A stretch of DNA of 64,000 nucleotides from an uncultured Planctomyces sp. (lineage in GTDB: Bacteria; Planctomycetota; Planctomycetia; Planctomycetales; Planctomycetaceae). The stretch is from assembly GCA_937899075.1 (NCBI GenBank), contig CALDJX010000209.1, forward strand, positions 5,019-69,018, read 5' to 3'. The position numbers were made by a program, and so were the translations under genes. Shown piece after piece: positions 1 through 64,000 of the stretch (within the stretch, counting starts at the first letter, position 1; each line of letters starts with the position of its first letter). The notes under the pieces are model-generated. The model made no database searches. It saw only the letters and a list, made by a program, of their open reading frames with translations, and was not told the DNA's origin.

Positions 1-954
1 CTGAGCTCGTTCGGCGGGCGAGAGTGAGTTTTCGTACTGCTCAAGCTGCGTCGCGTTCATGGTGGCTGGGTTCAAGCCGGTGGCCGCTGGCTTTGCAACG
101 TTGGCCACGGCGGACGTGCCAGACGTTGGAATAATGCTGGGGCCTGGCGAGGGACCGGCTCCGAGTGCTGCCGACTGGGCTGCTCCACCTTGAACAGGAA
201 TGCTCGGAGTCGGGGCCTGCGGTCGAGCGACCGTCTCAGGCGACGAGTTCTGGCGATTCGGCGCCGTGGCCAGTAGACCTTGCGCGTCGTGTTCCTGTCG
301 GACGGTGTCGAGCCAGTGCTGCGCCGGTGCGAGTGTCGGCTTTTTGAGCACGGCCTGCAGGAAGCGTTGCTCGGCTTCAGCGGTGTGCCCCTGTTCGTAG
401 AGGATCAGCCCGATGTTGTAGTCGGCTTCGGCGTCGCCGACGGCCTGCACGAATTGTGGTTCGGCAGCGACGATGTTGCCTCCGCGAGCCAGCGCGATAC
501 CCAGTTTGTGTCGCAGACGTCTGTTGTCTGGAGCGACGGACAATCCCCGCTGCAGGCTCGCCGCCGCTTCGGCGTATCGATTCTGAGTCAGATAAAACTG
601 CCCGAGTGCCTCATTCGGCAGAGGGCTGTTTGGTGCGACTTCGACAGCTTTCTTGAATCGACGCTCGGCTTCCGCATGACGTCCGGCGAGCAGATCAAGA
701 CGAGCGAGGCCCAGGATGGCTTCTTCGGTCTGCTGATTCTGGCGCAGCGCGGTTTCGTAGCTTTCGCGAGCCGTGGCGTAGTCGCCGGTCTGCTCACTGA
801 GCTTTGCATACGCAAGATGGAGGCGTTCCGGATCCTTCAAGTCGGCTTGCGGATCATTCGAGAATGTCTGCCAGAACGAACCGGTTGATTGGCAACCGAC
901 GCTGATGAACAGGCAGAGAACTGTCGCCGCGCGAAAGATTTTCTTCGCAGGCAT
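1..954 (-). CDS. TPR-repeat lipoprotein; the C-terminal end runs off the left edge of the window
   Basis: Absent from the ORF track because there is no stop in the window. The reverse strand is open from ATG at 954 to position 1 (318 codons). It starts MPAKKIFRAATVLCLFISVGCQSTG (signal peptide plus lipobox Cys), followed by TPR-like repeats (YETALRQNQQTEEAILGLARLDLLAGRHAEAERRFKKAVEVAP; ADYNIGLILYEQGHTAEAEQRFLQAV). Confidence 0.7.
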   Translation of the reverse strand, partial: MPAKKIFRAATVLCLFISVGCQSTGSFWQTFSNDPQADLKDPERLHLAYAKLSEQTGDYATARESYETALRQNQQTEEAILGLARLDLLAGRHAEAERRFKKAVEVAPNSPLPNEALGQFYLTQNRYAEAAASLQRGLSVAPDNRRLRHKLGIALARGGNIVAAEPQFVQAVGDAEADYNIGLILYEQGHTAEAEQRFLQAVLKKPTLAPAQHWLDTVRQEHDAQGLLATAPNRQNSSPETVARPQAPTPSIPVQGGAAQSAALGAGPSPGPSIIPTSGTSAVANVAKPAATGLNPATMNATQLEQYENSLSPAERAQ

Positions 955-1088
955 CCCGCACCTCCTTGTGCAGTGCCCCACGCACTGGTCAACCATCCTG
1001 ATGATCAACCAATCCGGGGCAAGACGGCTGACGCTTCTGAACCGCGTCTGCTCTGTCTGCATACCGGAAGGGTTGCACGCCGGAGGGG

Positions 1089-3056
1089 TCAAACTTTCGC
1101 GAAGAATCGCTGAGCCGCTTCGTCCACCAGCTCTTGAGTCAAAACAAGACGCTGGTTCCTGAATCGACAGATCGACTGAATGATCTCCAGCAAATCCCTG
1201 GGATCGCTCGATCTTGGCAGTTGTCCGTGATCGTAATATTTGCTGTAAAGGAACTCGACGGCCCGCGGTTCGTAGGTAATTTGCCGTTGAGTACAACAAA
1301 GGCTAAAGATTTCGGTGTAGAGCTGCCGGGCCGGCGATCCGATCTTGATCTTGTGCCGGATTCGCCGCAGAAATGCATCGTCGACCAGATCGGCCGGATC
1401 GAGATTTGTCGAGAAGATAATGAGCTGCTCGAACGGCACCGGAAACTTCTTGCCCGTCGCCAGAGTGACGTAGTCGATGCGTTCTTCCAGCGGAAGAATC
1501 CATCGGTTGAGCAGGTCTCGCGGCTTGGCGATCTGGCGACCAAAGTCGTCGATCATGAAGACGCCGCCGTTCGCTTTGACCTGAAGCGGAGCGACGTAGA
1601 AGTTGCTCGCCTGGTTGAAGCGCAGGTCGAGCATGTCGAGCGTCAACTCGCCACCCGTCACCACGACCGGCCGACGTGCGCGTCGCCATCGCATATCCGG
1701 ATGGTTTTCGTGGAGCAGATGACTGATGTCCTGCTGAGTCTGCGGGCTCTTGGTATCCCCTAACAAAGCTGAGACTTCTTCGTCATCCGTCGTGTGGTGA
1801 AGGCTCGGGTCGAAGATGGTGACGATGCTGTTTTCACTTTGAATCGCGTACGGAACGTAGATCTCGCCGCCGTGCAGGTTGAGAAATTTTCCGAGCCCCT
1901 TGGCGATTTGCGACTTTCCATTTCCCGGAGGACCGTACAGAAAAATTGACTTGCCGCTGCACACCGCGGGGCCGAGTTCCGCCAGCAAATGCGGCTCGAT
2001 AATCAACGATTCGAACGCTTCCATTAACGGCTCGGCCGTGCAGTTGATGCCGCTGACCGCCTGCCGGCGACACTGTTCGACGTACATCTCAAGCGGCACC
2101 GGCGCGGGGCCAACGTAACGACAATAATCGAAAGCTTCCTTCGCGCGGGTTCGGCCGATTTCTGTCAGATTAAATCGGTAGGAAACTCGACCAATGACAT
2201 CTCCCGAGGTGACTTCGATGCAGCGGTCGTCCTTCAGGAAACGCAGACATTCATCGATCACGTTGAAGGGCAACCGAGCGTTTCGAGCCATCTCGACGCC
2301 GAGCAACGTTCCCTGCAGATAGAGTTGCTTCAGGATCAGATCGCAGACCTGATTTGCGCTGAGCCCACTTTCCCGAAGGGTTCGCGGGCTCGTCGGAGGC
2401 GGCGCCTGAACCTGCTGAAGTTTCTTCTGCCGATGCTCAGCCGCTCGTGATTGCCGAGGTGCTGGCGCCACTCCGAAAAGCTCAGCGTACAGCTCAGCCT
2501 GCTGCGAAAATCCACGAGCCGGTGGTCCAGAGGCTGCCGCACTCGACGCTGCTGATCCGTTGCCGGGACTTGCTCCGAGCCCCACACCGTTGCCTGGCGT
2601 CGGCCGGCTTCCGGGGGTCACCGGAGTCGTGCCGAAAGGCGAAGCCGTCGCTTGAGATTGAGATTGCGGCTGCGTTGCTGTGGCGGAAGTCGTCGCACCT
2701 GCAAAGGCATCGCCCTCTCGCTGTCCGGAAAGTCCCGCGAAGAAGGAACTCGCAGAACCGCCAGAACCAGCAGCTGCTGAACCAGTCGATGGCTGGTTCG
2801 ATGATGCCATGGCCTCAGGCGGCAAGGGAGGAGGGACGTGAAACCCATCGCCTGGCCCCGGTTCCGAATACTCGCCCGATGATGGCTGTCTGTCTTGTGG
2901 ATGATCCTGGTTGCTGCCGATCACGGCACGACTCCCTACGCGCCTGCTTCGCGGCCCGCTGTGATGATGTTTTTCGGAATCGGCTCTTCCGACCGAAGCT
3001 GCCAGGGCGCGAGTCGCAACACTCGCAGATGCCCATTCATTAACAGCTTCGGTCAC
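1089..3056 (-). CDS. AAA+ ATPase with a long disordered N-terminus
   Basis: 655-aa ORF. Walker A is GPPGNGKS, the Walker B-like motif is GGVFMIDDFG, and a sensor/Arg region reads DDAFLRRIRHKI. The first ~250 aa are Ser/Ala/Gly/Pro-rich low complexity. No specific subfamily recognised. Confidence 0.75.
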   Translation of the reverse strand: MTEAVNEWASASVATRALAASVGRADSEKHHHSGPRSRRVGSRAVIGSNQDHPQDRQPSSGEYSEPGPGDGFHVPPPLPPEAMASSNQPSTGSAAAGSGGSASSFFAGLSGQREGDAFAGATTSATATQPQSQSQATASPFGTTPVTPGSRPTPGNGVGLGASPGNGSAASSAAASGPPARGFSQQAELYAELFGVAPAPRQSRAAEHRQKKLQQVQAPPPTSPRTLRESGLSANQVCDLILKQLYLQGTLLGVEMARNARLPFNVIDECLRFLKDDRCIEVTSGDVIGRVSYRFNLTEIGRTRAKEAFDYCRYVGPAPVPLEMYVEQCRRQAVSGINCTAEPLMEAFESLIIEPHLLAELGPAVCSGKSIFLYGPPGNGKSQIAKGLGKFLNLHGGEIYVPYAIQSENSIVTIFDPSLHHTTDDEEVSALLGDTKSPQTQQDISHLLHENHPDMRWRRARRPVVVTGGELTLDMLDLRFNQASNFYVAPLQVKANGGVFMIDDFGRQIAKPRDLLNRWILPLEERIDYVTLATGKKFPVPFEQLIIFSTNLDPADLVDDAFLRRIRHKIKIGSPARQLYTEIFSLCCTQRQITYEPRAVEFLYSKYYDHGQLPRSSDPRDLLEIIQSICRFRNQRLVLTQELVDEAAQRFFAKV

Positions 3057-3079
3057 ACAACGTTCACGCTTCCCGGGCC

Positions 3080-3799
3080 CTAAGGCGTAGCCCCACCGCC
3101 ACCGCCAGCACCTAACGCAGGACTGATGCGCGGCACCGGCTGAGAACTCATTTCACCACGCTGGATGCCGTCAACTTCCAAGGCACTGCGACCAATCGGC
3201 GCCGTCACGCGAGGGATGACCGGCGGCAGGTTCTCGAGCCCGACCAGCTCTTCGGTAATTCCACGAACGCTCGTCATCCGCAGTTCAGTTGCCTGGCCGG
3301 CGTCGGCCGTTTGAATATAGATGATCCGACGCTGTGCAGGAGCAGCTCGCAGGATCCACTTCAGATGAAGCACGCCCGATCGGTTCAGCAACTGAGTATC
3401 ATCGTCAAAGTGGTATTCGTAGAGCGTCGTCTGGTTGACCCAGCCAGCGTCCTCTTGAGTAGAAACGAATTCTCGAACTGACGCTCTGTCCTGGCAAACG
3501 TACGGATGCGGCCAGTAATGAGCAGCATGAAACCGGTGCGACGGGATCATCGACAGCCCTTCCGGCCTCGGATACGGAGGCCACATCTTGCCCTTCACGT
3601 ACCGCTGTCGGGATCCCACCGGATCGAGCGATCGACGTGCGTACCAGTCAGCGCGAACGTCGTCCCGCTCCTGTTTCCAGGCGTAGTAGCGGCTTGTTTC
3701 GAGCCACGGCCACGGAATCATCGGCTCCGCAAATGCTGCCGTCGGACTCGCCAGAAGGACCAGAATCAGGAGCTTCTGCCGTGTAGATCGATTAACCAT
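3080..3799 (-). CDS. Hypothetical secreted protein
   Basis: 239-aa ORF with an N-terminal signal peptide (KLLILVLLASPTAAFAEP). It lies 23 nt upstream of the AAA+ gene on the same strand. No recognisable domain. Confidence 0.55.
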   Translation of the reverse strand: MVNRSTRQKLLILVLLASPTAAFAEPMIPWPWLETSRYYAWKQERDDVRADWYARRSLDPVGSRQRYVKGKMWPPYPRPEGLSMIPSHRFHAAHYWPHPYVCQDRASVREFVSTQEDAGWVNQTTLYEYHFDDDTQLLNRSGVLHLKWILRAAPAQRRIIYIQTADAGQATELRMTSVRGITEELVGLENLPPVIPRVTAPIGRSALEVDGIQRGEMSSQPVPRISPALGAGGGGGATP

Positions 3800-4308
3800 T
3801 TCTCCCCCAATCAGTGACTCGACCGCCGTATCGAATCCATCGTATTTTCCGGCCTGCTGTCGTCGGTGTTCGTTCGTCAGTTTCGTCTCGAAGGTGAACC
3901 CCGAGACAGACCGAACGACGCCGTGGACCGACAGCTACCCTAGAGATTATCGGCTGCTTTTTGACGCGGTCATGACGGGAAAACCGATTCCGCCAAAGCC
4001 AACTGCAACTCCATCTGTGAAGATGTGTGAGGGTTTAACGGTTGCGCAAAGTTGCCGGCCTCCGGGAATAAAACTCGGCAAATATCGCCTGCCGGTTCCT
4101 CGAAGCGTCAGCGTCTGCCAGGCCAACGACCGGCTTGTAGCCATAGCCGCGAAGTTGGATTTGAAGGGCGTACCGGGTTGCCGTATTGAACCAGGCCGTA
4201 CAAAATGCTGGAGAAGCGGGCTTGCTTCCTCGTCAACCTGGTGAGGCGTTTGACTCTCGACGGTTACCGTCGTTCTTTTCTTTTCCTGATTTCTTCGGAG
4301 TATTCACA

Positions 4309-5550
4309 ATGCGCTACAAGAGCAAGCCCTGGCTGCCACAATCTGATCAGCCTGGAATTCGAGTTTTGATCGCGACATTCGCGATCGTCAGCTTCACGGT
4401 CGCGGGGTGCGACAAAGTTGAAGGCCTGGTGGAAGACGGAAAGAGCCTCGTCAACGGTGAGGAGCCGACTGTCACCGAAACAGCTCCCGCCACCACACCA
4501 AAACCAACAATCGCCATTCCCGAGCCGGTCGTTCCAGCAGGCCCAACTCCTGAGCAGATCGTCGCGCAGTTCAGATCGCTACATCCATATGAGATCACTG
4601 ATGGCGTTCTGGCCCAGCTGGCCGGATCACCTGAAGCAGCAGCTGCGATTACCGAAATCGACATGAAAGGTGCAAAGGTTTCTGCGAATGGACTCAGTGC
4701 ACTCAGCACATTGCCGAATCTCGAATCACTCGACATCAGTAATTCTCGAGTCGGATCCGATTCGCTGACGGTGATCGGAAAATCACAATCACTTAAAACG
4801 ATCAATCTTGCCAATTCAGATGCCAATGATCGAGTCGTCAGCGAACTCTCACGAATTCCGCATCTTCAGTCGCTGGACCTCTCGGGTACTCAGGTCACAG
4901 GCGGATCGGCAACGGGCCTGGGCTCAATGCGTGAGTTAACCGATTTATCACTCATGGGGACCGCGGCCGACGATCAGGTTGTGGCTGGTCTTACAGCACT
5001 TCCTCTTCGCAAACTCGACCTGTCGAAGTCACGAATTACGAACGCATCGCTCCCATTGATCCTCAAAATCGCGACACTCGAAACGCTGAACGTCTCGTTC
5101 AACGGTGTCACTGGCGATGGCTTTAAAGGCTTCGGCAAATCCGACATCAAGGAACTTAACGTTGGCGAAACGGCGTTTGGCATCGAAGGTTTTGTAGCGA
5201 TCAAGGGTATGAAATCGCTTGAGAAACTCAACGTTTACGGAGCAGGACTTGTTCAACACCAATCCTGCAACGTGTTCAGAACGTTTCCAAATCTCAAGAC
5301 TCTGAATGCCGGGCGAAATGCAGTCGCCGATCCTGGCATGGTCCAGTTCTTCAAGGGCCATAAGACACTGGAAGAACTCGAACTTCACCAGAACAAGGGC
5401 ATTACCGACAATGGCCTCGCTGCACTGATTGCAGTGAAAACCTTGAGACTACTCGACGTCAGTGGAACTTCCTGTGGTGCAGCCGGTGGCCAGGCACTGA
5501 AACAGAAACTGCCGGAATGCACGATTCGCACATCGAATGGCGTCTTCTAA
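4309..5550 (+). CDS. Leucine-rich-repeat lipoprotein
   Basis: Part of ORF 4186..5550. The internal ATG at 4309 gives MRYKSKPW...IATFAIVSFTVAGCDK (signal plus lipobox). It is followed by many ~24-aa LRR units (LPNLESLDISNSRV, LKTINLANSDAND, LQSLDLSGTQVTG, LRKLDLSKSRITN ...). Confidence 0.75.
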   Translation: MRYKSKPWLPQSDQPGIRVLIATFAIVSFTVAGCDKVEGLVEDGKSLVNGEEPTVTETAPATTPKPTIAIPEPVVPAGPTPEQIVAQFRSLHPYEITDGVLAQLAGSPEAAAAITEIDMKGAKVSANGLSALSTLPNLESLDISNSRVGSDSLTVIGKSQSLKTINLANSDANDRVVSELSRIPHLQSLDLSGTQVTGGSATGLGSMRELTDLSLMGTAADDQVVAGLTALPLRKLDLSKSRITNASLPLILKIATLETLNVSFNGVTGDGFKGFGKSDIKELNVGETAFGIEGFVAIKGMKSLEKLNVYGAGLVQHQSCNVFRTFPNLKTLNAGRNAVADPGMVQFFKGHKTLEELELHQNKGITDNGLAALIAVKTLRLLDVSGTSCGAAGGQALKQKLPECTIRTSNGVF

Positions 5551-5580
5551 GAACGAACCAGCTTCTCATTGGTCATTCGC

Positions 5581-5619
5581 AAAAACGGGCAGGAGACTTT
5601 TTGTCTCCTGCCCGTTTTT
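5581..5619. terminator. Bidirectional intrinsic-terminator-like hairpin between convergent genes
   Basis: aaaaa-cgggcaggagac-ttttt-gtctcctgcccg-ttttt: a 12-bp GC-rich stem flanked by an A-run and a T-run, 30 nt after the LRR gene stop. Confidence 0.6.
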
Positions 5620-5719
5620 CGATGATCAACTTGCATGTATCTGTCGGCAGAACTTCTTGACCGACCACTTCTACACAGCAACGGTCAGCAAAGAATGCGT
5701 CGGCAATAAATTCCTGAGA

Positions 5720-5774
5720 CCAGCACGAAGCGCGAGCGAATTTGGAGTATTCACTCGCTCGCGCTTCGTGCTGG
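5720..5774. repeat. Perfect 20-bp inverted repeat (hairpin) downstream of ispG
   Basis: ccagcacgaagcgcgagcga (5720-5739) is the exact reverse complement of tcgctcgcgcttcgtgctgg (5755-5774), with a 15-nt loop. It lies 33 nt beyond the ispG stop. Confidence 0.7.
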
Positions 5775-5806
5775 TATGTAATCGAGAAGTTATTCCGGAC
5801 ACGATC

Positions 5807-7081
5807 CTAAGTAGGCTGGCAGGCTTTCTCGGCAATCAGTGCGTCGAGTTCCTGACGCAGGCGAGGAAGAATTTCGTCGTAGGGAAACGCTCCGATTTCT
5901 TCCGGACCTCGTTTCAGGTTGACGAAATTTGGGGCGCACCACAGACCCAGGTCAGCATCGTCGGTCTCGCCAGGCCCGTTCACACGGCAGCCCATAACGG
6001 CAATCGTCAGAGCGTGCTCACGAGCATATTCTGTCATTTTCTTGACATCCTGAGCCAGCTCGATGAATGCCTCATTCTCAACGCGCGAACAACTCGGGCA
6101 ACTGATGATGTTCAAAGTTGGCAGTCCGTAATCGACGACCGTGCGGACTCGGCCTGCGGCGATGTCAGCAATGATCGATCGCCCCGCAGCGATCTCCTCG
6201 CCCTTTCGATTATTCGGAACGGTCAGCGACACGCGGATCGTGTCTCCGATTCCTCGACCGATAAGCTGCTCGAAGGCGATTCGCGTTTTAATGATTCCGT
6301 CAGGAGGCATGCCCGCTTCAGTCACGCCCAAATGCAACGGCACGTCGGCTCGTTGCTCCGCGAAGCGCCGGTTGACTTCGATCACTTTCTGAGGATCAGA
6401 ATCCTTCAGCGACACGCAGTACCGAGTGAAGTCGAGTGAGTCCAGAAACTCGCAGTGCTCCAGAGCACTTTCAAGCATCGGCGAGATCGAGTCGTCTTCT
6501 GAGTACCGGTCGGCTTTTTCAGGATCGACAGAGCCACAGTTTACGCCGACACGAATCGCGCAATCATTCGATGCGGCGATGTCGGCGATAAACCGAACCT
6601 TGTCCTGCCACGGTTTCTCGCGTTCGTGATGGTAAAGATGCCCTGGGTTGTAGCGAATTTTATCGACGTGCGGAGCGACATTTTCGGCGAGCCGGTAGTT
6701 CTCCTGCAGGTCCACAGAAATATTTGCCGTGGTTTGCTTACGAATTTCGGCCAGCGCTTCGGCATCTTTCCGACTGTCGACGGCAACTCGCACCACATCA
6801 GCGCCGGCTTCGACGAGTGCGTTGATCTGACCGACGGTCGCATCCACGTCCTGCGTGTGCGTTGCGGTCATACTCTGCACCGCGATCGGATTTCCATCGC
6901 CGATCGTCACCGAGCCAATCTTCACGCTGCGGGTTAAGTTCCGCTCAATCTTCAGTTCTGAACCGTCCACATCCATACTCCAACTCAGACTGCTTACCGA
7001 CAAAATTCGCATACCAGCGATGCGCGGCGAGTCTAGTGGACGCCTCAGGGTGGAACCAGCTGAGACCGGGCGATCCGCCAA
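5807..7081 (-). CDS. ispG: 4-hydroxy-3-methylbut-2-en-1-yl diphosphate synthase (IspG/GcpE)
   Basis: [48 protein letters not shown], and a C-terminal Fe-S region [10 protein letters not shown]...[12 protein letters not shown]. The true start may be an internal Met (7012 or 6976). Confidence 0.9.
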
Positions 7082-7094
7082 ACGAGCACCAGGA

Positions 7095-9110
7095 TCAGGA
7101 ATCCAGTGGCTTCTCCAGCCCGTAAGACTTCAGCTTTCGGTCGAGTGTTGAACGCTCGATCCCCAGAATTCTCGCCGTTTCCCGCTTCACCCAATGCGTG
7201 AAATTCAAAGTCGCTTCGATGTGGCGGCGTTCGATTTCTTTCATTGAAAGAGGCTTATAGACGCCTTCCAGAACCGGCGACGGCGTCCCATCGTCCAATT
7301 GTGAAAACCGGATATCGCCACGCGTGACTTCATCGCCATTGGCAATCGCAACCGCCCGTTCGATGGTATTCCGAAGCTCTCGGACATTCCCCGGCCAGTC
7401 GTACTGAACCAGCACTTCCAGAGCGTCGGCCTGCATGACCTTTGGCTTACTGCCGTACTGCCTTGCTGTCAGCTTGAGGAAGTGATTCACGAGAACTTCG
7501 ATATCGTCTCGTCGATCACGAAGTGGGGGCACTTCAATGTCCAGGATGTTGAGCCTGAAGAACAAATCTTTCCGAAACTCGTTCTCGCGGACAGCCTGTT
7601 CGAGGTCGCGATTTGTCGCGGCTACAACTCGCACATCCACCGACACGGTTGTGTGACCGCCGACTCGTTCGAAGGAATGCCCTTCCAGAACCCGCAGGAA
7701 CTTCGCCTGAATCTGCGGGCTCATCTCGCCCACTTCGTCGAGAAAGATGGTTCCGCCGTTAGCTTGCTCAAACTTCCCCGGCTTGCGGTCAGTCGCGCCG
7801 GTGAAGGCGCCTTTTTCGTGCCCGAACAATTCGCTTTCGAGCAACGTTTCGGTCAGCGCTGCACAGTTCAAACAGACGAAAGGGTGTTCTCGTCGTGGAC
7901 TATTAAAGTGAATCGCTCGCGCGACCAGTTCTTTGCCGACTCCGCTTTCGCCGCGAATCAGTGCGGTTGACTCTTTTGAAGCAAAGCGAGCAATCTGATC
8001 CTTCAAGACTCGCATCGACTCACTTTTGCCAATGAGGTCACTCTCGACCGCCAGCATTTGCCGGAATTGCTTTGCTTCACCTTTCGCGCGTGCAAGACCT
8101 TCGGCAAGCTGCTCCTGCTCGGTCAGCCTGGCCAGAATTCCAGACATGTGCTCAGCGACGGCCAATGTGAACTCGAGCGAATCCGCGTCCAATGCGTGAT
8201 CGGGAGTGAGCGAGTAAAGATGGATCAGTCCATAAATTGTCGTGCCGTCCCGAATCGGCGCGCAGATCACGCTTTCAGCGTTCATCTTTTCAAGTGTCTG
8301 AAATGTTCCGGCTGATGAATCGCCAGCTACATTAAGTGCGAGCGTTCCATCGCCAGCGGTAAGTGCAACTCGCGAAAGGCGATCAGACACTCGGTGGTAA
8401 GGCATGTCGTCGGGTGCCCGAAACGCGATCAGTCGCAGCTCATCCACATCGGCATCTTCCGACGTTGGTTCTGGCAGAAGCAGCACGGCTCCCAAATCTG
8501 CCGTCAGAACTTCCATCAAGCCATCGATAGCGGTCTGCGCCAGATCGCGAATGTTTTCAGCAGCCAGCAGCGTAGACCCCAGACGGTAGAGACTGGCGAA
8601 TTCTTTCGCGACAGCCGCATCCCCAGAATCCTTTTCGAGAAACCTGGAGCGTTGTCGCCGTTCAAGAATTTCGGGTTCATCCGTCGCCGCATCGTCCGAC
8701 AGATCGGCTGTGATTTGATCAGGTTTCTGCGGCTTGACTCGAGTATCACTTTCGAGCGATGTCGGACGCGCACCGAGGTTCTGCGTAATATCGTGCGTGA
8801 AGATCATCTCAGCAGAGCCGATCAGAATCGTATGACCTTCTTCAAGCGTTGTCTGACCGGTGATCTCATTCTTGTTGACCAGCGTTCCGTTGCTGCTGCC
8901 GAGATCTCGCACAACCCAGCCGTCATTCGCAAAGAAAACTTCAGCGTGACGTCTGCTGCAACGATCGTCCTGGACAACAATTCGGTTGGTAGATTCACGA
9001 CCGATCGTCAGACACAGGCCAGGCACAAGACGATAGACGTCGCGCCATCCAGACTCGGTACAAAGAACCAGGTAGGCTGGCTCGTTAGAAGTTGGCTGAT
9101 CATCAGTCAT
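7095..9110 (-). CDS. Sigma54-dependent transcriptional activator with FHA, GAF, AAA+ and Fis-type HTH domains
   Basis: FHA-like N-terminus ([46 protein letters not shown]). Central GAF-like region. Walker A GESGVGKE, the GAFTGA motif ([13 protein letters not shown]), and a C-terminal HTH ([18 protein letters not shown]). Confidence 0.9.
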
Positions 9111-9351
9111 AGAGTGCAGTGCGACTCGGTCTTCTGAAACAAATCAACGGTGAATTAAAACACTTGATTCTTACATCGAATCATCGAACAGAGACTGTAG
9201 CTCGTGCCCGGCTCCAGACAACTGTCAGCGCGTCGAATCGGTCGACGCCTTGTGACACTGTTTCCAGGCCTGCGGGCTGTTGTGCCAAGTTTTCTGCCGT
9301 ATCGAATCTGTAAAATCCAATTACTGACAAAATATGAGCCTCAAACGACAC

Positions 9352-9475
9352 ATCCCCGCTGAAGAACCGACAAGAGTCGCGGTTCCACAGCGGGGATGAG
9401 CCTCTCAACCGAAGGCAATAAATCATCATCTGAATGAATGGCGCCGAAGATTGTTTTGCGGCTGAGAGGCCTTTT
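9352..9475 (+). other. Two adjacent extended stem-loops in a 924-nt noncoding gap; the second is followed by a T-run (candidate small RNA or regulatory structure)
   Basis: Hairpin 1 pairs atccccgctg (9352-9361) with cagcggggat (9388-9397), with an inner gaaccg/cggttc stem. Hairpin 2 pairs gcctctca (9400-9407) with tgagaggc (9463-9470), followed by cttttg. Confidence 0.3.
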
Positions 9476-10034
9476 GCTCCTCACTCTGTTTTAAGAGGTC
9501 CGATCAGGAAGTTGCGTCCCGCGATCGTATGTCGACAGCACGCGAACAACGTGCCAAATCAGGAAGAACGCTGCGGAAGCTCACAACCGGTGAACTTGTA
9601 ACGCTTTGCGACATCCTCGATTGGCCTGCGAGCAGTTGTGAAATCGAACCAGACGGTCGCAAATCTGCACTAACCTGCAAAGCCGCTACGGCACGGATGA
9701 ATGCCTGACTGGCTTGAGACATCGCGCGTCACTGCTTCGTCGACTGGCTTCAACCGCCTGGTTCACGGTCACTGGCCAGTCCTCAGACGCGTCGCATCCC
9801 GGACTGATTCCGCAGACTTCCGATGTTCGTCAACGCGAACGCCCGACAGGACGTTTCGCCAAATCGATGATTCACCACGATGAGGGATTCGCCGCACACC
9901 GCCATGGCGGTAGCGTTGAAGTTGTTCCGAGCGGCTGCACTTTCCTGGCCGTCACACAAAGTCCGGCTTTACGCACAGCTCGGTGATCGGATCCGCGCTC
10001 GCGTCCGAAAATTTCAGTTGAGGAGTCCTCCATC

Positions 10035-10946
10035 GTGCTCAAATCGTCTTACAGGAAACACGTCTCCCCCCAGAAACTGGTTCTGGTTGCAGTTCTGGCG
10101 ATAGCGTCTGCCGCGTTCGGCGAGACTGCCTACGGAACCGAGCCTGCGACACCGGTTTCGATTCGGATCTCAAATGCTCAGGCCGGCCGACTGCAACTCG
10201 TGACCGGAACCGTCAACGCCCCAGGTCTGCCGGTCATCCTGGTAAAACCCGATCTTCCAAATGAGCCGTGGTGGGTCCAGGGTCAGGCAGTTCCAGCAGG
10301 TCCGCGAGGATTCTCGGCGAAAGCTGTCTTCGGCAGCGCCGCGACATTGCCGGGTACTAAATTTCGAGTCGTCGCGATTCTCACCGACCCGAACACCACG
10401 CGGTACGTGACCGGGCAAGTCATCAAAGATCTACCAGAAGTTCCGCTGTCAGATCAGTTGCTGATCACGTTGGTAAAAACTGGAACTCCGCCCGTTGCAG
10501 TCATCCGAGCCGGTTCGGATAAACCAGAAGAACAACCACGTCTCGCAGAAATTACATCCCCAAAGACTTCTGCCAATGTGGATCGAGTGGCTGAAGTGAA
10601 AGGCCGTATCCAGACTGACTATCACCCGATCGTGCTGGTTCGACCGTTGACAGACGGCAGCGTCTGGTACGTTCAAAACACTCCTGAGCTAACCGAAACT
10701 GGAGAGTTCACGCTGAAAGTCGTGTTGGGAAACAGCCAGACGAAACAGGGACAGCGATTCCGAATCATCGTCCTCGCGGCCCCGTCGAAAGAAGCCGCCA
10801 GCAAACTGAAAGTCGGCACTGCCGTTCGGGAAATTCCAGACGGCGCTGGCGTTTCGAAGGAAACCGTCGTCACGCTTCGTGAAGTGCTCAAAGAAGACGC
10901 TCCGGAATCGCAAGCCGCCATACTCGAATCCAGCCCTCCGCGTTGA
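10035..10946 (+). CDS. Secreted protein built from two tandem homologous ~110-aa domains
   Basis: GTG start with GAGGAG 9 nt upstream. Signal peptide LVLVAVLAIASAAFGETAYG. Two similar halves (PVILVKPDLPNEPWWVQGQ...KFRVVAILT versus HPIVLVRPLTDGSVWYVQNT...RFRIIVLAA). Confidence 0.6.
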   Translation: MLKSSYRKHVSPQKLVLVAVLAIASAAFGETAYGTEPATPVSIRISNAQAGRLQLVTGTVNAPGLPVILVKPDLPNEPWWVQGQAVPAGPRGFSAKAVFGSAATLPGTKFRVVAILTDPNTTRYVTGQVIKDLPEVPLSDQLLITLVKTGTPPVAVIRAGSDKPEEQPRLAEITSPKTSANVDRVAEVKGRIQTDYHPIVLVRPLTDGSVWYVQNTPELTETGEFTLKVVLGNSQTKQGQRFRIIVLAAPSKEAASKLKVGTAVREIPDGAGVSKETVVTLREVLKEDAPESQAAILESSPPR

Positions 10947-10981
10947 CAGCCAATTCAGCGCAAAAGCCGGGAGGATTCAAC

Positions 10982-12946
10982 ATGCGTCTCCGATTTGTGA
11001 TGTCGCTTTGTGCGACGTTGATCCTGAACCTTGATGGCTACACCCTCGCGCAGGCCAATAATTCTCTACTGGTCCTCGACAATTTCGAAGACCTGCAGAA
11101 CAACGTCGGCGGATATCGGAATGGGTTTTCGAAATCGCCCTCCAGTGCAATCTGCCGGCGAGTTCAACTCGATCGTGAAACGGGACACTGTTTCCGCATC
11201 AAAGCCGAACGAGTTGCGGAAGGTTTCTGCGGAGCGTGGATTCATCTTCACAACTTTCGCGACACCCGTCCCGAATTCCTGGACGCCTCAAAGTGGAAGT
11301 ATCTCACGTTTCGCATTCGCTCAGATTCACCGGCGGTCGACGTCAACGTCCGGCTCGCAGATGAAGAATGGATTCGCAAAGAAGACGCCGTCACGATCGG
11401 CCCGGTGTCGAAGTGGTTGGAGCAGCCAATCGGCCCCCAGTGGCAGGAAGTCGCGATCCCGCTGACCGAACTCCGGAAGCTTGATCTCAAACGGCTCGGC
11501 GCTTTGTCATTCGAGTTTCCAAAGCCGGGTACGTTCACATTCTGGGTGGACGATCTTTGTCTGAAACAGTCACTGAAAAGCGACATTCCGGAAACGCCGG
11601 TCAGCCGAGCCCTCGTCGATCACCCCGTCGCGCGAGTGGCTCCGAAGCGGGCGATGTGGGTCTGGTCAACGGAAGCGATCATCAACGATCCACTCCAGAC
11701 AGAGCACCTTTTGAAAAGCTGCGAATCAGAACGGATCGGCCATCTCTGGATCCAACTCCCATACCGCATTGAAACCCGGGTCGCGATTCAAAACCCGGGT
11801 CGCTTGCGGGCGTTCATTCAAAAAGCGCATCGGCAGCGGATTGAAGTTCACGCACTCGACGGCAGCCCGGAATTCGCCGTACGACGTGGCCACGACATTC
11901 CACTGGCCGTTTTCGATGCGGTGGTCGATTTCAACTCACTTTGCAAACCGGTTGAGCGTTTCGACGGCGTTCATTTTGACAATGAACCGTACCTTCTGCT
12001 GGGTTGGAGCAATCGGGCGCTGCGGGAAGAGATTATCCACGACCTGTTGACGTTAAACGTCGCCTGCCAGCAGAAAGCTCGGATTGCCGGACTGAAATTC
12101 GGAGTCGACGTGCCGTTCTGGTGGAACGCTCACGATGCCGAAACGGGAGAAGCAGCCGACGCGGTGACGTTTCATGGTTCACGCAAAGCGGCAACGTTTC
12201 ACTGCATCGACCATCTCGACAACGTTGGGATCATGAACTATCGAGATCAGGCTGACGGTGCCGACGGCATGCTCGCTCACGGCATCGACATCCTGAAATA
12301 CGCTGACGATGCAGCTCACGCTTCGGTTTTCATGGGCGTTGAGACATTCCGATATGAACCTCAGCCAGTCTGGTTTTCTCTTGGGTTGCCGGAGTCTGAA
12401 TTCTCATCCGCACTTCATGACCGAGCCGCTCATCTGGCGAATCTCAGCCGCATCCGCGGGCTCCGTCTGCATCAATTGCGTACGGACAATCTCGTGCACA
12501 TCGGCGTGGAACTTCCAGGACCTTCAGCGACAGTTGACGAGAGTCGACAAGCCGAGAATGCGATCAGAATTCTGGCAAGAGAGTTCGGGCACTTCTCAGA
12601 CGGCGCGGACGATCAAAGTCTGCTGGCGATCGCCCGCGAAGAAACTGAACGTTCCGCAGAGTGGCAGGACTGGGCGCTAAAACCGATTCACGACGCGGGA
12701 GCAGGTGCAACATTCAGCGGTTTCGTAACAACTCGACTGATGCCGTCAAAGGTGACTTTCGCTGATGACTCGATGGCTACGTTCAGCGATGAAACGAACT
12801 TCGCCGAGGAAACGTTCGGTCGCTACTCGTCATACGCCGGCCTGGCGATCCACTCGTGGGAAAGCTTCCGAAAGAAACTCCTCGACCGTCCAGACAGGCT
12901 ATCACGAAGAAGCAGCTTCAGCCCCATCCAGTTCCACTATCGATGA
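10982..12946 (+). CDS. Secreted protein with an N-terminal CBM-like beta-sandwich and a TIM-barrel glycosidase-like region (function unknown)
   Basis: ATG at 10982 is preceded by GGAGG. Signal peptide MRLRFVMSLCATLILNLDGYTLAQA. N-terminal region LVLDNFEDLQNNVGGY...FTFWVDDLCL. Later FDGVHFDNEPY and VGIMNYRD. The domain call is from memory only. Confidence 0.55.
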   Translation: MRLRFVMSLCATLILNLDGYTLAQANNSLLVLDNFEDLQNNVGGYRNGFSKSPSSAICRRVQLDRETGHCFRIKAERVAEGFCGAWIHLHNFRDTRPEFLDASKWKYLTFRIRSDSPAVDVNVRLADEEWIRKEDAVTIGPVSKWLEQPIGPQWQEVAIPLTELRKLDLKRLGALSFEFPKPGTFTFWVDDLCLKQSLKSDIPETPVSRALVDHPVARVAPKRAMWVWSTEAIINDPLQTEHLLKSCESERIGHLWIQLPYRIETRVAIQNPGRLRAFIQKAHRQRIEVHALDGSPEFAVRRGHDIPLAVFDAVVDFNSLCKPVERFDGVHFDNEPYLLLGWSNRALREEIIHDLLTLNVACQQKARIAGLKFGVDVPFWWNAHDAETGEAADAVTFHGSRKAATFHCIDHLDNVGIMNYRDQADGADGMLAHGIDILKYADDAAHASVFMGVETFRYEPQPVWFSLGLPESEFSSALHDRAAHLANLSRIRGLRLHQLRTDNLVHIGVELPGPSATVDESRQAENAIRILAREFGHFSDGADDQSLLAIAREETERSAEWQDWALKPIHDAGAGATFSGFVTTRLMPSKVTFADDSMATFSDETNFAEETFGRYSSYAGLAIHSWESFRKKLLDRPDRLSRRSSFSPIQFHYR

Positions 12947-14452
12947 CCCTTGATCGGCAGCCTGTTTCCAGTCGCGCACTTCAGTGACGCCCGTAATCAT
13001 GGCTCTCAGATTGACCAGCAACGCGATGCCAGCACCCAACCAAAGAATCATCAGGATGTCATCTACGACCAACTTGTAGTGAGAACTGGATCTGGCAGCG
13101 TTCTCAATGATCATCAGCGTCCTCCCCGGATTTGCAACTTCGACGAGTCTGTAAGCGTTGTCCCAACGCGTGAACCCGAAAGCTGCCGGCAAGTAAGGCG
13201 TGACCATCGCCAATGCGCCGATCAGGATTGTCAGAACACGTGCATGTGCAGGTCGAAATTCAGGGCTCACTGCCTGACCCAGTCGTCCGATCGCTGCACC
13301 AATCGCGACATAAATAAATGCGTACAAGGTCGTCGCGGTCACGATATTGTGAACCCATTCCGGCCAGACGCCCATTCGACCAATTGCGGCCAGAACAACC
13401 AGGTGCATCGTCAGTAGCAGCAGTCCTCGACGTCCGCCGGGCAACCACGGAGCGATCAGAAAACGGAACGCTCCAAACTTCGCCACGTTGCGACGGACTC
13501 GACGAGAAATGTGATCCGGTTCGGTACTGGCAAACAACCCAACGACGAACCAGTGGATACAGGAGACCATCGCACATCCGACGATCGTGTCTTCATCGAC
13601 CAAGGCTGTTCCGTAACGATGGCTGTAGACCCAGACTCCTGCCCAAAGCAGCCAGAACTGAAGCGTGCAGATAATCCTGACGCCAGAGCTGCGGTTATCA
13701 GACTCGAACGTGAGCCGCGAAACGGCGATTTGCTGAGCAAGCAGAAAGTAGGTGCCAACGGTCAGCACTATGGTGCCAATCACCCACCAGAATTCTTCCT
13801 GGTCAAACGGAATTGATTCAGAAAATCCCGCCGCGCTGATGCCAAATGCTGCAGACATTTGCCACAGAAGCAAACCGATCATTCCGATCGTGTTGATCGC
13901 CTGCCATTGCCGGCTGCTTGATAGCGTGCTGAGCATCAGCGCGATCATCGAAACGAAACTGCTCCACAACAATCCGGCGACAAGGAACAGCGTGACCATT
14001 GCCAGATCAAATCCCTGCAACAGAGAAGTGAACGCAATAAACGGGGCGATTGCTGAGTAGTAGATGAAAACCTGAACCAGCGAACTCAGCAGTTTGCCGG
14101 TGACGATCTGCCGCGGACTGAGCGTCGAGATGCTCAGCAGTTCGTAAGTGTTCTGGTCTCGTTCGTTGAGCATGCTGCGAAACGAGCCAAACGGTACAAC
14201 AAACAGCGTCGCGAAACCGATCACGTAGTAGTAAGCGACAAAGAATGCTCGCCCGGCCGAGCCGTACTCGATAGCAGGCCCAAACCAGATCGTGCCAAAC
14301 ACCGAGATTAACCAGGCGACGGTCAGCAGCAGCATGAATGTGATGATGAATTGACGGCTCTTCAGCGCCTGACGCGTTTCTTTCACGAGGATCGGGTTAA
14401 GTCGATCTGTGACGTAGTCGGTGAGGTGAAAGAACTTTTCGCCGCTGCTCAT
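12902..14452 (-). CDS. Multi-pass membrane protein, ABC-2-type permease-like
   Basis: 516 aa and hydrophobic throughout, with more than 10 predicted helices by eye. It lies directly downstream of the ABC ATPase gene (56-nt gap). Confidence 0.6.
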   Translation of the reverse strand: MSSGEKFFHLTDYVTDRLNPILVKETRQALKSRQFIITFMLLLTVAWLISVFGTIWFGPAIEYGSAGRAFFVAYYYVIGFATLFVVPFGSFRSMLNERDQNTYELLSISTLSPRQIVTGKLLSSLVQVFIYYSAIAPFIAFTSLLQGFDLAMVTLFLVAGLLWSSFVSMIALMLSTLSSSRQWQAINTIGMIGLLLWQMSAAFGISAAGFSESIPFDQEEFWWVIGTIVLTVGTYFLLAQQIAVSRLTFESDNRSSGVRIICTLQFWLLWAGVWVYSHRYGTALVDEDTIVGCAMVSCIHWFVVGLFASTEPDHISRRVRRNVAKFGAFRFLIAPWLPGGRRGLLLLTMHLVVLAAIGRMGVWPEWVHNIVTATTLYAFIYVAIGAAIGRLGQAVSPEFRPAHARVLTILIGALAMVTPYLPAAFGFTRWDNAYRLVEVANPGRTLMIIENAARSSSHYKLVVDDILMILWLGAGIALLVNLRAMITGVTEVRDWKQAADQGSSIVELDGAEAASS

Positions 14453-14508
14453 GGTCTATCCTGAAAGTCGAACCTGCGTCGTCCGGTCGAACCGTGACCA
14501 GACAAAAA

Positions 14509-15528
14509 CTACTGCGTGATTCCCTTGGTGATATTCATAAAGGCGTCTTCCAGACTCTGAGTCTTGCCATGAAGCTCAATAATCGGATGCCCCGCTGCCA
14601 TCAAATTCTGCAGCAACTGATGTTGCTCGTTGTCGTCGCCTTCGAAGTCGAACGTTGCGTACCCGATCGAGCATTGCACGTCTTTAATCATTGGTTGTTC
14701 AAGCAGCCATTTCTCAAGCGAGTTGGTGGCGTCTTCCAGATTTCCGGCTGACGCAAGCCGCACACGCAGCGCGCGTCTTCCTGCGGATCCAATATCGACG
14801 CTCGCCTGCTGACGCTGAATTTCGTCGACCGTTCCGTAAGCCAGAATCTGACCGGCTTCGATGATCGCTGCCGAGTCACAAATTTCGCCCAACTCGGTGA
14901 GAATGTGCGAGCTGATTAAAACCGTCTTCTTCATCTCTGTGGCCAGAAGGCGTATCAATTCCCGCAGCTCAACTCTCGCGCGTGGATCGAGCCCGGCCGC
15001 CGGCTCGTCGAGAATCATGACCTGCGGATCGTGGATGAGGCATCGTCCCAGCCCCAGCCGTTGCGACATACCTTTGGAAAGAGTGTCGATCGATTTGTCG
15101 GCCAGCTTGCGGAGTTCGGTAAACACCAGCACGTGCTCGATCGCGTCCCGCCGCTCGGCGTCCCGTAACCCGTAGGCTCGCGCGTAGAAGTCGAGATACT
15201 CGACAACATTCATGTTCGCGTACTTGCCGAAGCTATCCGGCATAAAACCCAGGTACCGTCGTACTTTGTCCGGGTCGTCGACGACGGAGTATCCACAGAC
15301 AAACGCGTCACCAGCGGTCGGTGTGTCGAGCGTCGCAAGAATCCGCATGCTCGTTGTCTTGCCGGCTCCGTTCGGACCGATGAAGCCCATGACTTGTCCG
15401 GGCCAGGCTTTGAACGAGACATCGTCCACCGCTTTGAGTCGCCCGAAGAAGCGATGCAGATGCCGCAACTCCAGCGAAGGTTCTCCGCGGTCACGGGCTT
15501 CGACGCTGGTTGGTACAGGTTCGATCAT
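14509..15528 (-). CDS. ABC transporter ATP-binding protein
   Basis: Walker A GPNGAGKTT, signature LSKGMSQRL, Walker B VMILDEPAAGLD, H-loop SSHIL. There is an extra ~100-aa C-terminal domain. Confidence 0.9.
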   Translation of the reverse strand: MIEPVPTSVEARDRGEPSLELRHLHRFFGRLKAVDDVSFKAWPGQVMGFIGPNGAGKTTSMRILATLDTPTAGDAFVCGYSVVDDPDKVRRYLGFMPDSFGKYANMNVVEYLDFYARAYGLRDAERRDAIEHVLVFTELRKLADKSIDTLSKGMSQRLGLGRCLIHDPQVMILDEPAAGLDPRARVELRELIRLLATEMKKTVLISSHILTELGEICDSAAIIEAGQILAYGTVDEIQRQQASVDIGSAGRRALRVRLASAGNLEDATNSLEKWLLEQPMIKDVQCSIGYATFDFEGDDNEQHQLLQNLMAAGHPIIELHGKTQSLEDAFMNITKGITQ

Positions 15529-15579
15529 CGGCGGCTCGCAATGTCAGACTCGAAAGAAGCATCGTCTTTAAGAGAACGA

Positions 15580-16566
15580 CTAGAGAATGTCTTCCGAATC
15601 GTCGTCGTCAAAAACAGACGCATCCTCATAGATGACGTTGGACTCTCGTGGCGGAGCTTTTTTCACCATCGTTACGTGACGGCCGCCTTCGCTATAAGTG
15701 AGTTCGTCCATGAACGACTTCATCAGCAGCATCCCTCGACCACTCGGACGATCGAGATACTCCGGGTCCGTGGGATCAGGAATTTCAGCTGGATCGAAAC
15801 CTGGACCTTGATCACGTACCGAAAAACGCACAGCATCCTGAGTCAGTGAAATGTCAACGTGAAGCTGTCGGTCGATGTATGGTTTCTGAAGTGAACGACA
15901 ACGAGCCAGGTCTTCGTACGCAGACTGGTCCTGATCACGCAGGTCAGAACTGACTTCCAGATTTCCGTGATAGAGTGCGTTCAGCAACGATTCTTCAAAG
16001 GCAATGCTGATTCGAAGACGATCGTTCTCGGGAAAAATCCGCATCGCTCGCATGGTGTCGCGAACTTGCCCGGAGAGTGCGTGTACCAGTCTCGTCTCGT
16101 TCGGCAGAACGTACGAAGTGTTTACGCTGGAGATTCGATAGAGCAGTCGCGTCTCGCCGCGATTCGACGATGCGGCTTCCAGGATCTGGTGGATCGTCGG
16201 AATCAGATCTTCGCCGAGTCTGCGCTTGGTCACATAGCTGGCGGCTCCCAGGCGGAGCGCTTCGACGGCAAGTTCTTCGCTGCCCTGAGCAGTCATCAGC
16301 AGGACGGGAATCAGGGGATAATCGCTTTTGATTGCCTGGACGAGTTCGAGACCATTCATCTCGGGCATGTGCAGGTCTGTGAGCACCGCGTCCGGAATGT
16401 CAAGTTCCAAACGCTCCAACGCATCGCGACCATTTTCTGCGTAGATGACTTCGTACTCGCCCGTCTTCTGCAGGAGCCCTCCCACAAGACGACGATCGAC
16501 ACGTGAATCGTCCACCACAAGTAGAGTATGCATAACCATGCTTTCTGCGGCCCAGCTATCCCACAA
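15580..16566 (-). CDS. Response-regulator receiver fused to a SpoIIAB/RsbW/RsbT-like GHKL ATPase (serine-kinase type)
   Basis: REC: LLVVDDSRVDR...AVLTDLHMPEMNGLELV...LMTAQGS. C-terminal: EESLLNALYHGNLEV...VRDQGPGFDP...GRGMLLMKSFMDELTYS. The start is probably an internal Met (16539 or 16533). Confidence 0.8.
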   Translation of the reverse strand: MWDSWAAESMVMHTLLVVDDSRVDRRLVGGLLQKTGEYEVIYAENGRDALERLELDIPDAVLTDLHMPEMNGLELVQAIKSDYPLIPVLLMTAQGSEELAVEALRLGAASYVTKRRLGEDLIPTIHQILEAASSNRGETRLLYRISSVNTSYVLPNETRLVHALSGQVRDTMRAMRIFPENDRLRISIAFEESLLNALYHGNLEVSSDLRDQDQSAYEDLARCRSLQKPYIDRQLHVDISLTQDAVRFSVRDQGPGFDPAEIPDPTDPEYLDRPSGRGMLLMKSFMDELTYSEGGRHVTMVKKAPPRESNVIYEDASVFDDDDSEDIL

Positions 16567-16661
16567 GCCCGCAATCAGATTGCAACGGCTCGATCGTATT
16601 CAGTTTTGGTCTAAGTTCCGCTGTGAATCATCACTTCGATTAAACGTGAACAATATGATAG

Positions 16662-19600
16662 TCAGCCAGGAAACCGTCCGGTATCGATGAAAGCGCGAAG
16701 CTGCAAACTTACCACTTTCGACGCCTCTTGAAGCTCGGCAAGATGCTCTCGGATTCGATCAAGCTCGCCGTCTTTACCAGCCTTTTCGCAGTCAAATGCG
16801 AGATCATGCGCATCCGAAACACCGAATGTTCGAAAGTTGGCCTTTATCGTGTGAGCCATTCTTTGAGCTGTTTTCGCATCATCCTTCTTCAAGGCATATT
16901 TCAAATCTGCCATGACGATCCGGCCTTCTTCGAGAAACGCTCCGGCAATTTCACGCAATAAACCCCGGTCTCCCTGAGTGATTTTCAGAGCGACCGGCCA
17001 ATCCACCTGGTAGCTTTCCTGAGAGCCTGATTCGCCATCGGCCACGACGATCTTCGCAGCGACTTCTTCGCGAGACACGCCGACGGTGCGAGCGTCTTCG
17101 GCGAAGAACCCGCTCAACGCGTTAATCAACTGCCACGGCCGAACCGGCTTCGACACGTAGTCGTCCATGCCGGACTCCAGGCACAATTCACGATCACCTT
17201 TCATCGCGTGAGCGGTCATCGCGATAATGGGTAAATGACGATCGGTTCCGACCTCGCACTTTCGAATCTGGCGAGTGGCTTCCAGGCCGTCCATCTCCGG
17301 CATCTGAACGTCCATCAAAACGACGTCGAACGATTCTCGCGCCACGAGTTCGACAGCATCCTTACCGTTGTTTGCAACCGTGCCCGCATGTCCCCACTTC
17401 TTGAGCAGCGCCAGCGCGAGCTTCTGATTCACAACGCTGTCTTCAGCCAGCAGAACCCGCAACGGCGGGATAACAACTTCACGGCGTTGCGAATCTTCTG
17501 CATCCGGCCCCCCGGTATCGCCAGTTCCGTCGATAGCCAACGCCGCAACCAGAGAATCGAACAACTCTGATTGTTTGATCGGTTTTCGGATGTAGGCCGA
17601 CACTCCGAACTCGCGGCACTGTTCGACATCCTCTGAGCGATCGCCCGATGTGAGCATCATGATCACAGCGCCGGCGAGTTTTTCGTCGTTACGAATTTCT
17701 GCTGCGAGGGCGAAGCCGTCTTTGTCTGGCATGTGAACATCGCTGAGAACGAGGTCATAACCCTTGTCGGATTCGCGAGCTTGACGCAACGATTCAATCG
17801 CCAGGTCGACACCTTCGACACTCGTCGTTTCAATCCCCCAGTTGGTCAGCATCTCGTCGAGAATCAACCGGTTAGTGGCGTTGTCGTCGACGATCAAAAC
17901 GCGAGAACCCTGAACAATTCGTTGAGAAGGAGCTTTGGGCGGGGTGTCGGAAATTCCAAGCCGAGCCGTAAAGTGAAACGTGCTGCCTTTACCGAGTTCA
18001 CTGTCGGCCCAGATCGTTCCATGCATCAACTGCGTCAATCGAGAACAGATCGTCAGCCCAAGCCCTGTTCCGCCGTACTGCCGAGTCGTCGATGTGTCGG
18101 CCTGTTCGAAAGCCTGAAAGACGGACTTCAGTTTCGTTCGGGCGATTCCGATTCCCGTGTCGGCGACGGCAAAATGCAGCAACGCTGACTGGTCGTCCTG
18201 CTGATCAACTTCGACGTGCACAATCACTTCGCCCTGCTGCGTAAACTTGATCGCGTTACCAACCAGGTTCACAACGACCTGTCGCAGCCGCGACGGATCA
18301 CCAACCAACGCGTCAGGCACGGACGGGTCGATATGACAGGCCAGTTCCAGATCCTCACGATGAGCACGCACCGACAATGATCGCAGCGTGTCTCCCAGAG
18401 TGTCGCGAATGCTGAAGACAACAGAGTCGAGTTCGAGCTTTCCGGCTTCGATCTTTGAAAAGTCCAGAATGTCGTTGATGAGGCTCAGCAGCGAATCCGC
18501 AGAGTCACGCACCATTCCAAGGTACTCGTTCTGAGATTGTGTCAGCTCGGTATCGAGCACCAGTTCCGTCATACCAATCACGGCGTTCATCGGCGTGCGA
18601 ATTTCGTGACTCATATTGGCCAGGAAATCGCTCTTCGCCCGGTTGGCTGACTCGGCTGCTTCCTTGGATTCCCGCAGCTCCTGCTCAGCCCGTTTACGTT
18701 TCGTGATGTCATGCACGAAGGCGCTGAAGATGCACGATTCGGCGTCGCGGATCGGAGAAATCGTCACCTCGACCGGAAACTCTCGCCCGGATTTGTGCAA
18801 GGCGACCAGTTCCAGCCGGCGTTGAATGACGCTGCCTTCGCCGGTCTTCAGAAAATGCTTCAGACCGGCGAGATGAGCGGCGCGATACTGCTCTGGAATA
18901 ATCGTGTCGGCGAGCGTTTTGCCAAGAGCCTCTTCAGACTTCCAGCCAAAAATGACTTCCGCCTGAGGGTTCCAATCAATGATTGTTCCTTCGGCATCCA
19001 TCCCGACGAAAGCGTCGAGAGCCGTGTCGACGATCTGTCGATTGAGCCGTTCACTCTGACTAAGCGCGTTCAACGCTTCCTGCTGAGCGGTAATGTCACG
19101 AGAAACTCCGAACGTGCCGACCACTTTATTATCGCGATCCCGCAGCGGAAGTTTGCTGGTTGATACCCACGTCGTTCGACCGTCTGGCCAGGTTTCTTTC
19201 TCGACTTTGTCAAGAACCGGCTCACCCTGTTCCATCAACTCGACTTCGTCCGCTCGCGCCTGTGCCGCGTGCTCGTTCGCAAAGAAGTCCTTGTCGGTTT
19301 TCCCGACGGCGTCAGACGGTTCGCCCAGGTTAAACCAGTCAGCCATCGCGCGGCTGACGCGGATGAACCTGCTGTCGCGATCTTTGAAGTAGATGTTGTC
19401 CGGCAGGTTCTCCATCAATGAGCCAAGGAGGTAACGCTCCAGCTCAAGCTCTTTGCTCAGTCGCTGGCGTTCGAGCGCGTAGCTAATCGAATGTTCCAAC
19501 CGCGAGACGTCGAACACATCTTTGACAAGGTAGTCGGCTGCTCCGGCTTCGAGCGCTCGCTGATCGATCTCGCGATCGGTCTGTCCCGTCAGAATGATGA

Positions 19601-19874
19601 CGGGCGACTTTGAACCCGCGGCTTTAGCCTGGTGGAGAACCTCAATTCCGTCCGTCGCGCCCAGCCGATAATCCAGAAGATAGATCTCGTGCTGCCCGGC
19701 GAGAATTCCTGCCAGACCGGCCTCGGGCTCAGCGGTCCATTCAAGTTCGACAATGCGACCGTCGATCTCGCGAAGAAGCTCCTTCGTCAGCGCGAAGGTA
19801 TTTTCATCATCGTCGATCAACAGAATTCGCAGCGACTCGGGCATCGACACGTTCCAACGACAAGGGACACGCAT
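16662..19874 (-). CDS. Hybrid sensor histidine kinase with REC, two PAS, HisKA, HATPase, two further REC and HPt domains
   Basis: N-terminal REC (ILLIDDDEN...YLLDYRLG). H-box SHEIRTPMNAVIGM. G-boxes DTGIGI and GGTGLGL. Two receivers (LSDVHMPDKDG, LMDVQMPEMDG). C-terminal HPt AHTIKANFRTFG. The likely start is Met at 19844. Confidence 0.9.
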   Translation of the reverse strand: MRVPCRWNVSMPESLRILLIDDDENTFALTKELLREIDGRIVELEWTAEPEAGLAGILAGQHEIYLLDYRLGATDGIEVLHQAKAAGSKSPVIILTGQTDREIDQRALEAGAADYLVKDVFDVSRLEHSISYALERQRLSKELELERYLLGSLMENLPDNIYFKDRDSRFIRVSRAMADWFNLGEPSDAVGKTDKDFFANEHAAQARADEVELMEQGEPVLDKVEKETWPDGRTTWVSTSKLPLRDRDNKVVGTFGVSRDITAQQEALNALSQSERLNRQIVDTALDAFVGMDAEGTIIDWNPQAEVIFGWKSEEALGKTLADTIIPEQYRAAHLAGLKHFLKTGEGSVIQRRLELVALHKSGREFPVEVTISPIRDAESCIFSAFVHDITKRKRAEQELRESKEAAESANRAKSDFLANMSHEIRTPMNAVIGMTELVLDTELTQSQNEYLGMVRDSADSLLSLINDILDFSKIEAGKLELDSVVFSIRDTLGDTLRSLSVRAHREDLELACHIDPSVPDALVGDPSRLRQVVVNLVGNAIKFTQQGEVIVHVEVDQQDDQSALLHFAVADTGIGIARTKLKSVFQAFEQADTSTTRQYGGTGLGLTICSRLTQLMHGTIWADSELGKGSTFHFTARLGISDTPPKAPSQRIVQGSRVLIVDDNATNRLILDEMLTNWGIETTSVEGVDLAIESLRQARESDKGYDLVLSDVHMPDKDGFALAAEIRNDEKLAGAVIMMLTSGDRSEDVEQCREFGVSAYIRKPIKQSELFDSLVAALAIDGTGDTGGPDAEDSQRREVVIPPLRVLLAEDSVVNQKLALALLKKWGHAGTVANNGKDAVELVARESFDVVLMDVQMPEMDGLEATRQIRKCEVGTDRHLPIIAMTAHAMKGDRELCLESGMDDYVSKPVRPWQLINALSGFFAEDARTVGVSREEVAAKIVVADGESGSQESYQVDWPVALKITQGDRGLLREIAGAFLEEGRIVMADLKYALKKDDAKTAQRMAHTIKANFRTFGVSDAHDLAFDCEKAGKDGELDRIREHLAELQEASKVVSLQLRAFIDTGRFPG

Positions 19875-20009
19875 CCAACGTGTACGTTGGAAAACGAAAG
19901 TACGTCGTCAGAGTATCACACCTGCCCGTTCAGGTTCATGCCTGGAGCAGAATTCGTTAATACTGCCCTCGAATTTCGGCGAGTCGCGGTGCGAAATCGC
20001 TTGCTGGAA

Positions 20010-21686
20010 TTATTCTTTCTTATCGCCATCGGTCGGTCGTCGACGTCTGCGCCGGCGAGGTGGTCGCTGACCCTCTTCGCTTTTTTTCGTCGAATCTCCG
20101 CCTCGACTGGAACCTCCCCGCGGCGGTCCACTCCGTCCCTGGCTGGCTCCGCGAATGTTGGCTTCAACAATCGAGGACATCGCCTGTTCCCAGGTTGGCA
20201 CGTCGTCCCAGTTGTTGGTGGAATCTCGACTCGGACGGACATCCCTTTCCTCATCGTCGTCTGCCTCATCATCGTCGTCGTCGTCCGAGTCTTCGGCCTC
20301 GACGTCATCTGACTCAACTTCGCTGCTTTCCTCTGCGCGGGCGCGAGGTTTTCGGCGGCGACGGCGGCGACGTGGTCGTTTCTCTTCTTCTTCACCCTCT
20401 GAATCATCATCGTCCGCTGATTCTTCAGCGACTTCACCTTCGTCGTCATCTTCGACTTCCGAATCTTCGTCGGTCTCAACGCGAGGCTTGCGACTTCGAC
20501 GGCGACGTCTTCGGCGACGTGGTCGTTCCTCTTCGGAATCTTCCTCGTCGTTATCCGAATCCGAATCAGCGTCGGAATCGTCTTCCGTTTCGCTTTCTTC
20601 GTCGGAGTCGACTTCCGCTCCGAATTCATCGTCAGCAGGCTTGCGACGACGACGTCTGCGGCGTCGACGGCGTTTCGGCTGTTCCGACTCTTCTTCATCC
20701 GAATCGGCTTCAGAGTCCGCGTCGTCGGTAGCGGCTTCTTCCGAGTCTTCGTCGTTTTCATCCGAATCTTCTACCGAATCTTCTACCGCATCTTCGTCGA
20801 CCGGGCGACGTTTTCGGCTGCGGCGTCGACGGCGGCGTTTTGGCTTCTCTTCTTCATCGTCGTCGTCACGACTCGCTGCAACCGATGAATCTTCAGACTG
20901 GTCGTCGTCAGCAACGACCTCAGTTTTGTCGTCGTCGTACGCTTCATGCCCGAAGAAGTTTTCTTCTTCATCGTCGACAATTCCAGCGCCGAATCCGAAT
21001 GAATCGTCTTCCTGCGGTGGCGCGGGCTTTGTTTCTCGCGGCGGACGACTTTTCTTCGGACGATCTTCAGCGACTGGTTTTTTAGTGGCAGGCGCGGCCG
21101 CTTCGACACGGTCTCCGTCGTTGTCCACGCTGGTCCGCTTCGCTTCGACGGTTGGTTTCTTCTCTGCCGGGGGAGCGGATTCCGCTGCTGGACGTGACGA
21201 GCTTTTCTTTCCGCTGATCCCACCGACGTTCCAATCGTCGAGCGGGTCCCAGAAGGAATCATCGGCGTCCGACTTCGGGACGCTCTTTCGAGTCGGTCGC
21301 GGCTCACGGTCTTCAGCAACCGGTTCGGGTGTTCGGGTCGCCGTGCGGGCAGGTGCAGGCACGGGCTCAGCAGCGACTTTTTCTTCTTCCTCATCGTCAT
21401 CTTCAAAGATGATGTCGAAGTCGTCGTCATCGTCTTCGAAGACGATGTCTGAATCCTCGTCTTCGTCTTCAAAATCCGAATCGTCGGATTCTGCGACTGT
21501 CTCAGACTCGACTGGCTCGTCGTCGACGGGCTCTTCCGGTTCCGGCTGGGGATCCAGAGAGGAAAGATCGATCACTTCGAACGGCTCGTCATCGGAATCG
21601 GCCTTTCCGACGTCAATTCCAAAAAGGTCTTTAGCGAGACCTTCCCACGAGTCTGGATCGTTCGATGAATTTTGATTGGTTGTCAT
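20010..21686 (-). CDS. Intrinsically disordered, charge-block protein (polyacidic tracts alternating with poly-Arg runs)
   Basis: 558-aa ORF. Five runs of 6-10 consecutive Arg (e.g. KRRRRRRRRRRK, encoded by mixed CGN/AGA codons) separated by D/E/S-rich blocks. It has a non-repetitive N-terminus (DSWEGLAKDLFGIDVG) and a C-terminal motif (NNWDDVPTWEQAMSSIVEANIRG). The mirror Ser-rich ORF on the + strand is judged a shadow. Confidence 0.6.
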   Translation of the reverse strand: MTTNQNSSNDPDSWEGLAKDLFGIDVGKADSDDEPFEVIDLSSLDPQPEPEEPVDDEPVESETVAESDDSDFEDEDEDSDIVFEDDDDDFDIIFEDDDEEEEKVAAEPVPAPARTATRTPEPVAEDREPRPTRKSVPKSDADDSFWDPLDDWNVGGISGKKSSSRPAAESAPPAEKKPTVEAKRTSVDNDGDRVEAAAPATKKPVAEDRPKKSRPPRETKPAPPQEDDSFGFGAGIVDDEEENFFGHEAYDDDKTEVVADDDQSEDSSVAASRDDDDEEEKPKRRRRRRSRKRRPVDEDAVEDSVEDSDENDEDSEEAATDDADSEADSDEEESEQPKRRRRRRRRRRKPADDEFGAEVDSDEESETEDDSDADSDSDNDEEDSEEERPRRRRRRRRSRKPRVETDEDSEVEDDDEGEVAEESADDDDSEGEEEEKRPRRRRRRRKPRARAEESSEVESDDVEAEDSDDDDDDEADDDEERDVRPSRDSTNNWDDVPTWEQAMSSIVEANIRGASQGRSGPPRGGSSRGGDSTKKSEEGQRPPRRRRRRRPTDGDKKE

Positions 21687-22027
21687 GCGTTAAACATTCT
21701 CAAACACAAACAGGACTGGCATTGGGAGTTCTGCGAGAGCGGCCATGTGGCCCGTGAACGCCGTCTGGCGCCAGGCTCCGGCACAGAATCCGTTAGATAT
21801 TGCGTGAAGTCTGCCGTGTGGCAGCCTTTCAGAGAGTCGGAAAGAGCCGCGGAGTCTAGCGAGAAGGAACTTTCACCGCCATTTGGTCTTGCGAAATCTG
21901 TTCCGACCGAAATACCGCCGCGCCGGCATGTCCCTGCGCAAGGGATCCACATTGACACTTCTGGCCGGTCGCAAATACAAGCTGGCCTCTTCTATTTTCA
22001 CGACGCCAGGATTCCGGAGCGACAAGG

Positions 22028-23344
22028 ATGTCCTCTCTCTTTTCGGCTCGAACGCCACTGATTTTGTGCCTTTCCGTTGCTCTGACCGGTTGTGGAGGCT
22101 CGGAAACTCCTGAGGCCGACACCGCCGGCACCGGGACTGTGCAAGCTGCTCCTGACGGGAAAATTTCCGCACAACAGCAGGCCAGCAAGCTTGTCGAGCA
22201 GGCCATCGCCCAGATCAAGGATCAGAAGTTCGAGGACGCGGTCGCCAGCCTGAACAAGGCGATCGAAACCGACCATCAGAACTCCGAAGCCAGCTTTCAG
22301 CGAGCGGGCATCCTTGCCGACGTCGGGCAGGACCAGCTTGCTCTGAGCGATTATTCGCGAGCCGTCGAACTCAACCCGAACGACGTCCGCTACCGAAACA
22401 TGCGAGGGCTCTTCCTGCTGACCCGCAGCCAGCTCGACCAGGCGTTGACCGACTTCTCTGAAGCTGTCCGCATCGACCCCAAATACATTCAGTCATGGAA
22501 CAATCGAGGCCTGGTCAAACTCGCGAAGACCGACTTCCACGCCGCGATTGATGACTTTAACAAAGCCGTCGAAATCGACCCGACCTACGCTGACGGCTTT
22601 AACAACCGAGGCTTCGCGTGGTTCAAGATGGAGATCTTCGATAAAGCTCTGGCCGACTTCGACAAGACGCTGGAACTGAAACCGGGCTACATCAACGCGT
22701 TGAACAACCGAGGTATGCTGCACCTTCGTCTCAAGCAGCATCGAGAAGCTGTCGCTGACTTTTCCCAGGCGATCACGCACGACGAGAACAACCCGAAGCA
22801 CTATCAGAACCGCATGAGCGCTTACGCCGCGCTCGGCATGGCCGACAACGCACAGGCAGACCAGAGTCGCATCGAGTGGCTGCTCAAACTTGGCCAGATC
22901 AACAACATCGTCGCGCAGGCTCCACAGAGACCGGAAGGTTACATTCAGCGAGCCAGCCATCTGGCCGAAGCGGGCAAGCACGAAGTCGCTCTGGTTAATT
23001 ACGAGCAGGCAATCAAGGTGGCCTCCGACAAGGCAAGTCCCTGGACCAGCCGCGCGAAGTACTGGTTGCAGCGAGGTGATTTCACCAAAGCCATCGCCGA
23101 CTCGACCAAAGCCGTCGAAACCGAATTCAGCCACCCCGCGCTTTCAATCCGAGGCGACGCTTACCTGCAGCAAGGCGACTACGACAAAGCCATCGCCGAT
23201 TTCACCGCCGCCAAACGCCTCGATCCCGGAGTCGCGCAGGCTTACTACCAACGAGCGTTGCAGCGCAAGCAACAAGGCGACGAAACGGGCGCTCGGTCAG
23301 ACTACGAAACGGCATTGCAGCTCGATCCGCAGATCGGCCAGTAG
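22028..23344 (+). CDS. TPR-repeat lipoprotein
   Basis: Signal plus lipobox LILCLSVALTGCGG, followed by about 10 consecutive 34-aa TPR units (AIDDFNKAVEIDPTYADGFNNRGFAWFKMEIFDKALADFDKTLELKPGY...). Confidence 0.85.
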   Translation: MSSLFSARTPLILCLSVALTGCGGSETPEADTAGTGTVQAAPDGKISAQQQASKLVEQAIAQIKDQKFEDAVASLNKAIETDHQNSEASFQRAGILADVGQDQLALSDYSRAVELNPNDVRYRNMRGLFLLTRSQLDQALTDFSEAVRIDPKYIQSWNNRGLVKLAKTDFHAAIDDFNKAVEIDPTYADGFNNRGFAWFKMEIFDKALADFDKTLELKPGYINALNNRGMLHLRLKQHREAVADFSQAITHDENNPKHYQNRMSAYAALGMADNAQADQSRIEWLLKLGQINNIVAQAPQRPEGYIQRASHLAEAGKHEVALVNYEQAIKVASDKASPWTSRAKYWLQRGDFTKAIADSTKAVETEFSHPALSIRGDAYLQQGDYDKAIADFTAAKRLDPGVAQAYYQRALQRKQQGDETGARSDYETALQLDPQIGQ

Positions 23345-23370
23345 CGTCCCGATATGTCACGGCAGACCTC

Positions 23371-28464
<5,094 letters not shown>

Positions 28465-28549
28465 CCCGTCGGGGTTTCCTCTTTCAATGGAGAATTCAGG
28501 AAATCATACGCTCCCGGATTGCGAGACCGTTGTCTAGACTCACGTCTGC

Positions 28550-28840
28550 ATCCCGTAGGTCAGGCTCTGCCTGACGAAGTCTTCAAACAAACTCACTCTG
28601 ACACAAAGCCGCGAATTCTCGCCATCCAGCAAAACCGCAAGATGACTTTAGCCACGGATAAACACGGATTTTCACGGATGGCAAGGGATGCCTCATGTGG
28701 GCATCCTTTCCTTATCCGTGTAATCCGTGGTTTTCGGTATGTTACGTGCCGGAAACAAGAAGTTGCAGATGAGCAAATTTAAGAGGGACGGAATTTCCTT
28801 TGCGTTTCTCTGCGTCTTCGCGACTTTGCGTCAGATTAAG
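28550..28840. repeat. Cluster of REP-like palindromic units in the lhr/argH divergent intergenic region
   Basis: gtcaggc-tct-gcctgac (~28557-28573). A long imperfect hairpin pairs ccacggataaacacggat with atccgtgtaatccgtgg, with an inner ggatgcc/ggcatcc stem. A ctctgcg-type direct repeat occurs at ~28800-28835. Confidence 0.5.
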
Positions 28841-28871
28841 ACTCAATTTCTTCAGCGAACGGAACGGCATC

Positions 28872-30260
28872 GTGACAGGCAAAGCGTGGGGCGGGCGATT
28901 TCAGGAAGCGACTGACGCCCGGGTCGAACGGTTTACAGAATCCATCAGCTTTGATGCACGGCTCGCCGATGTCGACATCACCGGCTCGCAGGCTCACGCT
29001 CGGATGCTCGCCAAAGTCGGACTGATTTCGGACGACGAGCGAGACCAGATTGTCTCCGAACTGGAAAACATCCGCGGCGAGATCGAACGCGGCGAGATGG
29101 CGCATGAGACGGCGCTCGAAGACATCCACATGCACATCGAGAGTCGCCTGACAGAACGACTCGGCGATACCGGACGAAAGCTGCACACCGGCCGCAGCCG
29201 CAACGATCAGGTTTCGACCGACCTGAAACTCTACACGCGAGCGGCCATCGACCGGATCGACGAACTGCTGCTCGACGTGCAGAAGGCATTCGTCGAACGA
29301 GCCGACCGCGACCGCGCAATCGTTATGCCGGCTTACACACATCTGCAACGAGCAATGCCGGTGCTGGCCGCGCACTACTGGCTGGCTTATACCGAAAAGT
29401 TTGAACGAGACCGCCAGCGACTAGCCGACTGTCGACGACGAGTCAACGTGTCTCCGCTGGGAGCGGCCGCACTGGCCGGAACCTCGCTGCCGATCGATCG
29501 TCAGGAAACGGCGAAACTGCTCGGCTTTGAAGACGTCGCGCGAAACAGCCTGGATGTATCGAGCGACCGCGACTACATGGTCGAGTTCGTCCTGGACCTG
29601 TCGCTGATCGCTGCTCACCTGAGTTCGTGGGCGGAAGAGTGGATCATCTGGTTCTCGTGCGAGTTCGGCTTCATCCAGTTGCCCGACGCGTTTACGACCG
29701 GCTCGTCGATCATGCCGCAGAAAAAGAACCCGGACGTGCTGGAGTTAATCCGCGGCAAGACCGCACGAGTCATGGCCGACGTGACTCAACTGCTGGTTCT
29801 GATCAAAGGCCTGCCGATGGCCTACAACCGGGATCTTCAGGAAGACAAACTCGCTCTGTTCGACGCGTTCGACACGGTGGAAGCCTGCCTGGAAGTCGCT
29901 CCCGCATTGATCGCCGGAGCCGAACTTCAGGTTGACCGCATCAACGAAAAGATCGACGACGGATTCCTGGACGCGACCGCGCTGATGGAATACCTCATCA
30001 AACGCGGAGTCCCCATGCGAACCGGACATGGCACCGTCGGCCAACTGGTCGCCGAATGCGAAGCCCGCAAGTGCCAGTTAAAAGATCTCTCACTCGATGA
30101 CCTGCAAGCCGCCTGCGACCTCATCGACGAATCCGTCTACGACGTCCTGGGAACCCACAACGCCGTCGCCGCCCTCCAAAGCTTCGGCTCCGGCGGCAAA
30201 GCCCCGGTAGAAGAACAAATCGCGTATTGGCAAACGCGGTTGCAGCCGCCAGTTGCGTAG
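28872..30260 (+). CDS. argH: Argininosuccinate lyase
   Basis: [26 protein letters not shown], and the fumarate-lyase signature [13 protein letters not shown] place the start at GTG 28872. The track ORF begins at 28800, but that extension lies in REP-like sequence. Confidence 0.9.
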
Positions 30261-30314
30261 GCTGGGTCTTGACCCAGCATTGTCCAATCCGTCATTGCTG
30301 GGTCTCGACCCAGC
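30261..30314. repeat. Two copies of an 18-bp palindrome between convergent argH and nasA (terminator/REP-like)
   Basis: gctgggtc-tt-gacccagc (30261-30278) and gctgggtc-tc-gacccagc (30297-30314). Confidence 0.65.
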
Positions 30315-30343
30315 CTACTTACTGACCTACGGTGGGGCAGCAC

Positions 30344-32647
30344 CTACCCGCGAAGGATCTGGGCGGCGCAGGCTTTGTAGGAAGGCTGTTTTGAGTAGGG
30401 GTCGAAGACGGCGTCGGTGAGTTGGTTGACCTCTTCGTAGTGCATGGGCAGGAAGAGTTGGCCGGGTTGGACGTTGGGGGTCACGAAGGCGCTGGCTCGG
30501 ACTCGGCCGCGTTGGGACATCACGATGACGGTGTCCTGAGGTTTGATGCCTCGTTTGCGTGCGTCGGTGGGGTTGATCTCGACGTACAGCTTTGCCGGGT
30601 AGAGCTTCTTCAGGACGGCGGACTTTGACGTTCGAGTCTGAGTGTGCCACTGCGAGGCCGTGCCTCGTCCCGTCAACAGAATCAGCGGAAACTGCGCCGA
30701 AGGTGGCTCGGGCATCGGCCTGGGTTCTTCGAACAGAAACTTCGCTCGACCGTCCGCGTGGTAGAAGCGGCCGTCTTCGAAGAGGCGACGCTGAGAGGGC
30801 TGAGGGCCACGGGTCGAGGGACGAGAGCCTTTGCCTTCTGCCTCTCGTCCCTCGACTCTTGACTCTCGACCTTCGAACGGCCACTGAATTCCGCCCAATT
30901 CGTCGAGCATGCGGTAATCGTCGACGCCGGTGATGTCGCAGGGCTGGTCGGCGGAGAGTTGCTTGAGAATCTGGAAGACCGCGTCGGGGGAACTCCATTT
31001 TTCGAACATCTTTCCGACGCCCCAGTAGTCGGCGATCAGTCGAAAAATGGAGAAGTCGGACAGCGCTTCGCCGGGTGCTTTGCGGACTTTCTTCAAGACC
31101 CCGATGCGGCGTTCTGAGTTGATGAAGGTCCCTTCTTTTTCTCCCCAGCCGGCTGCCGGTAGCACGAGGTCCGCCATCGTTGCGGTCTCGGTTGTGTGGT
31201 ACATGTCCTGCACGACGAGGAAGTCCAGTCGCTCCAAGATGTCGCGGCACTGAGTCTGGTTGATCCACGAGTGCGCCGGATTCGTGCAGATAACCCACAG
31301 GCCTTTGATCTTTCCTCGCAGGATGCCTTCGATGATTTCGTGATAGGCCCAGGAGGGTTCGCGCGGGATCTGTTCGGAGTCGATCGCCAGAATGTCCGCG
31401 ACTTTCTGACGGTGGTCTTCGTCCGCGAAGTCGTGACCGCCCAGCAGGTTGGTTGTGTTACTGAAAAGCCTCGAGCCCATCGCGTTGCACTGTCCGGTGA
31501 TCGAGTTTGCTCCCGTTCCCGGTCGGCCGATGTTTCCGGTCATCAACGCCAGGTTGATAATCGCTTGCGCGGTGCGGACCCCCTGGTAACTCTGATTGAC
31601 GCCCATCGTCCACCAGAAGGAGACACGTTTCCCGGCATGGATTATCTCGGCGAGGCGTTCGATCTGTTCGGCCGCCAGGCCTGTTTCTGCGGAAACTCGC
31701 TCAAGAGTGAACTGCTCAACGAAGGCAGCGAACTCGGTGAAACCGTTGGTGCTTTGCTCGATGAAAGAATCGTCCAGCCAGTTGTTGTCGATCAGAATTT
31801 TCGCGATTCCGTACAGCAGCGACTGGTCGGACTTCGGAGCCAGCGGCACGTGCTGCGTTGCCTGCATGGCGGTTTCGGTCATGCGAGGATCGATGACGAC
31901 GATCTCGGGCTCGTGTGGGTTTCGCATGACGCGTTCCCACATAATCGGATGGGCAATGCACAGGTTGCTGCCGACTAACACGATGACGTCGGACTCTTCG
32001 AAATCCTGATACGTGTACGGCGGCGCATCGAAGCCGAACGCCTGCTTGTACGCGACGACGGACGTCGCCATGCACTGCCGCGTGTTCCCGTCGCCGTGCA
32101 GGATGCCCATGCCGAATTTGGTTAGAGCACCGAGCAGAGCCATTTCTTCCGTGGGAATCTGCCCGGTGCTGAGAAACGCCACGGACTCCGTCCCATGACA
32201 CTGCTGAATGTTTTTGAAGCGATCGGTGAAGGTGCGGAGTGCCGTGTCCCAGTCGGTCGGAACGAGTTTGCCGGATTCATCTTTTATCAGCGGCCGTGTG
32301 GCTCGATCCGGTGAGTCGAGCACGGTCAGCGCTTCCCAGCCTTTCGGGCAAGCCATGCCCAGGTTGACCGGGTATTCGGTCGCCGGAGTCAGACTGACGG
32401 CTTCGCCGTCTTTCAGATGAATGTTGAGCCCGCAGCCTGTCGAGCAGTACCCGCACGTCATCGTTGTCGTCGCGTCAGGCTTCGACTTTGCCGGAACTTT
32501 CCCCAGGCCGAAGCCGCCCGGTTCAAGCAACAACTCGCGTGTGAGATGTCCGTCGCGCTGATGCATGAACGCAGGCAGTCGTGATTCCTGCACGACGGGC
32601 AGTTCCAGATCGACCGATTCGATTTCATCTGTGATTTCCGGCGGCAT
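30344..32647 (-). CDS. nasA: Assimilatory-type nitrate reductase catalytic subunit (molybdopterin oxidoreductase, NasA/NarB-like)
   Basis: N-terminal 4Fe-4S motif [14 protein letters not shown] and MopB-type core ([39 protein letters not shown]). There is no twin-arginine signal. Confidence 0.85.
30813..30856. repeat. 15-bp perfect inverted repeat inside nasA coding sequence
   Basis: gtcgagggacgagag (30813-30827) pairs with ctctcgtccctcgac (30842-30856), with a 14-nt loop. It is flanked by gaggg / ctcgac iterations and encodes ...[26 protein letters not shown]... Confidence 0.85.
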
Positions 32648-32653
32648 AAAACG

Positions 32654-34438
32654 TTAGCTCCTGATTGAACCGGGCATTCGTGGCGACGCCACCGCCGCGA
32701 AGAAGAGGTAACGCTCCAGCAACTCACCAGCCAGACACGCGATGAACAACATGCCCGTCACGATGACCAGGAAGATGGGATTCTGCGGAGTCTCGGAAGT
32801 CGCTCGAAGAAGCAGTGCCGGCATGGCGAGACCTCCAAGAACTCCGCAGGCAAATCTTGCGATCGTGAAACTCGCCAGCGATCCCGTCATCAGCAGAGCC
32901 GATCGTTTCATCGGAGTTGTTTGGCGACTCAGCAATGGTCGAAGCAGGCTGGCTTCGAACAGCAGTTTGACTCCGGCAATCAGAATCAACGACTGACAGA
33001 TACCGCGGCCGTAGGTTTCAATGATCCCCGAAACGCTGCCCGACTGATTGTCGCTTCCGAATGTCGACACAAGCAAAAGCGTCAACCAGACGGCGGCGAC
33101 GCCGAGCAGACACGTCGTCAGTCCGAAGCGAATCGACGACTGACCGAAGCTCCAGAACTCTCGGCGCGTGAATGCGTAAATCATGACCGAGCAGAAGACT
33201 CCAACCAGCCCCGAAATCGCCACGCCCCAACCCAGCCACGACTGAAAGAACTCGTTCCTGACGATCAGGTCGGGACCAAACCAGTTTCCAGCGGCATAGA
33301 TCACCGCCAGCTTGGCGAAGATCCCAAAGGCAACGATCTCGCGACTCAACCACGAATGCCGCAGTCCAATGATCGCTCGCCACGCGTACTGTGGCCGTCC
33401 CAGGTGGAGCGTGCTGGACGCCAGCGCGAGCAACCCGAAGACGAGAGCACTCAGCGAGTGAACCGGTCGCATGGCGGCGATGAGCGATTCATCAAGGAAT
33501 CGTTCCAGGACGAGCCCTGACAAAAACGCACCCACGGAAAGCTGTGTCAGCACCAGCATGATGATCAGCGGCCAGTGCGGATGCTGCGCGGACACCGAGT
33601 AATAATCCGCCGGCAGCAGGTTCCGCGGAAACACTCGCTTAGTTCGATAGGTTGTCGTGGGAAGCGTAATGTGCGGTTCGGGGGCGGCCGGGAGAAACAG
33701 ATTGGCTTCGGAGTCTTCGACGACCTGCTCGACATCAACGATGCGGATCGAAATCGCTTCGTGCGGGCACGACTGCACGCACGCCGGAGCTTCGCCCGCC
33801 GAAAGCCTGTCCGAACACATGTCGCACTTTCGGACGATGCCCTTCTGCTTGTGATATTTCGGTACGTCGTACGGACAGGCCAGCGTGCAGTACTGACAAC
33901 CGAAACATTGATCATCAAGGTGTTTGACGATGCCCGTGACGGGATTCTTCTCGTAAGCATCCACCGGGCAAGCCGTCATGCAGGCAGGTTCAATGCAGTG
34001 ATGACAGGCCGTCGTCACGTGCTGCATCACGGGATTTGCGCTGGTCCCTCCGACGAGCAAACCGACGTCACGCCACGTCTCCGTCTCGTCGAGTCCGTTC
34101 AATGAATGGCAGGCGGTCACGCACGCCTTGCATCCCGAGCACGCATCAAGGTCGACATCAAACGCGTACTGCTGACCCGGGCCGGGAGCCGTCGCAGGAA
34201 TCAGTGACGAGTAGTATCTCGACTGCGCAGGAGCCGCCTGTTCGTTGCAGGCCTGAGAAAACTGTTCGACCGCCGTCAGCTCCTGCTGATCCGCCAGCAG
34301 ACGTTCGAGCAGGGTTGGACCAATTGAAAGTCCTGCAACGATCGCCTCGGAGCCGCCTTTGTGATCTAAGCTGCTACTCGACACGAAGTCGGCTGGCGAT
34401 TGCATCTGATCAACTGTTTCATGGGAAGTCTCAGCCAC
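32654..34438 (-). CDS. Four-cluster 4Fe-4S ferredoxin (DmsB/NrfC-like) fused to an ~8-TM DmsC-like membrane anchor
   Basis: Cys motifs CSGCKACVTAC, CHHCIEPACMTAC, CFGCQYCTLAC and CDMCSDRL...CVQSC. The C-terminal ~330 aa hold about 8 hydrophobic helices. The stop lies 6 nt before the nasA start. GTG start at 34438, with an alternative ATG (MQSP). Confidence 0.8.
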   Translation of the reverse strand: MAETSHETVDQMQSPADFVSSSSLDHKGGSEAIVAGLSIGPTLLERLLADQQELTAVEQFSQACNEQAAPAQSRYYSSLIPATAPGPGQQYAFDVDLDACSGCKACVTACHSLNGLDETETWRDVGLLVGGTSANPVMQHVTTACHHCIEPACMTACPVDAYEKNPVTGIVKHLDDQCFGCQYCTLACPYDVPKYHKQKGIVRKCDMCSDRLSAGEAPACVQSCPHEAISIRIVDVEQVVEDSEANLFLPAAPEPHITLPTTTYRTKRVFPRNLLPADYYSVSAQHPHWPLIIMLVLTQLSVGAFLSGLVLERFLDESLIAAMRPVHSLSALVFGLLALASSTLHLGRPQYAWRAIIGLRHSWLSREIVAFGIFAKLAVIYAAGNWFGPDLIVRNEFFQSWLGWGVAISGLVGVFCSVMIYAFTRREFWSFGQSSIRFGLTTCLLGVAAVWLTLLLVSTFGSDNQSGSVSGIIETYGRGICQSLILIAGVKLLFEASLLRPLLSRQTTPMKRSALLMTGSLASFTIARFACGVLGGLAMPALLLRATSETPQNPIFLVIVTGMLFIACLAGELLERYLFFAAVASPRMPGSIRS

Positions 34439-34456
34439 AGTGAGCTTCTCCCATTT

Positions 34457-35300
34457 TCAGTATGAGTACCGCGAAGCGGTTGCATTCATTAGCCTGGGGT
34501 CGTCGCGTAGCGGCGCACCCCAGGAATTCAGTCTGGTGCGGTGTGAACGCTGAAAGCGTTCCACAATGACCAACGGCAAACAACGAAGCGAGTAACGATG
34601 GGCCAGTCTCTTGCGCAGATTTATCTACACCTCGTGTTTTCGACAAAACTCCGCAAACCGTTCCTGAGTAGCGACAACCTGCAATCGGAACTCCACGCAT
34701 ACCTCGCTGGCGCATGCCGTAACCTCGACAGCCCGTCACTACAGGTCGGAGGCGTTGAGGATCACGTCCATATCCTTTGTCAGCTTTCGAAAACGTTGTC
34801 AGTCGCCGATCTGGTACGAGAGTTGAAACGCGAGTCTTCGAAGTGGTTGAAACCTCGGATCGCCAACGTTCAATGGCAGCAAGGTTACGGTGCCTTTTCA
34901 GTAAGCCCTTCCCATGTGGACGCCTTGAAGGACTACATACGGAACCAGCAGGAGCATCATCGAATTGAGACCTTTCAGGATGAGTTGCGACGCCTGTTTC
35001 GAAAGTACGGCGTCGAGTTTGACGAACGGTACGTGTGGGAATGACCTTTCGAGGCGTGGTCAATTGTGGAACGCCTTCGGCGTACATTTGGTTGGCACAA
35101 AGTGAACCAGGGGTGCGCCGCTGCGCGGCGACCCCTGGCTGTTGAGTACAACCGCTTCGCGGTAATCCTGCATCCACACTTGCCGCCTTACTCAGCATGA
35201 GTACCGCGAAGCGGTTACATCCATTAGCCTGGGGTCGTCGCGCAGCGGCGCACCCCAGGTTGTGATGCTCGGACCAGTCGTACGCTGAAAGCGTTCCACA
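34457..35300. mobile_element. REPtron-like unit: RAYT gene flanked by REP hairpin modules
   Basis: Unit A (~63 nt, atgagtaccgcgaagcggtt...gcggcgcaccccagg) occurs at 34463-34525 and 35197-35259 (60/63 identical), with a more diverged inverted copy at 35107-35164. Unit B (aacgct-gaa-agcgttccaca) occurs at 34546-34566 and 35281-35300, with an inverted copy at 35065-35084. Confidence 0.65.
34598..35044 (+). CDS. REP-associated tyrosine transposase (IS200/IS605 TnpA-like Y1 HUH enzyme)
   Basis: 148 aa: IYLHLVFSTKLRKPFL, HUH motif DHVHIL, WQQGYGAFSVS (Tyr region), NQQEHH. It is opposite in orientation to the surrounding nas genes. Confidence 0.85.
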   Translation: MGQSLAQIYLHLVFSTKLRKPFLSSDNLQSELHAYLAGACRNLDSPSLQVGGVEDHVHILCQLSKTLSVADLVRELKRESSKWLKPRIANVQWQQGYGAFSVSPSHVDALKDYIRNQQEHHRIETFQDELRRLFRKYGVEFDERYVWE

Positions 35301-35340
35301 ACTCCTACAGACATGTCGTGCGGGAACGTCTGGGCACATG

Positions 35341-38300
35341 TCAGACTCCCACTGTCTCGTGGGATTTTTTCAGGCAAGACGTGGCCATGTTGCAGCCGAT
35401 TTCGGTGGCGAGTAATTCGTCCAGAATTTCGGTCGGAGGCAACTCCAGGAAGACGTTTCCTTCTTCGACCTTCACCGGGAAGGTGCGGATGTCGTAATCC
35501 TCGCCCTGCAGAGATTCGCCGGTTTCCAGCGAGAACGTTTTCTTGTGCAGTGGGCAGGCGACTTTGGGAGTGCCGGACTGGTCTCCCACGATGCCGCGTG
35601 ACAGGACGAACGCCTTCTTGTGTGGGCACATGTTTTGAGAGGCGTACCATTCGCTGCGGCTTGAAAAGTTGAAGACGGCAATCTGCGACTTGCCGTACTT
35701 GATCGTTGCTCCGCCGTCGTATGGGAAGTTGTCGACCGTGCCGACCTGCACCCAGCGGGTTTCATTCATTAAACCAGCGCCGCCCTCACTCAGCAGTTGC
35801 TCTTCGCGGTCTTTGAGTTCGCCAAAGAGTTCGAGCGATGTCAGTTCGTCGTTCCAATCGGCCGGTCGTGATTGATCACGCTGCGAGACGAATTCGATCG
35901 TTGGCTCTTCTTCCTCGGTGTTGACGAACTGGCGGAAGCGGGCACGCTGAGCGGGGTCGTTGACGACGCGAGTCCATTCACACTGGTAGTTGTCGATGAG
36001 GTTCTGCATTTGAGCTTCCAGCTCGTCGCAGAGACCCAGTGAGTCTTCGATGATGACTTCGCGAAGATGATCGAGGCCGCCTTCAAGTTTCTCCAGCCAG
36101 ACGCTGGTGCGAGTCAACTTGTCGGCGGTCGAGATGTAGTACATCAGCAACCGGTCGATGTACCGAATGGCGGTTTCTTCATCGATGTCCGCGACAAACA
36201 GGTCGGCATGACGAGGCGTCGCTCCGCCGTTACCGCACACGTAGAGGTTATAGCCATGCTCAGTCGCGACGAGTCCGACGTCTTTGCATTGAGCCTCGGC
36301 ACACTCTCGCACGCAACCCGAAACGGCCATCTTGATTTTGTGCGGCGAACGAACTCCCTTGTATCGATTTTCAATTCGAATCGCGAAACCGACGGAATCC
36401 TGAATTCCGTAGCGGCACCACGTTGAACCCACGCAACTCTTCACGGTCCGCAGCGATTTTCCATACGCGTGGCCGCTTTCGAATCCGGCGTCGATGAGAC
36501 GTTCCCAGATGTCGGGTAAGTCCTGAACGTTGGCACCGAACATGTCGATCCGCTGCCCGCCGGTGATCTTCGTATAGAGCCCGTACTTCTTTGCCGTTTC
36601 GCCAATGACGACCAGTTTGTCCGGCGTGATCTCGCCGGCGGGTACTCGAGGGACGACCGAGTACGAACCGCCGCGCTGCACATTGGCCAGAAATCGGTCG
36701 TTCGTGTCCTGCAGTGTCTGATGTGAATCCTCAAGGATGTTTTCGTTCCAGAGCGATGCGAGAATCGATGTCACCGCTGGCTTGCAGACTTCGCAGCCGT
36801 TGCCTTGTCCGCACTCGGCCATGACCTGCGCGAACGTTTCCAGCTTTTTCACTTTCACGATCGCAAACAGCTCGGAACGAGAATACGCGAAGTGCTCGCA
36901 GAGATGGTTGTTGACTTCCTTGCCAGCCTTCGCCATTTCGGAGTTGAACAGGTCTGTGACGAGCGGCATGCAGCCACCGCAACCGGTGCCCGCTTTCGTA
37001 CACATCTTCACGGCGCCGACCGAATCCAGTTCTTCGTCGCAAATCGCCTGGCAGATGTCACCCTTACTGACGTTGTTGCACGAGCAGATTTGCGAGGAGT
37101 CGGGCATGCCGTCGATGTTGCCGAGCGGTGCTCCGCCACTGGAACCGACGATCAGCTCGTGAGGTGCGCATGGCAGGTCCTGATCCGTTTTGCTCATCAT
37201 GAGCAGTGTGCCGTACTCCGCGGCGTCACCCACCAGAATGCCGCCGAGCAGACGCTTCCCGTCGAGACTGAAAAGCAGCTTTTTGTAAACACCGGAAAAC
37301 GGCTCTTCGAATGAAAGAGGAGTCGCTTTGTCCGGGCCGGATTCGTAGTCACCAAAGCTCGCCACCTCGACGCCCATCAACTTGAGTTTCGTCGAGAGAT
37401 CGGTGCCGTTGAAAATTCGGTCTCCGCCGGTCAGGTTGGTCGCGACAGTTTCCGCCATGTCGTAACCGGGTGCGACGAGACCGTAGACCATGCCTCCGTG
37501 CAATGCACACTCGCCAATCGCGTAGATATTCGGGTCGGATGTCTGCAGGTGATCGTTGACCTGGATGCCGCCTCGCTCGCCGACTTCCAATTCGCACTCA
37601 CGGGCGACGTCGTCACGTGGACGAATTCCGGCGGAAACGATGATCATGTCGACGTCGAGCGTTGAGTCATCGTTGAACGTCATCTGCTCAACGTGCCCGT
37701 TGCCGCTGATCTCCTTAGTGCCTTTGTTCAAGTGGACGCTGACGCCGAGTTCCTGGATTTTCTTGACCAGAATTCGTGACCCCGCGTCGTCGATTTGACG
37801 AGGCATCAGGCGGCCGTTGTACTCGATGACGTGCGTCTCAAGGCCGAGATCCAGCGCCGCTTTTGCCGCTTCAAGACCCAGCAGCCCGCCGCCGATCACG
37901 GCGCAACGTTTTGACTTTTTCGAGTACTCGATGATGTGTTCAAGGTCTTCGAGCGTCCGGTAAACGAAGACACCTTTCTTGTCGACTCCCGGAACCGGCG
38001 GCACGAACGGGTACGAACCCGTCGCAACCACAACCGAGTCATATGCAATCTCGACGCCCTTCGTGGAACGTACGACTTTGTCTTCTCGATCGATTTCCGA
38101 CGCCCGGTCCCCCAGGTGAAGCTCGACGCCGTTCTCCTTGTACCACTCCATCCTCGCCAGCATCAGCTTTTGAGCGTCGCGGTGGGCGAAGAAAGATGTC
38201 AGGCCGACCCGGTCGTAAGCCGCTCGCGGCTCTTCGCAAAACGTGACGATGCGATACTGCTTTGCTGTGTCGAACTCGACCAGCTTTTCACAGAAACGCA

Positions 38301-38409
38301 GCCCGACCATGCCGTTGCCGATGACGACAATCGTCTTGCGATCATCGGGCGAAGTAGTCTCGACAGAGGTTTCTGCAACTTCATCAGCGGGAGAAATCAT
38401 GACCGTCAT
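35341..38409 (-). CDS. nirB: NAD(P)H nitrite reductase, NirB large subunit fused to a NirD Rieske-like small subunit
   Basis: FAD/NAD folds (VVIGNGMVG, AVIGGGLLGLE), BFD-like CSCNNVSKGDI, and siroheme/Fe-S motifs CVGSTWCRYG and SGCVRECAEAQCKD. The C-terminal ~110 aa are NirD-like (CPHKKAFVLSRG...ACPLHKKTFSLETG). Confidence 0.9.
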   Translation of the reverse strand: MTVMISPADEVAETSVETTSPDDRKTIVVIGNGMVGLRFCEKLVEFDTAKQYRIVTFCEEPRAAYDRVGLTSFFAHRDAQKLMLARMEWYKENGVELHLGDRASEIDREDKVVRSTKGVEIAYDSVVVATGSYPFVPPVPGVDKKGVFVYRTLEDLEHIIEYSKKSKRCAVIGGGLLGLEAAKAALDLGLETHVIEYNGRLMPRQIDDAGSRILVKKIQELGVSVHLNKGTKEISGNGHVEQMTFNDDSTLDVDMIIVSAGIRPRDDVARECELEVGERGGIQVNDHLQTSDPNIYAIGECALHGGMVYGLVAPGYDMAETVATNLTGGDRIFNGTDLSTKLKLMGVEVASFGDYESGPDKATPLSFEEPFSGVYKKLLFSLDGKRLLGGILVGDAAEYGTLLMMSKTDQDLPCAPHELIVGSSGGAPLGNIDGMPDSSQICSCNNVSKGDICQAICDEELDSVGAVKMCTKAGTGCGGCMPLVTDLFNSEMAKAGKEVNNHLCEHFAYSRSELFAIVKVKKLETFAQVMAECGQGNGCEVCKPAVTSILASLWNENILEDSHQTLQDTNDRFLANVQRGGSYSVVPRVPAGEITPDKLVVIGETAKKYGLYTKITGGQRIDMFGANVQDLPDIWERLIDAGFESGHAYGKSLRTVKSCVGSTWCRYGIQDSVGFAIRIENRYKGVRSPHKIKMAVSGCVRECAEAQCKDVGLVATEHGYNLYVCGNGGATPRHADLFVADIDEETAIRYIDRLLMYYISTADKLTRTSVWLEKLEGGLDHLREVIIEDSLGLCDELEAQMQNLIDNYQCEWTRVVNDPAQRARFRQFVNTEEEEPTIEFVSQRDQSRPADWNDELTSLELFGELKDREEQLLSEGGAGLMNETRWVQVGTVDNFPYDGGATIKYGKSQIAVFNFSSRSEWYASQNMCPHKKAFVLSRGIVGDQSGTPKVACPLHKKTFSLETGESLQGEDYDIRTFPVKVEEGNVFLELPPTEILDELLATEIGCNMATSCLKKSHETVGV

Positions 38410-38426
38410 CCTGTGGGTGAGAGCTG

Positions 38427-38564
38427 GTTCCTACGCTCTGCGTGGGAACCCACGCTCGGACGCTCCGCGTCCACGTTCTTTGGAACTGTTCGTGACAGAG
38501 TTGGTTTCCAATGCTCACGACGCGGAGCGTCAACAAGATTCGTTCCCACGCGGAGCGTAGGAAC
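38427..38564. repeat. Nested block of four palindromic units between narK and nirB
   Basis: Unit a is gttcctacgc-tct-gcgtgggaac (38427-38449). Unit b is ggacgc-tcc-gcgtcc (38458-38472). Unit c is gacgc-gga-gcgtc (38519-38531). Unit d is gttcccacgc-gga-gcgtaggaac (38542-38564). Unit a pairs with d, and b with c. Confidence 0.8.
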
Positions 38565-38600
38565 GAGTGGCGTCAGTAAGTTCGTGTGAATGAGCAGGGT

Positions 38601-39971
38601 TTAAGTGGCAGCTCCGAGCAGTTCGCCACGTCGGCGAGCTGTTGCTTCTTCGGTGTGAATGCGAGCTTCCGTTTCAGCCTCGGCGGAGAATCGAACGGTG
38701 AAAGCCAGAAACGCTGAGCACGTCACGAGCGCTCCCAGAATCAGCAGAGCGGTTGGCCAGGTAACGGCTGATGTTTTGAAGAGGAACCCAGCAGCGACAG
38801 CTCCCGCGTTTCCACCCGCTCCAACGATGCCGGCAACCGACCCCAGAGCTTTTCGGTTAATGAACGGGACGACGGAGAAAGTCGCTCCTTCAGACATCTG
38901 CGTGAACAGGCTGAAGATGATCAGCGTCGGAATCGCCAGAGACAGCACGTTCATCTGAGAGAAGACCATGAGCGCCAGGCCTTCGCAGAACAGAGCGATG
39001 AACAACCAGCGGACTCGACCTTTCAGTCCCCACTGTTCACCAAAGCGGTCGCCCAACGCTCCGCCCATCGTCCGAGCGAACAGGTTCATCAAACCGAACA
39101 GGCCGGCAATCATCCCGGCCGTCGAAACAGCCTTTACCGGGTCCATCGACGCGAAGTAGTCGAAGTAGTCCAGAAAGTAGAGAGCCGCGACGTTGTTGAT
39201 GGTCAGCTCGATCCCGAAACACGCTCCGTAAATCACGAACAGAGCCCAGACGCGTGAGTCTTTGCACGCTGCCAGGAATGATCCCTTAACCTGCTGTTTC
39301 GGTGGCATCTTTCCGGCAGCGCGAAGTTCGCCGAAGTTGCCCTCAGGCCCGTCCTGCGTGAAGAAAAAGTAAGCGACGCCCATTGCTGCACAAGCGACGC
39401 CGGCTGCAACCATCGAGACTCTCCAGCCGATCGTTTCCGTAAAACCAACCACACCGACAAAGAAGGCAAACACGAGCGGCATCACCATCTGAGTAACGCC
39501 GCCGCCGAGATTTCCCCAGCCGGCCGTCGTCGCGTTCGCCGTACCGACACAATTCGGAGCGAACATCACCGACGTGTGGTACTGCGTGATGACGAAGGAC
39601 GCTCCGATCACTCCGATGAGCACTCGGAAGAGCAGGAAGGTTTCGAAGCTATGAGCGAACGCGATGCCCATAACAGGAATCGAGCCCAGCAGAAGCAGTC
39701 CGGTGTAGGCGTATCGCGGGCCGATTCGATCGCACAGCCAGCCGATGAACAGTCGGGCAATCACGGTGATCGATACCGAGCCGATGATGCACCAGCCGAT
39801 CTGATCCTTCGTCAGCGACATTTCTTCCCGCACGACTTTCATCAGCGGGGCGATGCCGAACCAGGCAAAGAAACAGAGGAAGAAAGCGAACCACGTCATA
39901 TGGAACGCTCGCATCTGCGGTGACTTGAAATCGAGCAAAGAGATTCGAGTAGCTTTGTTTCGGAGTTCCAT
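38601..39971 (-). CDS. narK: Nitrate/nitrite MFS transporter (NNP family, NarK/NasA-type)
   Basis: NNP signatures AGWGNLGGGVTQ and GAGGNAGAV, with 12 hydrophobic segments. I prefer the ATG at 39971 (MELRNKATRISLLDF). The track ORF extends to GTG 40046. Confidence 0.85.
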   Translation of the reverse strand: MELRNKATRISLLDFKSPQMRAFHMTWFAFFLCFFAWFGIAPLMKVVREEMSLTKDQIGWCIIGSVSITVIARLFIGWLCDRIGPRYAYTGLLLLGSIPVMGIAFAHSFETFLLFRVLIGVIGASFVITQYHTSVMFAPNCVGTANATTAGWGNLGGGVTQMVMPLVFAFFVGVVGFTETIGWRVSMVAAGVACAAMGVAYFFFTQDGPEGNFGELRAAGKMPPKQQVKGSFLAACKDSRVWALFVIYGACFGIELTINNVAALYFLDYFDYFASMDPVKAVSTAGMIAGLFGLMNLFARTMGGALGDRFGEQWGLKGRVRWLFIALFCEGLALMVFSQMNVLSLAIPTLIIFSLFTQMSEGATFSVVPFINRKALGSVAGIVGAGGNAGAVAAGFLFKTSAVTWPTALLILGALVTCSAFLAFTVRFSAEAETEARIHTEEATARRRGELLGAAT

Positions 39972-40372
39972 TTTCTCTGGGCTTTCGAATGTCGGATCTA
40001 TTCTGGTTGTCGACAGGAACCGAGGGTCGAGATGCTGAGCGCGCACCGGTCCCGTAAATTGTGAGTGGCCGTTTCTGAATTCGTCCTCACGGACAGGTCA
40101 CGCCGATGGTGCGACTTTCAGAATCGTTCGAGCGCTGTTTCAACAACTGACAGAATCAGGTCTGCTGGTGATTCATGTTTCGCCAATGCCAACCTGAATG
40201 CTGCTGTCTGTGAGCGCGCTGGTAGAAGGCAGTCGCGGATTCAACCGTGCGAGCTGACCTTTGAGGGCTGCTGGACCGGACCATGTGTTTCCTTTCACAC
40301 AAGCTGTCAGGACCGGGATGCGTCGAAGAGCGAATCCGAAAACATCCTGAGTTCTTCACGGCTCACGTCTAA

Positions 40373-40388
40373 AGCAATGGCCGTGCCA
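40373..40388 (-). promoter_or_regulatory. Consensus sigma54 (-24/-12) promoter oriented toward narK
   Basis: The minus strand reads ac-TGGCAC-GGCCA-TTGCT-tt, an exact match to TGGCAC-N5-TTGC(A/T). It lies ~390 nt upstream of the preferred narK ATG (~315 nt from the GTG). Confidence 0.6.
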
Positions 40389-40703
40389 GTCGTCGGCGAA
40401 GAAGTCTCAGCCCGCCATCGATTAACGGGAATTCTCTATCAGGCATCGGCGGCGGTTGATCTCATGGGAACTTCTGACCTCGCCATGCCGTTTGGCTGTC
40501 GCACCTGCGCGCAGAGCTGCGCGATCATTGAACAGATCGGGCGAAAGCCCGTGCGTGGTTGCGGACATACTACGTGACGCTCGGCACGTGGAATGTCGCA
40601 GGCGTGCCACGCGGCCGGGCAGGACTGTCTACGAAGCGCGCAAACCAGGAGGAAGTCAACAACGATGTCGCGGTCGGAGTCTCGCAGTTGATCGAAGAAT
40701 ACG

Positions 40704-40742
40704 AAAAAGCCGCGTCGTACCAATTGAGATACGACGCGGCTT
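40704..40742 (-). terminator. Intrinsic terminator downstream of the 40816..41649 gene
   Basis: On the minus strand, aagccgcgtcgta-(10-nt loop)-tacgacgcggctt is followed by ttttt. It lies ~75 nt after the stop codon. Confidence 0.65.
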
Positions 40743-40815
40743 TGTGCTTCTACGTGCTGACCAGACTTTGATTCACCGTCAAGACTGAAGGTGATCGCCG
40801 GTCGTTTAAGGCCGA

Positions 40816-41649
40816 TTAGAAATCGTAGCCTGGGTTCTTTACATCAAAGTCGGCGTCCGTCAGGCCACCGTTCGGTTTGACGTTGAGATACGTGTACTGC
40901 TCAAGAATCGGTGCTTTTCCGCCGGCACTGGCCGGGAAGTCGAACTGCTCGACTCGAACCGGGAATGACGTCTTCTTATCGACGTACATCCGAGTCATGT
41001 GGAACTTCACGCCCTTGTGCTTTTTGTCGTACGAGCTTTCGAAGACCTGGCATTCGACATTGCCAACTTTGGCGTTCGGGAAGTAACGAACTTTGACATC
41101 AGGAACGTCCAGCTCGGAATTCCACTGAGCGATCGTCAGTTCGAGCAGGTTCCGCATGCCGATGTTCGTAATCGGGTAACGGCTTTCTTCCAATGCTCGA
41201 TCTCCGTTTGGATCAAGTTCGAGCGTGCCGACGATGGCTTCGATGCCCGTTCCGTGAGCCAGCATCTTGTTGCTGTTTTTCCCGGAAACGTAAATCGCTT
41301 CGCGGCCTTTATGCGGGTTTTCGTATCGCAGGTACGCACTGAACGGAGTCTCGCGAACCTTCAGCGTGAGCTGATGATTGACTCGCGTCTTACCGACCAT
41401 CTCCTCTTTGAAGAACGAGGCCGAATAGTCTTTCACACTATCCAGTGCGCGTCGGCTCTCGACTGCCAGTCGCAATCCTGGAGCCAGAGGGTGAGAAGTT
41501 CCGCCGATTCGGACAGCCGTGGCGATCCTTTCGTCTTCGGCGAACAGCAGACCACTCGGCAGTGCAACAGCCATCGCTCCGCCAGCCAGCACACGGCCAA
41601 TGGCCTGGCGTCGATTCAGAGCAGTCGCTTCTGTATTGAAAGATGTCAT
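40816..41649 (-). CDS. Tat-signal secreted protein, DUF1571-like (identified from memory)
   Basis: The preferred start, Met at 41649, gives MTSFNTEATALNRRQAIGRVLAGGAMAVALP (twin-arginine-like signal). GAGGGA lies ~8 nt upstream. The track ORF extends to 41730. Confidence 0.5.
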   Translation of the reverse strand: MTSFNTEATALNRRQAIGRVLAGGAMAVALPSGLLFAEDERIATAVRIGGTSHPLAPGLRLAVESRRALDSVKDYSASFFKEEMVGKTRVNHQLTLKVRETPFSAYLRYENPHKGREAIYVSGKNSNKMLAHGTGIEAIVGTLELDPNGDRALEESRYPITNIGMRNLLELTIAQWNSELDVPDVKVRYFPNAKVGNVECQVFESSYDKKHKGVKFHMTRMYVDKKTSFPVRVEQFDFPASAGGKAPILEQYTYLNVKPNGGLTDADFDVKNPGYDF

Positions 41650-41950
41650 CGTCTTTTCCCTCATTCCGCTGCAAGAGTGGCTTTCCATGCCGCTGCCGAC
41701 AGAGCAGTGACTTGATTGACTGTTCACCACTCATCTCTCAGGTGAGTGGTCACTCGGCAGATGTCCCATCCCAGGCACTTCTGCGTTCCCGTGGTTCTGT
41801 ATCGACCATCAGCAGGCTCTGATTCGACCGAATCGACATCCGAGCGGGTTTCCGAAGAAGGTTTAACAGTCAGAAATCGTCATAGCCGATTCAGGCAAAT
41901 CGAGAAACGTCTGTTTGATGAATTCTGAGCACGTTCGCTCAACCTTGCGG

Positions 41951-41987
41951 AAAACAGAAAACCTCGGCGTGGAAAACCACGTCGAGG
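41951..41987 (-). terminator. Intrinsic terminator downstream of the 42037..42669 gene
   Basis: On the minus strand, cctcgacgtgg-tttt-ccacgccgagg is followed by ttttctgtttt. It lies 50 nt after the stop. Confidence 0.65.
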
Positions 41988-42036
41988 CTGTTGATCGATC
42001 AAAATTTTTGAATGAGTCGCTCGTTCGCCTGAGCAC

Positions 42037-42669
42037 TCAATTCAGCGTCGCGAGCAGTGCGTCCAGTTTGGCGTTGGCAGCGTCAGCCTCGTCCTGGGCC
42101 TGGTTGGCTTCGCTGATTCCGACGATCCCCAAAGTCGCTCCGGTAATTCCAGCGGCGGTTGCAGCCAAAGTGCCTGGCTGCATGAACTGGAGTGGCCCGA
42201 CCTCGTTCTGACCACGAACCGTTCGTTTTCCGACAACAACCAACGCGTTGGTTTTGGCACTCTTTGGTGCCGTCCCATTGGCCCAAACGCGGAAGACCGA
42301 AACTCCGTCAGCATGAACGATCTGATAGACGCCTCCGCGGAGGCGATTAACTCGGAACTGCCCGGCATCGTTCGTGGTTGTTTCGGCAACTGCCGTGCGG
42401 CCATGCCTGACGACAACCTTGCTACGAGCAACCGCTTTGCCCTGTCCGTCGACCACGACTCCGGTGAGTTCGCCGTTCTTACCGAGCGACACGTCCGTGA
42501 TCTTCAAAGCCGCCTGCTGGCTGGCTGTTGTGGGAAGGGAGGCGGGAGTTGAAGCCGCGGCGGTCGGAGACGTTGAACGATCGGCGGCGGCAACGTTTGA
42601 AGCTGGCACGACCGTGCCGACGGCCCCCAGAACCAGTAGTGCAGATTTCCAGCGGCCAATTGAATTCAT
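42037..42669 (-). CDS. Secreted protein with a carboxypeptidase-regulatory-like (Ig-like) domain
   Basis: Signal peptide SALLVLGAVGTVVPASNVAAA. Core GELTGVVVDGQGKAVARSKVVVRHGRTAVAETTTNDAGQFRVNRLRGGVYQIV. Confidence 0.5.
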   Translation of the reverse strand: MNSIGRWKSALLVLGAVGTVVPASNVAAADRSTSPTAAASTPASLPTTASQQAALKITDVSLGKNGELTGVVVDGQGKAVARSKVVVRHGRTAVAETTTNDAGQFRVNRLRGGVYQIVHADGVSVFRVWANGTAPKSAKTNALVVVGKRTVRGQNEVGPLQFMQPGTLAATAAGITGATLGIVGISEANQAQDEADAANAKLDALLATLN

Positions 42670-43179
42670 GGTTGAGCAATCCTTTTCCGTCGAGCCGCGT
42701 CAAATACTGACGGACACTTTCACTCTGTAAAGATCGAGTGCCAGGCGGATGGAGTACCGAAACTGTTCCAGCCAGGCCAACATTTCCGTTAAACGAATGA
42801 GCACGACCGTCGAATCGGGCCATGGCACTTGACATCGATATCGGAATGTCCGTCTCCCCGACTGGACACCATGCCCGCCGAGATAACGCTCGCTCAGCGC
42901 TGTTGGCCGAATTCGCCGCACAATCGCTACAATCCGAATAGTCGTCGCACAAGCGCCGCCTGACCTTCCCTGTGACCAGGTAAACAGTCACGACTTTATC
43001 GGTTCTGCCGGTTGCGGGGCCGGGTTGCTGAACGGGCAATGATGGCGGCTCAAGGAATTCTGCGATGTTGAGTCGGCGACAGATTCGCCGCCCACTATTC
43101 TGCTGGTTAAATTCATTACGTGTCGGTGGGCTCGCAAAACTCAGCGATGATGCAGCTTCAGAATCAGGAAAAACGGACG

Positions 43180-44376
43180 ATGACGCTCAGCAAACTTCCC
43201 CTCAGTTATTGCACCAACGTCCATCCTGGCTTGACCGTCCGAGAGGTCGAAGCAGGGCTGCGTGAAAATACCGTCGAGGTTCGAGGCCGAGTGGGCGAAC
43301 TTGCCGCCGGACTCTGGCTCGCTCGACCGGTGGCGACAGAGCTGCTCGACACGCCAGCGAACCTCGATCGATTCTCGGACTGGCTGAACGAAGCGGGGTT
43401 AACGTGCTACACGCTCAACACGTTTCCGTTTGGCAATTTTCACGACGCTCGCGTCAAGGAAAATGTCTATCTGCCGGATTGGTCACGCGACGACCGCATC
43501 AACTACACGCTGGACAGCGCCCGTATTCTGGCAAAGCTGATGCCCGACGACGGAACCGAAGGCAGCCTCTCGACTGTGCCGCTGGGCTTTAAGCCGTTTG
43601 ACTATCCCGAATCGTTTGCCGACGAGTGCGCAGGACGCCTGATCTCGCTGGCCAAGTTGCTCAAGCAGGTCGAAGAAGAAACCGGGCGGAAAATCCGACT
43701 GGCCATTGAGCCGGAGCCATTCTGCATTCTCGAAACGACGGCGGAGACGATTCAGTTCTTCCGCCGGTTGCGTGAACTGGCGGCCGATGCGGGATCGCTC
43801 GACGTCGTGAATGAGTACCTCGGAGTCTGCTACGACGTCTGCCACCAGGCAGTCGAGTTCGAAGACGTCGCCGACTCAATCAAACAACTCGTCGACGAGC
43901 AGATTCGCATTAACAAAGTCCACATCACCTGCGCGATTCGTGTCGAAAATCCTGGCGACAACGAAGATGCCCGGCAGGCGCTCGCGAGATATGTCGAACC
44001 CCGATATCTCCATCAGACAATGGCTCGCGCCGCCAACGGCACGATTCACAGGCAGGTTGACCTGACCGAGGACACGGCACTGTCGCCCCCGGATTCCTTC
44101 GCCTCCGCCGAAGAATGGCGAGTTCACTTCCACGTGCCCGTGAATGCTGAATCGCTCGGCCCGTTACAGACGACTCGTGGAGACCTCAAGAAAGCGCTGG
44201 CCGCCGTGCGCGATCTGGACTACGCGCCCCACCTGGAAGTCGAAACTTATACCTGGGAAGTCCTGCCGGACGGCCAGCAAACATCGCTCGTCGACGGGCT
44301 CACCGCAGAAGTTGAAGCCACGCGAACGTTGCTCGATGAGTTGAGCGAACATCGAACATCGAACATCCAACACTGA
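43180..44376 (+). CDS. Xylose-isomerase-like TIM-barrel protein resembling EboE
   Basis: The preferred start is MTLSKLPLSYCTNVHPGLTVREVEAGL. The N-terminal xxYCTNVHxG motif is what I recall for EboE-type proteins. The call is from memory only. Confidence 0.45.
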   Translation: MTLSKLPLSYCTNVHPGLTVREVEAGLRENTVEVRGRVGELAAGLWLARPVATELLDTPANLDRFSDWLNEAGLTCYTLNTFPFGNFHDARVKENVYLPDWSRDDRINYTLDSARILAKLMPDDGTEGSLSTVPLGFKPFDYPESFADECAGRLISLAKLLKQVEEETGRKIRLAIEPEPFCILETTAETIQFFRRLRELAADAGSLDVVNEYLGVCYDVCHQAVEFEDVADSIKQLVDEQIRINKVHITCAIRVENPGDNEDARQALARYVEPRYLHQTMARAANGTIHRQVDLTEDTALSPPDSFASAEEWRVHFHVPVNAESLGPLQTTRGDLKKALAAVRDLDYAPHLEVETYTWEVLPDGQQTSLVDGLTAEVEATRTLLDELSEHRTSNIQH

Positions 44377-44421
44377 ACATCGAACCGGCTTCTGCCTTCG
44401 ACATTCCTTGTTCGATATTCG

Positions 44422-45660
44422 CTATTCAGCAACGTCATGCTCAAGCCACTTGAGCACGAGCGCCAGCTGGTTCGGCAGCCAGTCTTTCAGCGTATAAATC
44501 CCGTGACCAAGTACGGCCAGCCTCGCGGGTCCAAAGCGAGTCAGCTGCGAAGACTCATAATCAACCAGCAGGTTGCGACCGTCAGAATGCAGCCGGGTCC
44601 GAGTCTGCCAACGCGCACACGTCACCTTCAGCTTTTCTTTCAACTTCTCAGGCGTCGGTTCGAGCAGACCTCGTTCAAGAAACTCGCCCAGCCGAGCGTT
44701 CGCTTTCCGTTTGAGCGGCGGGGCGATGTCCGTTCCGGCGATCGCAAATGCCTGAACCCAGTCGCCGTGCTTTGCAGAAAGAACGTCTGCTACGCCGGTT
44801 GTGGCGGCGGTGAAGTTGTCTGCCAGGCTGTTGCCTTCGCACCCGAATGTAACAGCCGGCACAATGGCTGCCGGATCATCGGCATCCTGAATCGGCCGAT
44901 GATGAATCACGTGGACCAGCGATCGCAGACCGTCCATGTCCCATCCGTACCTGACCGGCGTGCCGAACGTGACGACAAGCGCTGCATTCGCCATCGGATG
45001 CGGAGTCGGTGCCTCGGCCAGCGCTTGACGAGCAACCTCTCCAGCTGGCCCCAGCGAATCGCCAGCCGCTTCGAAAAATGCTTCGACGCTCGCTCGATCA
45101 TTGGCCAGCAGGTTGGACAGAATCGCAAACCCGTTTCCCGCGTGACTATGCCCCCACAGCAGAACTCGCTCGTGTGTTGGATCGAAACCGTTGGCCTGAA
45201 GCTGAGCAAGTTCGTTCAGCAACCGCACCGCAAGTCCAGCTCGAGCGACATGATTGTTCTCGCTGCTCCAGGTCGGTTCGAGACGACTCACGTCGGGATC
45301 GTCCCCAACGAGTGTCTGAAATCGTTCCCGATATCCGTCGCTGTAATTCGCGACGTCAGCCGTGATCGTATCGGTGAGCCGTTTCGTCTGTTCGGACAAG
45401 CGATCGATCAACGGATTGATCGCCAGCCTGGCCGGCGCCGGCAACGATTCGGCACCGGCCCGCATCATTGCATGAATGCCAAGCGGATCGTCCCCCGCAA
45501 ACGTCCCATGAACGAGCAGCACTTTTCGCACACCGAACTGAGTATGCAGATGCCCGAAGTCGAGACTCTGCACGGCATCGCCGTCAAGCTGCAGGACAAC
45601 CGACGGAACCGACGGCTGAGTCGGATAAGACTGATGCCGAAATCCGTTTTGACGAGGCAT
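44422..45660 (-). CDS. Hypothetical protein, possible alpha/beta-hydrolase fold
   Basis: 412 aa with VLLVHGTFAGDD and LLWGHSHAGN (nucleophile-elbow-like). No firm family assignment. Confidence 0.4.
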   Translation of the reverse strand: MPRQNGFRHQSYPTQPSVPSVVLQLDGDAVQSLDFGHLHTQFGVRKVLLVHGTFAGDDPLGIHAMMRAGAESLPAPARLAINPLIDRLSEQTKRLTDTITADVANYSDGYRERFQTLVGDDPDVSRLEPTWSSENNHVARAGLAVRLLNELAQLQANGFDPTHERVLLWGHSHAGNGFAILSNLLANDRASVEAFFEAAGDSLGPAGEVARQALAEAPTPHPMANAALVVTFGTPVRYGWDMDGLRSLVHVIHHRPIQDADDPAAIVPAVTFGCEGNSLADNFTAATTGVADVLSAKHGDWVQAFAIAGTDIAPPLKRKANARLGEFLERGLLEPTPEKLKEKLKVTCARWQTRTRLHSDGRNLLVDYESSQLTRFGPARLAVLGHGIYTLKDWLPNQLALVLKWLEHDVAE

Positions 45661-45723
45661 GACTCACTCCTGAATATTCCGACAGCAAACCGACTGAATC
45701 CGCGATTCAGTTTCGGCCGGCGA

Positions 45724-47139
45724 CTAAGTCAGAGGCATCACCGTTGCCAGGATCAACGTCATGATCATGCTGACAACCCCAAGCACGATCAGCAGCGGAG
45801 TCCAGGTTTGCAACGCTTCCTTCTCGGTCAGTCCACCCATCTTCGCAAAGATCCAGAATCCGGAATCGTTCATCCACGAGCCAACCAGCGAGCCGGCTCC
45901 AATCGCTGTCGCCAGGTAAACAACGTCGTAAGGAAGTTCGACGCCGTCGATCATTCCGACCATCATCCCGGATGTAATGATCATCGCAGCGGTACTCGAC
46001 CCCTGGGCAACTTTCAGCACGGAAGCGATTCCAAACCCAAGGAACAGCATGAGCATTCCCTCGACCGAACCCGCGCCAAATGTCGACTCCGCCAGTTCTT
46101 TGATGGCGTCTCCAACGTGAGCAGCTTTGAGCATTGCTCCGAACGCCGATCCGCCGGCAGTAATCAGGATGATAACGCCGCCGCTCATTAATGATGTTTC
46201 AACCAGTTTCGCAACTTCTTCTTTGGACGGTTTCCGCTGACGAACATAAGTCCGCAACGCAAGCATTGTCGAAACCAGTAGAGCAAAGCTCGGATTTCCG
46301 AACACGGCTGTGTAGTGAGAAATCCCCTTCGCCGTTTCCGCCAGATCACCTTCCGCCATGCTGGCGATTGAGCCCGCAGCGGTGTGGCAGGCAATCATGA
46401 TGACCGGCAACACGACAGGCAGCAGCGATTCGAACAGTCCTGGCAGTTCATCATCTGCGAACGGCTCAGGCTCGACGTGCCCAGCCACTTCACGCATCTC
46501 GATGTTGTACATCCTGTCGAACAGGCCAGCGATCCAGATTCCTGCGATGGCGGCCGGCATTGCAACCATGGCGCCGACCATGATCATTTTGCCGAGGTCA
46601 ATTCCCAGTGTGGCCGCCATGGTGAGTGGCCCCGGCGTTGGCGGAACCAGCGTGTGAGTAATCGCGCCGCCGGCAGTGATGGCCAGAATGCACTTCAGAT
46701 AAGACTTACCCGTTCTGCGATAGAACGACCGAGCCAATGGCACGAGCAGATAGAACACCGTGTCAAAGAAAACCGGGACGGCAAGAATGTAGCCGCTCCC
46801 CATGAGTGCCCACGGAGCGCGTTCTTCGCCAAGCAGTTTCATGAACGCGCGCACGACTCGGTCAGCCGCGCCGCTGTCCATCATGCAAGTACCAATGACG
46901 GCCGCCAGAGCAATGACGATTCCGATACCGCCGCACGCACTACCAAACGCGTCAGCAACGCGCGAGATCGCGTTGCTCGCAAGCTCTGATTTCCCAGTAT
47001 CCGGGTTGTCGTCGAACGCCATTAAACTGACTGCCATCGCGGCCGTAATCAGCGCGATGAACGCGTTCACCTTCAGCTTCATGATCAGGAAAATGACAAG
47101 AACGATCCCGATCGTCATGATGAGCAGCGGGTGAAGCAT
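45724..47139 (-). CDS. GntP-family permease (gluconate or other carboxylate:H+ symporter)
   Basis: 471 aa. [40 protein letters not shown] and overall hydrophobicity are typical of GntP/DsdX transporters. Confidence 0.8.
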
Positions 47140-47418
47140 CAGGGAGTCTCCTCGGTGGTTGATCGTCGGTGGGGATTGCAGGGTTGATGATCGAAATTAC
47201 TGCTTCGAGCGATTCGGCTTTTGGAGAACCTTAAATCGTGCCGCGCCGAAGCGACAAATCCTACCGAGCCGACCTCACGCGTTAAACCGGGCGAGACATC
47301 CAGGCGTCACTTCAGTCAGGATTCAGGGTTTCCAGTTTCAGGCTGTTAAACGACGATCCCGACCTGAATGACCGCCTGATAGATTCCAAACTGTTCGATC
47401 CATGAACCGCCATATCCA

Positions 47419-48261
47419 ATGCCCGAAACTAAGCAACCAGTCGTTCTGCTGATCGGCGAGTTCCAGTCGCCACAGTTTCGCGGTGCGCTCTCAGACGGCC
47501 AGCCGGCTGACATGCTCAAATCTGTAGACTGCCACCGCGTCAAGTTGCTGCCGGATGCGATCTCTGAAATTGCAAACGGCGAGTTGATTCCCGACCTCGT
47601 CATTTCGTACCAGAGCATTCCCGATGAATACTCCGCGGCCGACATCGACCAACTGATTGGGATGTTGCCGCTCAGTCGGTTCGTCGTCGCGTTCAGTCCG
47701 TGGTGCGAATCGATCGGTCGGACTGAGCAGCGCTGGCCATCCGCCTGGAGCGTCCCGCTGGCTCATGCTGCGGCCAGAATTCGACTCGAGTTGCAACAAC
47801 TAACCGCCGACAAGCCGCCGCTTCTGGCGACGACTTCCCGTGACGAAGCTTTCGCGACGCTTGCTGGGGGCAGTCTGGCACGAACCGAACAACCTGGGCG
47901 AGGCATGACTGCGCGAGTAATTTCTGCAGACGTTCCGCTCAGAGAATGTTTCGAAAGCGTCGTCGGTTCACTCGGCTTCGAGATTCTGGTGAACGATTCA
48001 GAGAACCGGGCAACGACCGTCCATATCCTGGTTGCACCGTTTGTCGACAGCGAGACTTTCAAGCTGATTCACCATCTTCGGGACAACAACTCGGCGGCAA
48101 CGATCATCGTTGCTTCGGACATGGCGACTCCCGGCGAAGCAATTTCCCTTCGAGAAGCCGGGGCTGCCGCAGTGATCTCGCAACTTCGCTTCGCCGAAGA
48201 CCTGGCCGATCACTTTCGGGTCGGGTCCGCATCCGAACCGGAAGTAGCGGCTGGAAAGTAG
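47419..48261 (+). CDS. Hypothetical protein with two receiver-like (flavodoxin-fold-like) halves
   Basis: 280 aa with VVLLIGEF...DLVISYQS and VHILVAPF...IIVASDMATPGEAISLREAGAAAVI. I could not identify a clear phospho-acceptor Asp pocket. Confidence 0.45.
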   Translation: MPETKQPVVLLIGEFQSPQFRGALSDGQPADMLKSVDCHRVKLLPDAISEIANGELIPDLVISYQSIPDEYSAADIDQLIGMLPLSRFVVAFSPWCESIGRTEQRWPSAWSVPLAHAAARIRLELQQLTADKPPLLATTSRDEAFATLAGGSLARTEQPGRGMTARVISADVPLRECFESVVGSLGFEILVNDSENRATTVHILVAPFVDSETFKLIHHLRDNNSAATIIVASDMATPGEAISLREAGAAAVISQLRFAEDLADHFRVGSASEPEVAAGK

Positions 48262-48320
48262 GCTGCCGATCTTACTAAGGAACGTGTCGTGAATAAGTTC
48301 CTGAAATGATCAGCAGAATC

Positions 48321-48392
48321 TAACCACAGAGGCTCAGAGACACAGAGAAAAACTTTCCTGTCAAACTCTGTGTCTCTGTGCCTCTGTGGTTA
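48321..48392. repeat. 27-bp inverted repeat (one mismatch) between convergent genes; bidirectional terminator/REP-like
   Basis: taaccacagaggctcagagacacagag (48321-48347) pairs with ctctgtgtctctgtgcctctgtggtta (48366-48392). Confidence 0.8.
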
Positions 48393-48420
48393 AAATCGGG
48401 AAGTTGTTCTCGACACGTTC

Positions 48421-49356
48421 CTAAGCGTCCTGATGCAACTCTGGCTTTAGCCAGACAAAACTCTTCCCCAAACGCCCGCCGTAGTTGCCGGCGGTTATTT
48501 TGACCAGCCCGGGCGTTTCGACGGACGCATTGATTGCAGCCTGCGTGGCGTCGGAGATCGCCTCGACACTGCGTCCGTTGATCACAATTTCCATGACTGA
48601 TTGAACGTTGTCCGGCAAACGCGTTTCAACGTCGGGCGAGTTTCGGAGCGTCGGGCAGTATTCGGCATACGTGCTGGCGATGAGGAACGAGTATTTGCTG
48701 CCGGCCTTCGACGCGCTGGCGGCGACGCCTCCGGGAAAAGTCATGATCGTGCCGGGGCAGTCGTTGACGGCGGCGGCTCCTCGTTCGGCCGCATCGATCG
48801 CGGCGTCTTCGGTCTCAGCGAGAAACCAAAGGTTGCCTCCCATGACGCCATCGGTAAATCCAAAACGACGATCGAGACAAAAGTCTCCGCCCATCGTCGG
48901 GACGGTCCAGACTTTGTGACCAAAACGTTCTTCGCGTTTCTGATGGCCGTCGCCGAAGAATGAAACTTTCTTACCAAGCTTGAAGAACGGATCCGTGTCG
49001 AGCAGGTTGAAACAGCGAGCGGTCGGGCACGTCATCACGTTCTGGCTGATTCGAACCAGCAGCGATCGTTCCAGAGCTTCGACTCGGTCCTTGCGAAATC
49101 GAGGAACGTGAACCTGCACGACCGCTCCCAGGCGGCCATCAGGAGTGTCCAAAGACTCGTCGCCGCCGGGGCCGACGTATCGATCCAGTCCGGCTTCGCA
49201 ATCGCAAAGAATGGTGCTCGACGCGTTGCCCGTTGCTTCGCGGAGCGCATGATCCAGCCACTTTCGATCCCGCGCGGTGATCAGAAACTCGGCGTAGATG
49301 GATCGAAACCCTTCGGCGTACGTGTCCTCGACTTCAGCTCGCTGACGCTCTGACAT
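48421..49356 (-). CDS. fhcD: Formylmethanofuran--tetrahydromethanopterin N-formyltransferase (Ftr/FhcD)
   Basis: VEDTYAEGF...FLITA, VSFFGDGHQ, VWTVPTMGGDF, FPGGVAASASKAGSKY, EIVINGRS and KITAGNYGGRLG run collinear with archaeal Ftr along the whole length, as I recall it. Confidence 0.9.
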   Translation of the reverse strand: MSERQRAEVEDTYAEGFRSIYAEFLITARDRKWLDHALREATGNASSTILCDCEAGLDRYVGPGGDESLDTPDGRLGAVVQVHVPRFRKDRVEALERSLLVRISQNVMTCPTARCFNLLDTDPFFKLGKKVSFFGDGHQKREERFGHKVWTVPTMGGDFCLDRRFGFTDGVMGGNLWFLAETEDAAIDAAERGAAAVNDCPGTIMTFPGGVAASASKAGSKYSFLIASTYAEYCPTLRNSPDVETRLPDNVQSVMEIVINGRSVEAISDATQAAINASVETPGLVKITAGNYGGRLGKSFVWLKPELHQDA

Positions 49357-49514
49357 TTCGATACTCCTTCATCCCGGTCAGTTCCTGGCGAGGTTCAACA
49401 TCGTTCTCGTCTTCAACGATGTCCCACTCAAAACTTTGCACGGCGCATACAAACGGCGGCCACATGGACCGCCGTTTGATTTGAAAAGTGCATTACGCTG
49501 AACGCGACTCCGAC

Positions 49515-50009
49515 TTAGTCCTCGTCCGGATCGTCATCCAGGCCTTCTGCTTCGTCATCATCTTCGTCTTCTTCGAAGTCGGCGTCATCGACTTCGACAT
49601 CGCCCAGCTCGTCGGTTTTCGGAGCGGCTGCCTTTTTGACGACAACGACTTCCTCATCGTCGTCCAAAGCTGGCTCGACTGCCTGGAATCCATCGGCAGA
49701 TCCAGTGATCAACTCTTTGACCATCTGCATGAAGTAGAGCTTTTTGCCACGTCCCTGCAGAACAGCGAGGCGCTCGTCGGCGGCCTCTTTCTGGTCGTAC
49801 GGGTATCGGCCTTCCTCCTTCATGCTGCCGCTGTAGAGGACCCAGACCGCTCGCTTGCGTTCCGGTGGCTTCTCGCGAGTTTTGCGAGGGGCCGCCTTCT
49901 TGCGAGTGGCTTTCTTTTTCTTCTTGGGGCTATCGTCACCGTCGTCGGTGATCCCGGCCGCTTCTGCGGCGTCGTGCTCTCTGCGAAGTTCAAGTCGACT
50001 CTTTGCCAT
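49515..50009 (-). CDS. Small charge-segregated protein (Lys-rich N-tail, short core, polyacidic C-tail)
   Basis: The preferred start, Met at 50009, gives MAKSRLELRREHD...SPKKKKKATRKKAAPRKTREKPPERKR, then the core AVWVLYSGSMKEEGRYPYDQKEAADERLAVLQGRGKKLYFMQMV, then the tail DDADFEEDEDDDEAEGLDDDPDED. Confidence 0.5.
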   Translation of the reverse strand: MAKSRLELRREHDAAEAAGITDDGDDSPKKKKKATRKKAAPRKTREKPPERKRAVWVLYSGSMKEEGRYPYDQKEAADERLAVLQGRGKKLYFMQMVKELITGSADGFQAVEPALDDDEEVVVVKKAAAPKTDELGDVEVDDADFEEDEDDDEAEGLDDDPDED

Positions 50010-50350
50010 CTTCGGTCTCACTACTGCCGCGGGCAGAACGCGCTGAATCCGGAATGTGCCGGCTGCGCTGCGATTTTCTGTACAACTTCCGAGTGCGATT
50101 TCGGCCGCACTGCATTGGCCAAACGGGGCCACAGGAAGGGGGCACAGAATAGCGAGACGAATTCCCGCTGACCATCGTCCCGCTGAACGAACGAAAATCG
50201 GCGTCCGAACACCGAGTTCTCCAGTGTCACGTGTGACGTAACATCCTGTTGACACAGAGTTTCGGCCACGAATATAAGTTCGCGACGCCGAGCAGGGTTG
50301 TTTCCCGCCGTACCTCATCGGCCGCTGACGACACTCAGATTGGACGCTCG

Positions 50351-51415
50351 ATGGTCACGGAAGACCAGATTCCCGCTCAGAATACCGACTGGCTGGCTGC
50401 TCCACCGAGCAGCGGGTTGCCGCCAGAATTCCGGCTGTTGTGCGTTGGCCCGACCGAACCAGACTGGATTGGCCTGACCCTGCAACTCGACGCCGTCGGC
50501 TGCAACGACCCCAGATTCAAGTGGGTCAGTTCCGCCTCGGAAGCGATGACGGTCCTCCGGAACGAAAACTTCGACTGCATCGTCATCGAATGCTGGCCGA
50601 CGAATCTCGACGACGTCCGCTGGGACGCCCCCGATCTCGTGCATGCAATCCGCTCGTCCGGCTGCAGCGACCCGATCGTTCTGCTGACGCGACTGCCTGA
50701 TGACGGCCTGACCGTTGAAGCGTGCAGTTCGCACTGCGAAATTCTCGTCTCGTCGGCGCTTTGGAGTTCCAGAGCCCTGGTCAACGTCATTCAGCAGAGC
50801 ATTCGCCTGGTCGAGACGGCTCAGCAGAATCACCATCACGCCGTCGCGAATCATCGTCGCCTGGTCCGCGAACGGGACGAAGCCGACCACCTGCTCCGTC
50901 AACAACGAGACATCATCAGCGAACTTGAAGCGATCACTCAGGGATCTACGCAACCTTCGTCGAACCAGGTTGAAGATCGGTCCGACAATTCCGCCGACAA
51001 AGCCAACGATCACTCAGCAGCGAGAAAAACCCGTTCGCTTCAGATTCCCGAGAAGATCAAAACGTACTACCACGAGCTGCTCCGCACCTACGTAATCATG
51101 GGTTCGGGAAGTCTGGGCGGTGAGATTGCTCAACTGGCCAGCGTGCTGGCCGAAGTCGGACTCTCACCGCGCGACACGCTGTCGCTGCATCTCGAACAGG
51201 TCGAGCATCTTGTCAGCGGCCTGGGAAATCGCAGCAGCCGACACGTCATGTCGCGAGCCGATTTGCTCGCTCTGGAACTCGTGATCCATATCGGCGAGTG
51301 CTACCAGCAGGCTGCGGCCGACCAGAATTGTGGACAGCACGACGCCGAGGCAGACAACGCGGCGTCAAACCATGCCAAAGCCGCGTCAACGGACAAGACC
51401 TCAGACGTGTGCTGA
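50351..51415 (+). CDS. Hypothetical regulator-like protein with a receiver-like N-domain, a coiled-coil and a C-terminal helical domain
   Basis: The preferred ATG is at 50351. RLLCVGPTEPDW...FDCIVIECW...IVLLTRLPDD. C-terminal KTYYHELLRTYVIMGSGSLGGEIAQLASVLAEVGLSPRDTLSLHLEQVEHLV resembles RsbU-N-type helical domains, but this is low certainty. Confidence 0.45.
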   Translation: MVTEDQIPAQNTDWLAAPPSSGLPPEFRLLCVGPTEPDWIGLTLQLDAVGCNDPRFKWVSSASEAMTVLRNENFDCIVIECWPTNLDDVRWDAPDLVHAIRSSGCSDPIVLLTRLPDDGLTVEACSSHCEILVSSALWSSRALVNVIQQSIRLVETAQQNHHHAVANHRRLVRERDEADHLLRQQRDIISELEAITQGSTQPSSNQVEDRSDNSADKANDHSAARKTRSLQIPEKIKTYYHELLRTYVIMGSGSLGGEIAQLASVLAEVGLSPRDTLSLHLEQVEHLVSGLGNRSSRHVMSRADLLALELVIHIGECYQQAAADQNCGQHDAEADNAASNHAKAASTDKTSDVC

Positions 51416-51552
51416 TTCACGCCGCCCGCCCGTTGAGACCTCGGTTGCCAATCGCGATGCCTCAAGGCCGCGAGTTAGTCTGGTGGTCCGAAACGTCATC
51501 GTTTCCCGACCGGCTGCGAACTCGCCAGTTGAGTAAACTCGCCAGTTGAAAA

Positions 51553-51631
51553 GTGTGCCACTGGCTTTGCCAGTGCTGTCTCCGATCGACATCTCCCAGG
51601 AAGAACCGCACTGGCAGAGCCAGTGGCACAC
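51553..51631. repeat. 24-bp inverted repeat (one mismatch), same sequence style as the lhr-embedded palindrome
   Basis: gtgtgccactggctttgccagtgc (51553-51576) pairs with gcactggcagagccagtggcacac (51608-51631). Each arm is self-palindromic (cactggc/gccagtg). Confidence 0.85.
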
Positions 51632-51677
51632 ACCTATTGAAATAGATCGCTGATTCTCAGCAGGCAGTTAACACGCA

Positions 51678-53450
51678 ATGACTTCCGACGTCTTCCAACC
51701 AACGGTGTCCGCAAAGAATCTGCGCACAGATTCCGGACACGCTGTGTGGTCGGTAATCGTTGTGAGCCTGTCTGTTCTGACCGTTGCGTTACTGGCATAT
51801 TTCTACCGACACACCGCTGTCGATCTCGAACTTCGCTGGCGGATCGATCCTTCATCCTCCCACGGATACCTGATTCCGCTTGCTGCGGCGTGGCTGTTTC
51901 GACGTCGCTGGTTGCTGACGCCGGGCATCGACCATCAAGGCGTCCCCAGGTCGGAGTTTGCTTGTGGCATCGCGGCGATCGTCACCGGCGTCGTGCTGCA
52001 TCTCGTCGCGGCGCTGACGACAGCAGTCTCATTGGATGGCGCAGGTCTGGTTCTTCTGGCGTTCGGGCTGCTCTGGTGCTGGGGAGGCCGAACGGCGGCC
52101 AGAAACTTCGGGCCTGCGATTCTGTTTCTGATCTTCATGGTGCCTCTGCCTTTTGCCTGGCAGCAACCGGTCGGAGAATTTCTTCAACACTTCGTGAGTG
52201 CCACCTCTGAAGCAGCACTCGGTTTGTGTGGCCTGGTTGTTCATCGGGAAGGCTACATTCTGCATCTGCCGGGCCACGTTCTGGAAGTGGCCCAAGGCTG
52301 CAGCGGCATTCGGCAAATTACCGTCTTTCTGGGAATCAGCGTCTTCCTCGGGCTGATCGGCGGCAGCCGCTTTCATGCGGCGACAATGCTCGCCTTTTCA
52401 ACTCCGATCGCCGTTCTGGCCAACACCCTTCGCATCACAATGACCGGTTTGATCACCTGGCACCTCGGCCCCGCATGGGCCACCGGAGTGCTGCACGACC
52501 TCGAAGGGTTGATCACCGTCCTGTTCGGCCTGGCCATGCTTTGGTGGCTTTCGAAATTGATCACCAGCCTGCTGTCAGGCGACGAAGCGTCTCCGAAGCT
52601 GCCGACTTCCCGCCCAGACGAGGCATCCGGGACGAACGAAAATTCCAAACCTGCAACCACAGGAGCGGTGGCCGCCGTTCAGCCGGACTCTGATCATCAA
52701 CAGTCTGACGATCAGCAAAGAGCCCTTACGACCGGACTGCCGCTCGCAACGCGTCTGTCGATCATTGTCGGAATCATGCTGTTTGCCGCGGGCGCGGATT
52801 CGCTACTGCAAAGGTCCATCGCAGAAGTCGGCGCCGCTCCGGCGACGCCGCTCGTACAGCCGCTCAGCAGTTTTCCGGAAACGATTGGTGACTGGATCGG
52901 CACCGACACTCCCGTCGAACGCGATTACTTTCTCTACGGCGACGATCACCTCCATCGAACCTACGTCAATCGTAAGACTCGCCAGGCAGTGGCCGTGTGG
53001 ATGGTCTACACAACGGACGGCCGCGACCGAGGTCACAACCCGGAAGTCTGCATGAGATCTGCCGGTTGCCAGGAATCTCTCGACAAGAGAACCACCGTTG
53101 ATCTGCCTGGCGAAGGGGCACCGGCCGAACGTTTTTACTTCCGTCAGCAAAGCGGTCGCGCTGGCGAATGGGTGACCTACTGGTATCACGTGTTTGAACC
53201 GTCGATCAACGATCGAATCCAACCTTCCGCGACCGCAAAGCTCGTCGAACGTTTTATGCGAGTTCGCTCCGGGGTAACCGTCGAGTTGTTTTTCCCTGAA
53301 CAGACTGAAGCCGACGTCGCCGCTGCTGATGAATTTGCAAAGGGCATCGAGTCGAGTCTGACAGAGTTGCTGCCTCCCGACACGCGACGGGATTCACGGC
53401 GCAAGTCATTCCTCATGGTCACCGACACGGTGATTCGCGACGCCGAGTGA
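51678..53450 (+). CDS. Exosortase (EpsH/Xrt family) fused to an EpsI-family domain
   Basis: Multi-TM N-terminal half with the active-site-type motifs VAQGCSGIRQ and LANTLRITMTG. This is followed by a linker, an extra TM segment and an EpsI-like C-terminal half (DRGHNPEVCMRSAGC). Confidence 0.8.
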   Translation: MTSDVFQPTVSAKNLRTDSGHAVWSVIVVSLSVLTVALLAYFYRHTAVDLELRWRIDPSSSHGYLIPLAAAWLFRRRWLLTPGIDHQGVPRSEFACGIAAIVTGVVLHLVAALTTAVSLDGAGLVLLAFGLLWCWGGRTAARNFGPAILFLIFMVPLPFAWQQPVGEFLQHFVSATSEAALGLCGLVVHREGYILHLPGHVLEVAQGCSGIRQITVFLGISVFLGLIGGSRFHAATMLAFSTPIAVLANTLRITMTGLITWHLGPAWATGVLHDLEGLITVLFGLAMLWWLSKLITSLLSGDEASPKLPTSRPDEASGTNENSKPATTGAVAAVQPDSDHQQSDDQQRALTTGLPLATRLSIIVGIMLFAAGADSLLQRSIAEVGAAPATPLVQPLSSFPETIGDWIGTDTPVERDYFLYGDDHLHRTYVNRKTRQAVAVWMVYTTDGRDRGHNPEVCMRSAGCQESLDKRTTVDLPGEGAPAERFYFRQQSGRAGEWVTYWYHVFEPSINDRIQPSATAKLVERFMRVRSGVTVELFFPEQTEADVAAADEFAKGIESSLTELLPPDTRRDSRRKSFLMVTDTVIRDAE

Positions 53451-53650
53451 TTTACCTCGCCGACGGCGTGATGAACCTCCAGATTCGCCAGCCTGATCCC
53501 GAAGTCTTTCGCCGTTTGCCTCGATGCTCGACCAGAGAACGGGAACTGCTCGCAGTTTGCGCGAGGCAAATCCCCCAACCGCTGAATCCCGCAACGGTTC
53601 TTTCAGCGGCAAACTTTTTGTGACCGATACTTTGCTGGTTGAAAGACACT

Positions 53651-53665
53651 TGGGTTCGTTCCTGC
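53651..53665 (+). promoter_or_regulatory. Weak sigma54-like -24/-12 candidate upstream of fliD
   Basis: TGGGTTCGTTCCTGC has GG and GC at the correct 10-nt spacing, 42 nt before the fliD ATG. Both the -24 and -12 blocks deviate from the consensus (TGGCAC / TTGC). Confidence 0.25.
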
Positions 53666-53706
53666 GCGCCGAACTTCTGTCACGATTCACTAGCCAGTAA
53701 ATCACC

Positions 53707-56442
53707 ATGTCTTCCATTCGATCCACCGTCGGGCTGAACAGCGGAATCGACATCGCTGGGATCACTTCCCAGTTGATCTCGCTTCAACGCGCGCCCGCTC
53801 GAGTGATGGAAGCGCGGATCGATGGTTACAAAGGGCTGAAACTGGGCATCGATGCCCTCGAAACAAACGTCCTGCAGATCTCGTCTGCCGTCTCTGCTTT
53901 GAAGCTGCCGACAACGTTTCAAGCCGTTTCTGTTACGAATTCTGACACAAGTCAGTTGACGGTTTCGGCCAATTCAGACGCGACACTTGGTTCGTACGCT
54001 TTTCAAACATTGAGACTGGCCACGGCGGAACAGCGAACATCCAAAGGGTTTGCGAATTCTGACCAGCAGAAAATCGGAGCCGGGTCGCTCACGTTTTCGC
54101 AGGGCGGAAAGCTCGCCACCTCGACTCGTCTCGACACGTTTAATGGCGGGGACGCCGTGCAGCGAGGCTCGATCAAAATTACCGACCGCTCCGGCACGTC
54201 AGCCACCATCGATCTGACCAAGGCGTACACGATCGACGATGTCCTGGCCGCGATCAACGACGAAAACAGCCTGTCGGTAACCGCCAGCACGTCCGGCGGC
54301 CAGATCATTCTCAACGACTCGTCGGGCAGCACGACATCGAATCTGATCGTGGAAGAAGTCGGCAACGGCACAACGGCCGCAGACCTGGGCATTCAACAAT
54401 CGGTCGCGGCTACGACTCTCTCCGGCAGCGAAGTTTACTACCTGACGGAAGATTTCACGCTCGACCAGCTCAACGATGGTAACGGCGTGTTTCAGTTCGA
54501 CGGCGCAGACGACCTCAGGTTCACAACAACTGACGGCACGCAGATCGACGTGAATCTTGACGACGTCTTCAATCTCGGCGAACTGGTCAGTGCCGTCAAC
54601 GACGACGAAGCGAACGCTGGCAAGCTCACTGCGGCACTTTCAAACGGACGGCTCGTTCTGACGGACAACGCAGGCGGAGGCGGTACGCTGACCGTCCAAG
54701 ATATAAACAGTGGAAACTCAGTCGAAGCTCTTGGCTTCGACAACGCCGCGGTTGGCAACACGCTGACCGGCGATCGATTGCTGGCCGGACTCAGTTCAAA
54801 GTTGATTCGCAACCTGAACGGCGGTCAGGGAATCACAACGCCTGGCACCATCACGGTGACCGACCGGTCGGGACTTACGGCAACTCTTGACTTCAGCACC
54901 GCCGAATCACTGGATGAAATTCTTACTGCGATTAACGGAGCCGTTGACGACACAACGAGCGACGCATTGTCACTGACCGCGCGGTACAACAGTCTTGGAA
55001 CCGGTATCGAAGTTGTTGACTCATCCGGCGCGACCGCCAGCAACCTGATCATTGCTGACGTTGGTGGTGGCTCCGTGGCAGCCGATCTTGGCTTGACGGT
55101 CGATGCCGCGCAGACGTCGGTCGACTCAGGTTCGCTCAGCGTTCGTCGAGTCGGTTCCCAAACTTTGTTGACCGACTTCACCGCCGATGGAGAAGCCGTC
55201 GACTCCGGATCGTTCCTGATCACCGACTCCGCAGGAAACCAGGAATCGATTTCAATTTCAGGTTCATCGACAACGATCGGCGACGTCCTGCAGCGAATCA
55301 ATGCGGCGTCCATCGTTCAGGTGACCGCCCGCCTGAACGACACCGGCGACGGGTTCGTTATCGAGGATACCGCGGCAGGAGCAGGCACGCTGGCCATCGA
55401 AGAGGTTGGTGGCACGACGGCAGCCGATCTGAGGATTCTCGGTTCGGGAGTTGTCGGCGGCAGCGGAAATCAGGAGATCTCTGCTCAGGACCAGACAGTC
55501 ATCACCATCGACGCCGACGACACGCTGGACACATTGATCACCAAAATCAACGACGCCACGCTGGGCGTGAGCGCCGGCGTTATCAACGACGGATCGGCGT
55601 TCAATTCGTTTCGACTTTCGTTGACGTCAGACAACTCCGGTTCCGATGGTCAATTCACCATCGACTCGGGAAACCTGAACCTCGGCTTCACAATCGCCTC
55701 GGAGGCTAAGGACGCGTTGCTTCAGGTTGGCTCAAATCCGGCGACGTCGTTTCTGATTGCGTCAAGCACCAACCAGTTTCGTGACGTCGCGACAGGCGTC
55801 AGTATCTCTGCCAGTGAAGTCGGAACCAGCGCCGCAAATGTCGAAATTACTCGCGACAACTCACGAGCCCGCAACGCTCTGAAATCGCTGGTCAGCGCAT
55901 TCAACTCGTACATCACCACGACTGACACACTGACGAAGTTCGACGAAGACCCGACCAAGCGAGGCCTCCTGCAAGGGCAGGGGATTGTTCTGCGAGTGAC
56001 TACTCGACTGACCAATCTGGTCAACAAGAGCTACTTCGGAACCAACGACACGTTGCAGAGCCTGGCGAATCTCGGCATCAGAACCACGGACGGTGGAAAG
56101 TTGAAGTTCGACGAATCGGTCTTTGACGACGTCATCGAAGCGACACCCGACGCCGTGCAAACGTTCTTTCGCGACGAAAACAATGGTGTCGCGAAGAAGT
56201 TTGAGACCACACTGGAAACTCTGACTGACAGCTTTACCGGCACGTTCACAAACGAAAAGAACGGTCTGCAGAATTCGATCAACACACTGGAAGCGAGAGT
56301 GGAACAGATCGACGAAATCCTGGCCATCCGTCAGGAACGACTGCTGCGGCAGTTCATTCAGATGGAAGAAATCATCGGCCAACTTCAATCGCAAGGCAGC
56401 GCGCTCACCGCGTTATTGGGGACCGGCTCATCGGGCACGTAA
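53707..56442 (+). CDS. fliD: Flagellar filament cap protein FliD (hook-associated protein 2), expanded form
   Basis: The N-terminus GLNSGIDIAGITSQLISLQRAPARVMEARIDGYK is FliD_N-like. The C-terminus LGIRTTDGGKLKFDESVFDDVIEATPDAVQTFF...LEARVEQIDEILAIRQERLLRQFIQMEEIIGQLQSQ is FliD_C-like. The length is 911 aa. Confidence 0.85.
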   Translation: MSSIRSTVGLNSGIDIAGITSQLISLQRAPARVMEARIDGYKGLKLGIDALETNVLQISSAVSALKLPTTFQAVSVTNSDTSQLTVSANSDATLGSYAFQTLRLATAEQRTSKGFANSDQQKIGAGSLTFSQGGKLATSTRLDTFNGGDAVQRGSIKITDRSGTSATIDLTKAYTIDDVLAAINDENSLSVTASTSGGQIILNDSSGSTTSNLIVEEVGNGTTAADLGIQQSVAATTLSGSEVYYLTEDFTLDQLNDGNGVFQFDGADDLRFTTTDGTQIDVNLDDVFNLGELVSAVNDDEANAGKLTAALSNGRLVLTDNAGGGGTLTVQDINSGNSVEALGFDNAAVGNTLTGDRLLAGLSSKLIRNLNGGQGITTPGTITVTDRSGLTATLDFSTAESLDEILTAINGAVDDTTSDALSLTARYNSLGTGIEVVDSSGATASNLIIADVGGGSVAADLGLTVDAAQTSVDSGSLSVRRVGSQTLLTDFTADGEAVDSGSFLITDSAGNQESISISGSSTTIGDVLQRINAASIVQVTARLNDTGDGFVIEDTAAGAGTLAIEEVGGTTAADLRILGSGVVGGSGNQEISAQDQTVITIDADDTLDTLITKINDATLGVSAGVINDGSAFNSFRLSLTSDNSGSDGQFTIDSGNLNLGFTIASEAKDALLQVGSNPATSFLIASSTNQFRDVATGVSISASEVGTSAANVEITRDNSRARNALKSLVSAFNSYITTTDTLTKFDEDPTKRGLLQGQGIVLRVTTRLTNLVNKSYFGTNDTLQSLANLGIRTTDGGKLKFDESVFDDVIEATPDAVQTFFRDENNGVAKKFETTLETLTDSFTGTFTNEKNGLQNSINTLEARVEQIDEILAIRQERLLRQFIQMEEIIGQLQSQGSALTALLGTGSSGT

Positions 56443-56482
56443 TCACGCTCGGCAACCTGGAACAGTGGGCGATCTCAGAACA

Positions 56483-56863
56483 CTACTCGCTGCAAGTCCC
56501 GCCGCATGATGGAGTGTCGTCCGAAGTTGCCTCGTCTGACGTTGGCTCTTTCTTGTCGTGAATCTGGACTTCGATCATGCCGGCTTCGACGCGGACCGGA
56601 TAGCAGTCCGTTTTGATCTTTGGATTGTCAAGCCACGTGCCGTCTTTCACGCTGAACCGCCAGGCGTGCCACGGACAACTGACCGCGTGATCTTCGACGT
56701 AGCCGCTGGCCAGCGACGCTCCCATGTGAGGGCAGAAATCGTTCATCGCGAAGTATTCGCCATCGAGCAGGTAGATGCCGACCATTCGGCCCTCAACGGC
56801 AAATGAGCGACCTTCGCCTTCGGGAACGGCTCCCTCTTTGGCAACTTTGAAGAAGTTCGACAT
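56483..56863 (-). CDS. Rieske [2Fe-2S] ferredoxin-type protein (NirD-like)
   Basis: CPHMGASL and CPWHAWRF (CxH ... CxxH ligands). 126 aa. Confidence 0.85.
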   Translation of the reverse strand: MSNFFKVAKEGAVPEGEGRSFAVEGRMVGIYLLDGEYFAMNDFCPHMGASLASGYVEDHAVSCPWHAWRFSVKDGTWLDNPKIKTDCYPVRVEAGMIEVQIHDKKEPTSDEATSDDTPSCGGTCSE

Positions 56864-56917
56864 TCCGTAATTCCGTCATTCGGTTTGAGCGTTCGACAGC
56901 CAGTAAGCAGTGCAGAT

Positions 56918-57412
56918 TCAGGACTCTTCGTGAGCCGACCTGCCGTCCGTAAGTTCCGCGACGTCCGACGAGTCCGATCCTTTACCCTTTCGCAGATACC
57001 AGAGCGGATCGCCCGGGTGCTGTTCGGGCAACGGTTCGCGAGTGAGCATTCGAATTCGCCGTGCCCACAACGCAACAAGAATAATCAGCACGAGAAACAC
57101 GATGCAGATCAGGCTGAGCACGAGCAATCCTGCCATCGCCGACTTGCGTGCCGACTCACGCAACCGTTCCGTTTCCTGTCCATCGGTCAGGCGCCGCGCT
57201 GCGTCAGCGACCTCGGTGGATTCCGGATCGGCTTCGTTCGACGGATCGGTTTGCATATCCGCCGGTTCATCCGCCCCATCAGCGGGCTGCCTCGCCACTG
57301 CCTTGTCAGGGCTTTCGTCCTGAGCGACGACGGAGCCTTCGAACCGAAGAACGACAACAGCCGTCAGCAGAACAGCGACCAGCGCTCGCGATCGATAACT
57401 TTGTCGAAACAT
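56918..57412 (-). CDS. Hypothetical single-pass membrane protein
   Basis: Signal-like N-terminus ALVAVLLTAVVVL, an acidic disordered segment, and the TM helix MAGLLVLSLICIVFLVLIILVALW. Confidence 0.45.
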   Translation of the reverse strand: MFRQSYRSRALVAVLLTAVVVLRFEGSVVAQDESPDKAVARQPADGADEPADMQTDPSNEADPESTEVADAARRLTDGQETERLRESARKSAMAGLLVLSLICIVFLVLIILVALWARRIRMLTREPLPEQHPGDPLWYLRKGKGSDSSDVAELTDGRSAHEES

Positions 57413-57481
57413 TATTCGTCCTCGACAGCCCGCCGAGTTTCTTCGGAACCTGACTCTGTACGCGATAGTTTGCCGTCCAGC

Positions 57482-57862
57482 TTACTCTGGTGCCGTACCT
57501 GGCGGAGTACAAAGTTCGATTGCATGGCCATCCGGGTCCGTGACGTAAATCTGGTACGCACCGTCAGGACGAGTCCTTCGTTCCTCGTACGGAATGTTGT
57601 TCTCACGAAAATAGTTTTCCCACTCGTCCATGCTGTCGATCATCAAGGCGTAGTGGTTACCTCGACTGTGCGAGTTCGTGTCGACATCGCGGCCGCCGAT
57701 CAGGTGCAATTCCTGAACTTCGCCGAGCAAATACCACGCTCCCGGAAACTTGAACGCCGGCCGCGGAATTTTCTTCAATTGAAGAACGTTTCCGTAGAAC
57801 TCGCAACTTTTGTCGACGTCTTTGACGTGTAACGCAACGTGGTTCAGTTCAAGAAATTTCAT
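57482..57862 (-). CDS. VOC-family (glyoxalase/bleomycin-resistance/dioxygenase) protein
   Basis: LNHVALHVKDVDKSCEFYGNVLQL ... HYALMIDS ... YVTDPDGHAIEL. Confidence 0.8.
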   Translation of the reverse strand: MKFLELNHVALHVKDVDKSCEFYGNVLQLKKIPRPAFKFPGAWYLLGEVQELHLIGGRDVDTNSHSRGNHYALMIDSMDEWENYFRENNIPYEERRTRPDGAYQIYVTDPDGHAIELCTPPGTAPE

Positions 57863-57985
57863 GACGATTCCATGCTCGTGAATTTCAGACCCGCAACCAG
57901 CGGGGTAACCTGGAGTTTCAGCGCGGCCGAAGCAGCCGCAAAGCTATTTTAGAGGCATCGCCGGTTTCCCGCACCCGATGAATTT

Positions 57986-59476
57986 TCAGCGAGGAGCGAC
58001 CGCTTGAGCGGCCCGCTGAATTTTCTCCAGTGTGGCTCGCGCCGCTTCGGATACCGTCTTGTTCCGGTCGGACAGGCAGTTCTGGATGGCTGCCGCAGCC
58101 GGTTCCGCATGAGCTGCGAGCTGTCCGAGTGTCTCCAACGTGGCCAGTTTCAGACCGTCGTCCTGTGAAGAAAGGTTGTCGGCGAGCAATGGTAAATCGC
58201 CCTTAATCGACGCGCCCATTTGAGCCAGCGCGCCAACAACGGACTGCACCACGGAAGGCTGCGGATCTTTCAACGACGCGATCAACGCCGGCGCGGTTTT
58301 GCTCGCCAGAGGACCGATGGCTCCCAGAGCCTTCGCTGCCGCTTCGCGGAGTTCCTTGTCGGGAGACTCAAGCAGAGCGACGATTCCATCCACATGGGCG
58401 GCGGCAGCGGCACCTATTTGTCCCAGCGACTTTCCCGCCGCAAGCTGAACCGCCTGATACTTGTCAGAAAGAAGTTGGACTAACCCAGCAGCGCCTTCGT
58501 CGGCAGCAGCGCCGATTTTTCCAACAGCTTCGGCCGCCGACCGACGAACACTTCCGCGGCTATCGACCAGCAGGTTCAACAACCGACGTACGGTCGCGCG
58601 TTCGGTGCATCCAACCAGACCTGCCGCCTGTGCCGCCGCGACGCGGACTCCCCAGTCACGATCATCAAGACACCTCGCGATTCCTTCTTCGGCCTCTCGC
58701 GACGCCGGGCCGATGCCACCCAGAGCCTCCATCACTGCCTGACGAAGATCGCGTGATGAGTGCTCGACATAGCGACTCAACGGAACGACCGCTTTCTCTG
58801 CATCTGCTCCCATTTTCCCAAGAGCCTGCGCTGTCGCGACCTGGACGCCGCCGTCGTCATGCTCGAGCTGTTCGATCAGCGTTGGTACGAACACACGAGT
58901 AATCGGACCGATCTTTCCCACCGCGTTGCTGGCAGCTTCTCGAACCGCTTTTTCGTGATGCCCGACCAGACCCATCAACTGCGGCACGACAGACTTTGCA
59001 GCCGGCCCGATTCGGCCAAGTGCCGTCGCCGCGGCAGCCGCCTCTTTAATATGGTCCGAGCTAAGATGACCAGCCACTCGCTCAACGCAGTCAGCTGCAC
59101 CGGAACCAACCGCTCCGATGGCAGTCAACACGGCCACTCGCAATTCGAGAACGGACGATCCCAACTGTTGTGTCAAGAGCTGAAGAGCTGGTGCGGCGTC
59201 GGGACCGACCAGCGCCAGCGCCTTTGCAGCTGTCCGTTGAGCAGGCGGGATCGGTTGAGCCAGCTGCCGCATCGCCGGTTCTACGATGATTCCGCCGAGC
59301 GATTTGATCGCTGCCTGGACGTCGCTCTGGATAATTGGATCAGGTGTTCCAAACAGTTTGAGCAACTGCTGAGCAGCCGATGTCGATCTCGAGTTGCCCA
59401 GCTTTTTAACGGCCTGAACGCGGACGTTCGGCGGCAGAAATTTCGCACCGGCTACCAGCCCGAATATTAAATTCAT
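57986..59476 (-). CDS. HEAT-repeat protein
   Basis: About 12 iterations of the ~31-aa unit (D..VR.AAA.ALG.IG..A..AVP.L...L). The preferred start is Met at 59476 (MNLIFGLVAG). The track ORF extends to 59542. Confidence 0.75.
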   Translation of the reverse strand: MNLIFGLVAGAKFLPPNVRVQAVKKLGNSRSTSAAQQLLKLFGTPDPIIQSDVQAAIKSLGGIIVEPAMRQLAQPIPPAQRTAAKALALVGPDAAPALQLLTQQLGSSVLELRVAVLTAIGAVGSGAADCVERVAGHLSSDHIKEAAAAATALGRIGPAAKSVVPQLMGLVGHHEKAVREAASNAVGKIGPITRVFVPTLIEQLEHDDGGVQVATAQALGKMGADAEKAVVPLSRYVEHSSRDLRQAVMEALGGIGPASREAEEGIARCLDDRDWGVRVAAAQAAGLVGCTERATVRRLLNLLVDSRGSVRRSAAEAVGKIGAAADEGAAGLVQLLSDKYQAVQLAAGKSLGQIGAAAAAHVDGIVALLESPDKELREAAAKALGAIGPLASKTAPALIASLKDPQPSVVQSVVGALAQMGASIKGDLPLLADNLSSQDDGLKLATLETLGQLAAHAEPAAAAIQNCLSDRNKTVSEAARATLEKIQRAAQAVAPR

Positions 59477-59911
59477 CAAACGCTCCCCGTGTGGCCCAAA
59501 GTGCGACTCACTGACCGCTGAAAAACGAGAATCCAGCAACATGAACCGGAAACTCGAAGCATCGCTGGCAGAAAGTGCATCATCAAGGATGCCGAACCGG
59601 CGTCAGCATCGCAACGGTGCCAACACCGCTGGACAATCCGGACCGGATTCATAATTCTGTGCCGTTCCGTTTGTTTTTTCGCAACTTTCCAACGTTTCAC
59701 GTGGTCCAACACGCGGCCTGATCGGCAGAAAACCTGTTCAAAATCAGGCAGATGGACCTCAACACAGTTGGCGGAACACCATTAAACAGGCTTCAAAACT
59801 GTTTAAGATGGAAAGCCAGCGGGCCCGAAGTCGATCGGTCAGAATTTCGATCAACAGGTTGCGAAATGCTCGCAGCAGACTTCAAGACTGTACGATCTGA
59901 GGAAACCAGTC

Positions 59912-60355
59912 ATGCCCACTTGGACCGGAGGTTCCTGCCCCGATTGCGGACAGGACATGCCTGCCAATTTGATCCACTGTCAGTTCTGTAGAGCATTGCT
60001 GAACCCGGACCTGTATCGGAGCGACGTAGAAGTTCCGGCGTTCTTTGAGCTAAAGGAGATCGGCAACGTGATCGACGTCGAAGTTGCGGGATACTACCTG
60101 GTCTGCCCTCACTGCACCGAGGAGTTGCGTATCAACCGCAAATACGCCGGCGTCGGAGTCGCCTGTAAACACTGCAGCGGCCAGTTCAAGATCGACCTCG
60201 CCAGCCCCCGCATCAAAACGAAAGCGTTCTACGCCGCGTGCGGACATTGCGACAAAGAACTGCGAGTCGCTCCAAAATACCTCGGCATGAAAGTCGCCTG
60301 CAAATTCTGCGAAGGCCACGTCCGCGTCCAGACGAGTTCTGAGAGCGTTCGCTGA
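59912..60355 (+). CDS. Zinc-ribbon protein with three CxxC...CxxC modules
   Basis: CPDCGQ...CQFC; CPHCTEELRINRKYAGVGVACKHCSGQF; CGHCDKELRVAPKYLGMKVACKFCEGHV. The last two modules are clear duplicates. Confidence 0.6.
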   Translation: MPTWTGGSCPDCGQDMPANLIHCQFCRALLNPDLYRSDVEVPAFFELKEIGNVIDVEVAGYYLVCPHCTEELRINRKYAGVGVACKHCSGQFKIDLASPRIKTKAFYAACGHCDKELRVAPKYLGMKVACKFCEGHVRVQTSSESVR

Positions 60356-60419
60356 AAGCCGGAGTGCGGCTGAGCGATTCTTTCGTTCGTCGCGTTTGTG
60401 CCGCAAACTCTTTCCTGAG

Positions 60420-60540
60420 TGCTCTGCCACTTACTCGGAAAGAACGGAACGCAGAGGCCACTGAGGCGAGCAGAGGAAAGGAGAACTCTCCGTTCTCTCT
60501 GCGGCTTTTTCCGCTCCGAACTCTGCGTTCAAAATGACAG
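60420..60540. repeat. REP-like 'ctctgcg/cgcagag' repeat patch between convergent genes
   Basis: gaacggaacgcagagg ... ctccgttctctctgcgg ... ccgaactctgcgttc. Similar in style to the patch at ~28800-28835. Confidence 0.4.
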
Positions 60541-60614
60541 CATGGCCACGACACTTTTTAGTGATTACTGCGCAGCAGTCTGAAGATGGTGCCGCCCGAT
60601 CCCCTCTCGACACA

Positions 60615-62024
60615 TCAGATCAGACGTCGAAACCGGATCGAGTAAACGTCGCCGTTCTGAATCACAAATCGAATTCGAATCGTTTTTCCCGACAACTTCG
60701 CGACGCTGTCGGTCGTTTTCCAAAGAACGGTTTGCTCGATCGAGTCGCCGGTCAGTGACTGGCAGCTCGCCAGCTCGAAGCCGGGAATGGGTTCGCCGCT
60801 CTCATCCTGCAGTTCGACTTTGACGCTGCCGCCTTTCTTTGTGGCGAAGTTAAGAACGAGCTGTTCCCCCAGGAAAGCCAAAGGCTTAGTCACCAACTCG
60901 CCGCCTTCGACTCCAGCCTGGACCGAAACAAAACCATCGACGCGGTAGGTAAAGCGGCGCAGCCGACTGTCAGGGCCTTCGTAGTAGGCCTCGCTGCCGT
61001 ACACGGCGAGTTCCCGATCGTTGCCTTTCAGCGAAACCAAAGCGTTGGCCATGTAGTTGCTCCGGTTGCCGTCTCGTTCTTTTGGAGCGTCCGTCGGGAT
61101 GACCGCTTTGTTCCACCGCTGAAAGTTCAACCCGTCGCGGCTGGACATGAAGATCGGTTCAACCTGACTGTCGCTCGGACGGTACCGGGTGGGGAACCCG
61201 ACCTTGATATGCGGAGCCCGTTCGTAAGGTCGAATCGCGTTTGTGTAGAGATGCTCGTCCGGAGTCCCCGCCGGATACTTCAGCAGAACGGGCTTCTTCC
61301 AGTTCACAAAGTCGGACGAAGTACACGTCATGATGGTTCGAACTTTGTTGGTGAAAGTCCGGTGGTAATCGACGTAATGCTTCTCCACCGGATCCCAGAA
61401 CGCGAGATTCTGCGAATCGAAATAACCATCGGTGATGACCGGCTCATTCTTCGTCAGCGACCAGTGAATCCCGTCCGCCGAGTGAAAAACGTAAAGCCCT
61501 TTCTTACCGACGGGCCGTCCACGCGAAATACCTTTGTAGCGGGCTTCCGGCGGGCAGTTGGGATTGTCATCCCGAAACGCGACGAAGCAGTGAGTCCCCA
61601 GTCCTTCCAGAATGATGTTGTTCTCTTTCGAACCGTCCCACTCGACGAGGCCCAGCTTCGGCTTCGTGAAATGAATCCCGTCGCGACTTTCAGCGTAACA
61701 GGTAACTTCCGGATGCTGAGTCTTCCCGGTCTTCACATCACCGTGCGAGCCTCGGTAGTACATCCGATAAACATCGCCGTCGCGGAAAATCGAGTAGTAC
61801 GCGCAGGTGTTGCCTTCCCACGGCTCGCCGGTCACCAGCACCACCTCGCGAGGCTTTGGCTGATGCACAAACTGCCGAGCATCGCCCTTCAGCTCGTCAA
61901 TGAGAAAGTCATCAACGAACAGCTCCAGCCTCGACCCAATATCGATCGGTCCTTCAGCCGCCAGCTTCGCCGAGGGCAAACAAAAAACGACCGCAGCCGC
62001 AACAAACGAAAGAGAAAACCGCAT
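60615..62024 (-). CDS. Secreted protein, possibly a beta-propeller glycoside-hydrolase-like fold plus a C-terminal beta-sandwich
   Basis: Signal peptide MRFSLSFVAAAVVFCLPSAKLAAEG. YYSIFRDGDVYRMYYRG, YAESRDGIHF, FHSADGIHW and SSRDGLNF are blade-like repeats. The family was not identified. Confidence 0.55.
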   Translation of the reverse strand: MRFSLSFVAAAVVFCLPSAKLAAEGPIDIGSRLELFVDDFLIDELKGDARQFVHQPKPREVVLVTGEPWEGNTCAYYSIFRDGDVYRMYYRGSHGDVKTGKTQHPEVTCYAESRDGIHFTKPKLGLVEWDGSKENNIILEGLGTHCFVAFRDDNPNCPPEARYKGISRGRPVGKKGLYVFHSADGIHWSLTKNEPVITDGYFDSQNLAFWDPVEKHYVDYHRTFTNKVRTIMTCTSSDFVNWKKPVLLKYPAGTPDEHLYTNAIRPYERAPHIKVGFPTRYRPSDSQVEPIFMSSRDGLNFQRWNKAVIPTDAPKERDGNRSNYMANALVSLKGNDRELAVYGSEAYYEGPDSRLRRFTYRVDGFVSVQAGVEGGELVTKPLAFLGEQLVLNFATKKGGSVKVELQDESGEPIPGFELASCQSLTGDSIEQTVLWKTTDSVAKLSGKTIRIRFVIQNGDVYSIRFRRLI

Positions 62025-62029
62025 ATCAG

Positions 62030-62473
62030 ACTCCTGACTGGAACCGGTGGATCAGTCTCTGATCGTAAGCGCAACCCCTGCCGACAAGCAAAGCGTTTGG
62101 AAGCGATACAGTAACCGCCGTGTTCGAGACGTTCAGCAGTGACGCCGAGTTTCGCCGCGTGCGAGCTCTTGCCTTCGCAGATCTGAACTGCAACGTCGGC
62201 GAAAGGCTCGACTCTGATTGAAAGCCGCGTACCGGAGATCTTCGCAACGCGAGTTTACAGCTCAGCCGCCGCCAACCGAGTCGAACGCGCCGAAGATTCG
62301 CTGATGATAATCTCAGCGTAAGCCTTCCATCCATCAACAAGAAACTGGTCCTCGGCGTTCACCTGCGCGATGGAAAGACTGAATGCGCAGACGGCGACCG
62401 CAATTCGAAGTCGTTTCAGGGCGACGTCTCGGGGGCATCGGCTGACGGTTCCTTCCTTCAAATCCGCCAACAA
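62030..62473 (-). pseudogene. Decayed N-terminal fragment of a secreted enzyme gene (in-frame TAA, then truncated)
   Basis: ORF 62255..62473 encodes a signal peptide followed by AEDQFLVDGWKAYAEIIISESSARSTRLAAAEL*. Reading through the TAA in the same frame continues as TRVAKISGTRLSIRVEPFADVAVQICEGKSSHAAKLGVTAERLEHGGYCIASKR. That continuation looks like the usual extension of such N-termini. The frame then degenerates at the start of the next gene. Confidence 0.5.
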
Positions 62474-62584
62474 GTCAGGGGGAGGATGAAAAAGAGACCT
62501 GCCTTGGTTGGCCTCAAAGTTCGAGTTATCGACAAGAATGGAAACAATGAGTCCTACCCCTAAGATCCGATTCCGAGGAAGTGC

Positions 62585-63691
62585 TCAATGCAAGCGGAAA
62601 TGGCAATCGACTTCAAATCGACAGCCTGCGGTTCCGGGACGAAACGAATCTGTTTGGCGGCGGCGAAGCGGGCTGATTTCAGACGTGACCAGACTAACAC
62701 TCCGTTGAGAGAATTTTCCGCATTCAGCCAACAGCTTCGGCAATTCTTCAGCGTCGCCGCGACTTGTTCCAAGCCGGACGACGACGTCTGCCTCTTTGCT
62801 AACGGTTTGCCCTAGCATTCGCCACATATCCGCGATAAACGTCCAATACTTGGCAGCGTCACCGTGTCGATCATCTCGGGACACTCTGCCCTGTGTCGGG
62901 TGCGGTGGGCCACCCAAAAACCAAAGTCGAAGCCATTGGTCCTCTTCGAAGTTGGTCACATCGAAGTAGGGGGGGGATGTAATGACACAACCAATCTTCC
63001 GGCGTTTGCCCAGTGTGATCGGGAGATTCCTCATGTCTTCGTTCACGATTTCAGCATGGCCGCCTGGCAAGGCACTCTCATAACGAAATGTGATCATCTT
63101 CCGTGCGAGTTCAAAAGCATCACGTCTTGGAGCTGTGAACCCATGCTTTATCCAGTATCTCACTGAGTAGCCAGGTTTCGTGCTAATCGTTCTTGGCATC
63201 TGGTTACTGAGATAGGACGGTGACTTGTTGCTTTCGCCATGCAAACATCCAAGCAACAAGGCGGCGATCATGCAGTCCGAGGGATTTCGCCGCCACTCAA
63301 GATGTTGGCGGAGAAAGAGCACCTGCCGAAGTGTCAGCGGAGAAAACGCAACGCGAAAAAACTCAGGCAATCGACGTCGTGAGGCTTCCCACTCATCGGG
63401 ATTAAACTGCGACTCCAATTGTGTGACGCGACGTCGGACGGCCGCCGCCGAAATTCGACGAGTCTTAGCACGCGAGATGCAGTATGCAACGGGATTGACG
63501 TCACATCCGATTGCCCGACGGCCCATCAGGAGCGATTGAAAAGGCGTCGTTCCGCGACCACAGAACGGATCAAGCACGACCTGCGATGGCTTTGTGAGCC
63601 GTTCAACCCATGTTTCGACAAATGACTCAGGAAACATTGCGAAGTAGGGGCAAAGCGAATGAAACCTGTTTCTTTTGGGTTCTCCTGCCAT
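62585..63691 (-). CDS. DNA N4/N6 methyltransferase
   Basis: AdoMet motif I VVLDPFCGRGTT lies near the N-terminus and catalytic motif IV TSPPYFDV lies ~195 aa later. The preferred start is ATG 63691 (MAGEPKRNRF), 2 nt after the upstream ORF's stop. Confidence 0.8.
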   Translation of the reverse strand: MAGEPKRNRFHSLCPYFAMFPESFVETWVERLTKPSQVVLDPFCGRGTTPFQSLLMGRRAIGCDVNPVAYCISRAKTRRISAAAVRRRVTQLESQFNPDEWEASRRRLPEFFRVAFSPLTLRQVLFLRQHLEWRRNPSDCMIAALLLGCLHGESNKSPSYLSNQMPRTISTKPGYSVRYWIKHGFTAPRRDAFELARKMITFRYESALPGGHAEIVNEDMRNLPITLGKRRKIGCVITSPPYFDVTNFEEDQWLRLWFLGGPPHPTQGRVSRDDRHGDAAKYWTFIADMWRMLGQTVSKEADVVVRLGTSRGDAEELPKLLAECGKFSQRSVSLVTSEISPLRRRQTDSFRPGTAGCRFEVDCHFRLH

Positions 63692-63693
63692 CG

Positions 63694-64000
63694 CTATGCC
63701 CTCAATTGCTGGATGACATGCGACGACCAATTCTTGCACTGATCACGAAGTTCACCGTCAAGTGTTCCGGTGAGTTGAGTTGTCCGACAACGGTCAAACA
63801 CTACCCCAGCATTAATAGTCACATGACTCCACTGCCGATCTTCCACGCAGTGTGGCAGAAAGAACATTCGAACGGGTTGCGGATGGAAGCGATCATTTAG
63901 CCACTCGCTCGCGAACGTCTCAGGTTGCAATTCCTGCAGCTTGTCACGCCAATGCTTTCCTGTAGCACACTGCCCAAAGCCGATAACTTTTCCTTCGCGA
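63694..64000 (-). CDS. C-terminal part of an ORF entering from the right edge; candidate cognate restriction endonuclease
   Basis: An open frame runs from 63999 down to TAG at 63694-63696 (...REGKVIGFGQCATGKHWRDKLQELQPETFASEWLNDRFHPQPVRMFFLPH...). The function is inferred only from tight coupling to the methyltransferase. Confidence 0.4.
   Translation of the reverse strand, partial: REGKVIGFGQCATGKHWRDKLQELQPETFASEWLNDRFHPQPVRMFFLPHCVEDRQWSHVTINAGVVFDRCRTTQLTGTLDGELRDQCKNWSSHVIQQLRA

Follow-up and report, generated by a model that had tools for sequence, protein, structure and literature searches.

Condensates of RNA decay in bacteria have, to our knowledge, been linked until now to disordered regions within RNase E, mostly in Proteobacteria. 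In alphaproteobacterial RNase E, alternating charge blocks drive the condensation of BR-bodies, and the median net charge per residue is -0.12 (PMC13616956). The disordered C-terminal domain that serves as BR-body scaffold in Caulobacter crescentus and Sinorhizobium meliloti alternates between basic and acidic blocks and carries short client-binding motifs. In Pseudomonas aeruginosa, as summarised in a preprint, RNA is bound by the disordered, Arg/Glu-rich REER-repeat of RNase E, and degradosome foci require this region (bioRxiv 10.64898/2026.03.25.714103). Here we describe a planctomycete protein which likewise alternates between basic and acidic blocks and which is encoded as a separate polypeptide.

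Charge architecture and conserved motifs of the protein family

The window, a stretch of 64,000 nucleotides from an uncultured Planctomyces sp., contains on its minus strand an ORF with an ATG start that encodes a charge-block protein of 558 aa (Table 1). The protein has 194 acidic (D+E) and 95 basic (K+R) residues, resulting in a net charge of -99 and a fraction of charged residues of 0.52. A kappa-like index of 0.475 was obtained, compared to 0.179 +/- 0.017 (maximum 0.24) in 2000 shuffles, and the charge segregation z-score of residues 271-558 was 15.9. The earlier note pointed out an acidic N-terminal half (DIVFEDDDDDFDIIFEDDDEEEE), a C-terminal motif (WDDVPTWEQAMSSIVEANIRG), and five runs of 6 to 10 consecutive Arg residues in a K/R/P context, and all of these are present. 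These runs have lengths of 6, 10, 8, 7, and 7 and are located at residues 284-289 (EKPK-R6-SRKRRP), 339-348 (EQPK-R10-KP), 390-397 (ERP-R8-SRKPR), 439-445 (KRP-R7-KPRAR), and 544-550 (RPP-R7-P). They are not DNA slippage tracts, since their codons are mixed (CGC, CGT, CGA, and AGA); Tandem Repeats Finder (TRF) detected only two small repeats in the gene, both outside the Arg runs. The C-terminal half thus alternates blocks of the type E-(K/R)-P-Arg6-10-(K/R)-P with polyacidic spacers of 30-40 aa. Spacing of the runs by D/E/S blocks of 25-45 aa, as originally proposed, applies to blocks 1 to 4, whose spacers measure 39, 36, and 33 aa (block 4 is followed by an acidic tract of 30 aa), but not to run 5, which is located 98 aa past run 4, beyond the conserved C-terminal motif. 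No other ORF in the 8-Mb genome contains at least three runs of six or more Arg residues.

An AlphaFold model with a mean pLDDT of 43.5 contained helices at residues 14-22 (pLDDT of ~75) and 499-512 (pLDDT of 72-78). The protein is accordingly predicted to be disordered except for two short conserved helices near its ends.

Neither the charge-block protein nor 17 family members matched a family model in Pfam or NCBIfam, in agreement with the earlier statement that it cannot be assigned to a known family. Whole-protein homologue searches (word-indexed, phmmer) were dominated by low-complexity candidates and gave only two matches, both with phmmer, one of which is an alphaproteobacterial RNase E (P0002). 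A word-indexed search with the N-terminal region yielded no homologue, and exact look-ups in a collection of 15 billion proteins retrieved neither the window protein nor the antisense ORF nor any of six relatives, among them the protein of Alienimonas chondri. A full family profile searched against 1.84 billion proteins gave 228 clusters at an E value of ≤1e-10. The family was found in Alienimonas, in Pirellulaceae-like genomes, and in four further families of the class. In a sample of 400 genomes of the phylum, a profile of the N-terminal motif matched 17 of the 20 genomes of the protein's own family, and its one weak match outside that family was a false positive. Orthologues with 51-71% identity are present in six of seven genomes of the genus. 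As judged by sequence comparison, the charge-block protein belongs to a large family found in Planctomycetia for which Pfam and NCBIfam hold no model and for which several conserved short motifs can now be defined.

The N-terminal WExLAxDLFGI helix occupies residues 14-24 of the charge-block protein (E = 2.7e-29 with the motif profile) and begins between residues 13 and 19 in most family representatives; among 76 sequences W14, L17, A18, L21, and G23 are nearly invariant. The C-terminal (V/I)P(T/S)WxEA(I/M) helix, in the window protein VPTWEQAM (residues 496-503) followed by an RG/S-rich tail, was found in 129 of ~150 proteins among the matches listed, with P497 and W499 invariant and A502 and I503 nearly invariant (76 sequences). 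In the Trp-rich motif W146 and L149 are nearly invariant, and the corresponding regular expression occurred in 106 of the 151 proteins retrieved among the matches listed. A DDxFGxGL-type motif is present at 2.2 copies per 1000 aa in the family, compared to 0.007 in ORFs of the own genome and 0 in shuffles; the other proteins of the genome having this FG motif form no meaningful set. No second copy of either terminal motif was found in the genome, and PDB profile searches with both motifs gave chance matches only. Conservation of the terminal motifs together with a varying number of blocks, the pattern to look for according to the earlier note, was indeed observed: 126 family representatives have zero to three Arg runs and the window protein has five. 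A literature search with the family motif strings gave no match, and no description of a planctomycete degradosome scaffold was found.

Table 1. Coordinates of the charge-block gene, the segments of its product, and adjoining features within the window
Feature	Position (nt)	Strand	Remark
558-aa disordered charge-block protein (predicted), coding sequence including stop	20010..21686	-	open full-length in 40/40 related loci
N-terminal helix motif DSWEGLAKDLFGIDVG (aa 12-27)	21606..21653	-	family consensus DDSWExLAxDLFGI
PFEVIDLSSLDP motif (aa 35-46)	21549..21584	-	kept in genus and nearby genera (alignments A1/A2)
Polyacidic tract with hydrophobic punctuation, DIVFEDDDDDFDIIFEDDDEEEE (aa 67-102)	21381..21488	-	contains 33-nt x 2.6 tandem repeat
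Trp-rich motif DSFWDPLDDWNVGG (aa 143-156)	21219..21260	-	family consensus (F/Y)WDAL..W.W
Acidic-FG motif and NFFxHxAY, EDDSFGFGAGIVDDEEENFFGHEAYDDD (aa 226-253)	20928..21011	-	F232 nearly invariant
Arg block 1, EKPKRRRRRRSRKRRP (aa 280-295)	20802..20849	-	composition
Acidic spacer 1 (aa 296-334)	20685..20801	-	composition
Arg block 2, EQPKRRRRRRRRRRKP (aa 335-350)	20637..20684	-	hhalign: module aligns with RNase E insertion of L082
Acidic spacer 2, begins ADDEFGAEV (aa 351-386)	20529..20636	-	composition
Arg block 3, ERPRRRRRRRRSRKPR (aa 387-402)	20481..20528	-	R390-R399 and P401 invariant in alignment A1
Acidic spacer 3 (aa 403-435)	20382..20480	-	composition
Arg block 4, KRPRRRRRRRKPRAR (aa 436-450)	20337..20381	-	hhalign: aligns with RNase E tail of L070
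Acidic spacer 4 (aa 451-480)	20247..20336	-	composition
C-terminal helix motif NNWDDVPTWEQAMSSIVEANIRG (aa 491-513)	20148..20216	-	family consensus Y.(N/D)(V/I)PTWEEAISYLL
RG/S-rich basic tail with terminal Arg block QRPPRRRRRRRPTD (aa 514-553)	20028..20147	-	basic RG/RS tail throughout family
Ser-rich 506-aa antisense ORF, mirror-image artefact, not a gene	20155..21675	+	equivalent frame stop-free in 3/40 family loci
Intergenic/leader region shared by charge-block gene and divergent TPR lipoprotein gene	21687..22027	.	unusually conserved in genus

Relation to RNase E/G and possible functions

The charge-block protein has neither an S1 domain nor the catalytic core of RNase E/G (PF10150 and TIGR00757 unmatched). 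The sole RNase E/G of its genome, a protein of 557 aa, is encoded elsewhere (contig C299) and has only about 30 aa at the site at which enzymes of sister families carry an insertion after S1. PNPase of the same genome has a short acidic tail only. In the long RNase E of families f5 and f6 this insertion comprises 300-470 aa and shares acidic tracts, DDxFGxGL motifs, and Arg/Lys-rich basic blocks with the stand-alone family; the f6 insertion has the basic block SRPK-R8-GGRG and the f6 protein an RG/RS tail. Among the RNase E proteins, L081, L082, and L084 have DDxFGxGL-type motifs in their insertions, and the FG motif is enriched ~300-fold over the genome background in the family and in the RNase E insertions alike. 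In f4, the two RNase E proteins that were read each contain one R-block, which is located in a long extension preceding the catalytic core. Outside the class, the family profile matched only L073, an unrelated, tailed protein, and charge-block tails of RNase E/G homologues (L070, assigned to Rne/Rng by NCBIfam, L071, L072, and L074).

At the level of sequence, the stand-alone family resembles the disordered regions of RNase E in its modules and its composition. Common descent is unsupported beyond single Arg modules, because BLASTP with composition adjustment found nothing (E = 11) and hhalign aligned one Arg module of 16-20 residues and nothing more. The terminal motifs of the family were sought in the RNase E insertions and not found. 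The notion that homologues might reveal an RNase E C-terminal-like region therefore applies to the parts of the protein, which resemble RNase E disordered regions, and not to the whole, which is the product of a separate gene with its own motifs and is not an RNase E/G.

The distribution of the two types of protein was compared in 121 genomes of the class, with long RNase E defined as a frame above 800 aa. The stand-alone protein was present in 32 genomes, all of which have RNase E/G frames of 526-638 aa, and in none of the 53 genomes with long RNase E. The prediction of a short RNase E/G held in three further genomes with clean frames, including that of Alienimonas chondri (528-592 aa). A short RNase E/G was also found where no stand-alone protein was detected, namely in 13 of 18 genomes of f3 and in many families outside the class. 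The complementary distribution tracks family boundaries and could therefore stem from as few as one or two evolutionary events. In six complete genomes compared by coordinates, the gene was never adjacent to rne, the distances ranging from 43 kb to several Mb.

The best reading of these data, to which we assign a probability of roughly 0.4, is that the charge-block protein acts in trans as an RNA-binding scaffold of the condensate type that is linked to RNase E/G. Related bacteria hold the same parts inside RNase E, so the protein may supply the RNA-gathering scaffold separately, working like an RNase E disordered scaffold region in the form of a separate polypeptide. By analogy, its charge architecture is of the kind associated with nucleic-acid binding and coacervation, as suspected earlier, and its closest analogues are the disordered regions of RNase E. 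Further points in favour of a link to RNase E are the net charge per residue, which is comparable to that of alphaproteobacterial RNase E, and the occurrence of the same Arg module in the N-terminal disordered insertion of Rho of the own genome. The Arg blocks would act as multivalent stickers binding RNA and the protein's own acidic tracts, whereas the excess of acidic spacers would keep the protein soluble and dynamic, so that RNA-dependent condensates could form. The terminal helices and the W and FG motifs may dock clients, the prime candidate being the short RNase E/G of the lineage, which lacks any disordered region. It is conceivable that in Pirellulaceae and some neighbouring Planctomycetia the disordered scaffold that captures RNA and forms condensates is an independent protein, which uses its terminal helices to dock onto a minimal RNase E/G, though we hold this specific version to be rather doubtful.

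Instead, the protein could have nothing to do with RNase E and serve as a general polyampholyte hub or chaperone, for instance as a factor associated with ribosomes or translation, as a buffer for basic proteins, or as a binder of cations or polyphosphate; its likeness to RNase E disordered regions would then be convergent. Homology to the RNase E regions is indeed not demonstrable, and in other genera translation-related genes are neighbours, with MtaB immediately downstream in five genera and an IleRS-like gene divergently upstream in five loci. The same Arg module also occurs in Rho of the own genome (DDEGRP-R9-P, in an N-terminal disordered insertion) and in the unrelated 579-aa protein L073, so that the module is not specific for RNase E. 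Against a general hub stand the presence of a short RNase E/G in 32 of 32 carriers and the lack of the stand-alone protein in all 53 long-RNase E genomes, the rare FG motif common to the family and the RNase E insertions, and the fact that no neighbour gene is conserved across the family. We regard this alternative as possible but somewhat unlikely.

A protamine- or histone H1-like nucleoid protein that condenses DNA via its poly-Arg runs appears improbable. The runs of 6-10 Arg do resemble protamine tracts, and one of 17 family members showed a weak match to Pfam HC2 (PF07382; E = 0.065). However, the strongly negative charge of the window protein is shared in sign by all 126 representatives, the conserved parts are the terminal helix motifs rather than the Arg runs, which vary in number, and no DNA-binding domain was found by Pfam and NCBIfam in the charge-block protein and 17 members.

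The N-terminal amphipathic helix was also considered as a membrane anchor comparable to the membrane-targeting sequence of RNase E, which would make the protein a membrane-tethered scaffold. This reading is based on the local likeness of DSWEGLAKDLFGID to the E. coli peptide ...SRFFGALKALFSGG (PMC4372235) and on the moderate confidence with which AlphaFold predicts a helix at this position. We consider it quite unlikely, since identity to the E. coli peptide is limited to 4 of 14 positions, K19 is genus-specific, and the family consensus WE(x)LA(E)DLFGI has an acidic polar face (E, E/S, and D), unlike cationic membrane-binding helices. A helix of the RNase E membrane-targeting type would present a cationic or neutral polar face to anionic lipid.

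Coding strand and genomic context

The choice of strand had been called a real question, and codon statistics leave it undecided: the proposed comparison of GC3 and codon usage gave scores of 0.084 for the minus-strand and 0.065 for the plus-strand frame. Neither measure can pick the strand because the two frames share third codon positions (GAN becomes TCN, Ser; CGN becomes CGN, Arg), and dN/dS was judged equally uninformative because an exchange between D and E in the sense frame merely swaps synonymous Ser codons in the antisense frame. Comparison of related loci, in contrast, firmly favours the minus strand and, as far as sequence conservation can tell, settles that the minus-strand ORF is the real gene. 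The sense frame was open in 40 of 40 loci, with the conserved Met and the N- and C-terminal motifs consistently placed, whereas the equivalent antisense frame was free of stop codons in three and had a median of six stops. Despite its openness in the window and its similar codon score, it is thus extremely improbable that the plus-strand Ser-rich ORF is the real gene or that neither frame is coding. The antisense frame is open because Tyr, His, and Gln codons are scarce in the sense protein. This constitutes a practical trap, as polyacidic/poly-Arg genes yield a fully open Ser/Arg-rich antisense ORF sharing their wobble positions, and GC3 and codon-usage tests therefore cannot decide the strand.

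The charge-block gene is located 135 nt upstream of a gene for a hybrid kinase (16662-19874) in the same orientation, which together with genes for a receiver protein, an ABC ATPase, and a permease forms a co-directional block. The position noted previously is thus correct, but a wider link to this block is not supported, as synteny is limited to the genus. When neighbourhoods were compared across the family, no operon partner conserved beyond the genus was found; the neighbours vary and include MtaB, the IleRS-like gene, a thioredoxin-like gene, or a hybrid kinase. The upstream region shared with the divergent TPR lipoprotein gene had a mean column identity of 81% across six species. An Rfam search with this region gave no match, covariation and RNA structure were not convincing, and sigma-70, promoter, and terminator consensus sequences were absent on the relevant strand upstream of the gene.

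Comparison with known systems

If the version in which the protein docks onto a minimal RNase E/G is true, the BR-body or degradosome scaffold would exist here in a two-component version, the first outside Proteobacteria. A scaffold encoded on its own would mean that scaffold and nuclease can be uncoupled in evolution, which is supported by the presence of the protein in almost every sampled genome of a large planctomycete family and its absence from all sampled genomes whose RNase E has an equivalent region. It would also provide a clean genetic handle, as the scaffold could be deleted with the essential nuclease untouched.

Rho of the own genome (G000, contig C38) carries the same Arg module beside its RNA-binding domain (DDEGRP-R9-PQGG followed by an RG/N-rich stretch), but as a single module on a folded enzyme and without the family motifs. 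In some bacteria, disordered regions of Rho promote RNA binding or phase separation. The P. aeruginosa REER-repeat differs from the charge-block protein by short-range charge alternation instead of long blocks, by being part of RNase E, and by belonging to a different phylum.

Alphaproteobacterial RNase E is comparable in its net negative charge per residue (median -0.12; PMC13616956), which is -0.18 in the charge-block protein and has a median of -0.10 in the family, and in having short motifs within disorder. Unlike it, the charge-block protein is a separate polypeptide without S1 or catalytic domain, its basic blocks are nearly pure Arg, and its motifs (terminal helices, FWDxLxxW, and DDxFGxG) differ from the described aconitase, RNase D, and PNPase sites.

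The charge-block regions of planctomycete RNase E, of which no description was found in the literature searched, are located after S1 (L082/P0152, L081, and L084) or at the C terminus (L070, L071, L072, and L074). They come from the same class or phylum as the stand-alone family, show a phyletic distribution complementary to it, and are built from the same list of parts, namely polyacidic tracts, DDxFGxGL motifs, (S/E)RP(K/R)-poly-R-GGRG blocks, and an RG/RS tail. In contrast to the stand-alone protein, with which single Arg modules align, they are covalently part of RNase E and lack the WExLAxDLFGI and PTWEEAI helices.

Charge pattern and coding strand

The window protein had been described earlier as a charge-block protein with five poly-arginine runs in K/R/P context, and the ORF sequence together with a shuffle test confirmed this description. 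The runs comprise 6, 10, 8, 7, and 7 consecutive arginines, every one with K/R/P flanks (e.g., EQPK-R10-KP and ERP-R8-SRKPR). The alternation with short acidic blocks held for the first four runs, where the intervening D/E/S spacers measure 39, 36, and 33 aa and another acidic tract of 30 aa follows the fourth block, but not for the fifth, which lies at the C-terminal end past a non-repetitive motif, 98 aa from run 4. With 194 acidic and 95 basic residues, the protein has a net charge of -99 and a charged fraction of 52%. The kappa-like index was 0.475, compared to 0.179 ± 0.017 in 2,000 shuffles, and the z-score for charge segregation in residues 271 to 558 was 15.9, far above chance. The Arg runs use mixed codons (CGC, CGT, CGA, and AGA) and the gene contains no long DNA repeats, which argues that the runs are maintained at the protein level. 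The sole recent-looking internal duplication is a 33-nt tandem repeat (see table). No second ORF with at least three runs of six or more arginines was found in the 8-Mb genome from which the window derives.

The earlier note had left the coding strand in doubt owing to a Ser-rich ORF on the opposite strand and had proposed codon usage and GC3 as a means of choosing. When run, this check gave scores of 0.084 and 0.065 for the two frames, both inside the range of real genes; it does not discriminate, because the frames share their third codon positions. In this register, GAN (Asp/Glu) is read as TCN (Ser) and CGN (Arg) again as CGN (Arg), and antisense stops can occur only opposite Tyr, His, and Gln codons, which the protein nearly lacks. 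Judged by frame conservation, the comparison of related loci decides for the minus strand: in each of the 40 distinct related loci the sense frame was open over its whole length, whereas the wobble-sharing antisense frame was stop-free in 3 of the 40 (median, six stops). Start placement was also consistent in the sense frame, the N-terminal motif beginning at residue 13 to 19 in most relatives. That the plus-strand ORF is a real gene is hardly credible.

Features and loci. Plain coordinates refer to the window.
Feature	Location	Strand	Description
Window protein ORF	20010-21686	minus	ATG start, 558 aa
Ser-rich antisense ORF	20155-21675	plus	506 aa; third codon positions in common with sense frame
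Tandem repeat, 33 nt × 2.6	21388-21473		encodes duplicated DIVFEDDDDD/FDIIFEDDDEE in acidic N-terminal half
Intergenic region, 340 nt	21687-22027		between family gene and divergent TPR lipoprotein gene
Lhr-type DEXH helicase	23371-28464	minus	1,697 aa
Rho of window genome	G000 C38:13876-15763	plus	outside the window
L073, another planctomycete family	G337 C33:527-2263	minus	579 aa
mtaB-adjacent family loci	L012, L044-L047		G020, G043, G019, G010, G430
Tailed RNase E/G, other classes of phylum	L070, L071, L072, L074		G194, G041, G558, G469
Long RNase E of f4, f5, f6	L080-L085		G037, G028, G029, G620, G581, G592; L082 = P0152
N-terminal motif, conserved in family			DDSWExLAxDLFGI
Trp-rich motif, conserved in family			(F/Y)WDALxxWxW
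Acidic FG motif, conserved in family			DDxFGxG(L/I), one or more copies
Arg blocks, conserved in family			E-x-(R/K)-P-Rn-G/R, one to three copies
C-terminal motif, conserved in family			Y-x-(N/D)-(V/I)-PTWEEAISYLL
Basic tail, conserved in family			RG/RS

Extent, conserved features, and neighborhood of the family

Neither Pfam nor NCBIfam gave a match for the window protein or 17 relatives, which bears out the earlier failure to assign it to a known family. Orthologues were present in six of seven genomes of the genus (51 to 71% identity). A profile restricted to the 52 N-terminal residues matched 17 of the 20 genomes sampled from the same GTDB family; its one weak match in the other 380 sampled genomes of the phylum was a false positive. 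Searched against 1.84 billion proteins, a 17-member profile matched 810 clusters (50% identity level) when the E-value cutoff was 0.001 and 228 when it was 1e-10, and the C-terminal motif occurred in 129 among the 150 clusters listed. Within the class Planctomycetia, a 76-member profile detected the protein in 22 of 28 genomes of family f1, to which the N-terminal profile added four, and in families f3 (5/18), f8 (2/5), f119 (1/2), and f121 (1/1); the protein was undetected in f4 (0/29), f5 (0/25), f6, f7, and f122. This sequence evidence for the gene and its family is solid, and the family is one without a Pfam or NCBIfam model.

AlphaFold with the family alignment predicted disorder throughout the window protein (mean pLDDT, 43.5), except for two helices at residues 14 to 22 and 499 to 512 (pLDDT 72 to 78), which coincide with the two terminal motifs. 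In 126 family representatives we counted zero to three Arg runs (median, 1) versus five in the window protein, and the charged fraction had a median of 0.39 and a maximum of 0.475 versus 0.52; net charge was negative in all 126 (median, -0.10 per residue). The window protein is the extreme form of this family: a conserved polyampholyte of net acidic charge, predicted to be disordered, in which Arg stickers are grouped in blocks and several short motifs are preserved.

Within the genus, the gene has a divergent TPR lipoprotein gene on one side and, on the other, a block in its own orientation that encodes a hybrid kinase, a receiver protein, and an ABC exporter, with no terminator-like site between it and the kinase gene. 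The same-strand adjacency pointed out earlier therefore stands for the genus, but this synteny is lost beyond it. In five genera, mtaB (tRNA ms2t6A37 methylthiotransferase, TIGR01579) lies immediately downstream and co-directional, followed in several of them by a thymidylate-kinase-like gene; upstream, an IleRS-like gene was found in five loci and a thioredoxin-like gene in four. Since no operon partner was conserved across the family among the loci compared, the kinase adjacency is little guide to function. Across six species of the genus, the 340-nt intergenic region is 81% identical and includes several invariant 15- to 25-nt blocks and small conserved hairpins; it had no Rfam match, and clear covariation was not found. 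The Lhr-type helicase encoded in the window matched Lhr-type NCBIfam models with scores well under their equivalog cut-offs and has an apparent low-complexity insertion of ~100 aa past the helicase core (around residues 640 to 740).

RNase E extensions and complementary distribution

The first homologue search gave one annotated match, an RNase E from an alphaproteobacterium with EKPKRKRRRRPRRR blocks amid acidic stretches in its C-terminal domain. The window genome encodes a single RNase E/G of 557 aa without a disordered region, and its PNPase has a short acidic tail only. Outside the class, family-profile matches fell in the charge-block part of long ORFs, except for one unrelated tailed protein, L073. 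These ORFs are RNase E/G homologues whose C-terminal tails repeat the module "acidic tract, (E/D)RP-R7-11-GG, acidic tract". Some tails in these groups have KKKRRRRR instead of RP-polyArg, and the conserved tip differs by group (GYSNS(I/V) or LYGGARR).

In the long RNase E proteins examined from f5 and f6, 300 to 470 aa are inserted after the S1 domain (FLHxSDV..YF) and before RPPIQ..VLVQVIKEG, setting that domain apart from the rest of the catalytic core. The insertions contain polyacidic tracts and several DDxFGxGL motifs (EDDFAAGL, DDSFGLGI, EDEFGAGI). In the f6 protein L082, the basic blocks consist of poly-Arg (SRPKRRRRRRRRGGRG) and are accompanied by an RG/RS tail; in the two f4 proteins examined, a lone R-block lies within a long extension before the catalytic core. 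Owing to disordered extensions, RNase E reaches 900 to 1,500 aa in the three sister families f4, f5, and f6. The FG motif occurs 2.2 times per 1,000 aa in the stand-alone family, versus 0.007 in ORFs of the window genome and 0 in shuffled family sequences.

Across 121 genomes of the class, the stand-alone protein and long RNase E are complementary in distribution: RNase E/G frames measured 526 to 638 aa in 32 of 32 protein-bearing genomes, and the protein occurred in none of the 53 whose frames exceeded 800 aa. Three further protein-bearing genomes with a clean frame, including Alienimonas chondri, had RNase E/G of 528 to 592 aa. The pattern tracks family boundaries and could be the product of one or two events; kin are not independent. 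In several lineages a short RNase E/G occurs and no stand-alone protein was detected, and the family gene was never near rne in the genomes compared. Composition-adjusted BLASTP found no similarity between the window protein and an RNase E tail, and hhalign alignments of the family with RNase E regions were confined to a single Arg module of 16 to 20 residues, leaving common descent unsupported. The module also occurs in Rho of the window genome and in L073. In Rho, an N-terminal disordered extension of ~250 aa contains DDEGRP-R9-PQGG, an Asn/Gly-rich stretch, and RG repeats; L073 has two GAP-R7-8 tail blocks amid acidic stretches, and its N-terminal domain had no NCBIfam match.

A candidate RNA-condensing scaffold

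By analogy with RNase E, the window protein may be a multivalent RNA-binding scaffold able to condense with RNA, and its terminal helices, together with the W/FG motifs, would serve to bring in folded partners, the likeliest being the tail-less RNase E/G of family-bearing lineages. We hold this reading tentatively, at a probability of about 0.4; the evidence for it is suggestive. A hub unrelated to RNase E is somewhat less likely. A nucleoid protein is improbable given the net charge of -99, and the N-terminal helix is still less probably a membrane anchor, as its face is acidic.

The scaffold reading has its closest models in RNase E itself. In the alphaproteobacterial enzyme, BR-body condensation is driven by alternating charge blocks, which bind RNA as well as one another, and excess negative charge sets condensate properties (PMC13616956). 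In Pseudomonas, as summarized in a preprint, foci require an Arg/Glu-rich RNA-binding region of RNase E (bioRxiv 10.64898/2026.03.25.714103). In the literature searched we found no mention of the family motifs or of a planctomycete degradosome scaffold, and no description of the f5/f6 insertions. What appears to be new here is a candidate RNase-E-type charge-patterned scaffold that is encoded apart from the nuclease and bears putative docking motifs of its own: it shares its parts list with the f5/f6 RNase E insertions but differs from them in its terminal helices, which the insertions lack.

Follow-up and report, generated by a model that had tools for sequence, protein, structure and literature searches.

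NasA, an assimilatory-type nitrate reductase, and the iron-sulfur/membrane-anchor fusion protein encoded directly upstream of it probably form one enzyme, a cytoplasm-facing, membrane-anchored quinol:nitrate oxidoreductase for nitrate assimilation. The best reading of its predicted architecture is a SoeABC-like arrangement with a Nas catalytic subunit. The sequence establishes the domain identities, the conservation of the cofactor ligands, the lack of signal peptides, a charge-bias topology, and obligate gene pairing; from these we infer quinol dependence and the formation of a complex between NasA and the fusion. If true, nitrate assimilation could tap the quinol pool of respiration in place of NAD(P)H or ferredoxin.

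A preliminary description of this DNA had proposed a cytoplasm-facing, quinol-linked hybrid nitrate reductase that matched no textbook system. The hybrid design gains support from the DmsC-type anchor, the topology, and the synteny, with the quinol link and the complex still read from sequence. As for its novelty, literature searches returned no published description of the fusion-NasA design, but the design varies a known category and does not found a new one, because in SoeABC a molybdoenzyme facing the cytoplasm is already joined to an anchor of NrfD/DmsC type that has no heme (PMC8076601).

Organization of the Locus

The window (the whole 64,000-nucleotide stretch of DNA analysed) carries on its minus strand a planctomycete nitrate-assimilation cluster of narK, a nirB-nirD fusion, the fusion gene, and the nasA-type gene (Table 1). 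The preliminary description had placed narK and nirB-nirD on this strand, and family matches bear out both assignments: the NirB-NirD fusion exceeds the cut-offs of TIGR02374 (1075 bits) and TIGR02378 (NirD domain, 120 bits), its NirD domain being Rieske-type, and NarK matches MFS_1 and scores slightly under the cut-off of TIGR00886 (284 bits; cut-off 312). Between nirBD and the fusion gene the spacer contains a structured repeat of about 110 nt in three copies, two direct (34457–34566 and 35192–35301) and one inverted (about 35063–35171). A family search with a 302-amino-acid open reading frame (ORF) in this spacer (34431–35339) gave no matches.

The fusion gene begins with GTG, with GGGAGA just ahead. 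Its stop codon occupies 32654–32656, leaving a gap of 6 nt to nasA, a figure that rests on the ATG at 32647 being the nasA start; this ATG is backed by a Shine-Dalgarno sequence and by close relatives, conservation across phyla starting only from codon 28. The position of AGGAG inside the end of the fusion ORF suggests translational coupling of the two genes.

Table 1. Features of the nitrate-assimilation cluster in the window
Feature	Position	Strand	Basis
nasA-type catalytic subunit, 767 aa	30344..32647	-	Pfam domains, NapA alignment
Conserved NasA N-terminal extension, aa 28-62, ahead of first Cys motif	32462..32566	-	Alignment of partners
FeS-DmsC fusion gene, 594 aa	32654..34438	-	Pfam; full-length homologues at 43-90% identity
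Shine-Dalgarno sequence AGGAG for nasA	32658..32662	-	Read from sequence; within last codons of fusion ORF
DmsC/SoeC-like eight-helix membrane domain of fusion, aa 287-594	32657..33580	-	Pfam DmsC, profile alignments, AF2
Conserved linker, FeS domain to TM1, aa 236-286	33581..33733	-	Highly conserved in alignments A1 and A2; low AF2 confidence
DmsB-type four-cluster ferredoxin domain, aa 91-235, 16 invariant Cys	33734..34168	-	Fer4_11 5e-23
Conserved N-terminal region of fusion, aa 40-90	34169..34321	-	Invariant or near-invariant alignment columns
Non-coding, repeat-filled spacer, nirBD to fusion gene, ~900 bp	34439..35340		Sequence and family searches
NirB-NirD fusion, NAD(P)H-dependent siroheme nitrite reductase, 1022 aa	35341..38409	-	NCBIfam and Pfam
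NarK-family MFS nitrate/nitrite transporter, 481 aa	38601..40046	-	TIGR00886, MFS_1

The Catalytic Subunit

The 767-amino-acid NasA contains Molybdop_Fe4S4, Molybdopterin, and Molydop_binding domains (Pfam) and is predicted to be a Mo-bisPGD nitrate reductase of the Nas/Nap/FDH clade. The N-terminal CxxCxxxC motif described earlier reads C65-x2-C68-x3-C72, which together with C100 provides the FS0 cysteines. Its best solved relative is Desulfovibrio NapA (345 bits), whose Mo-ligand pair Cys140-Met141 aligns with Cys192-Met193 of NasA, Cys192 being the predicted Mo ligand. NasA lies under every NCBIfam equivalog cut-off (bits/cut-off: NasA_Halo 462/1000, NasC 427/1100, NapA 339/904, Fdh-alpha 502/666).

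The N-terminal extension of NasA is kept in partners from Planctomycetota, Vicinamibacterales, and Acidimicrobiales and gave no match in a Pfam search. It was considered as a signal peptide and rejected, having neither a twin-arginine motif nor an uncharged h-region; it may serve as a docking arm or be what is left of a Tat peptide. Partner NasA proteins, all with the extension, are 62–90% identical across phyla, whereas canonical Nas enzymes are without it and share 33–38% identity with them, plasmid-borne ones aligning with NasA only from residue 54–65. The partner proteins form a distinct clade in these comparisons.

The Fusion Protein

Alignments of fusion homologues begin at about residue 40. 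The region from 40 to 90, with the pattern LLERLL.EQQ.LTAVE.FS...PAQ..YYS.LIPA..PGPGQQYAF, is also kept in Acidimicrobiales; family searches with it found no match, and helices are predicted there with low confidence. The preliminary description had reported a 594-amino-acid ORF, 6 nt upstream of nasA, with four ferredoxin Cys motifs and about eight transmembrane helices, and its reading holds in each particular. The 16 cysteines fall into four groups with DmsB spacing (C100/103/106/110, C145/148/153/157, C178/181/184/188, and C205/208/220/224). The ferredoxin domain is 36% identical to E. coli DmsB and scores 131 bits against TIGR02951 (DMSO_dmsB), under the cut-off of 214; its matches are FdnH, PcrB, PsrB, and ArrB among PDB sequences and ArrB, FdnH, and PcrB with Foldseek, at moderate AF2 confidence (pLDDT 42–86). 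In databases the fusion is annotated as a subunit of a DMSO reductase or a formate dehydrogenase.

Eight hydrophobic helices lie between residues 290 and 577, and the membrane half proved, as the preliminary description supposed, to be of the DmsC family with an NrfD fold. Pfam DmsC (PF04976) matches at 1.2e-13 (51.6 bits; cut-off 22.3) over profile positions 6–273 of 275. A family profile of the anchor is colinear with residues 7–277 of E. coli DmsC and scores 60.9 bits against that protein and 73.1 bits against a SoeC-like protein. In the AF2 model pLDDT is >90 for most of the domain, and Foldseek matches it to ActC subunits of alternative complex III, with an eight-helix NrfD-like fold; among NCBIfam models none claimed it. 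The site for quinone/quinol binding in E. coli DmsC lists Ser62, His65, Ser82, and Glu87, and replacement of His65 blocks quinol oxidation (PMC8076601). These residues align to S342, H345, S362, and E367 of the fusion, a putative quinol site in which all four positions are invariant in a 14-sequence set; in a 64-sequence set H345, S362, and E367 are invariant and S342 is nearly so (at least 90%).

Export Signals and Topology

Neither a twin-arginine nor a hydrophobic signal was found in NasA, and the first 90 residues of the fusion are hydrophilic, without a Tat motif or signal peptide, both as first described. One of 77 fusion homologues has a Tat-like string, in an over-extended ORF. Lysine and arginine (K+R) average 12.8 on the loops on the FeS-domain side versus 2.5 opposite, with the bias present in 274 of 274 sequences; by the positive-inside rule, a statistical predictor of topology, the FeS domain is predicted to lie on the cytoplasmic side in all of these relatives, the same side as the signal-less NasA and the arrangement that the preliminary description had envisaged. 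Within the same alignment frame the K+R counts are 2/6 for E. coli DmsC, 12/0 for an Azospirillum SoeC-like anchor, and 13/4 for the fusion in the window.

Gene Pairing and Distribution

In 74 of 74 informative genomes or loci the fusion gene lies directly upstream of nasA and shares its strand, a recurrence that puts the pairing far beyond chance. The pair occurs in four phyla (Planctomycetota, Acidobacteriota, Actinomycetota, and Myxococcota), so that the synteny on which the preliminary description had staked its reading extends to every informative relative. Relatives from Acidimicrobiales and Myxococcota show a 4-nt overlap between the two genes.

Neighbors were counted in the 58 relatives with at least 5 kb upstream. 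The locus includes narK in 45 of them and NirBD and/or NarK in 56; a search for a NirBD homologue found none in 22, the fusion-NasA pair being unbroken. The nitrite reductase varies among loci (fused NirBD, separate NirB and NirD, or a NirA-Rieske-FNR fusion) and the pair is constant. Acidimicrobiales loci add Moco biosynthesis genes and a regulator with HEM4 and Trans_reg_C domains, the domain pair of NnaR, which regulates nitrate/nitrite assimilation in actinobacteria. In the Myxococcota locus there is in addition a TP_methylase-family gene that could encode a siroheme-synthesis methylase.

Proposed Pathway and Alternatives

Given the constant pairing with a cytoplasm-facing FeS/quinol-binding membrane protein, NasA probably obtains its electrons from the quinol pool and not from NADH or ferredoxin. 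Nitrate would enter via NarK, and (mena)quinol would bind the DmsC-like domain near the cytoplasmic face (S342, H345, S362, E367). Two electrons would pass through the four [4Fe-4S] clusters of the DmsB-like domain to FS0 of NasA and on to the Mo-bisPGD center (ligand Cys192), where nitrate would be reduced to nitrite; NirBD, or another nitrite reductase in some relatives, would then convert nitrite to ammonium, in the case of NirBD with NAD(P)H. Both quinol oxidation and nitrate reduction would take place on the cytoplasmic side, so the step is in itself unlikely to be electrogenic.

Cyanobacterial NarB takes electrons from soluble ferredoxin, NirB/NirD-type proteins donate electrons to Nas in Paracoccus and Klebsiella, and the NirD-like NasG of Paracoccus passes electrons to NasC. 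NasA here has a NarB-like architecture, without extra domains, and a NirBD with a Rieske-type NirD domain sits in the same cluster, so NasA might be reduced by NirB/NirD (NAD(P)H) or soluble ferredoxin, leaving the fusion as a tether, assembly factor, or unrelated neighbor. We consider this unlikely: the nitrite reductase changes type and no NirBD homologue is found in 22 of 58 loci, yet the fusion and NasA are never split; the two genes appear translationally coupled; and a mere tether would not be expected to keep all 16 cluster cysteines and the four quinol-site residues invariant (S342 nearly so in the 64-sequence set).

Modules like B and C are typically found in respiratory enzymes, any nitrate reductase that oxidizes quinol by definition ends a branch of the electron-transport chain, and enterobacterial NirBD also works in fermentative ammonification. 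The enzyme might accordingly be mainly dissimilatory, reducing nitrate with quinol in the cytoplasm to support anaerobic respiration or redox balance, with nitrate passing through nitrite to ammonium via NirBD. This too seems unlikely, as the catalytic subunit belongs to the Nas/Nap clade and not with NarG, the predicted quinol site is on the active-site side and would give no redox loop, and the context is that of a nas operon (narK, siroheme nitrite reductase, TP_methylase-family gene, regulator with NnaR-type domains). Assimilatory and dissimilatory roles can coexist and are not mutually exclusive.

That the pair acts on another substrate (formate, chlorate, or sulfite), as a substrate:quinone oxidoreductase like SoeABC or a formate:quinone oxidoreductase, seems quite improbable. 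The top NCBIfam score of NasA is indeed for formate dehydrogenase alpha, under cut-off, JGI labels the fusion "formate dehydrogenase iron-sulfur subunit," and the anchor resembles a SoeC-like protein. Formate dehydrogenases, however, typically have (Se)Cys-His at the Mo ligand, and NasA has Cys-Met, as in NapA, its best solved relative; its identity to a SoeA-like protein is low (see below), and the steady companions of the pair are a nitrate transporter and a nitrite reductase. An unrecognized export route making NasA and the FeS domain a Nap-like periplasmic reductase is barely credible: although most DmsBC/NrfCD-type modules face the periplasm (PMC8076601) and the NasA extension bears a loose resemblance to a degenerate Tat motif (TRELLL in this protein, RRRR in a homologue from Acidimicrobiales), it has neither twin arginines nor an uncharged h-region, the FeS domain precedes TM1 without a signal peptide, every sequence has a K+R bias strongly inverted from that of E. 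coli DmsC, and a nitrate importer is encoded in the cluster.

Comparison with Known Systems

Among the described molybdoenzymes with an NrfD/DmsC anchor, only SoeABC is thought to have its A and B subunits on the cytoplasmic side, its anchor being inverted (PMC8076601). This sulfite:quinone oxidoreductase (Allochromatium vinosum, Aquifex aeolicus) resembles the system proposed here in lacking Tat signals, in a B subunit that holds four clusters, and in an eight-helix C subunit that is heme-less, for which the quinone-site residues His65/Glu87/Ser82 are likewise listed; the Azospirillum SoeC-like protein has in common with the fusion the motif HLGRP..AWRA....SWLSRE and the same K+R bias. In contrast, its catalytic subunit is from an unrelated clade (23% identity over 254 amino acids between NasA and a SoeA-like protein), B and C are separate and not one fused polypeptide, the substrate is sulfite instead of the proposed nitrate with an assimilatory role, and electron flow is expected to be reversed, running here from quinol to substrate. 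The FeS domain is nearer to E. coli DmsB (141 bits) than to a SoeB-like protein (96 bits). The DMSO/selenate reductases DmsABC/YnfFGH of E. coli have B and C modules of the same families, with quinol-site residues conserved, but DmsAB is Tat-exported and periplasmic, the charge bias of the anchor is opposite, the subunits are separate, and DmsA is merely a distant relative of NasA (100 bits).

Canonical Nas enzymes (Klebsiella NasA/NasC, Paracoccus NasC-NasG-NasB, Bacillus NasBC, cyanobacterial NarB, Haloferax Nas) are, like NasA here, cytoplasmic Mo-bisPGD proteins that belong to this clade, have a Cys ligand and FS0, and are encoded beside a nitrate transporter and nitrite reductase; unlike it, they are without a membrane anchor. 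They are known to take electrons from NAD(P)H flavoproteins or from soluble ferredoxin/flavodoxin. No member of the Nas clade has been linked to canonical four-cluster or membrane-anchor subunits (PMC7331816).

NarGHI is, as proposed for the enzyme here, a quinol:nitrate oxidoreductase whose active site is cytoplasmic and which has a four-cluster electron-transfer subunit and a membrane anchor. Its NarG comes from another DMSOR clade and uses an Asp ligand, and NarI is a di-heme cytochrome b at which quinol is oxidized at the periplasmic face, giving a proton-motive redox loop, whereas the DmsC-like anchor has no heme and its quinol site is predicted to lie on the cytoplasmic side. NapAB with NapGH or NapC offers the closest solved catalytic relative (NapA), electrons from the quinol pool, and a poly-ferredoxin (NapG), but is Tat-exported and periplasmic, and NapH and NapC are unrelated to DmsC. 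The menaquinone-linked formate dehydrogenase ForCE of Bacillus subtilis is similarly cytoplasmic, of the same broad FDH/Nas clade, and linked to the menaquinone pool through a non-canonical partner; it differs in that partner, ForE, which has neither transmembrane helices nor FeS clusters, in its substrate, formate, and in passing electrons to quinone (PMC8808070).

The Gene Pair and Its Cluster

The gene for the FeS-DmsC fusion protein, a DmsB-type ferredoxin joined to a DmsC-family anchor, and the nasA gene directly downstream of it are, judged by gene order and spacing, an obligate, translationally coupled pair within nitrate-assimilation clusters. Window genes were defined by a six-frame ORF listing and family scans, and their coordinates are collected in the table. 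All four genes of the cluster (narK, nirB-nirD, the fusion gene, and nasA) lie on the same strand, the minus strand here, in line with the shared strand noted in the preliminary description, and the 6-nt gap that it reported was borne out when the sequence was read: the nasA ATG lies 6 nt beyond the fusion stop codon, preceded by an AGGAG motif within the final codons of the fusion ORF. NirB and NirD form a single polypeptide in the window and likewise, at 988 aa, in a Myxococcota locus (L086); in the Acidimicrobiales loci each has its own gene.

The cluster is bordered downstream by a convergent argH and upstream by a DUF1571 gene, after which comes a strong 16-bp GC-rich hairpin with a T-tract, just upstream of narK, that resembles an intrinsic terminator. 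Between narK and nirBD there is a further hairpin, of 12 bp. A promoter scan of the cluster yielded no sigma-70-like site, terminator-like sites within it were no commoner than in shuffles, and no maturation chaperone (NarJ/TorD/NapD-like) was found among the flanking ORFs of at least 200 aa (16662-28464 and 42037-49356).

The distance of ~900 bp between nirBD and the fusion gene is filled by three copies of a structured repeat. A 302-aa ORF in this spacer was rejected as a gene, having no family match and an Arg-rich translation and being built of the repeated non-coding elements. The fold of one copy contains three hairpins (z = -3.0), and this copy has an Rfam match to Acido-Lenti-1 RNA that, at 25.4 bits, is below the threshold of 37. 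When a strict 33-nt pattern of the repeat was sought, it occurred once in the closest relative (L001), at the corresponding position, and had no match in the 84 other loci; in another locus (L002), nirBD and the fusion gene are only ~100 bp apart. Possible identities of the repeat are a repetitive extragenic element and a leader or regulatory RNA.

Several other genes of the window were recorded. A 558-aa ORF is extremely charged and of low complexity, with long Asp/Glu runs broken by Arg blocks 6-9 residues long; Pfam gave no match for it, it coincides with the strongest AT-skew excursion of the window (-0.278), and a 506-aa ORF of the opposite strand overlaps it. No evident link to the nas cluster was seen for either an Lhr-type large helicase or a hybrid sensor kinase. 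An FTR gene fits the planctomycete origin of the DNA, because planctomycetes have an H4MPT-linked C1 pathway.

Coordinates of features in the window and, where a locus is named, in relative loci
Feature	Position	Strand	Basis or remark
Hybrid sensor kinase, 1070 aa	16662-19874	-	PAS domains, three receiver stretches, Hpt domain
Charged ORF, 558 aa	20010-21686	-	
Lhr-type large helicase, 1697 aa	23371-28464	-	
Molybdopterin oxidoreductase (NasA), 767 aa	30344-32647	-	ORF listing and family scans
NasA N-terminal extension, aa 28-62	32462-32566		Counterpart in L083 (Acidimicrobiales): 9608-9700
Fusion stop codon	32654-32656		Sequence read
FeS-DmsC fusion, 594 aa	32654-34438	-	ORF listing and family scans
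AGGAG motif	32658-32662		
Rejected ORF, 302 aa	34431-35339		
Spacer	34439-35340		
~110-nt repeat, first copy	34457-34566		
~110-nt repeat, middle copy	~35063-35171		Inverted
~110-nt repeat, third copy	35192-35301		
NirB-NirD fusion, 1022 aa	35341-38409	-	NirB and NirD models both above cut-offs
12-bp hairpin	38540-38566	-	
narK, NarK-family MFS transporter	38601-40046	-	Family scans
16-bp hairpin with T-tract	40706-40743	-	
FTR gene	48421-49356	-	Formylmethanofuran-tetrahydromethanopterin formyltransferase
NirA-like/Rieske/FNR-like protein, 956 aa	L017, 7023-9893		Relative without NirBD
soeABC-like operon	L082, 3993-8725		Azospirillum brasilense plasmid
Nas-like gene cluster	L087, 5983-9741		Cetobacterium somerae plasmid

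Conservation and Distribution

Among genomes sampled at one per GTDB species, at least 512 stretches encode a relative of the fusion, and the best 80 loci were kept. The synteny expected from the window extends through this set: among these best 80 of at least 512, a NasA homologue directly follows the fusion on the same strand in 74 of the 74 loci with at least 600 nt of downstream sequence, and NirBD and/or NarK is present in 56 of the 58 with at least 5 kb upstream. The best 80 loci belong to Planctomycetota (Planctomycetaceae, Pirellulales, and Phycisphaera) and Vicinamibacterales (Acidobacteriota). The closest comes from an uncultured Planctomycetaceae metagenome-assembled genome (MAG), with 90-97% protein identity across the cluster, and one fusion homologue of 87% identity is labelled Rhodopirellula sp. 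An exhaustive search of 50%-identity representatives returned 928 clusters with E <1e-30, the top 150 of which are all full-length fusions (150/150). One apparent synteny exception (L053), whose downstream enzyme is 40% identical, has several broken frames in a long-read MAG in which narK is also fragmented, and is treated as sequencing error or a pseudogene. A 1577-aa ORF in another locus (L025) was considered as an upstream gene-fusion chimera; its upstream part has no domain matches in frame, and it was set aside as spurious read-through.

The arrangement recurs beyond these phyla. Two Acidimicrobiales loci carry, in order, a HEM4 plus Trans_reg_C regulator, an MFS transporter, NirB, NirD, the fusion, NasA, and an ACT-domain protein, with 4-nt overlaps between genes from nirB onward in both; one of the two (L085) also has Moco biosynthesis genes close by. 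The domain pair of the regulator is that of NnaR, a hint, only suggestive, of nitrate-responsive regulation. In a Myxococcota MAG the fusion and NasA are accompanied by NirBD, an MFS transporter, and a member of the TP_methylase family, in the order NirBD, transporter, fusion, NasA, TP_methylase. Where relatives lack NirBD, the interval between narK and the fusion holds a gene for a 956-aa NirA-like protein with Rieske and FNR-like parts. In one such protein (L017), two NIR_SIR and NIR_SIR_ferr modules are linked to a Rieske domain and to an FAD/NAD module of FNR-like type, an unusual architecture that suggests a self-sufficient NAD(P)H nitrite reductase. Because the nitrite reductase differs in type among relatives (NirBD or NirA-Rieske-FNR-like), it is the variable element beside a constant fusion-NasA pair.

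The FeS-DmsC Fusion Protein

Residues 91-235 of the fusion contain 16 Cys in four groups, all invariant and spaced exactly as in E. coli DmsB, to which the FeS domain is 36% identical. PDB sequence and Foldseek searches matched this domain to FdnH, PsrB, ArrB, and PcrB. The TIGR02951 model (DMSO/selenate reductase B subunit) scores 131.5 bits, below its cut-off of 214.1, so that by these scores the domain is DmsB-like and not a DmsB equivalog. A further conserved stretch ahead of it (aa 40-90) has no family match.

The membrane half (aa 287-594) proved DmsC-like, as had been proposed from the sequence: it matches Pfam PF04976 at 51.6 to 53.8 bits (cut-off 22.3) over profile positions 6-273 of 275, and a profile of 274 family members is colinear with E. 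coli DmsC residues 7-277. NCBIfam returned no meaningful match for this half. The AlphaFold2 model has eight long helices, mostly with pLDDT >90, and an FeS domain of only moderate confidence; the membrane part has Foldseek matches to ActC, the NrfD-like subunit of alternative complex III. The quinone/quinol site of E. coli DmsC comprises Ser62, His65, Ser82, and Glu87 (PMC8076601), and the alignment counterparts in the fusion are S342, H345, S362, and E367. These four putative quinol-site residues are all invariant in a 14-sequence alignment; in an alignment of 64 sequences S342 is conserved at ≥90% and the other three do not vary. Current database names for the fusion are "anaerobic DMSO reductase chain B", "DmsC/YnfH family membrane anchor", and "formate dehydrogenase iron-sulfur subunit", labels that, if the proposed mechanism is right, could mislead metabolic reconstructions from MAGs into false DMSO respiration or formate oxidation.

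The NasA Catalytic Subunit

NasA has Molybdop_Fe4S4, Molybdopterin, and Molydop_binding domains and an N-terminal motif (C65/C68/C72/C100) for its [4Fe-4S] cluster, FS0. Among relatives of solved structure Desulfovibrio NapA scores best (345 bits), and its molybdenum-ligand pair Cys140-Met141 aligns with Cys192-Met193 in the R-Q-C192-M-A motif of NasA; RQCMA is also found in the Acidimicrobiales partner NasA. Cys-Met at this position is, by alignment, the nitrate-reductase pattern; formate dehydrogenases have (Se)Cys-His there. NasA scores below all NCBIfam equivalog thresholds: 462/1000 bits for NasA_Halo (NF041323), 427/1100 for NasC (NF047855), 339/904 for NapA (NF010055), and 502/666 for Fdh-alpha.

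Before the first Cys lies a conserved extension of ~35 residues ("QRDGxLTRELLLxPGGFGLGxVP"), common to partners from Vicinamibacterales and Acidimicrobiales; the N-terminus of an Acidimicrobiales homologue (L083) starts SLRRRRPGALTAELV. NCBIfam gave no meaningful match for the N-terminal extensions of NasA or of the fusion. Fusion-associated NasA proteins are 62-90% identical across phyla, whereas annotated plasmid-borne assimilatory nitrate reductases share 33-38% identity with NasA and align only from residue 54-65; because of this difference and the extension, the partner NasA looks like a distinct subclade. Comparison of "LTRELLLE" in the extension with S/T-R-R-x-F-L-K shows a loose likeness to a degenerate Tat motif. 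Speculatively, it might be a remnant signal peptide reused for chaperone binding or docking, as in NarG.

The closest plasmid-borne relative (L087, from Cetobacterium somerae; 46% identity) lacks the extension. Its Nas-like gene is followed by one for a small protein of the 4Fe-4S dicluster type and one for an FAD-dependent oxidoreductase, an arrangement that resembles Clostridium perfringens NarABC and that is a different, soluble wiring of a Nas-like enzyme.

Membrane Orientation

Neither protein has an export signal. The reported lack of a twin-arginine signal on nasA was upheld, its N-terminus having neither an RR motif nor an h-region, and the same is true of the fusion, whose first 90 residues are hydrophilic and devoid of a twin-arginine motif. 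Tat-like regular-expression matches in 3 of 69 NasA ORFs and 1 of 77 fusion ORFs sit in over-extended upstream reading frames and were discarded.

Loops of the membrane domain were sorted into those on the FeS-domain side and those opposite, and Lys+Arg were counted for each. Across 274 homologues of 43-90% identity, the mean is 12.8 on the FeS side against 2.5 opposite, with a bias towards the FeS side in all 274. In one alignment frame the window fusion scores 13/4 and E. coli DmsC 2/6, and the SoeC-like anchor of the Azospirillum plasmid, taken as comparator for an inverted anchor, scores 12/0. Because of this bias, the positive-inside rule predicts that the FeS domain and putative quinol site are cytoplasmic, which would place the FeS domain on the same side as signal-less NasA, as the preliminary description supposed. 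In E. coli DmsABC, the AB subunits are on the periplasmic side (PMC8076601).

Proposed Mechanism and Alternatives

Domain identities, conserved cofactor ligands and quinol-site residues, lack of export signals, charge-bias topology, and the coupled gene pair are what the sequence establishes. The catalytic, four-cluster, and anchor modules of an A-B-C complex iron-sulfur molybdoenzyme are all present, and for a putative physical complex of NasA and fusion with an electron-transfer relay the signs are gene adjacency (74/74) and translational coupling. We consider it likely that the two proteins act as a quinol-fed nitrate reductase. NasA would dock onto the fusion FeS domain, and quinol, presumably menaquinol, would be oxidized at the cytoplasm-proximal site of the DmsC-like domain, menaquinone being the planctomycete quinone type. 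The four [4Fe-4S] clusters would pass electrons to FS0 and thence to molybdenum; nitrate imported by NarK would be reduced to nitrite at NasA, and the nitrite passed to NirBD. Electron transfer from menaquinol to nitrate would be strongly exergonic because the potentials are about -75 mV for menaquinol and +420 mV for nitrate/nitrite. The quinol:nitrate step itself is probably not electrogenic, because both half-reactions would occur on the same side; outward release of the quinol protons by the NrfD-like domain, if it occurred, could even make it so.

Among the alternatives, NasA might be fed by NirB/NirD or a soluble ferredoxin, leaving the fusion an accessory; the variation of the nitrite reductase among loci and the invariance of the cofactor ligands both count against this, and we regard it as unlikely. 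A mainly dissimilatory or redox-balancing role, although compatible with assimilation, seems quite improbable; gene context and a same-side quinol site both speak against a redox loop. The Cys-Met motif, the similarity to NapA, and the constant nitrate/nitrite companion genes make another substrate, such as formate or sulfite, very unlikely. That the complex faces the periplasm is scarcely credible, the Lys+Arg bias and the lack of a signal peptide ahead of the FeS domain predicting that the fusion does not have its N- and C-termini and docking face in the periplasm as in the E. coli type.

If the quinol-fed reading holds, nitrate assimilation would be a branch of the respiratory chain, the quinol pool would be common to both, and assimilating nitrate would cost abundant marine and soil lineages a different amount of energy and reducing power from that in current models. 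We lean, by a little, towards a third class of assimilatory nitrate reductase in bacteria, one that depends on quinol and in which NasA with a fused DmsB-DmsC/SoeC-like module would make the initial step a terminal quinol oxidase of the respiratory chain. Reducing power would then cross energy-conserving quinone reductases before reaching nitrate. The proposed class would be widespread in Planctomycetota and found also in Acidobacteriota (Vicinamibacterales), Actinomycetota (Acidimicrobiales), and Myxococcota.

Comparison with Known Systems

Textbooks and reviews recognize three kinds of bacterial nitrate reductase: Nas, which is soluble and uses NAD(P)H or ferredoxin, Nar, which is bound to the membrane, and Nap, which is periplasmic. 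The window system resembles Nas in its Cys molybdenum ligand, predicted cytoplasmic site, and nitrate transporter and nitrite reductase genes; however, its NasA falls under the curated NasA and NasC equivalog thresholds, and its electron donor, suggested to be quinol through the fusion, would differ from the NAD(P)H or ferredoxin/flavodoxin of Nas. It differs from Nar in both catalytic clade and anchor, from Nap in having no Tat signal and scoring below the NapA equivalog cut-off, and from DmsABC in its predicted inverted anchor and different A subunit.

According to a survey of the DMSO reductase family, canonical four-cluster or membrane-anchor subunits accompany no member of the FDH/Nas/Aio/Nap clade (PMC7331816). 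The fusion-NasA gene pair contradicts that statement. A review of NrfD-like subunits does not include a nitrate-assimilation complex among those listed (PMC8076601), and the full-text literature readable without subscription yielded no account of a Nas enzyme that has a DmsB-DmsC module as its partner. The system is real and widespread, and is apparently undescribed in the searchable literature.

Of the described molybdoenzymes with an NrfD/DmsC anchor, SoeABC alone has been proposed to be cytoplasm-facing, its anchor being inverted (PMC8076601). On the Azospirillum brasilense plasmid (L082), genes for a signal-less molybdoenzyme, a four-cluster protein, and a DmsC-family anchor adjoin xsc (sulfoacetaldehyde acetyltransferase); because xsc adjoins and the A subunit has no signal peptide, we infer that this operon is soeABC, and its position fits sulfite oxidation in sulfonate catabolism. 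The window anchor shares charge bias and loop motifs with the SoeC-like protein, including "HLGRP..AWRA....SWLSRE" in both membrane domains. The membrane domain scores 73 bits against the SoeC-like protein and 61 against E. coli DmsC, and the FeS domain 141 against DmsB and 96 against the SoeB-like protein. The catalytic subunits differ, NasA scoring 77 bits against the SoeA-like protein (23% identity over 254 aa) and 345 against NapA. The fusion-NasA system would be a second example, after SoeABC, for the study of NrfD/DmsC anchor inversion, and may be likened to SoeABC turned to nitrate reduction, or to NarGHI without the heme-b redox loop.
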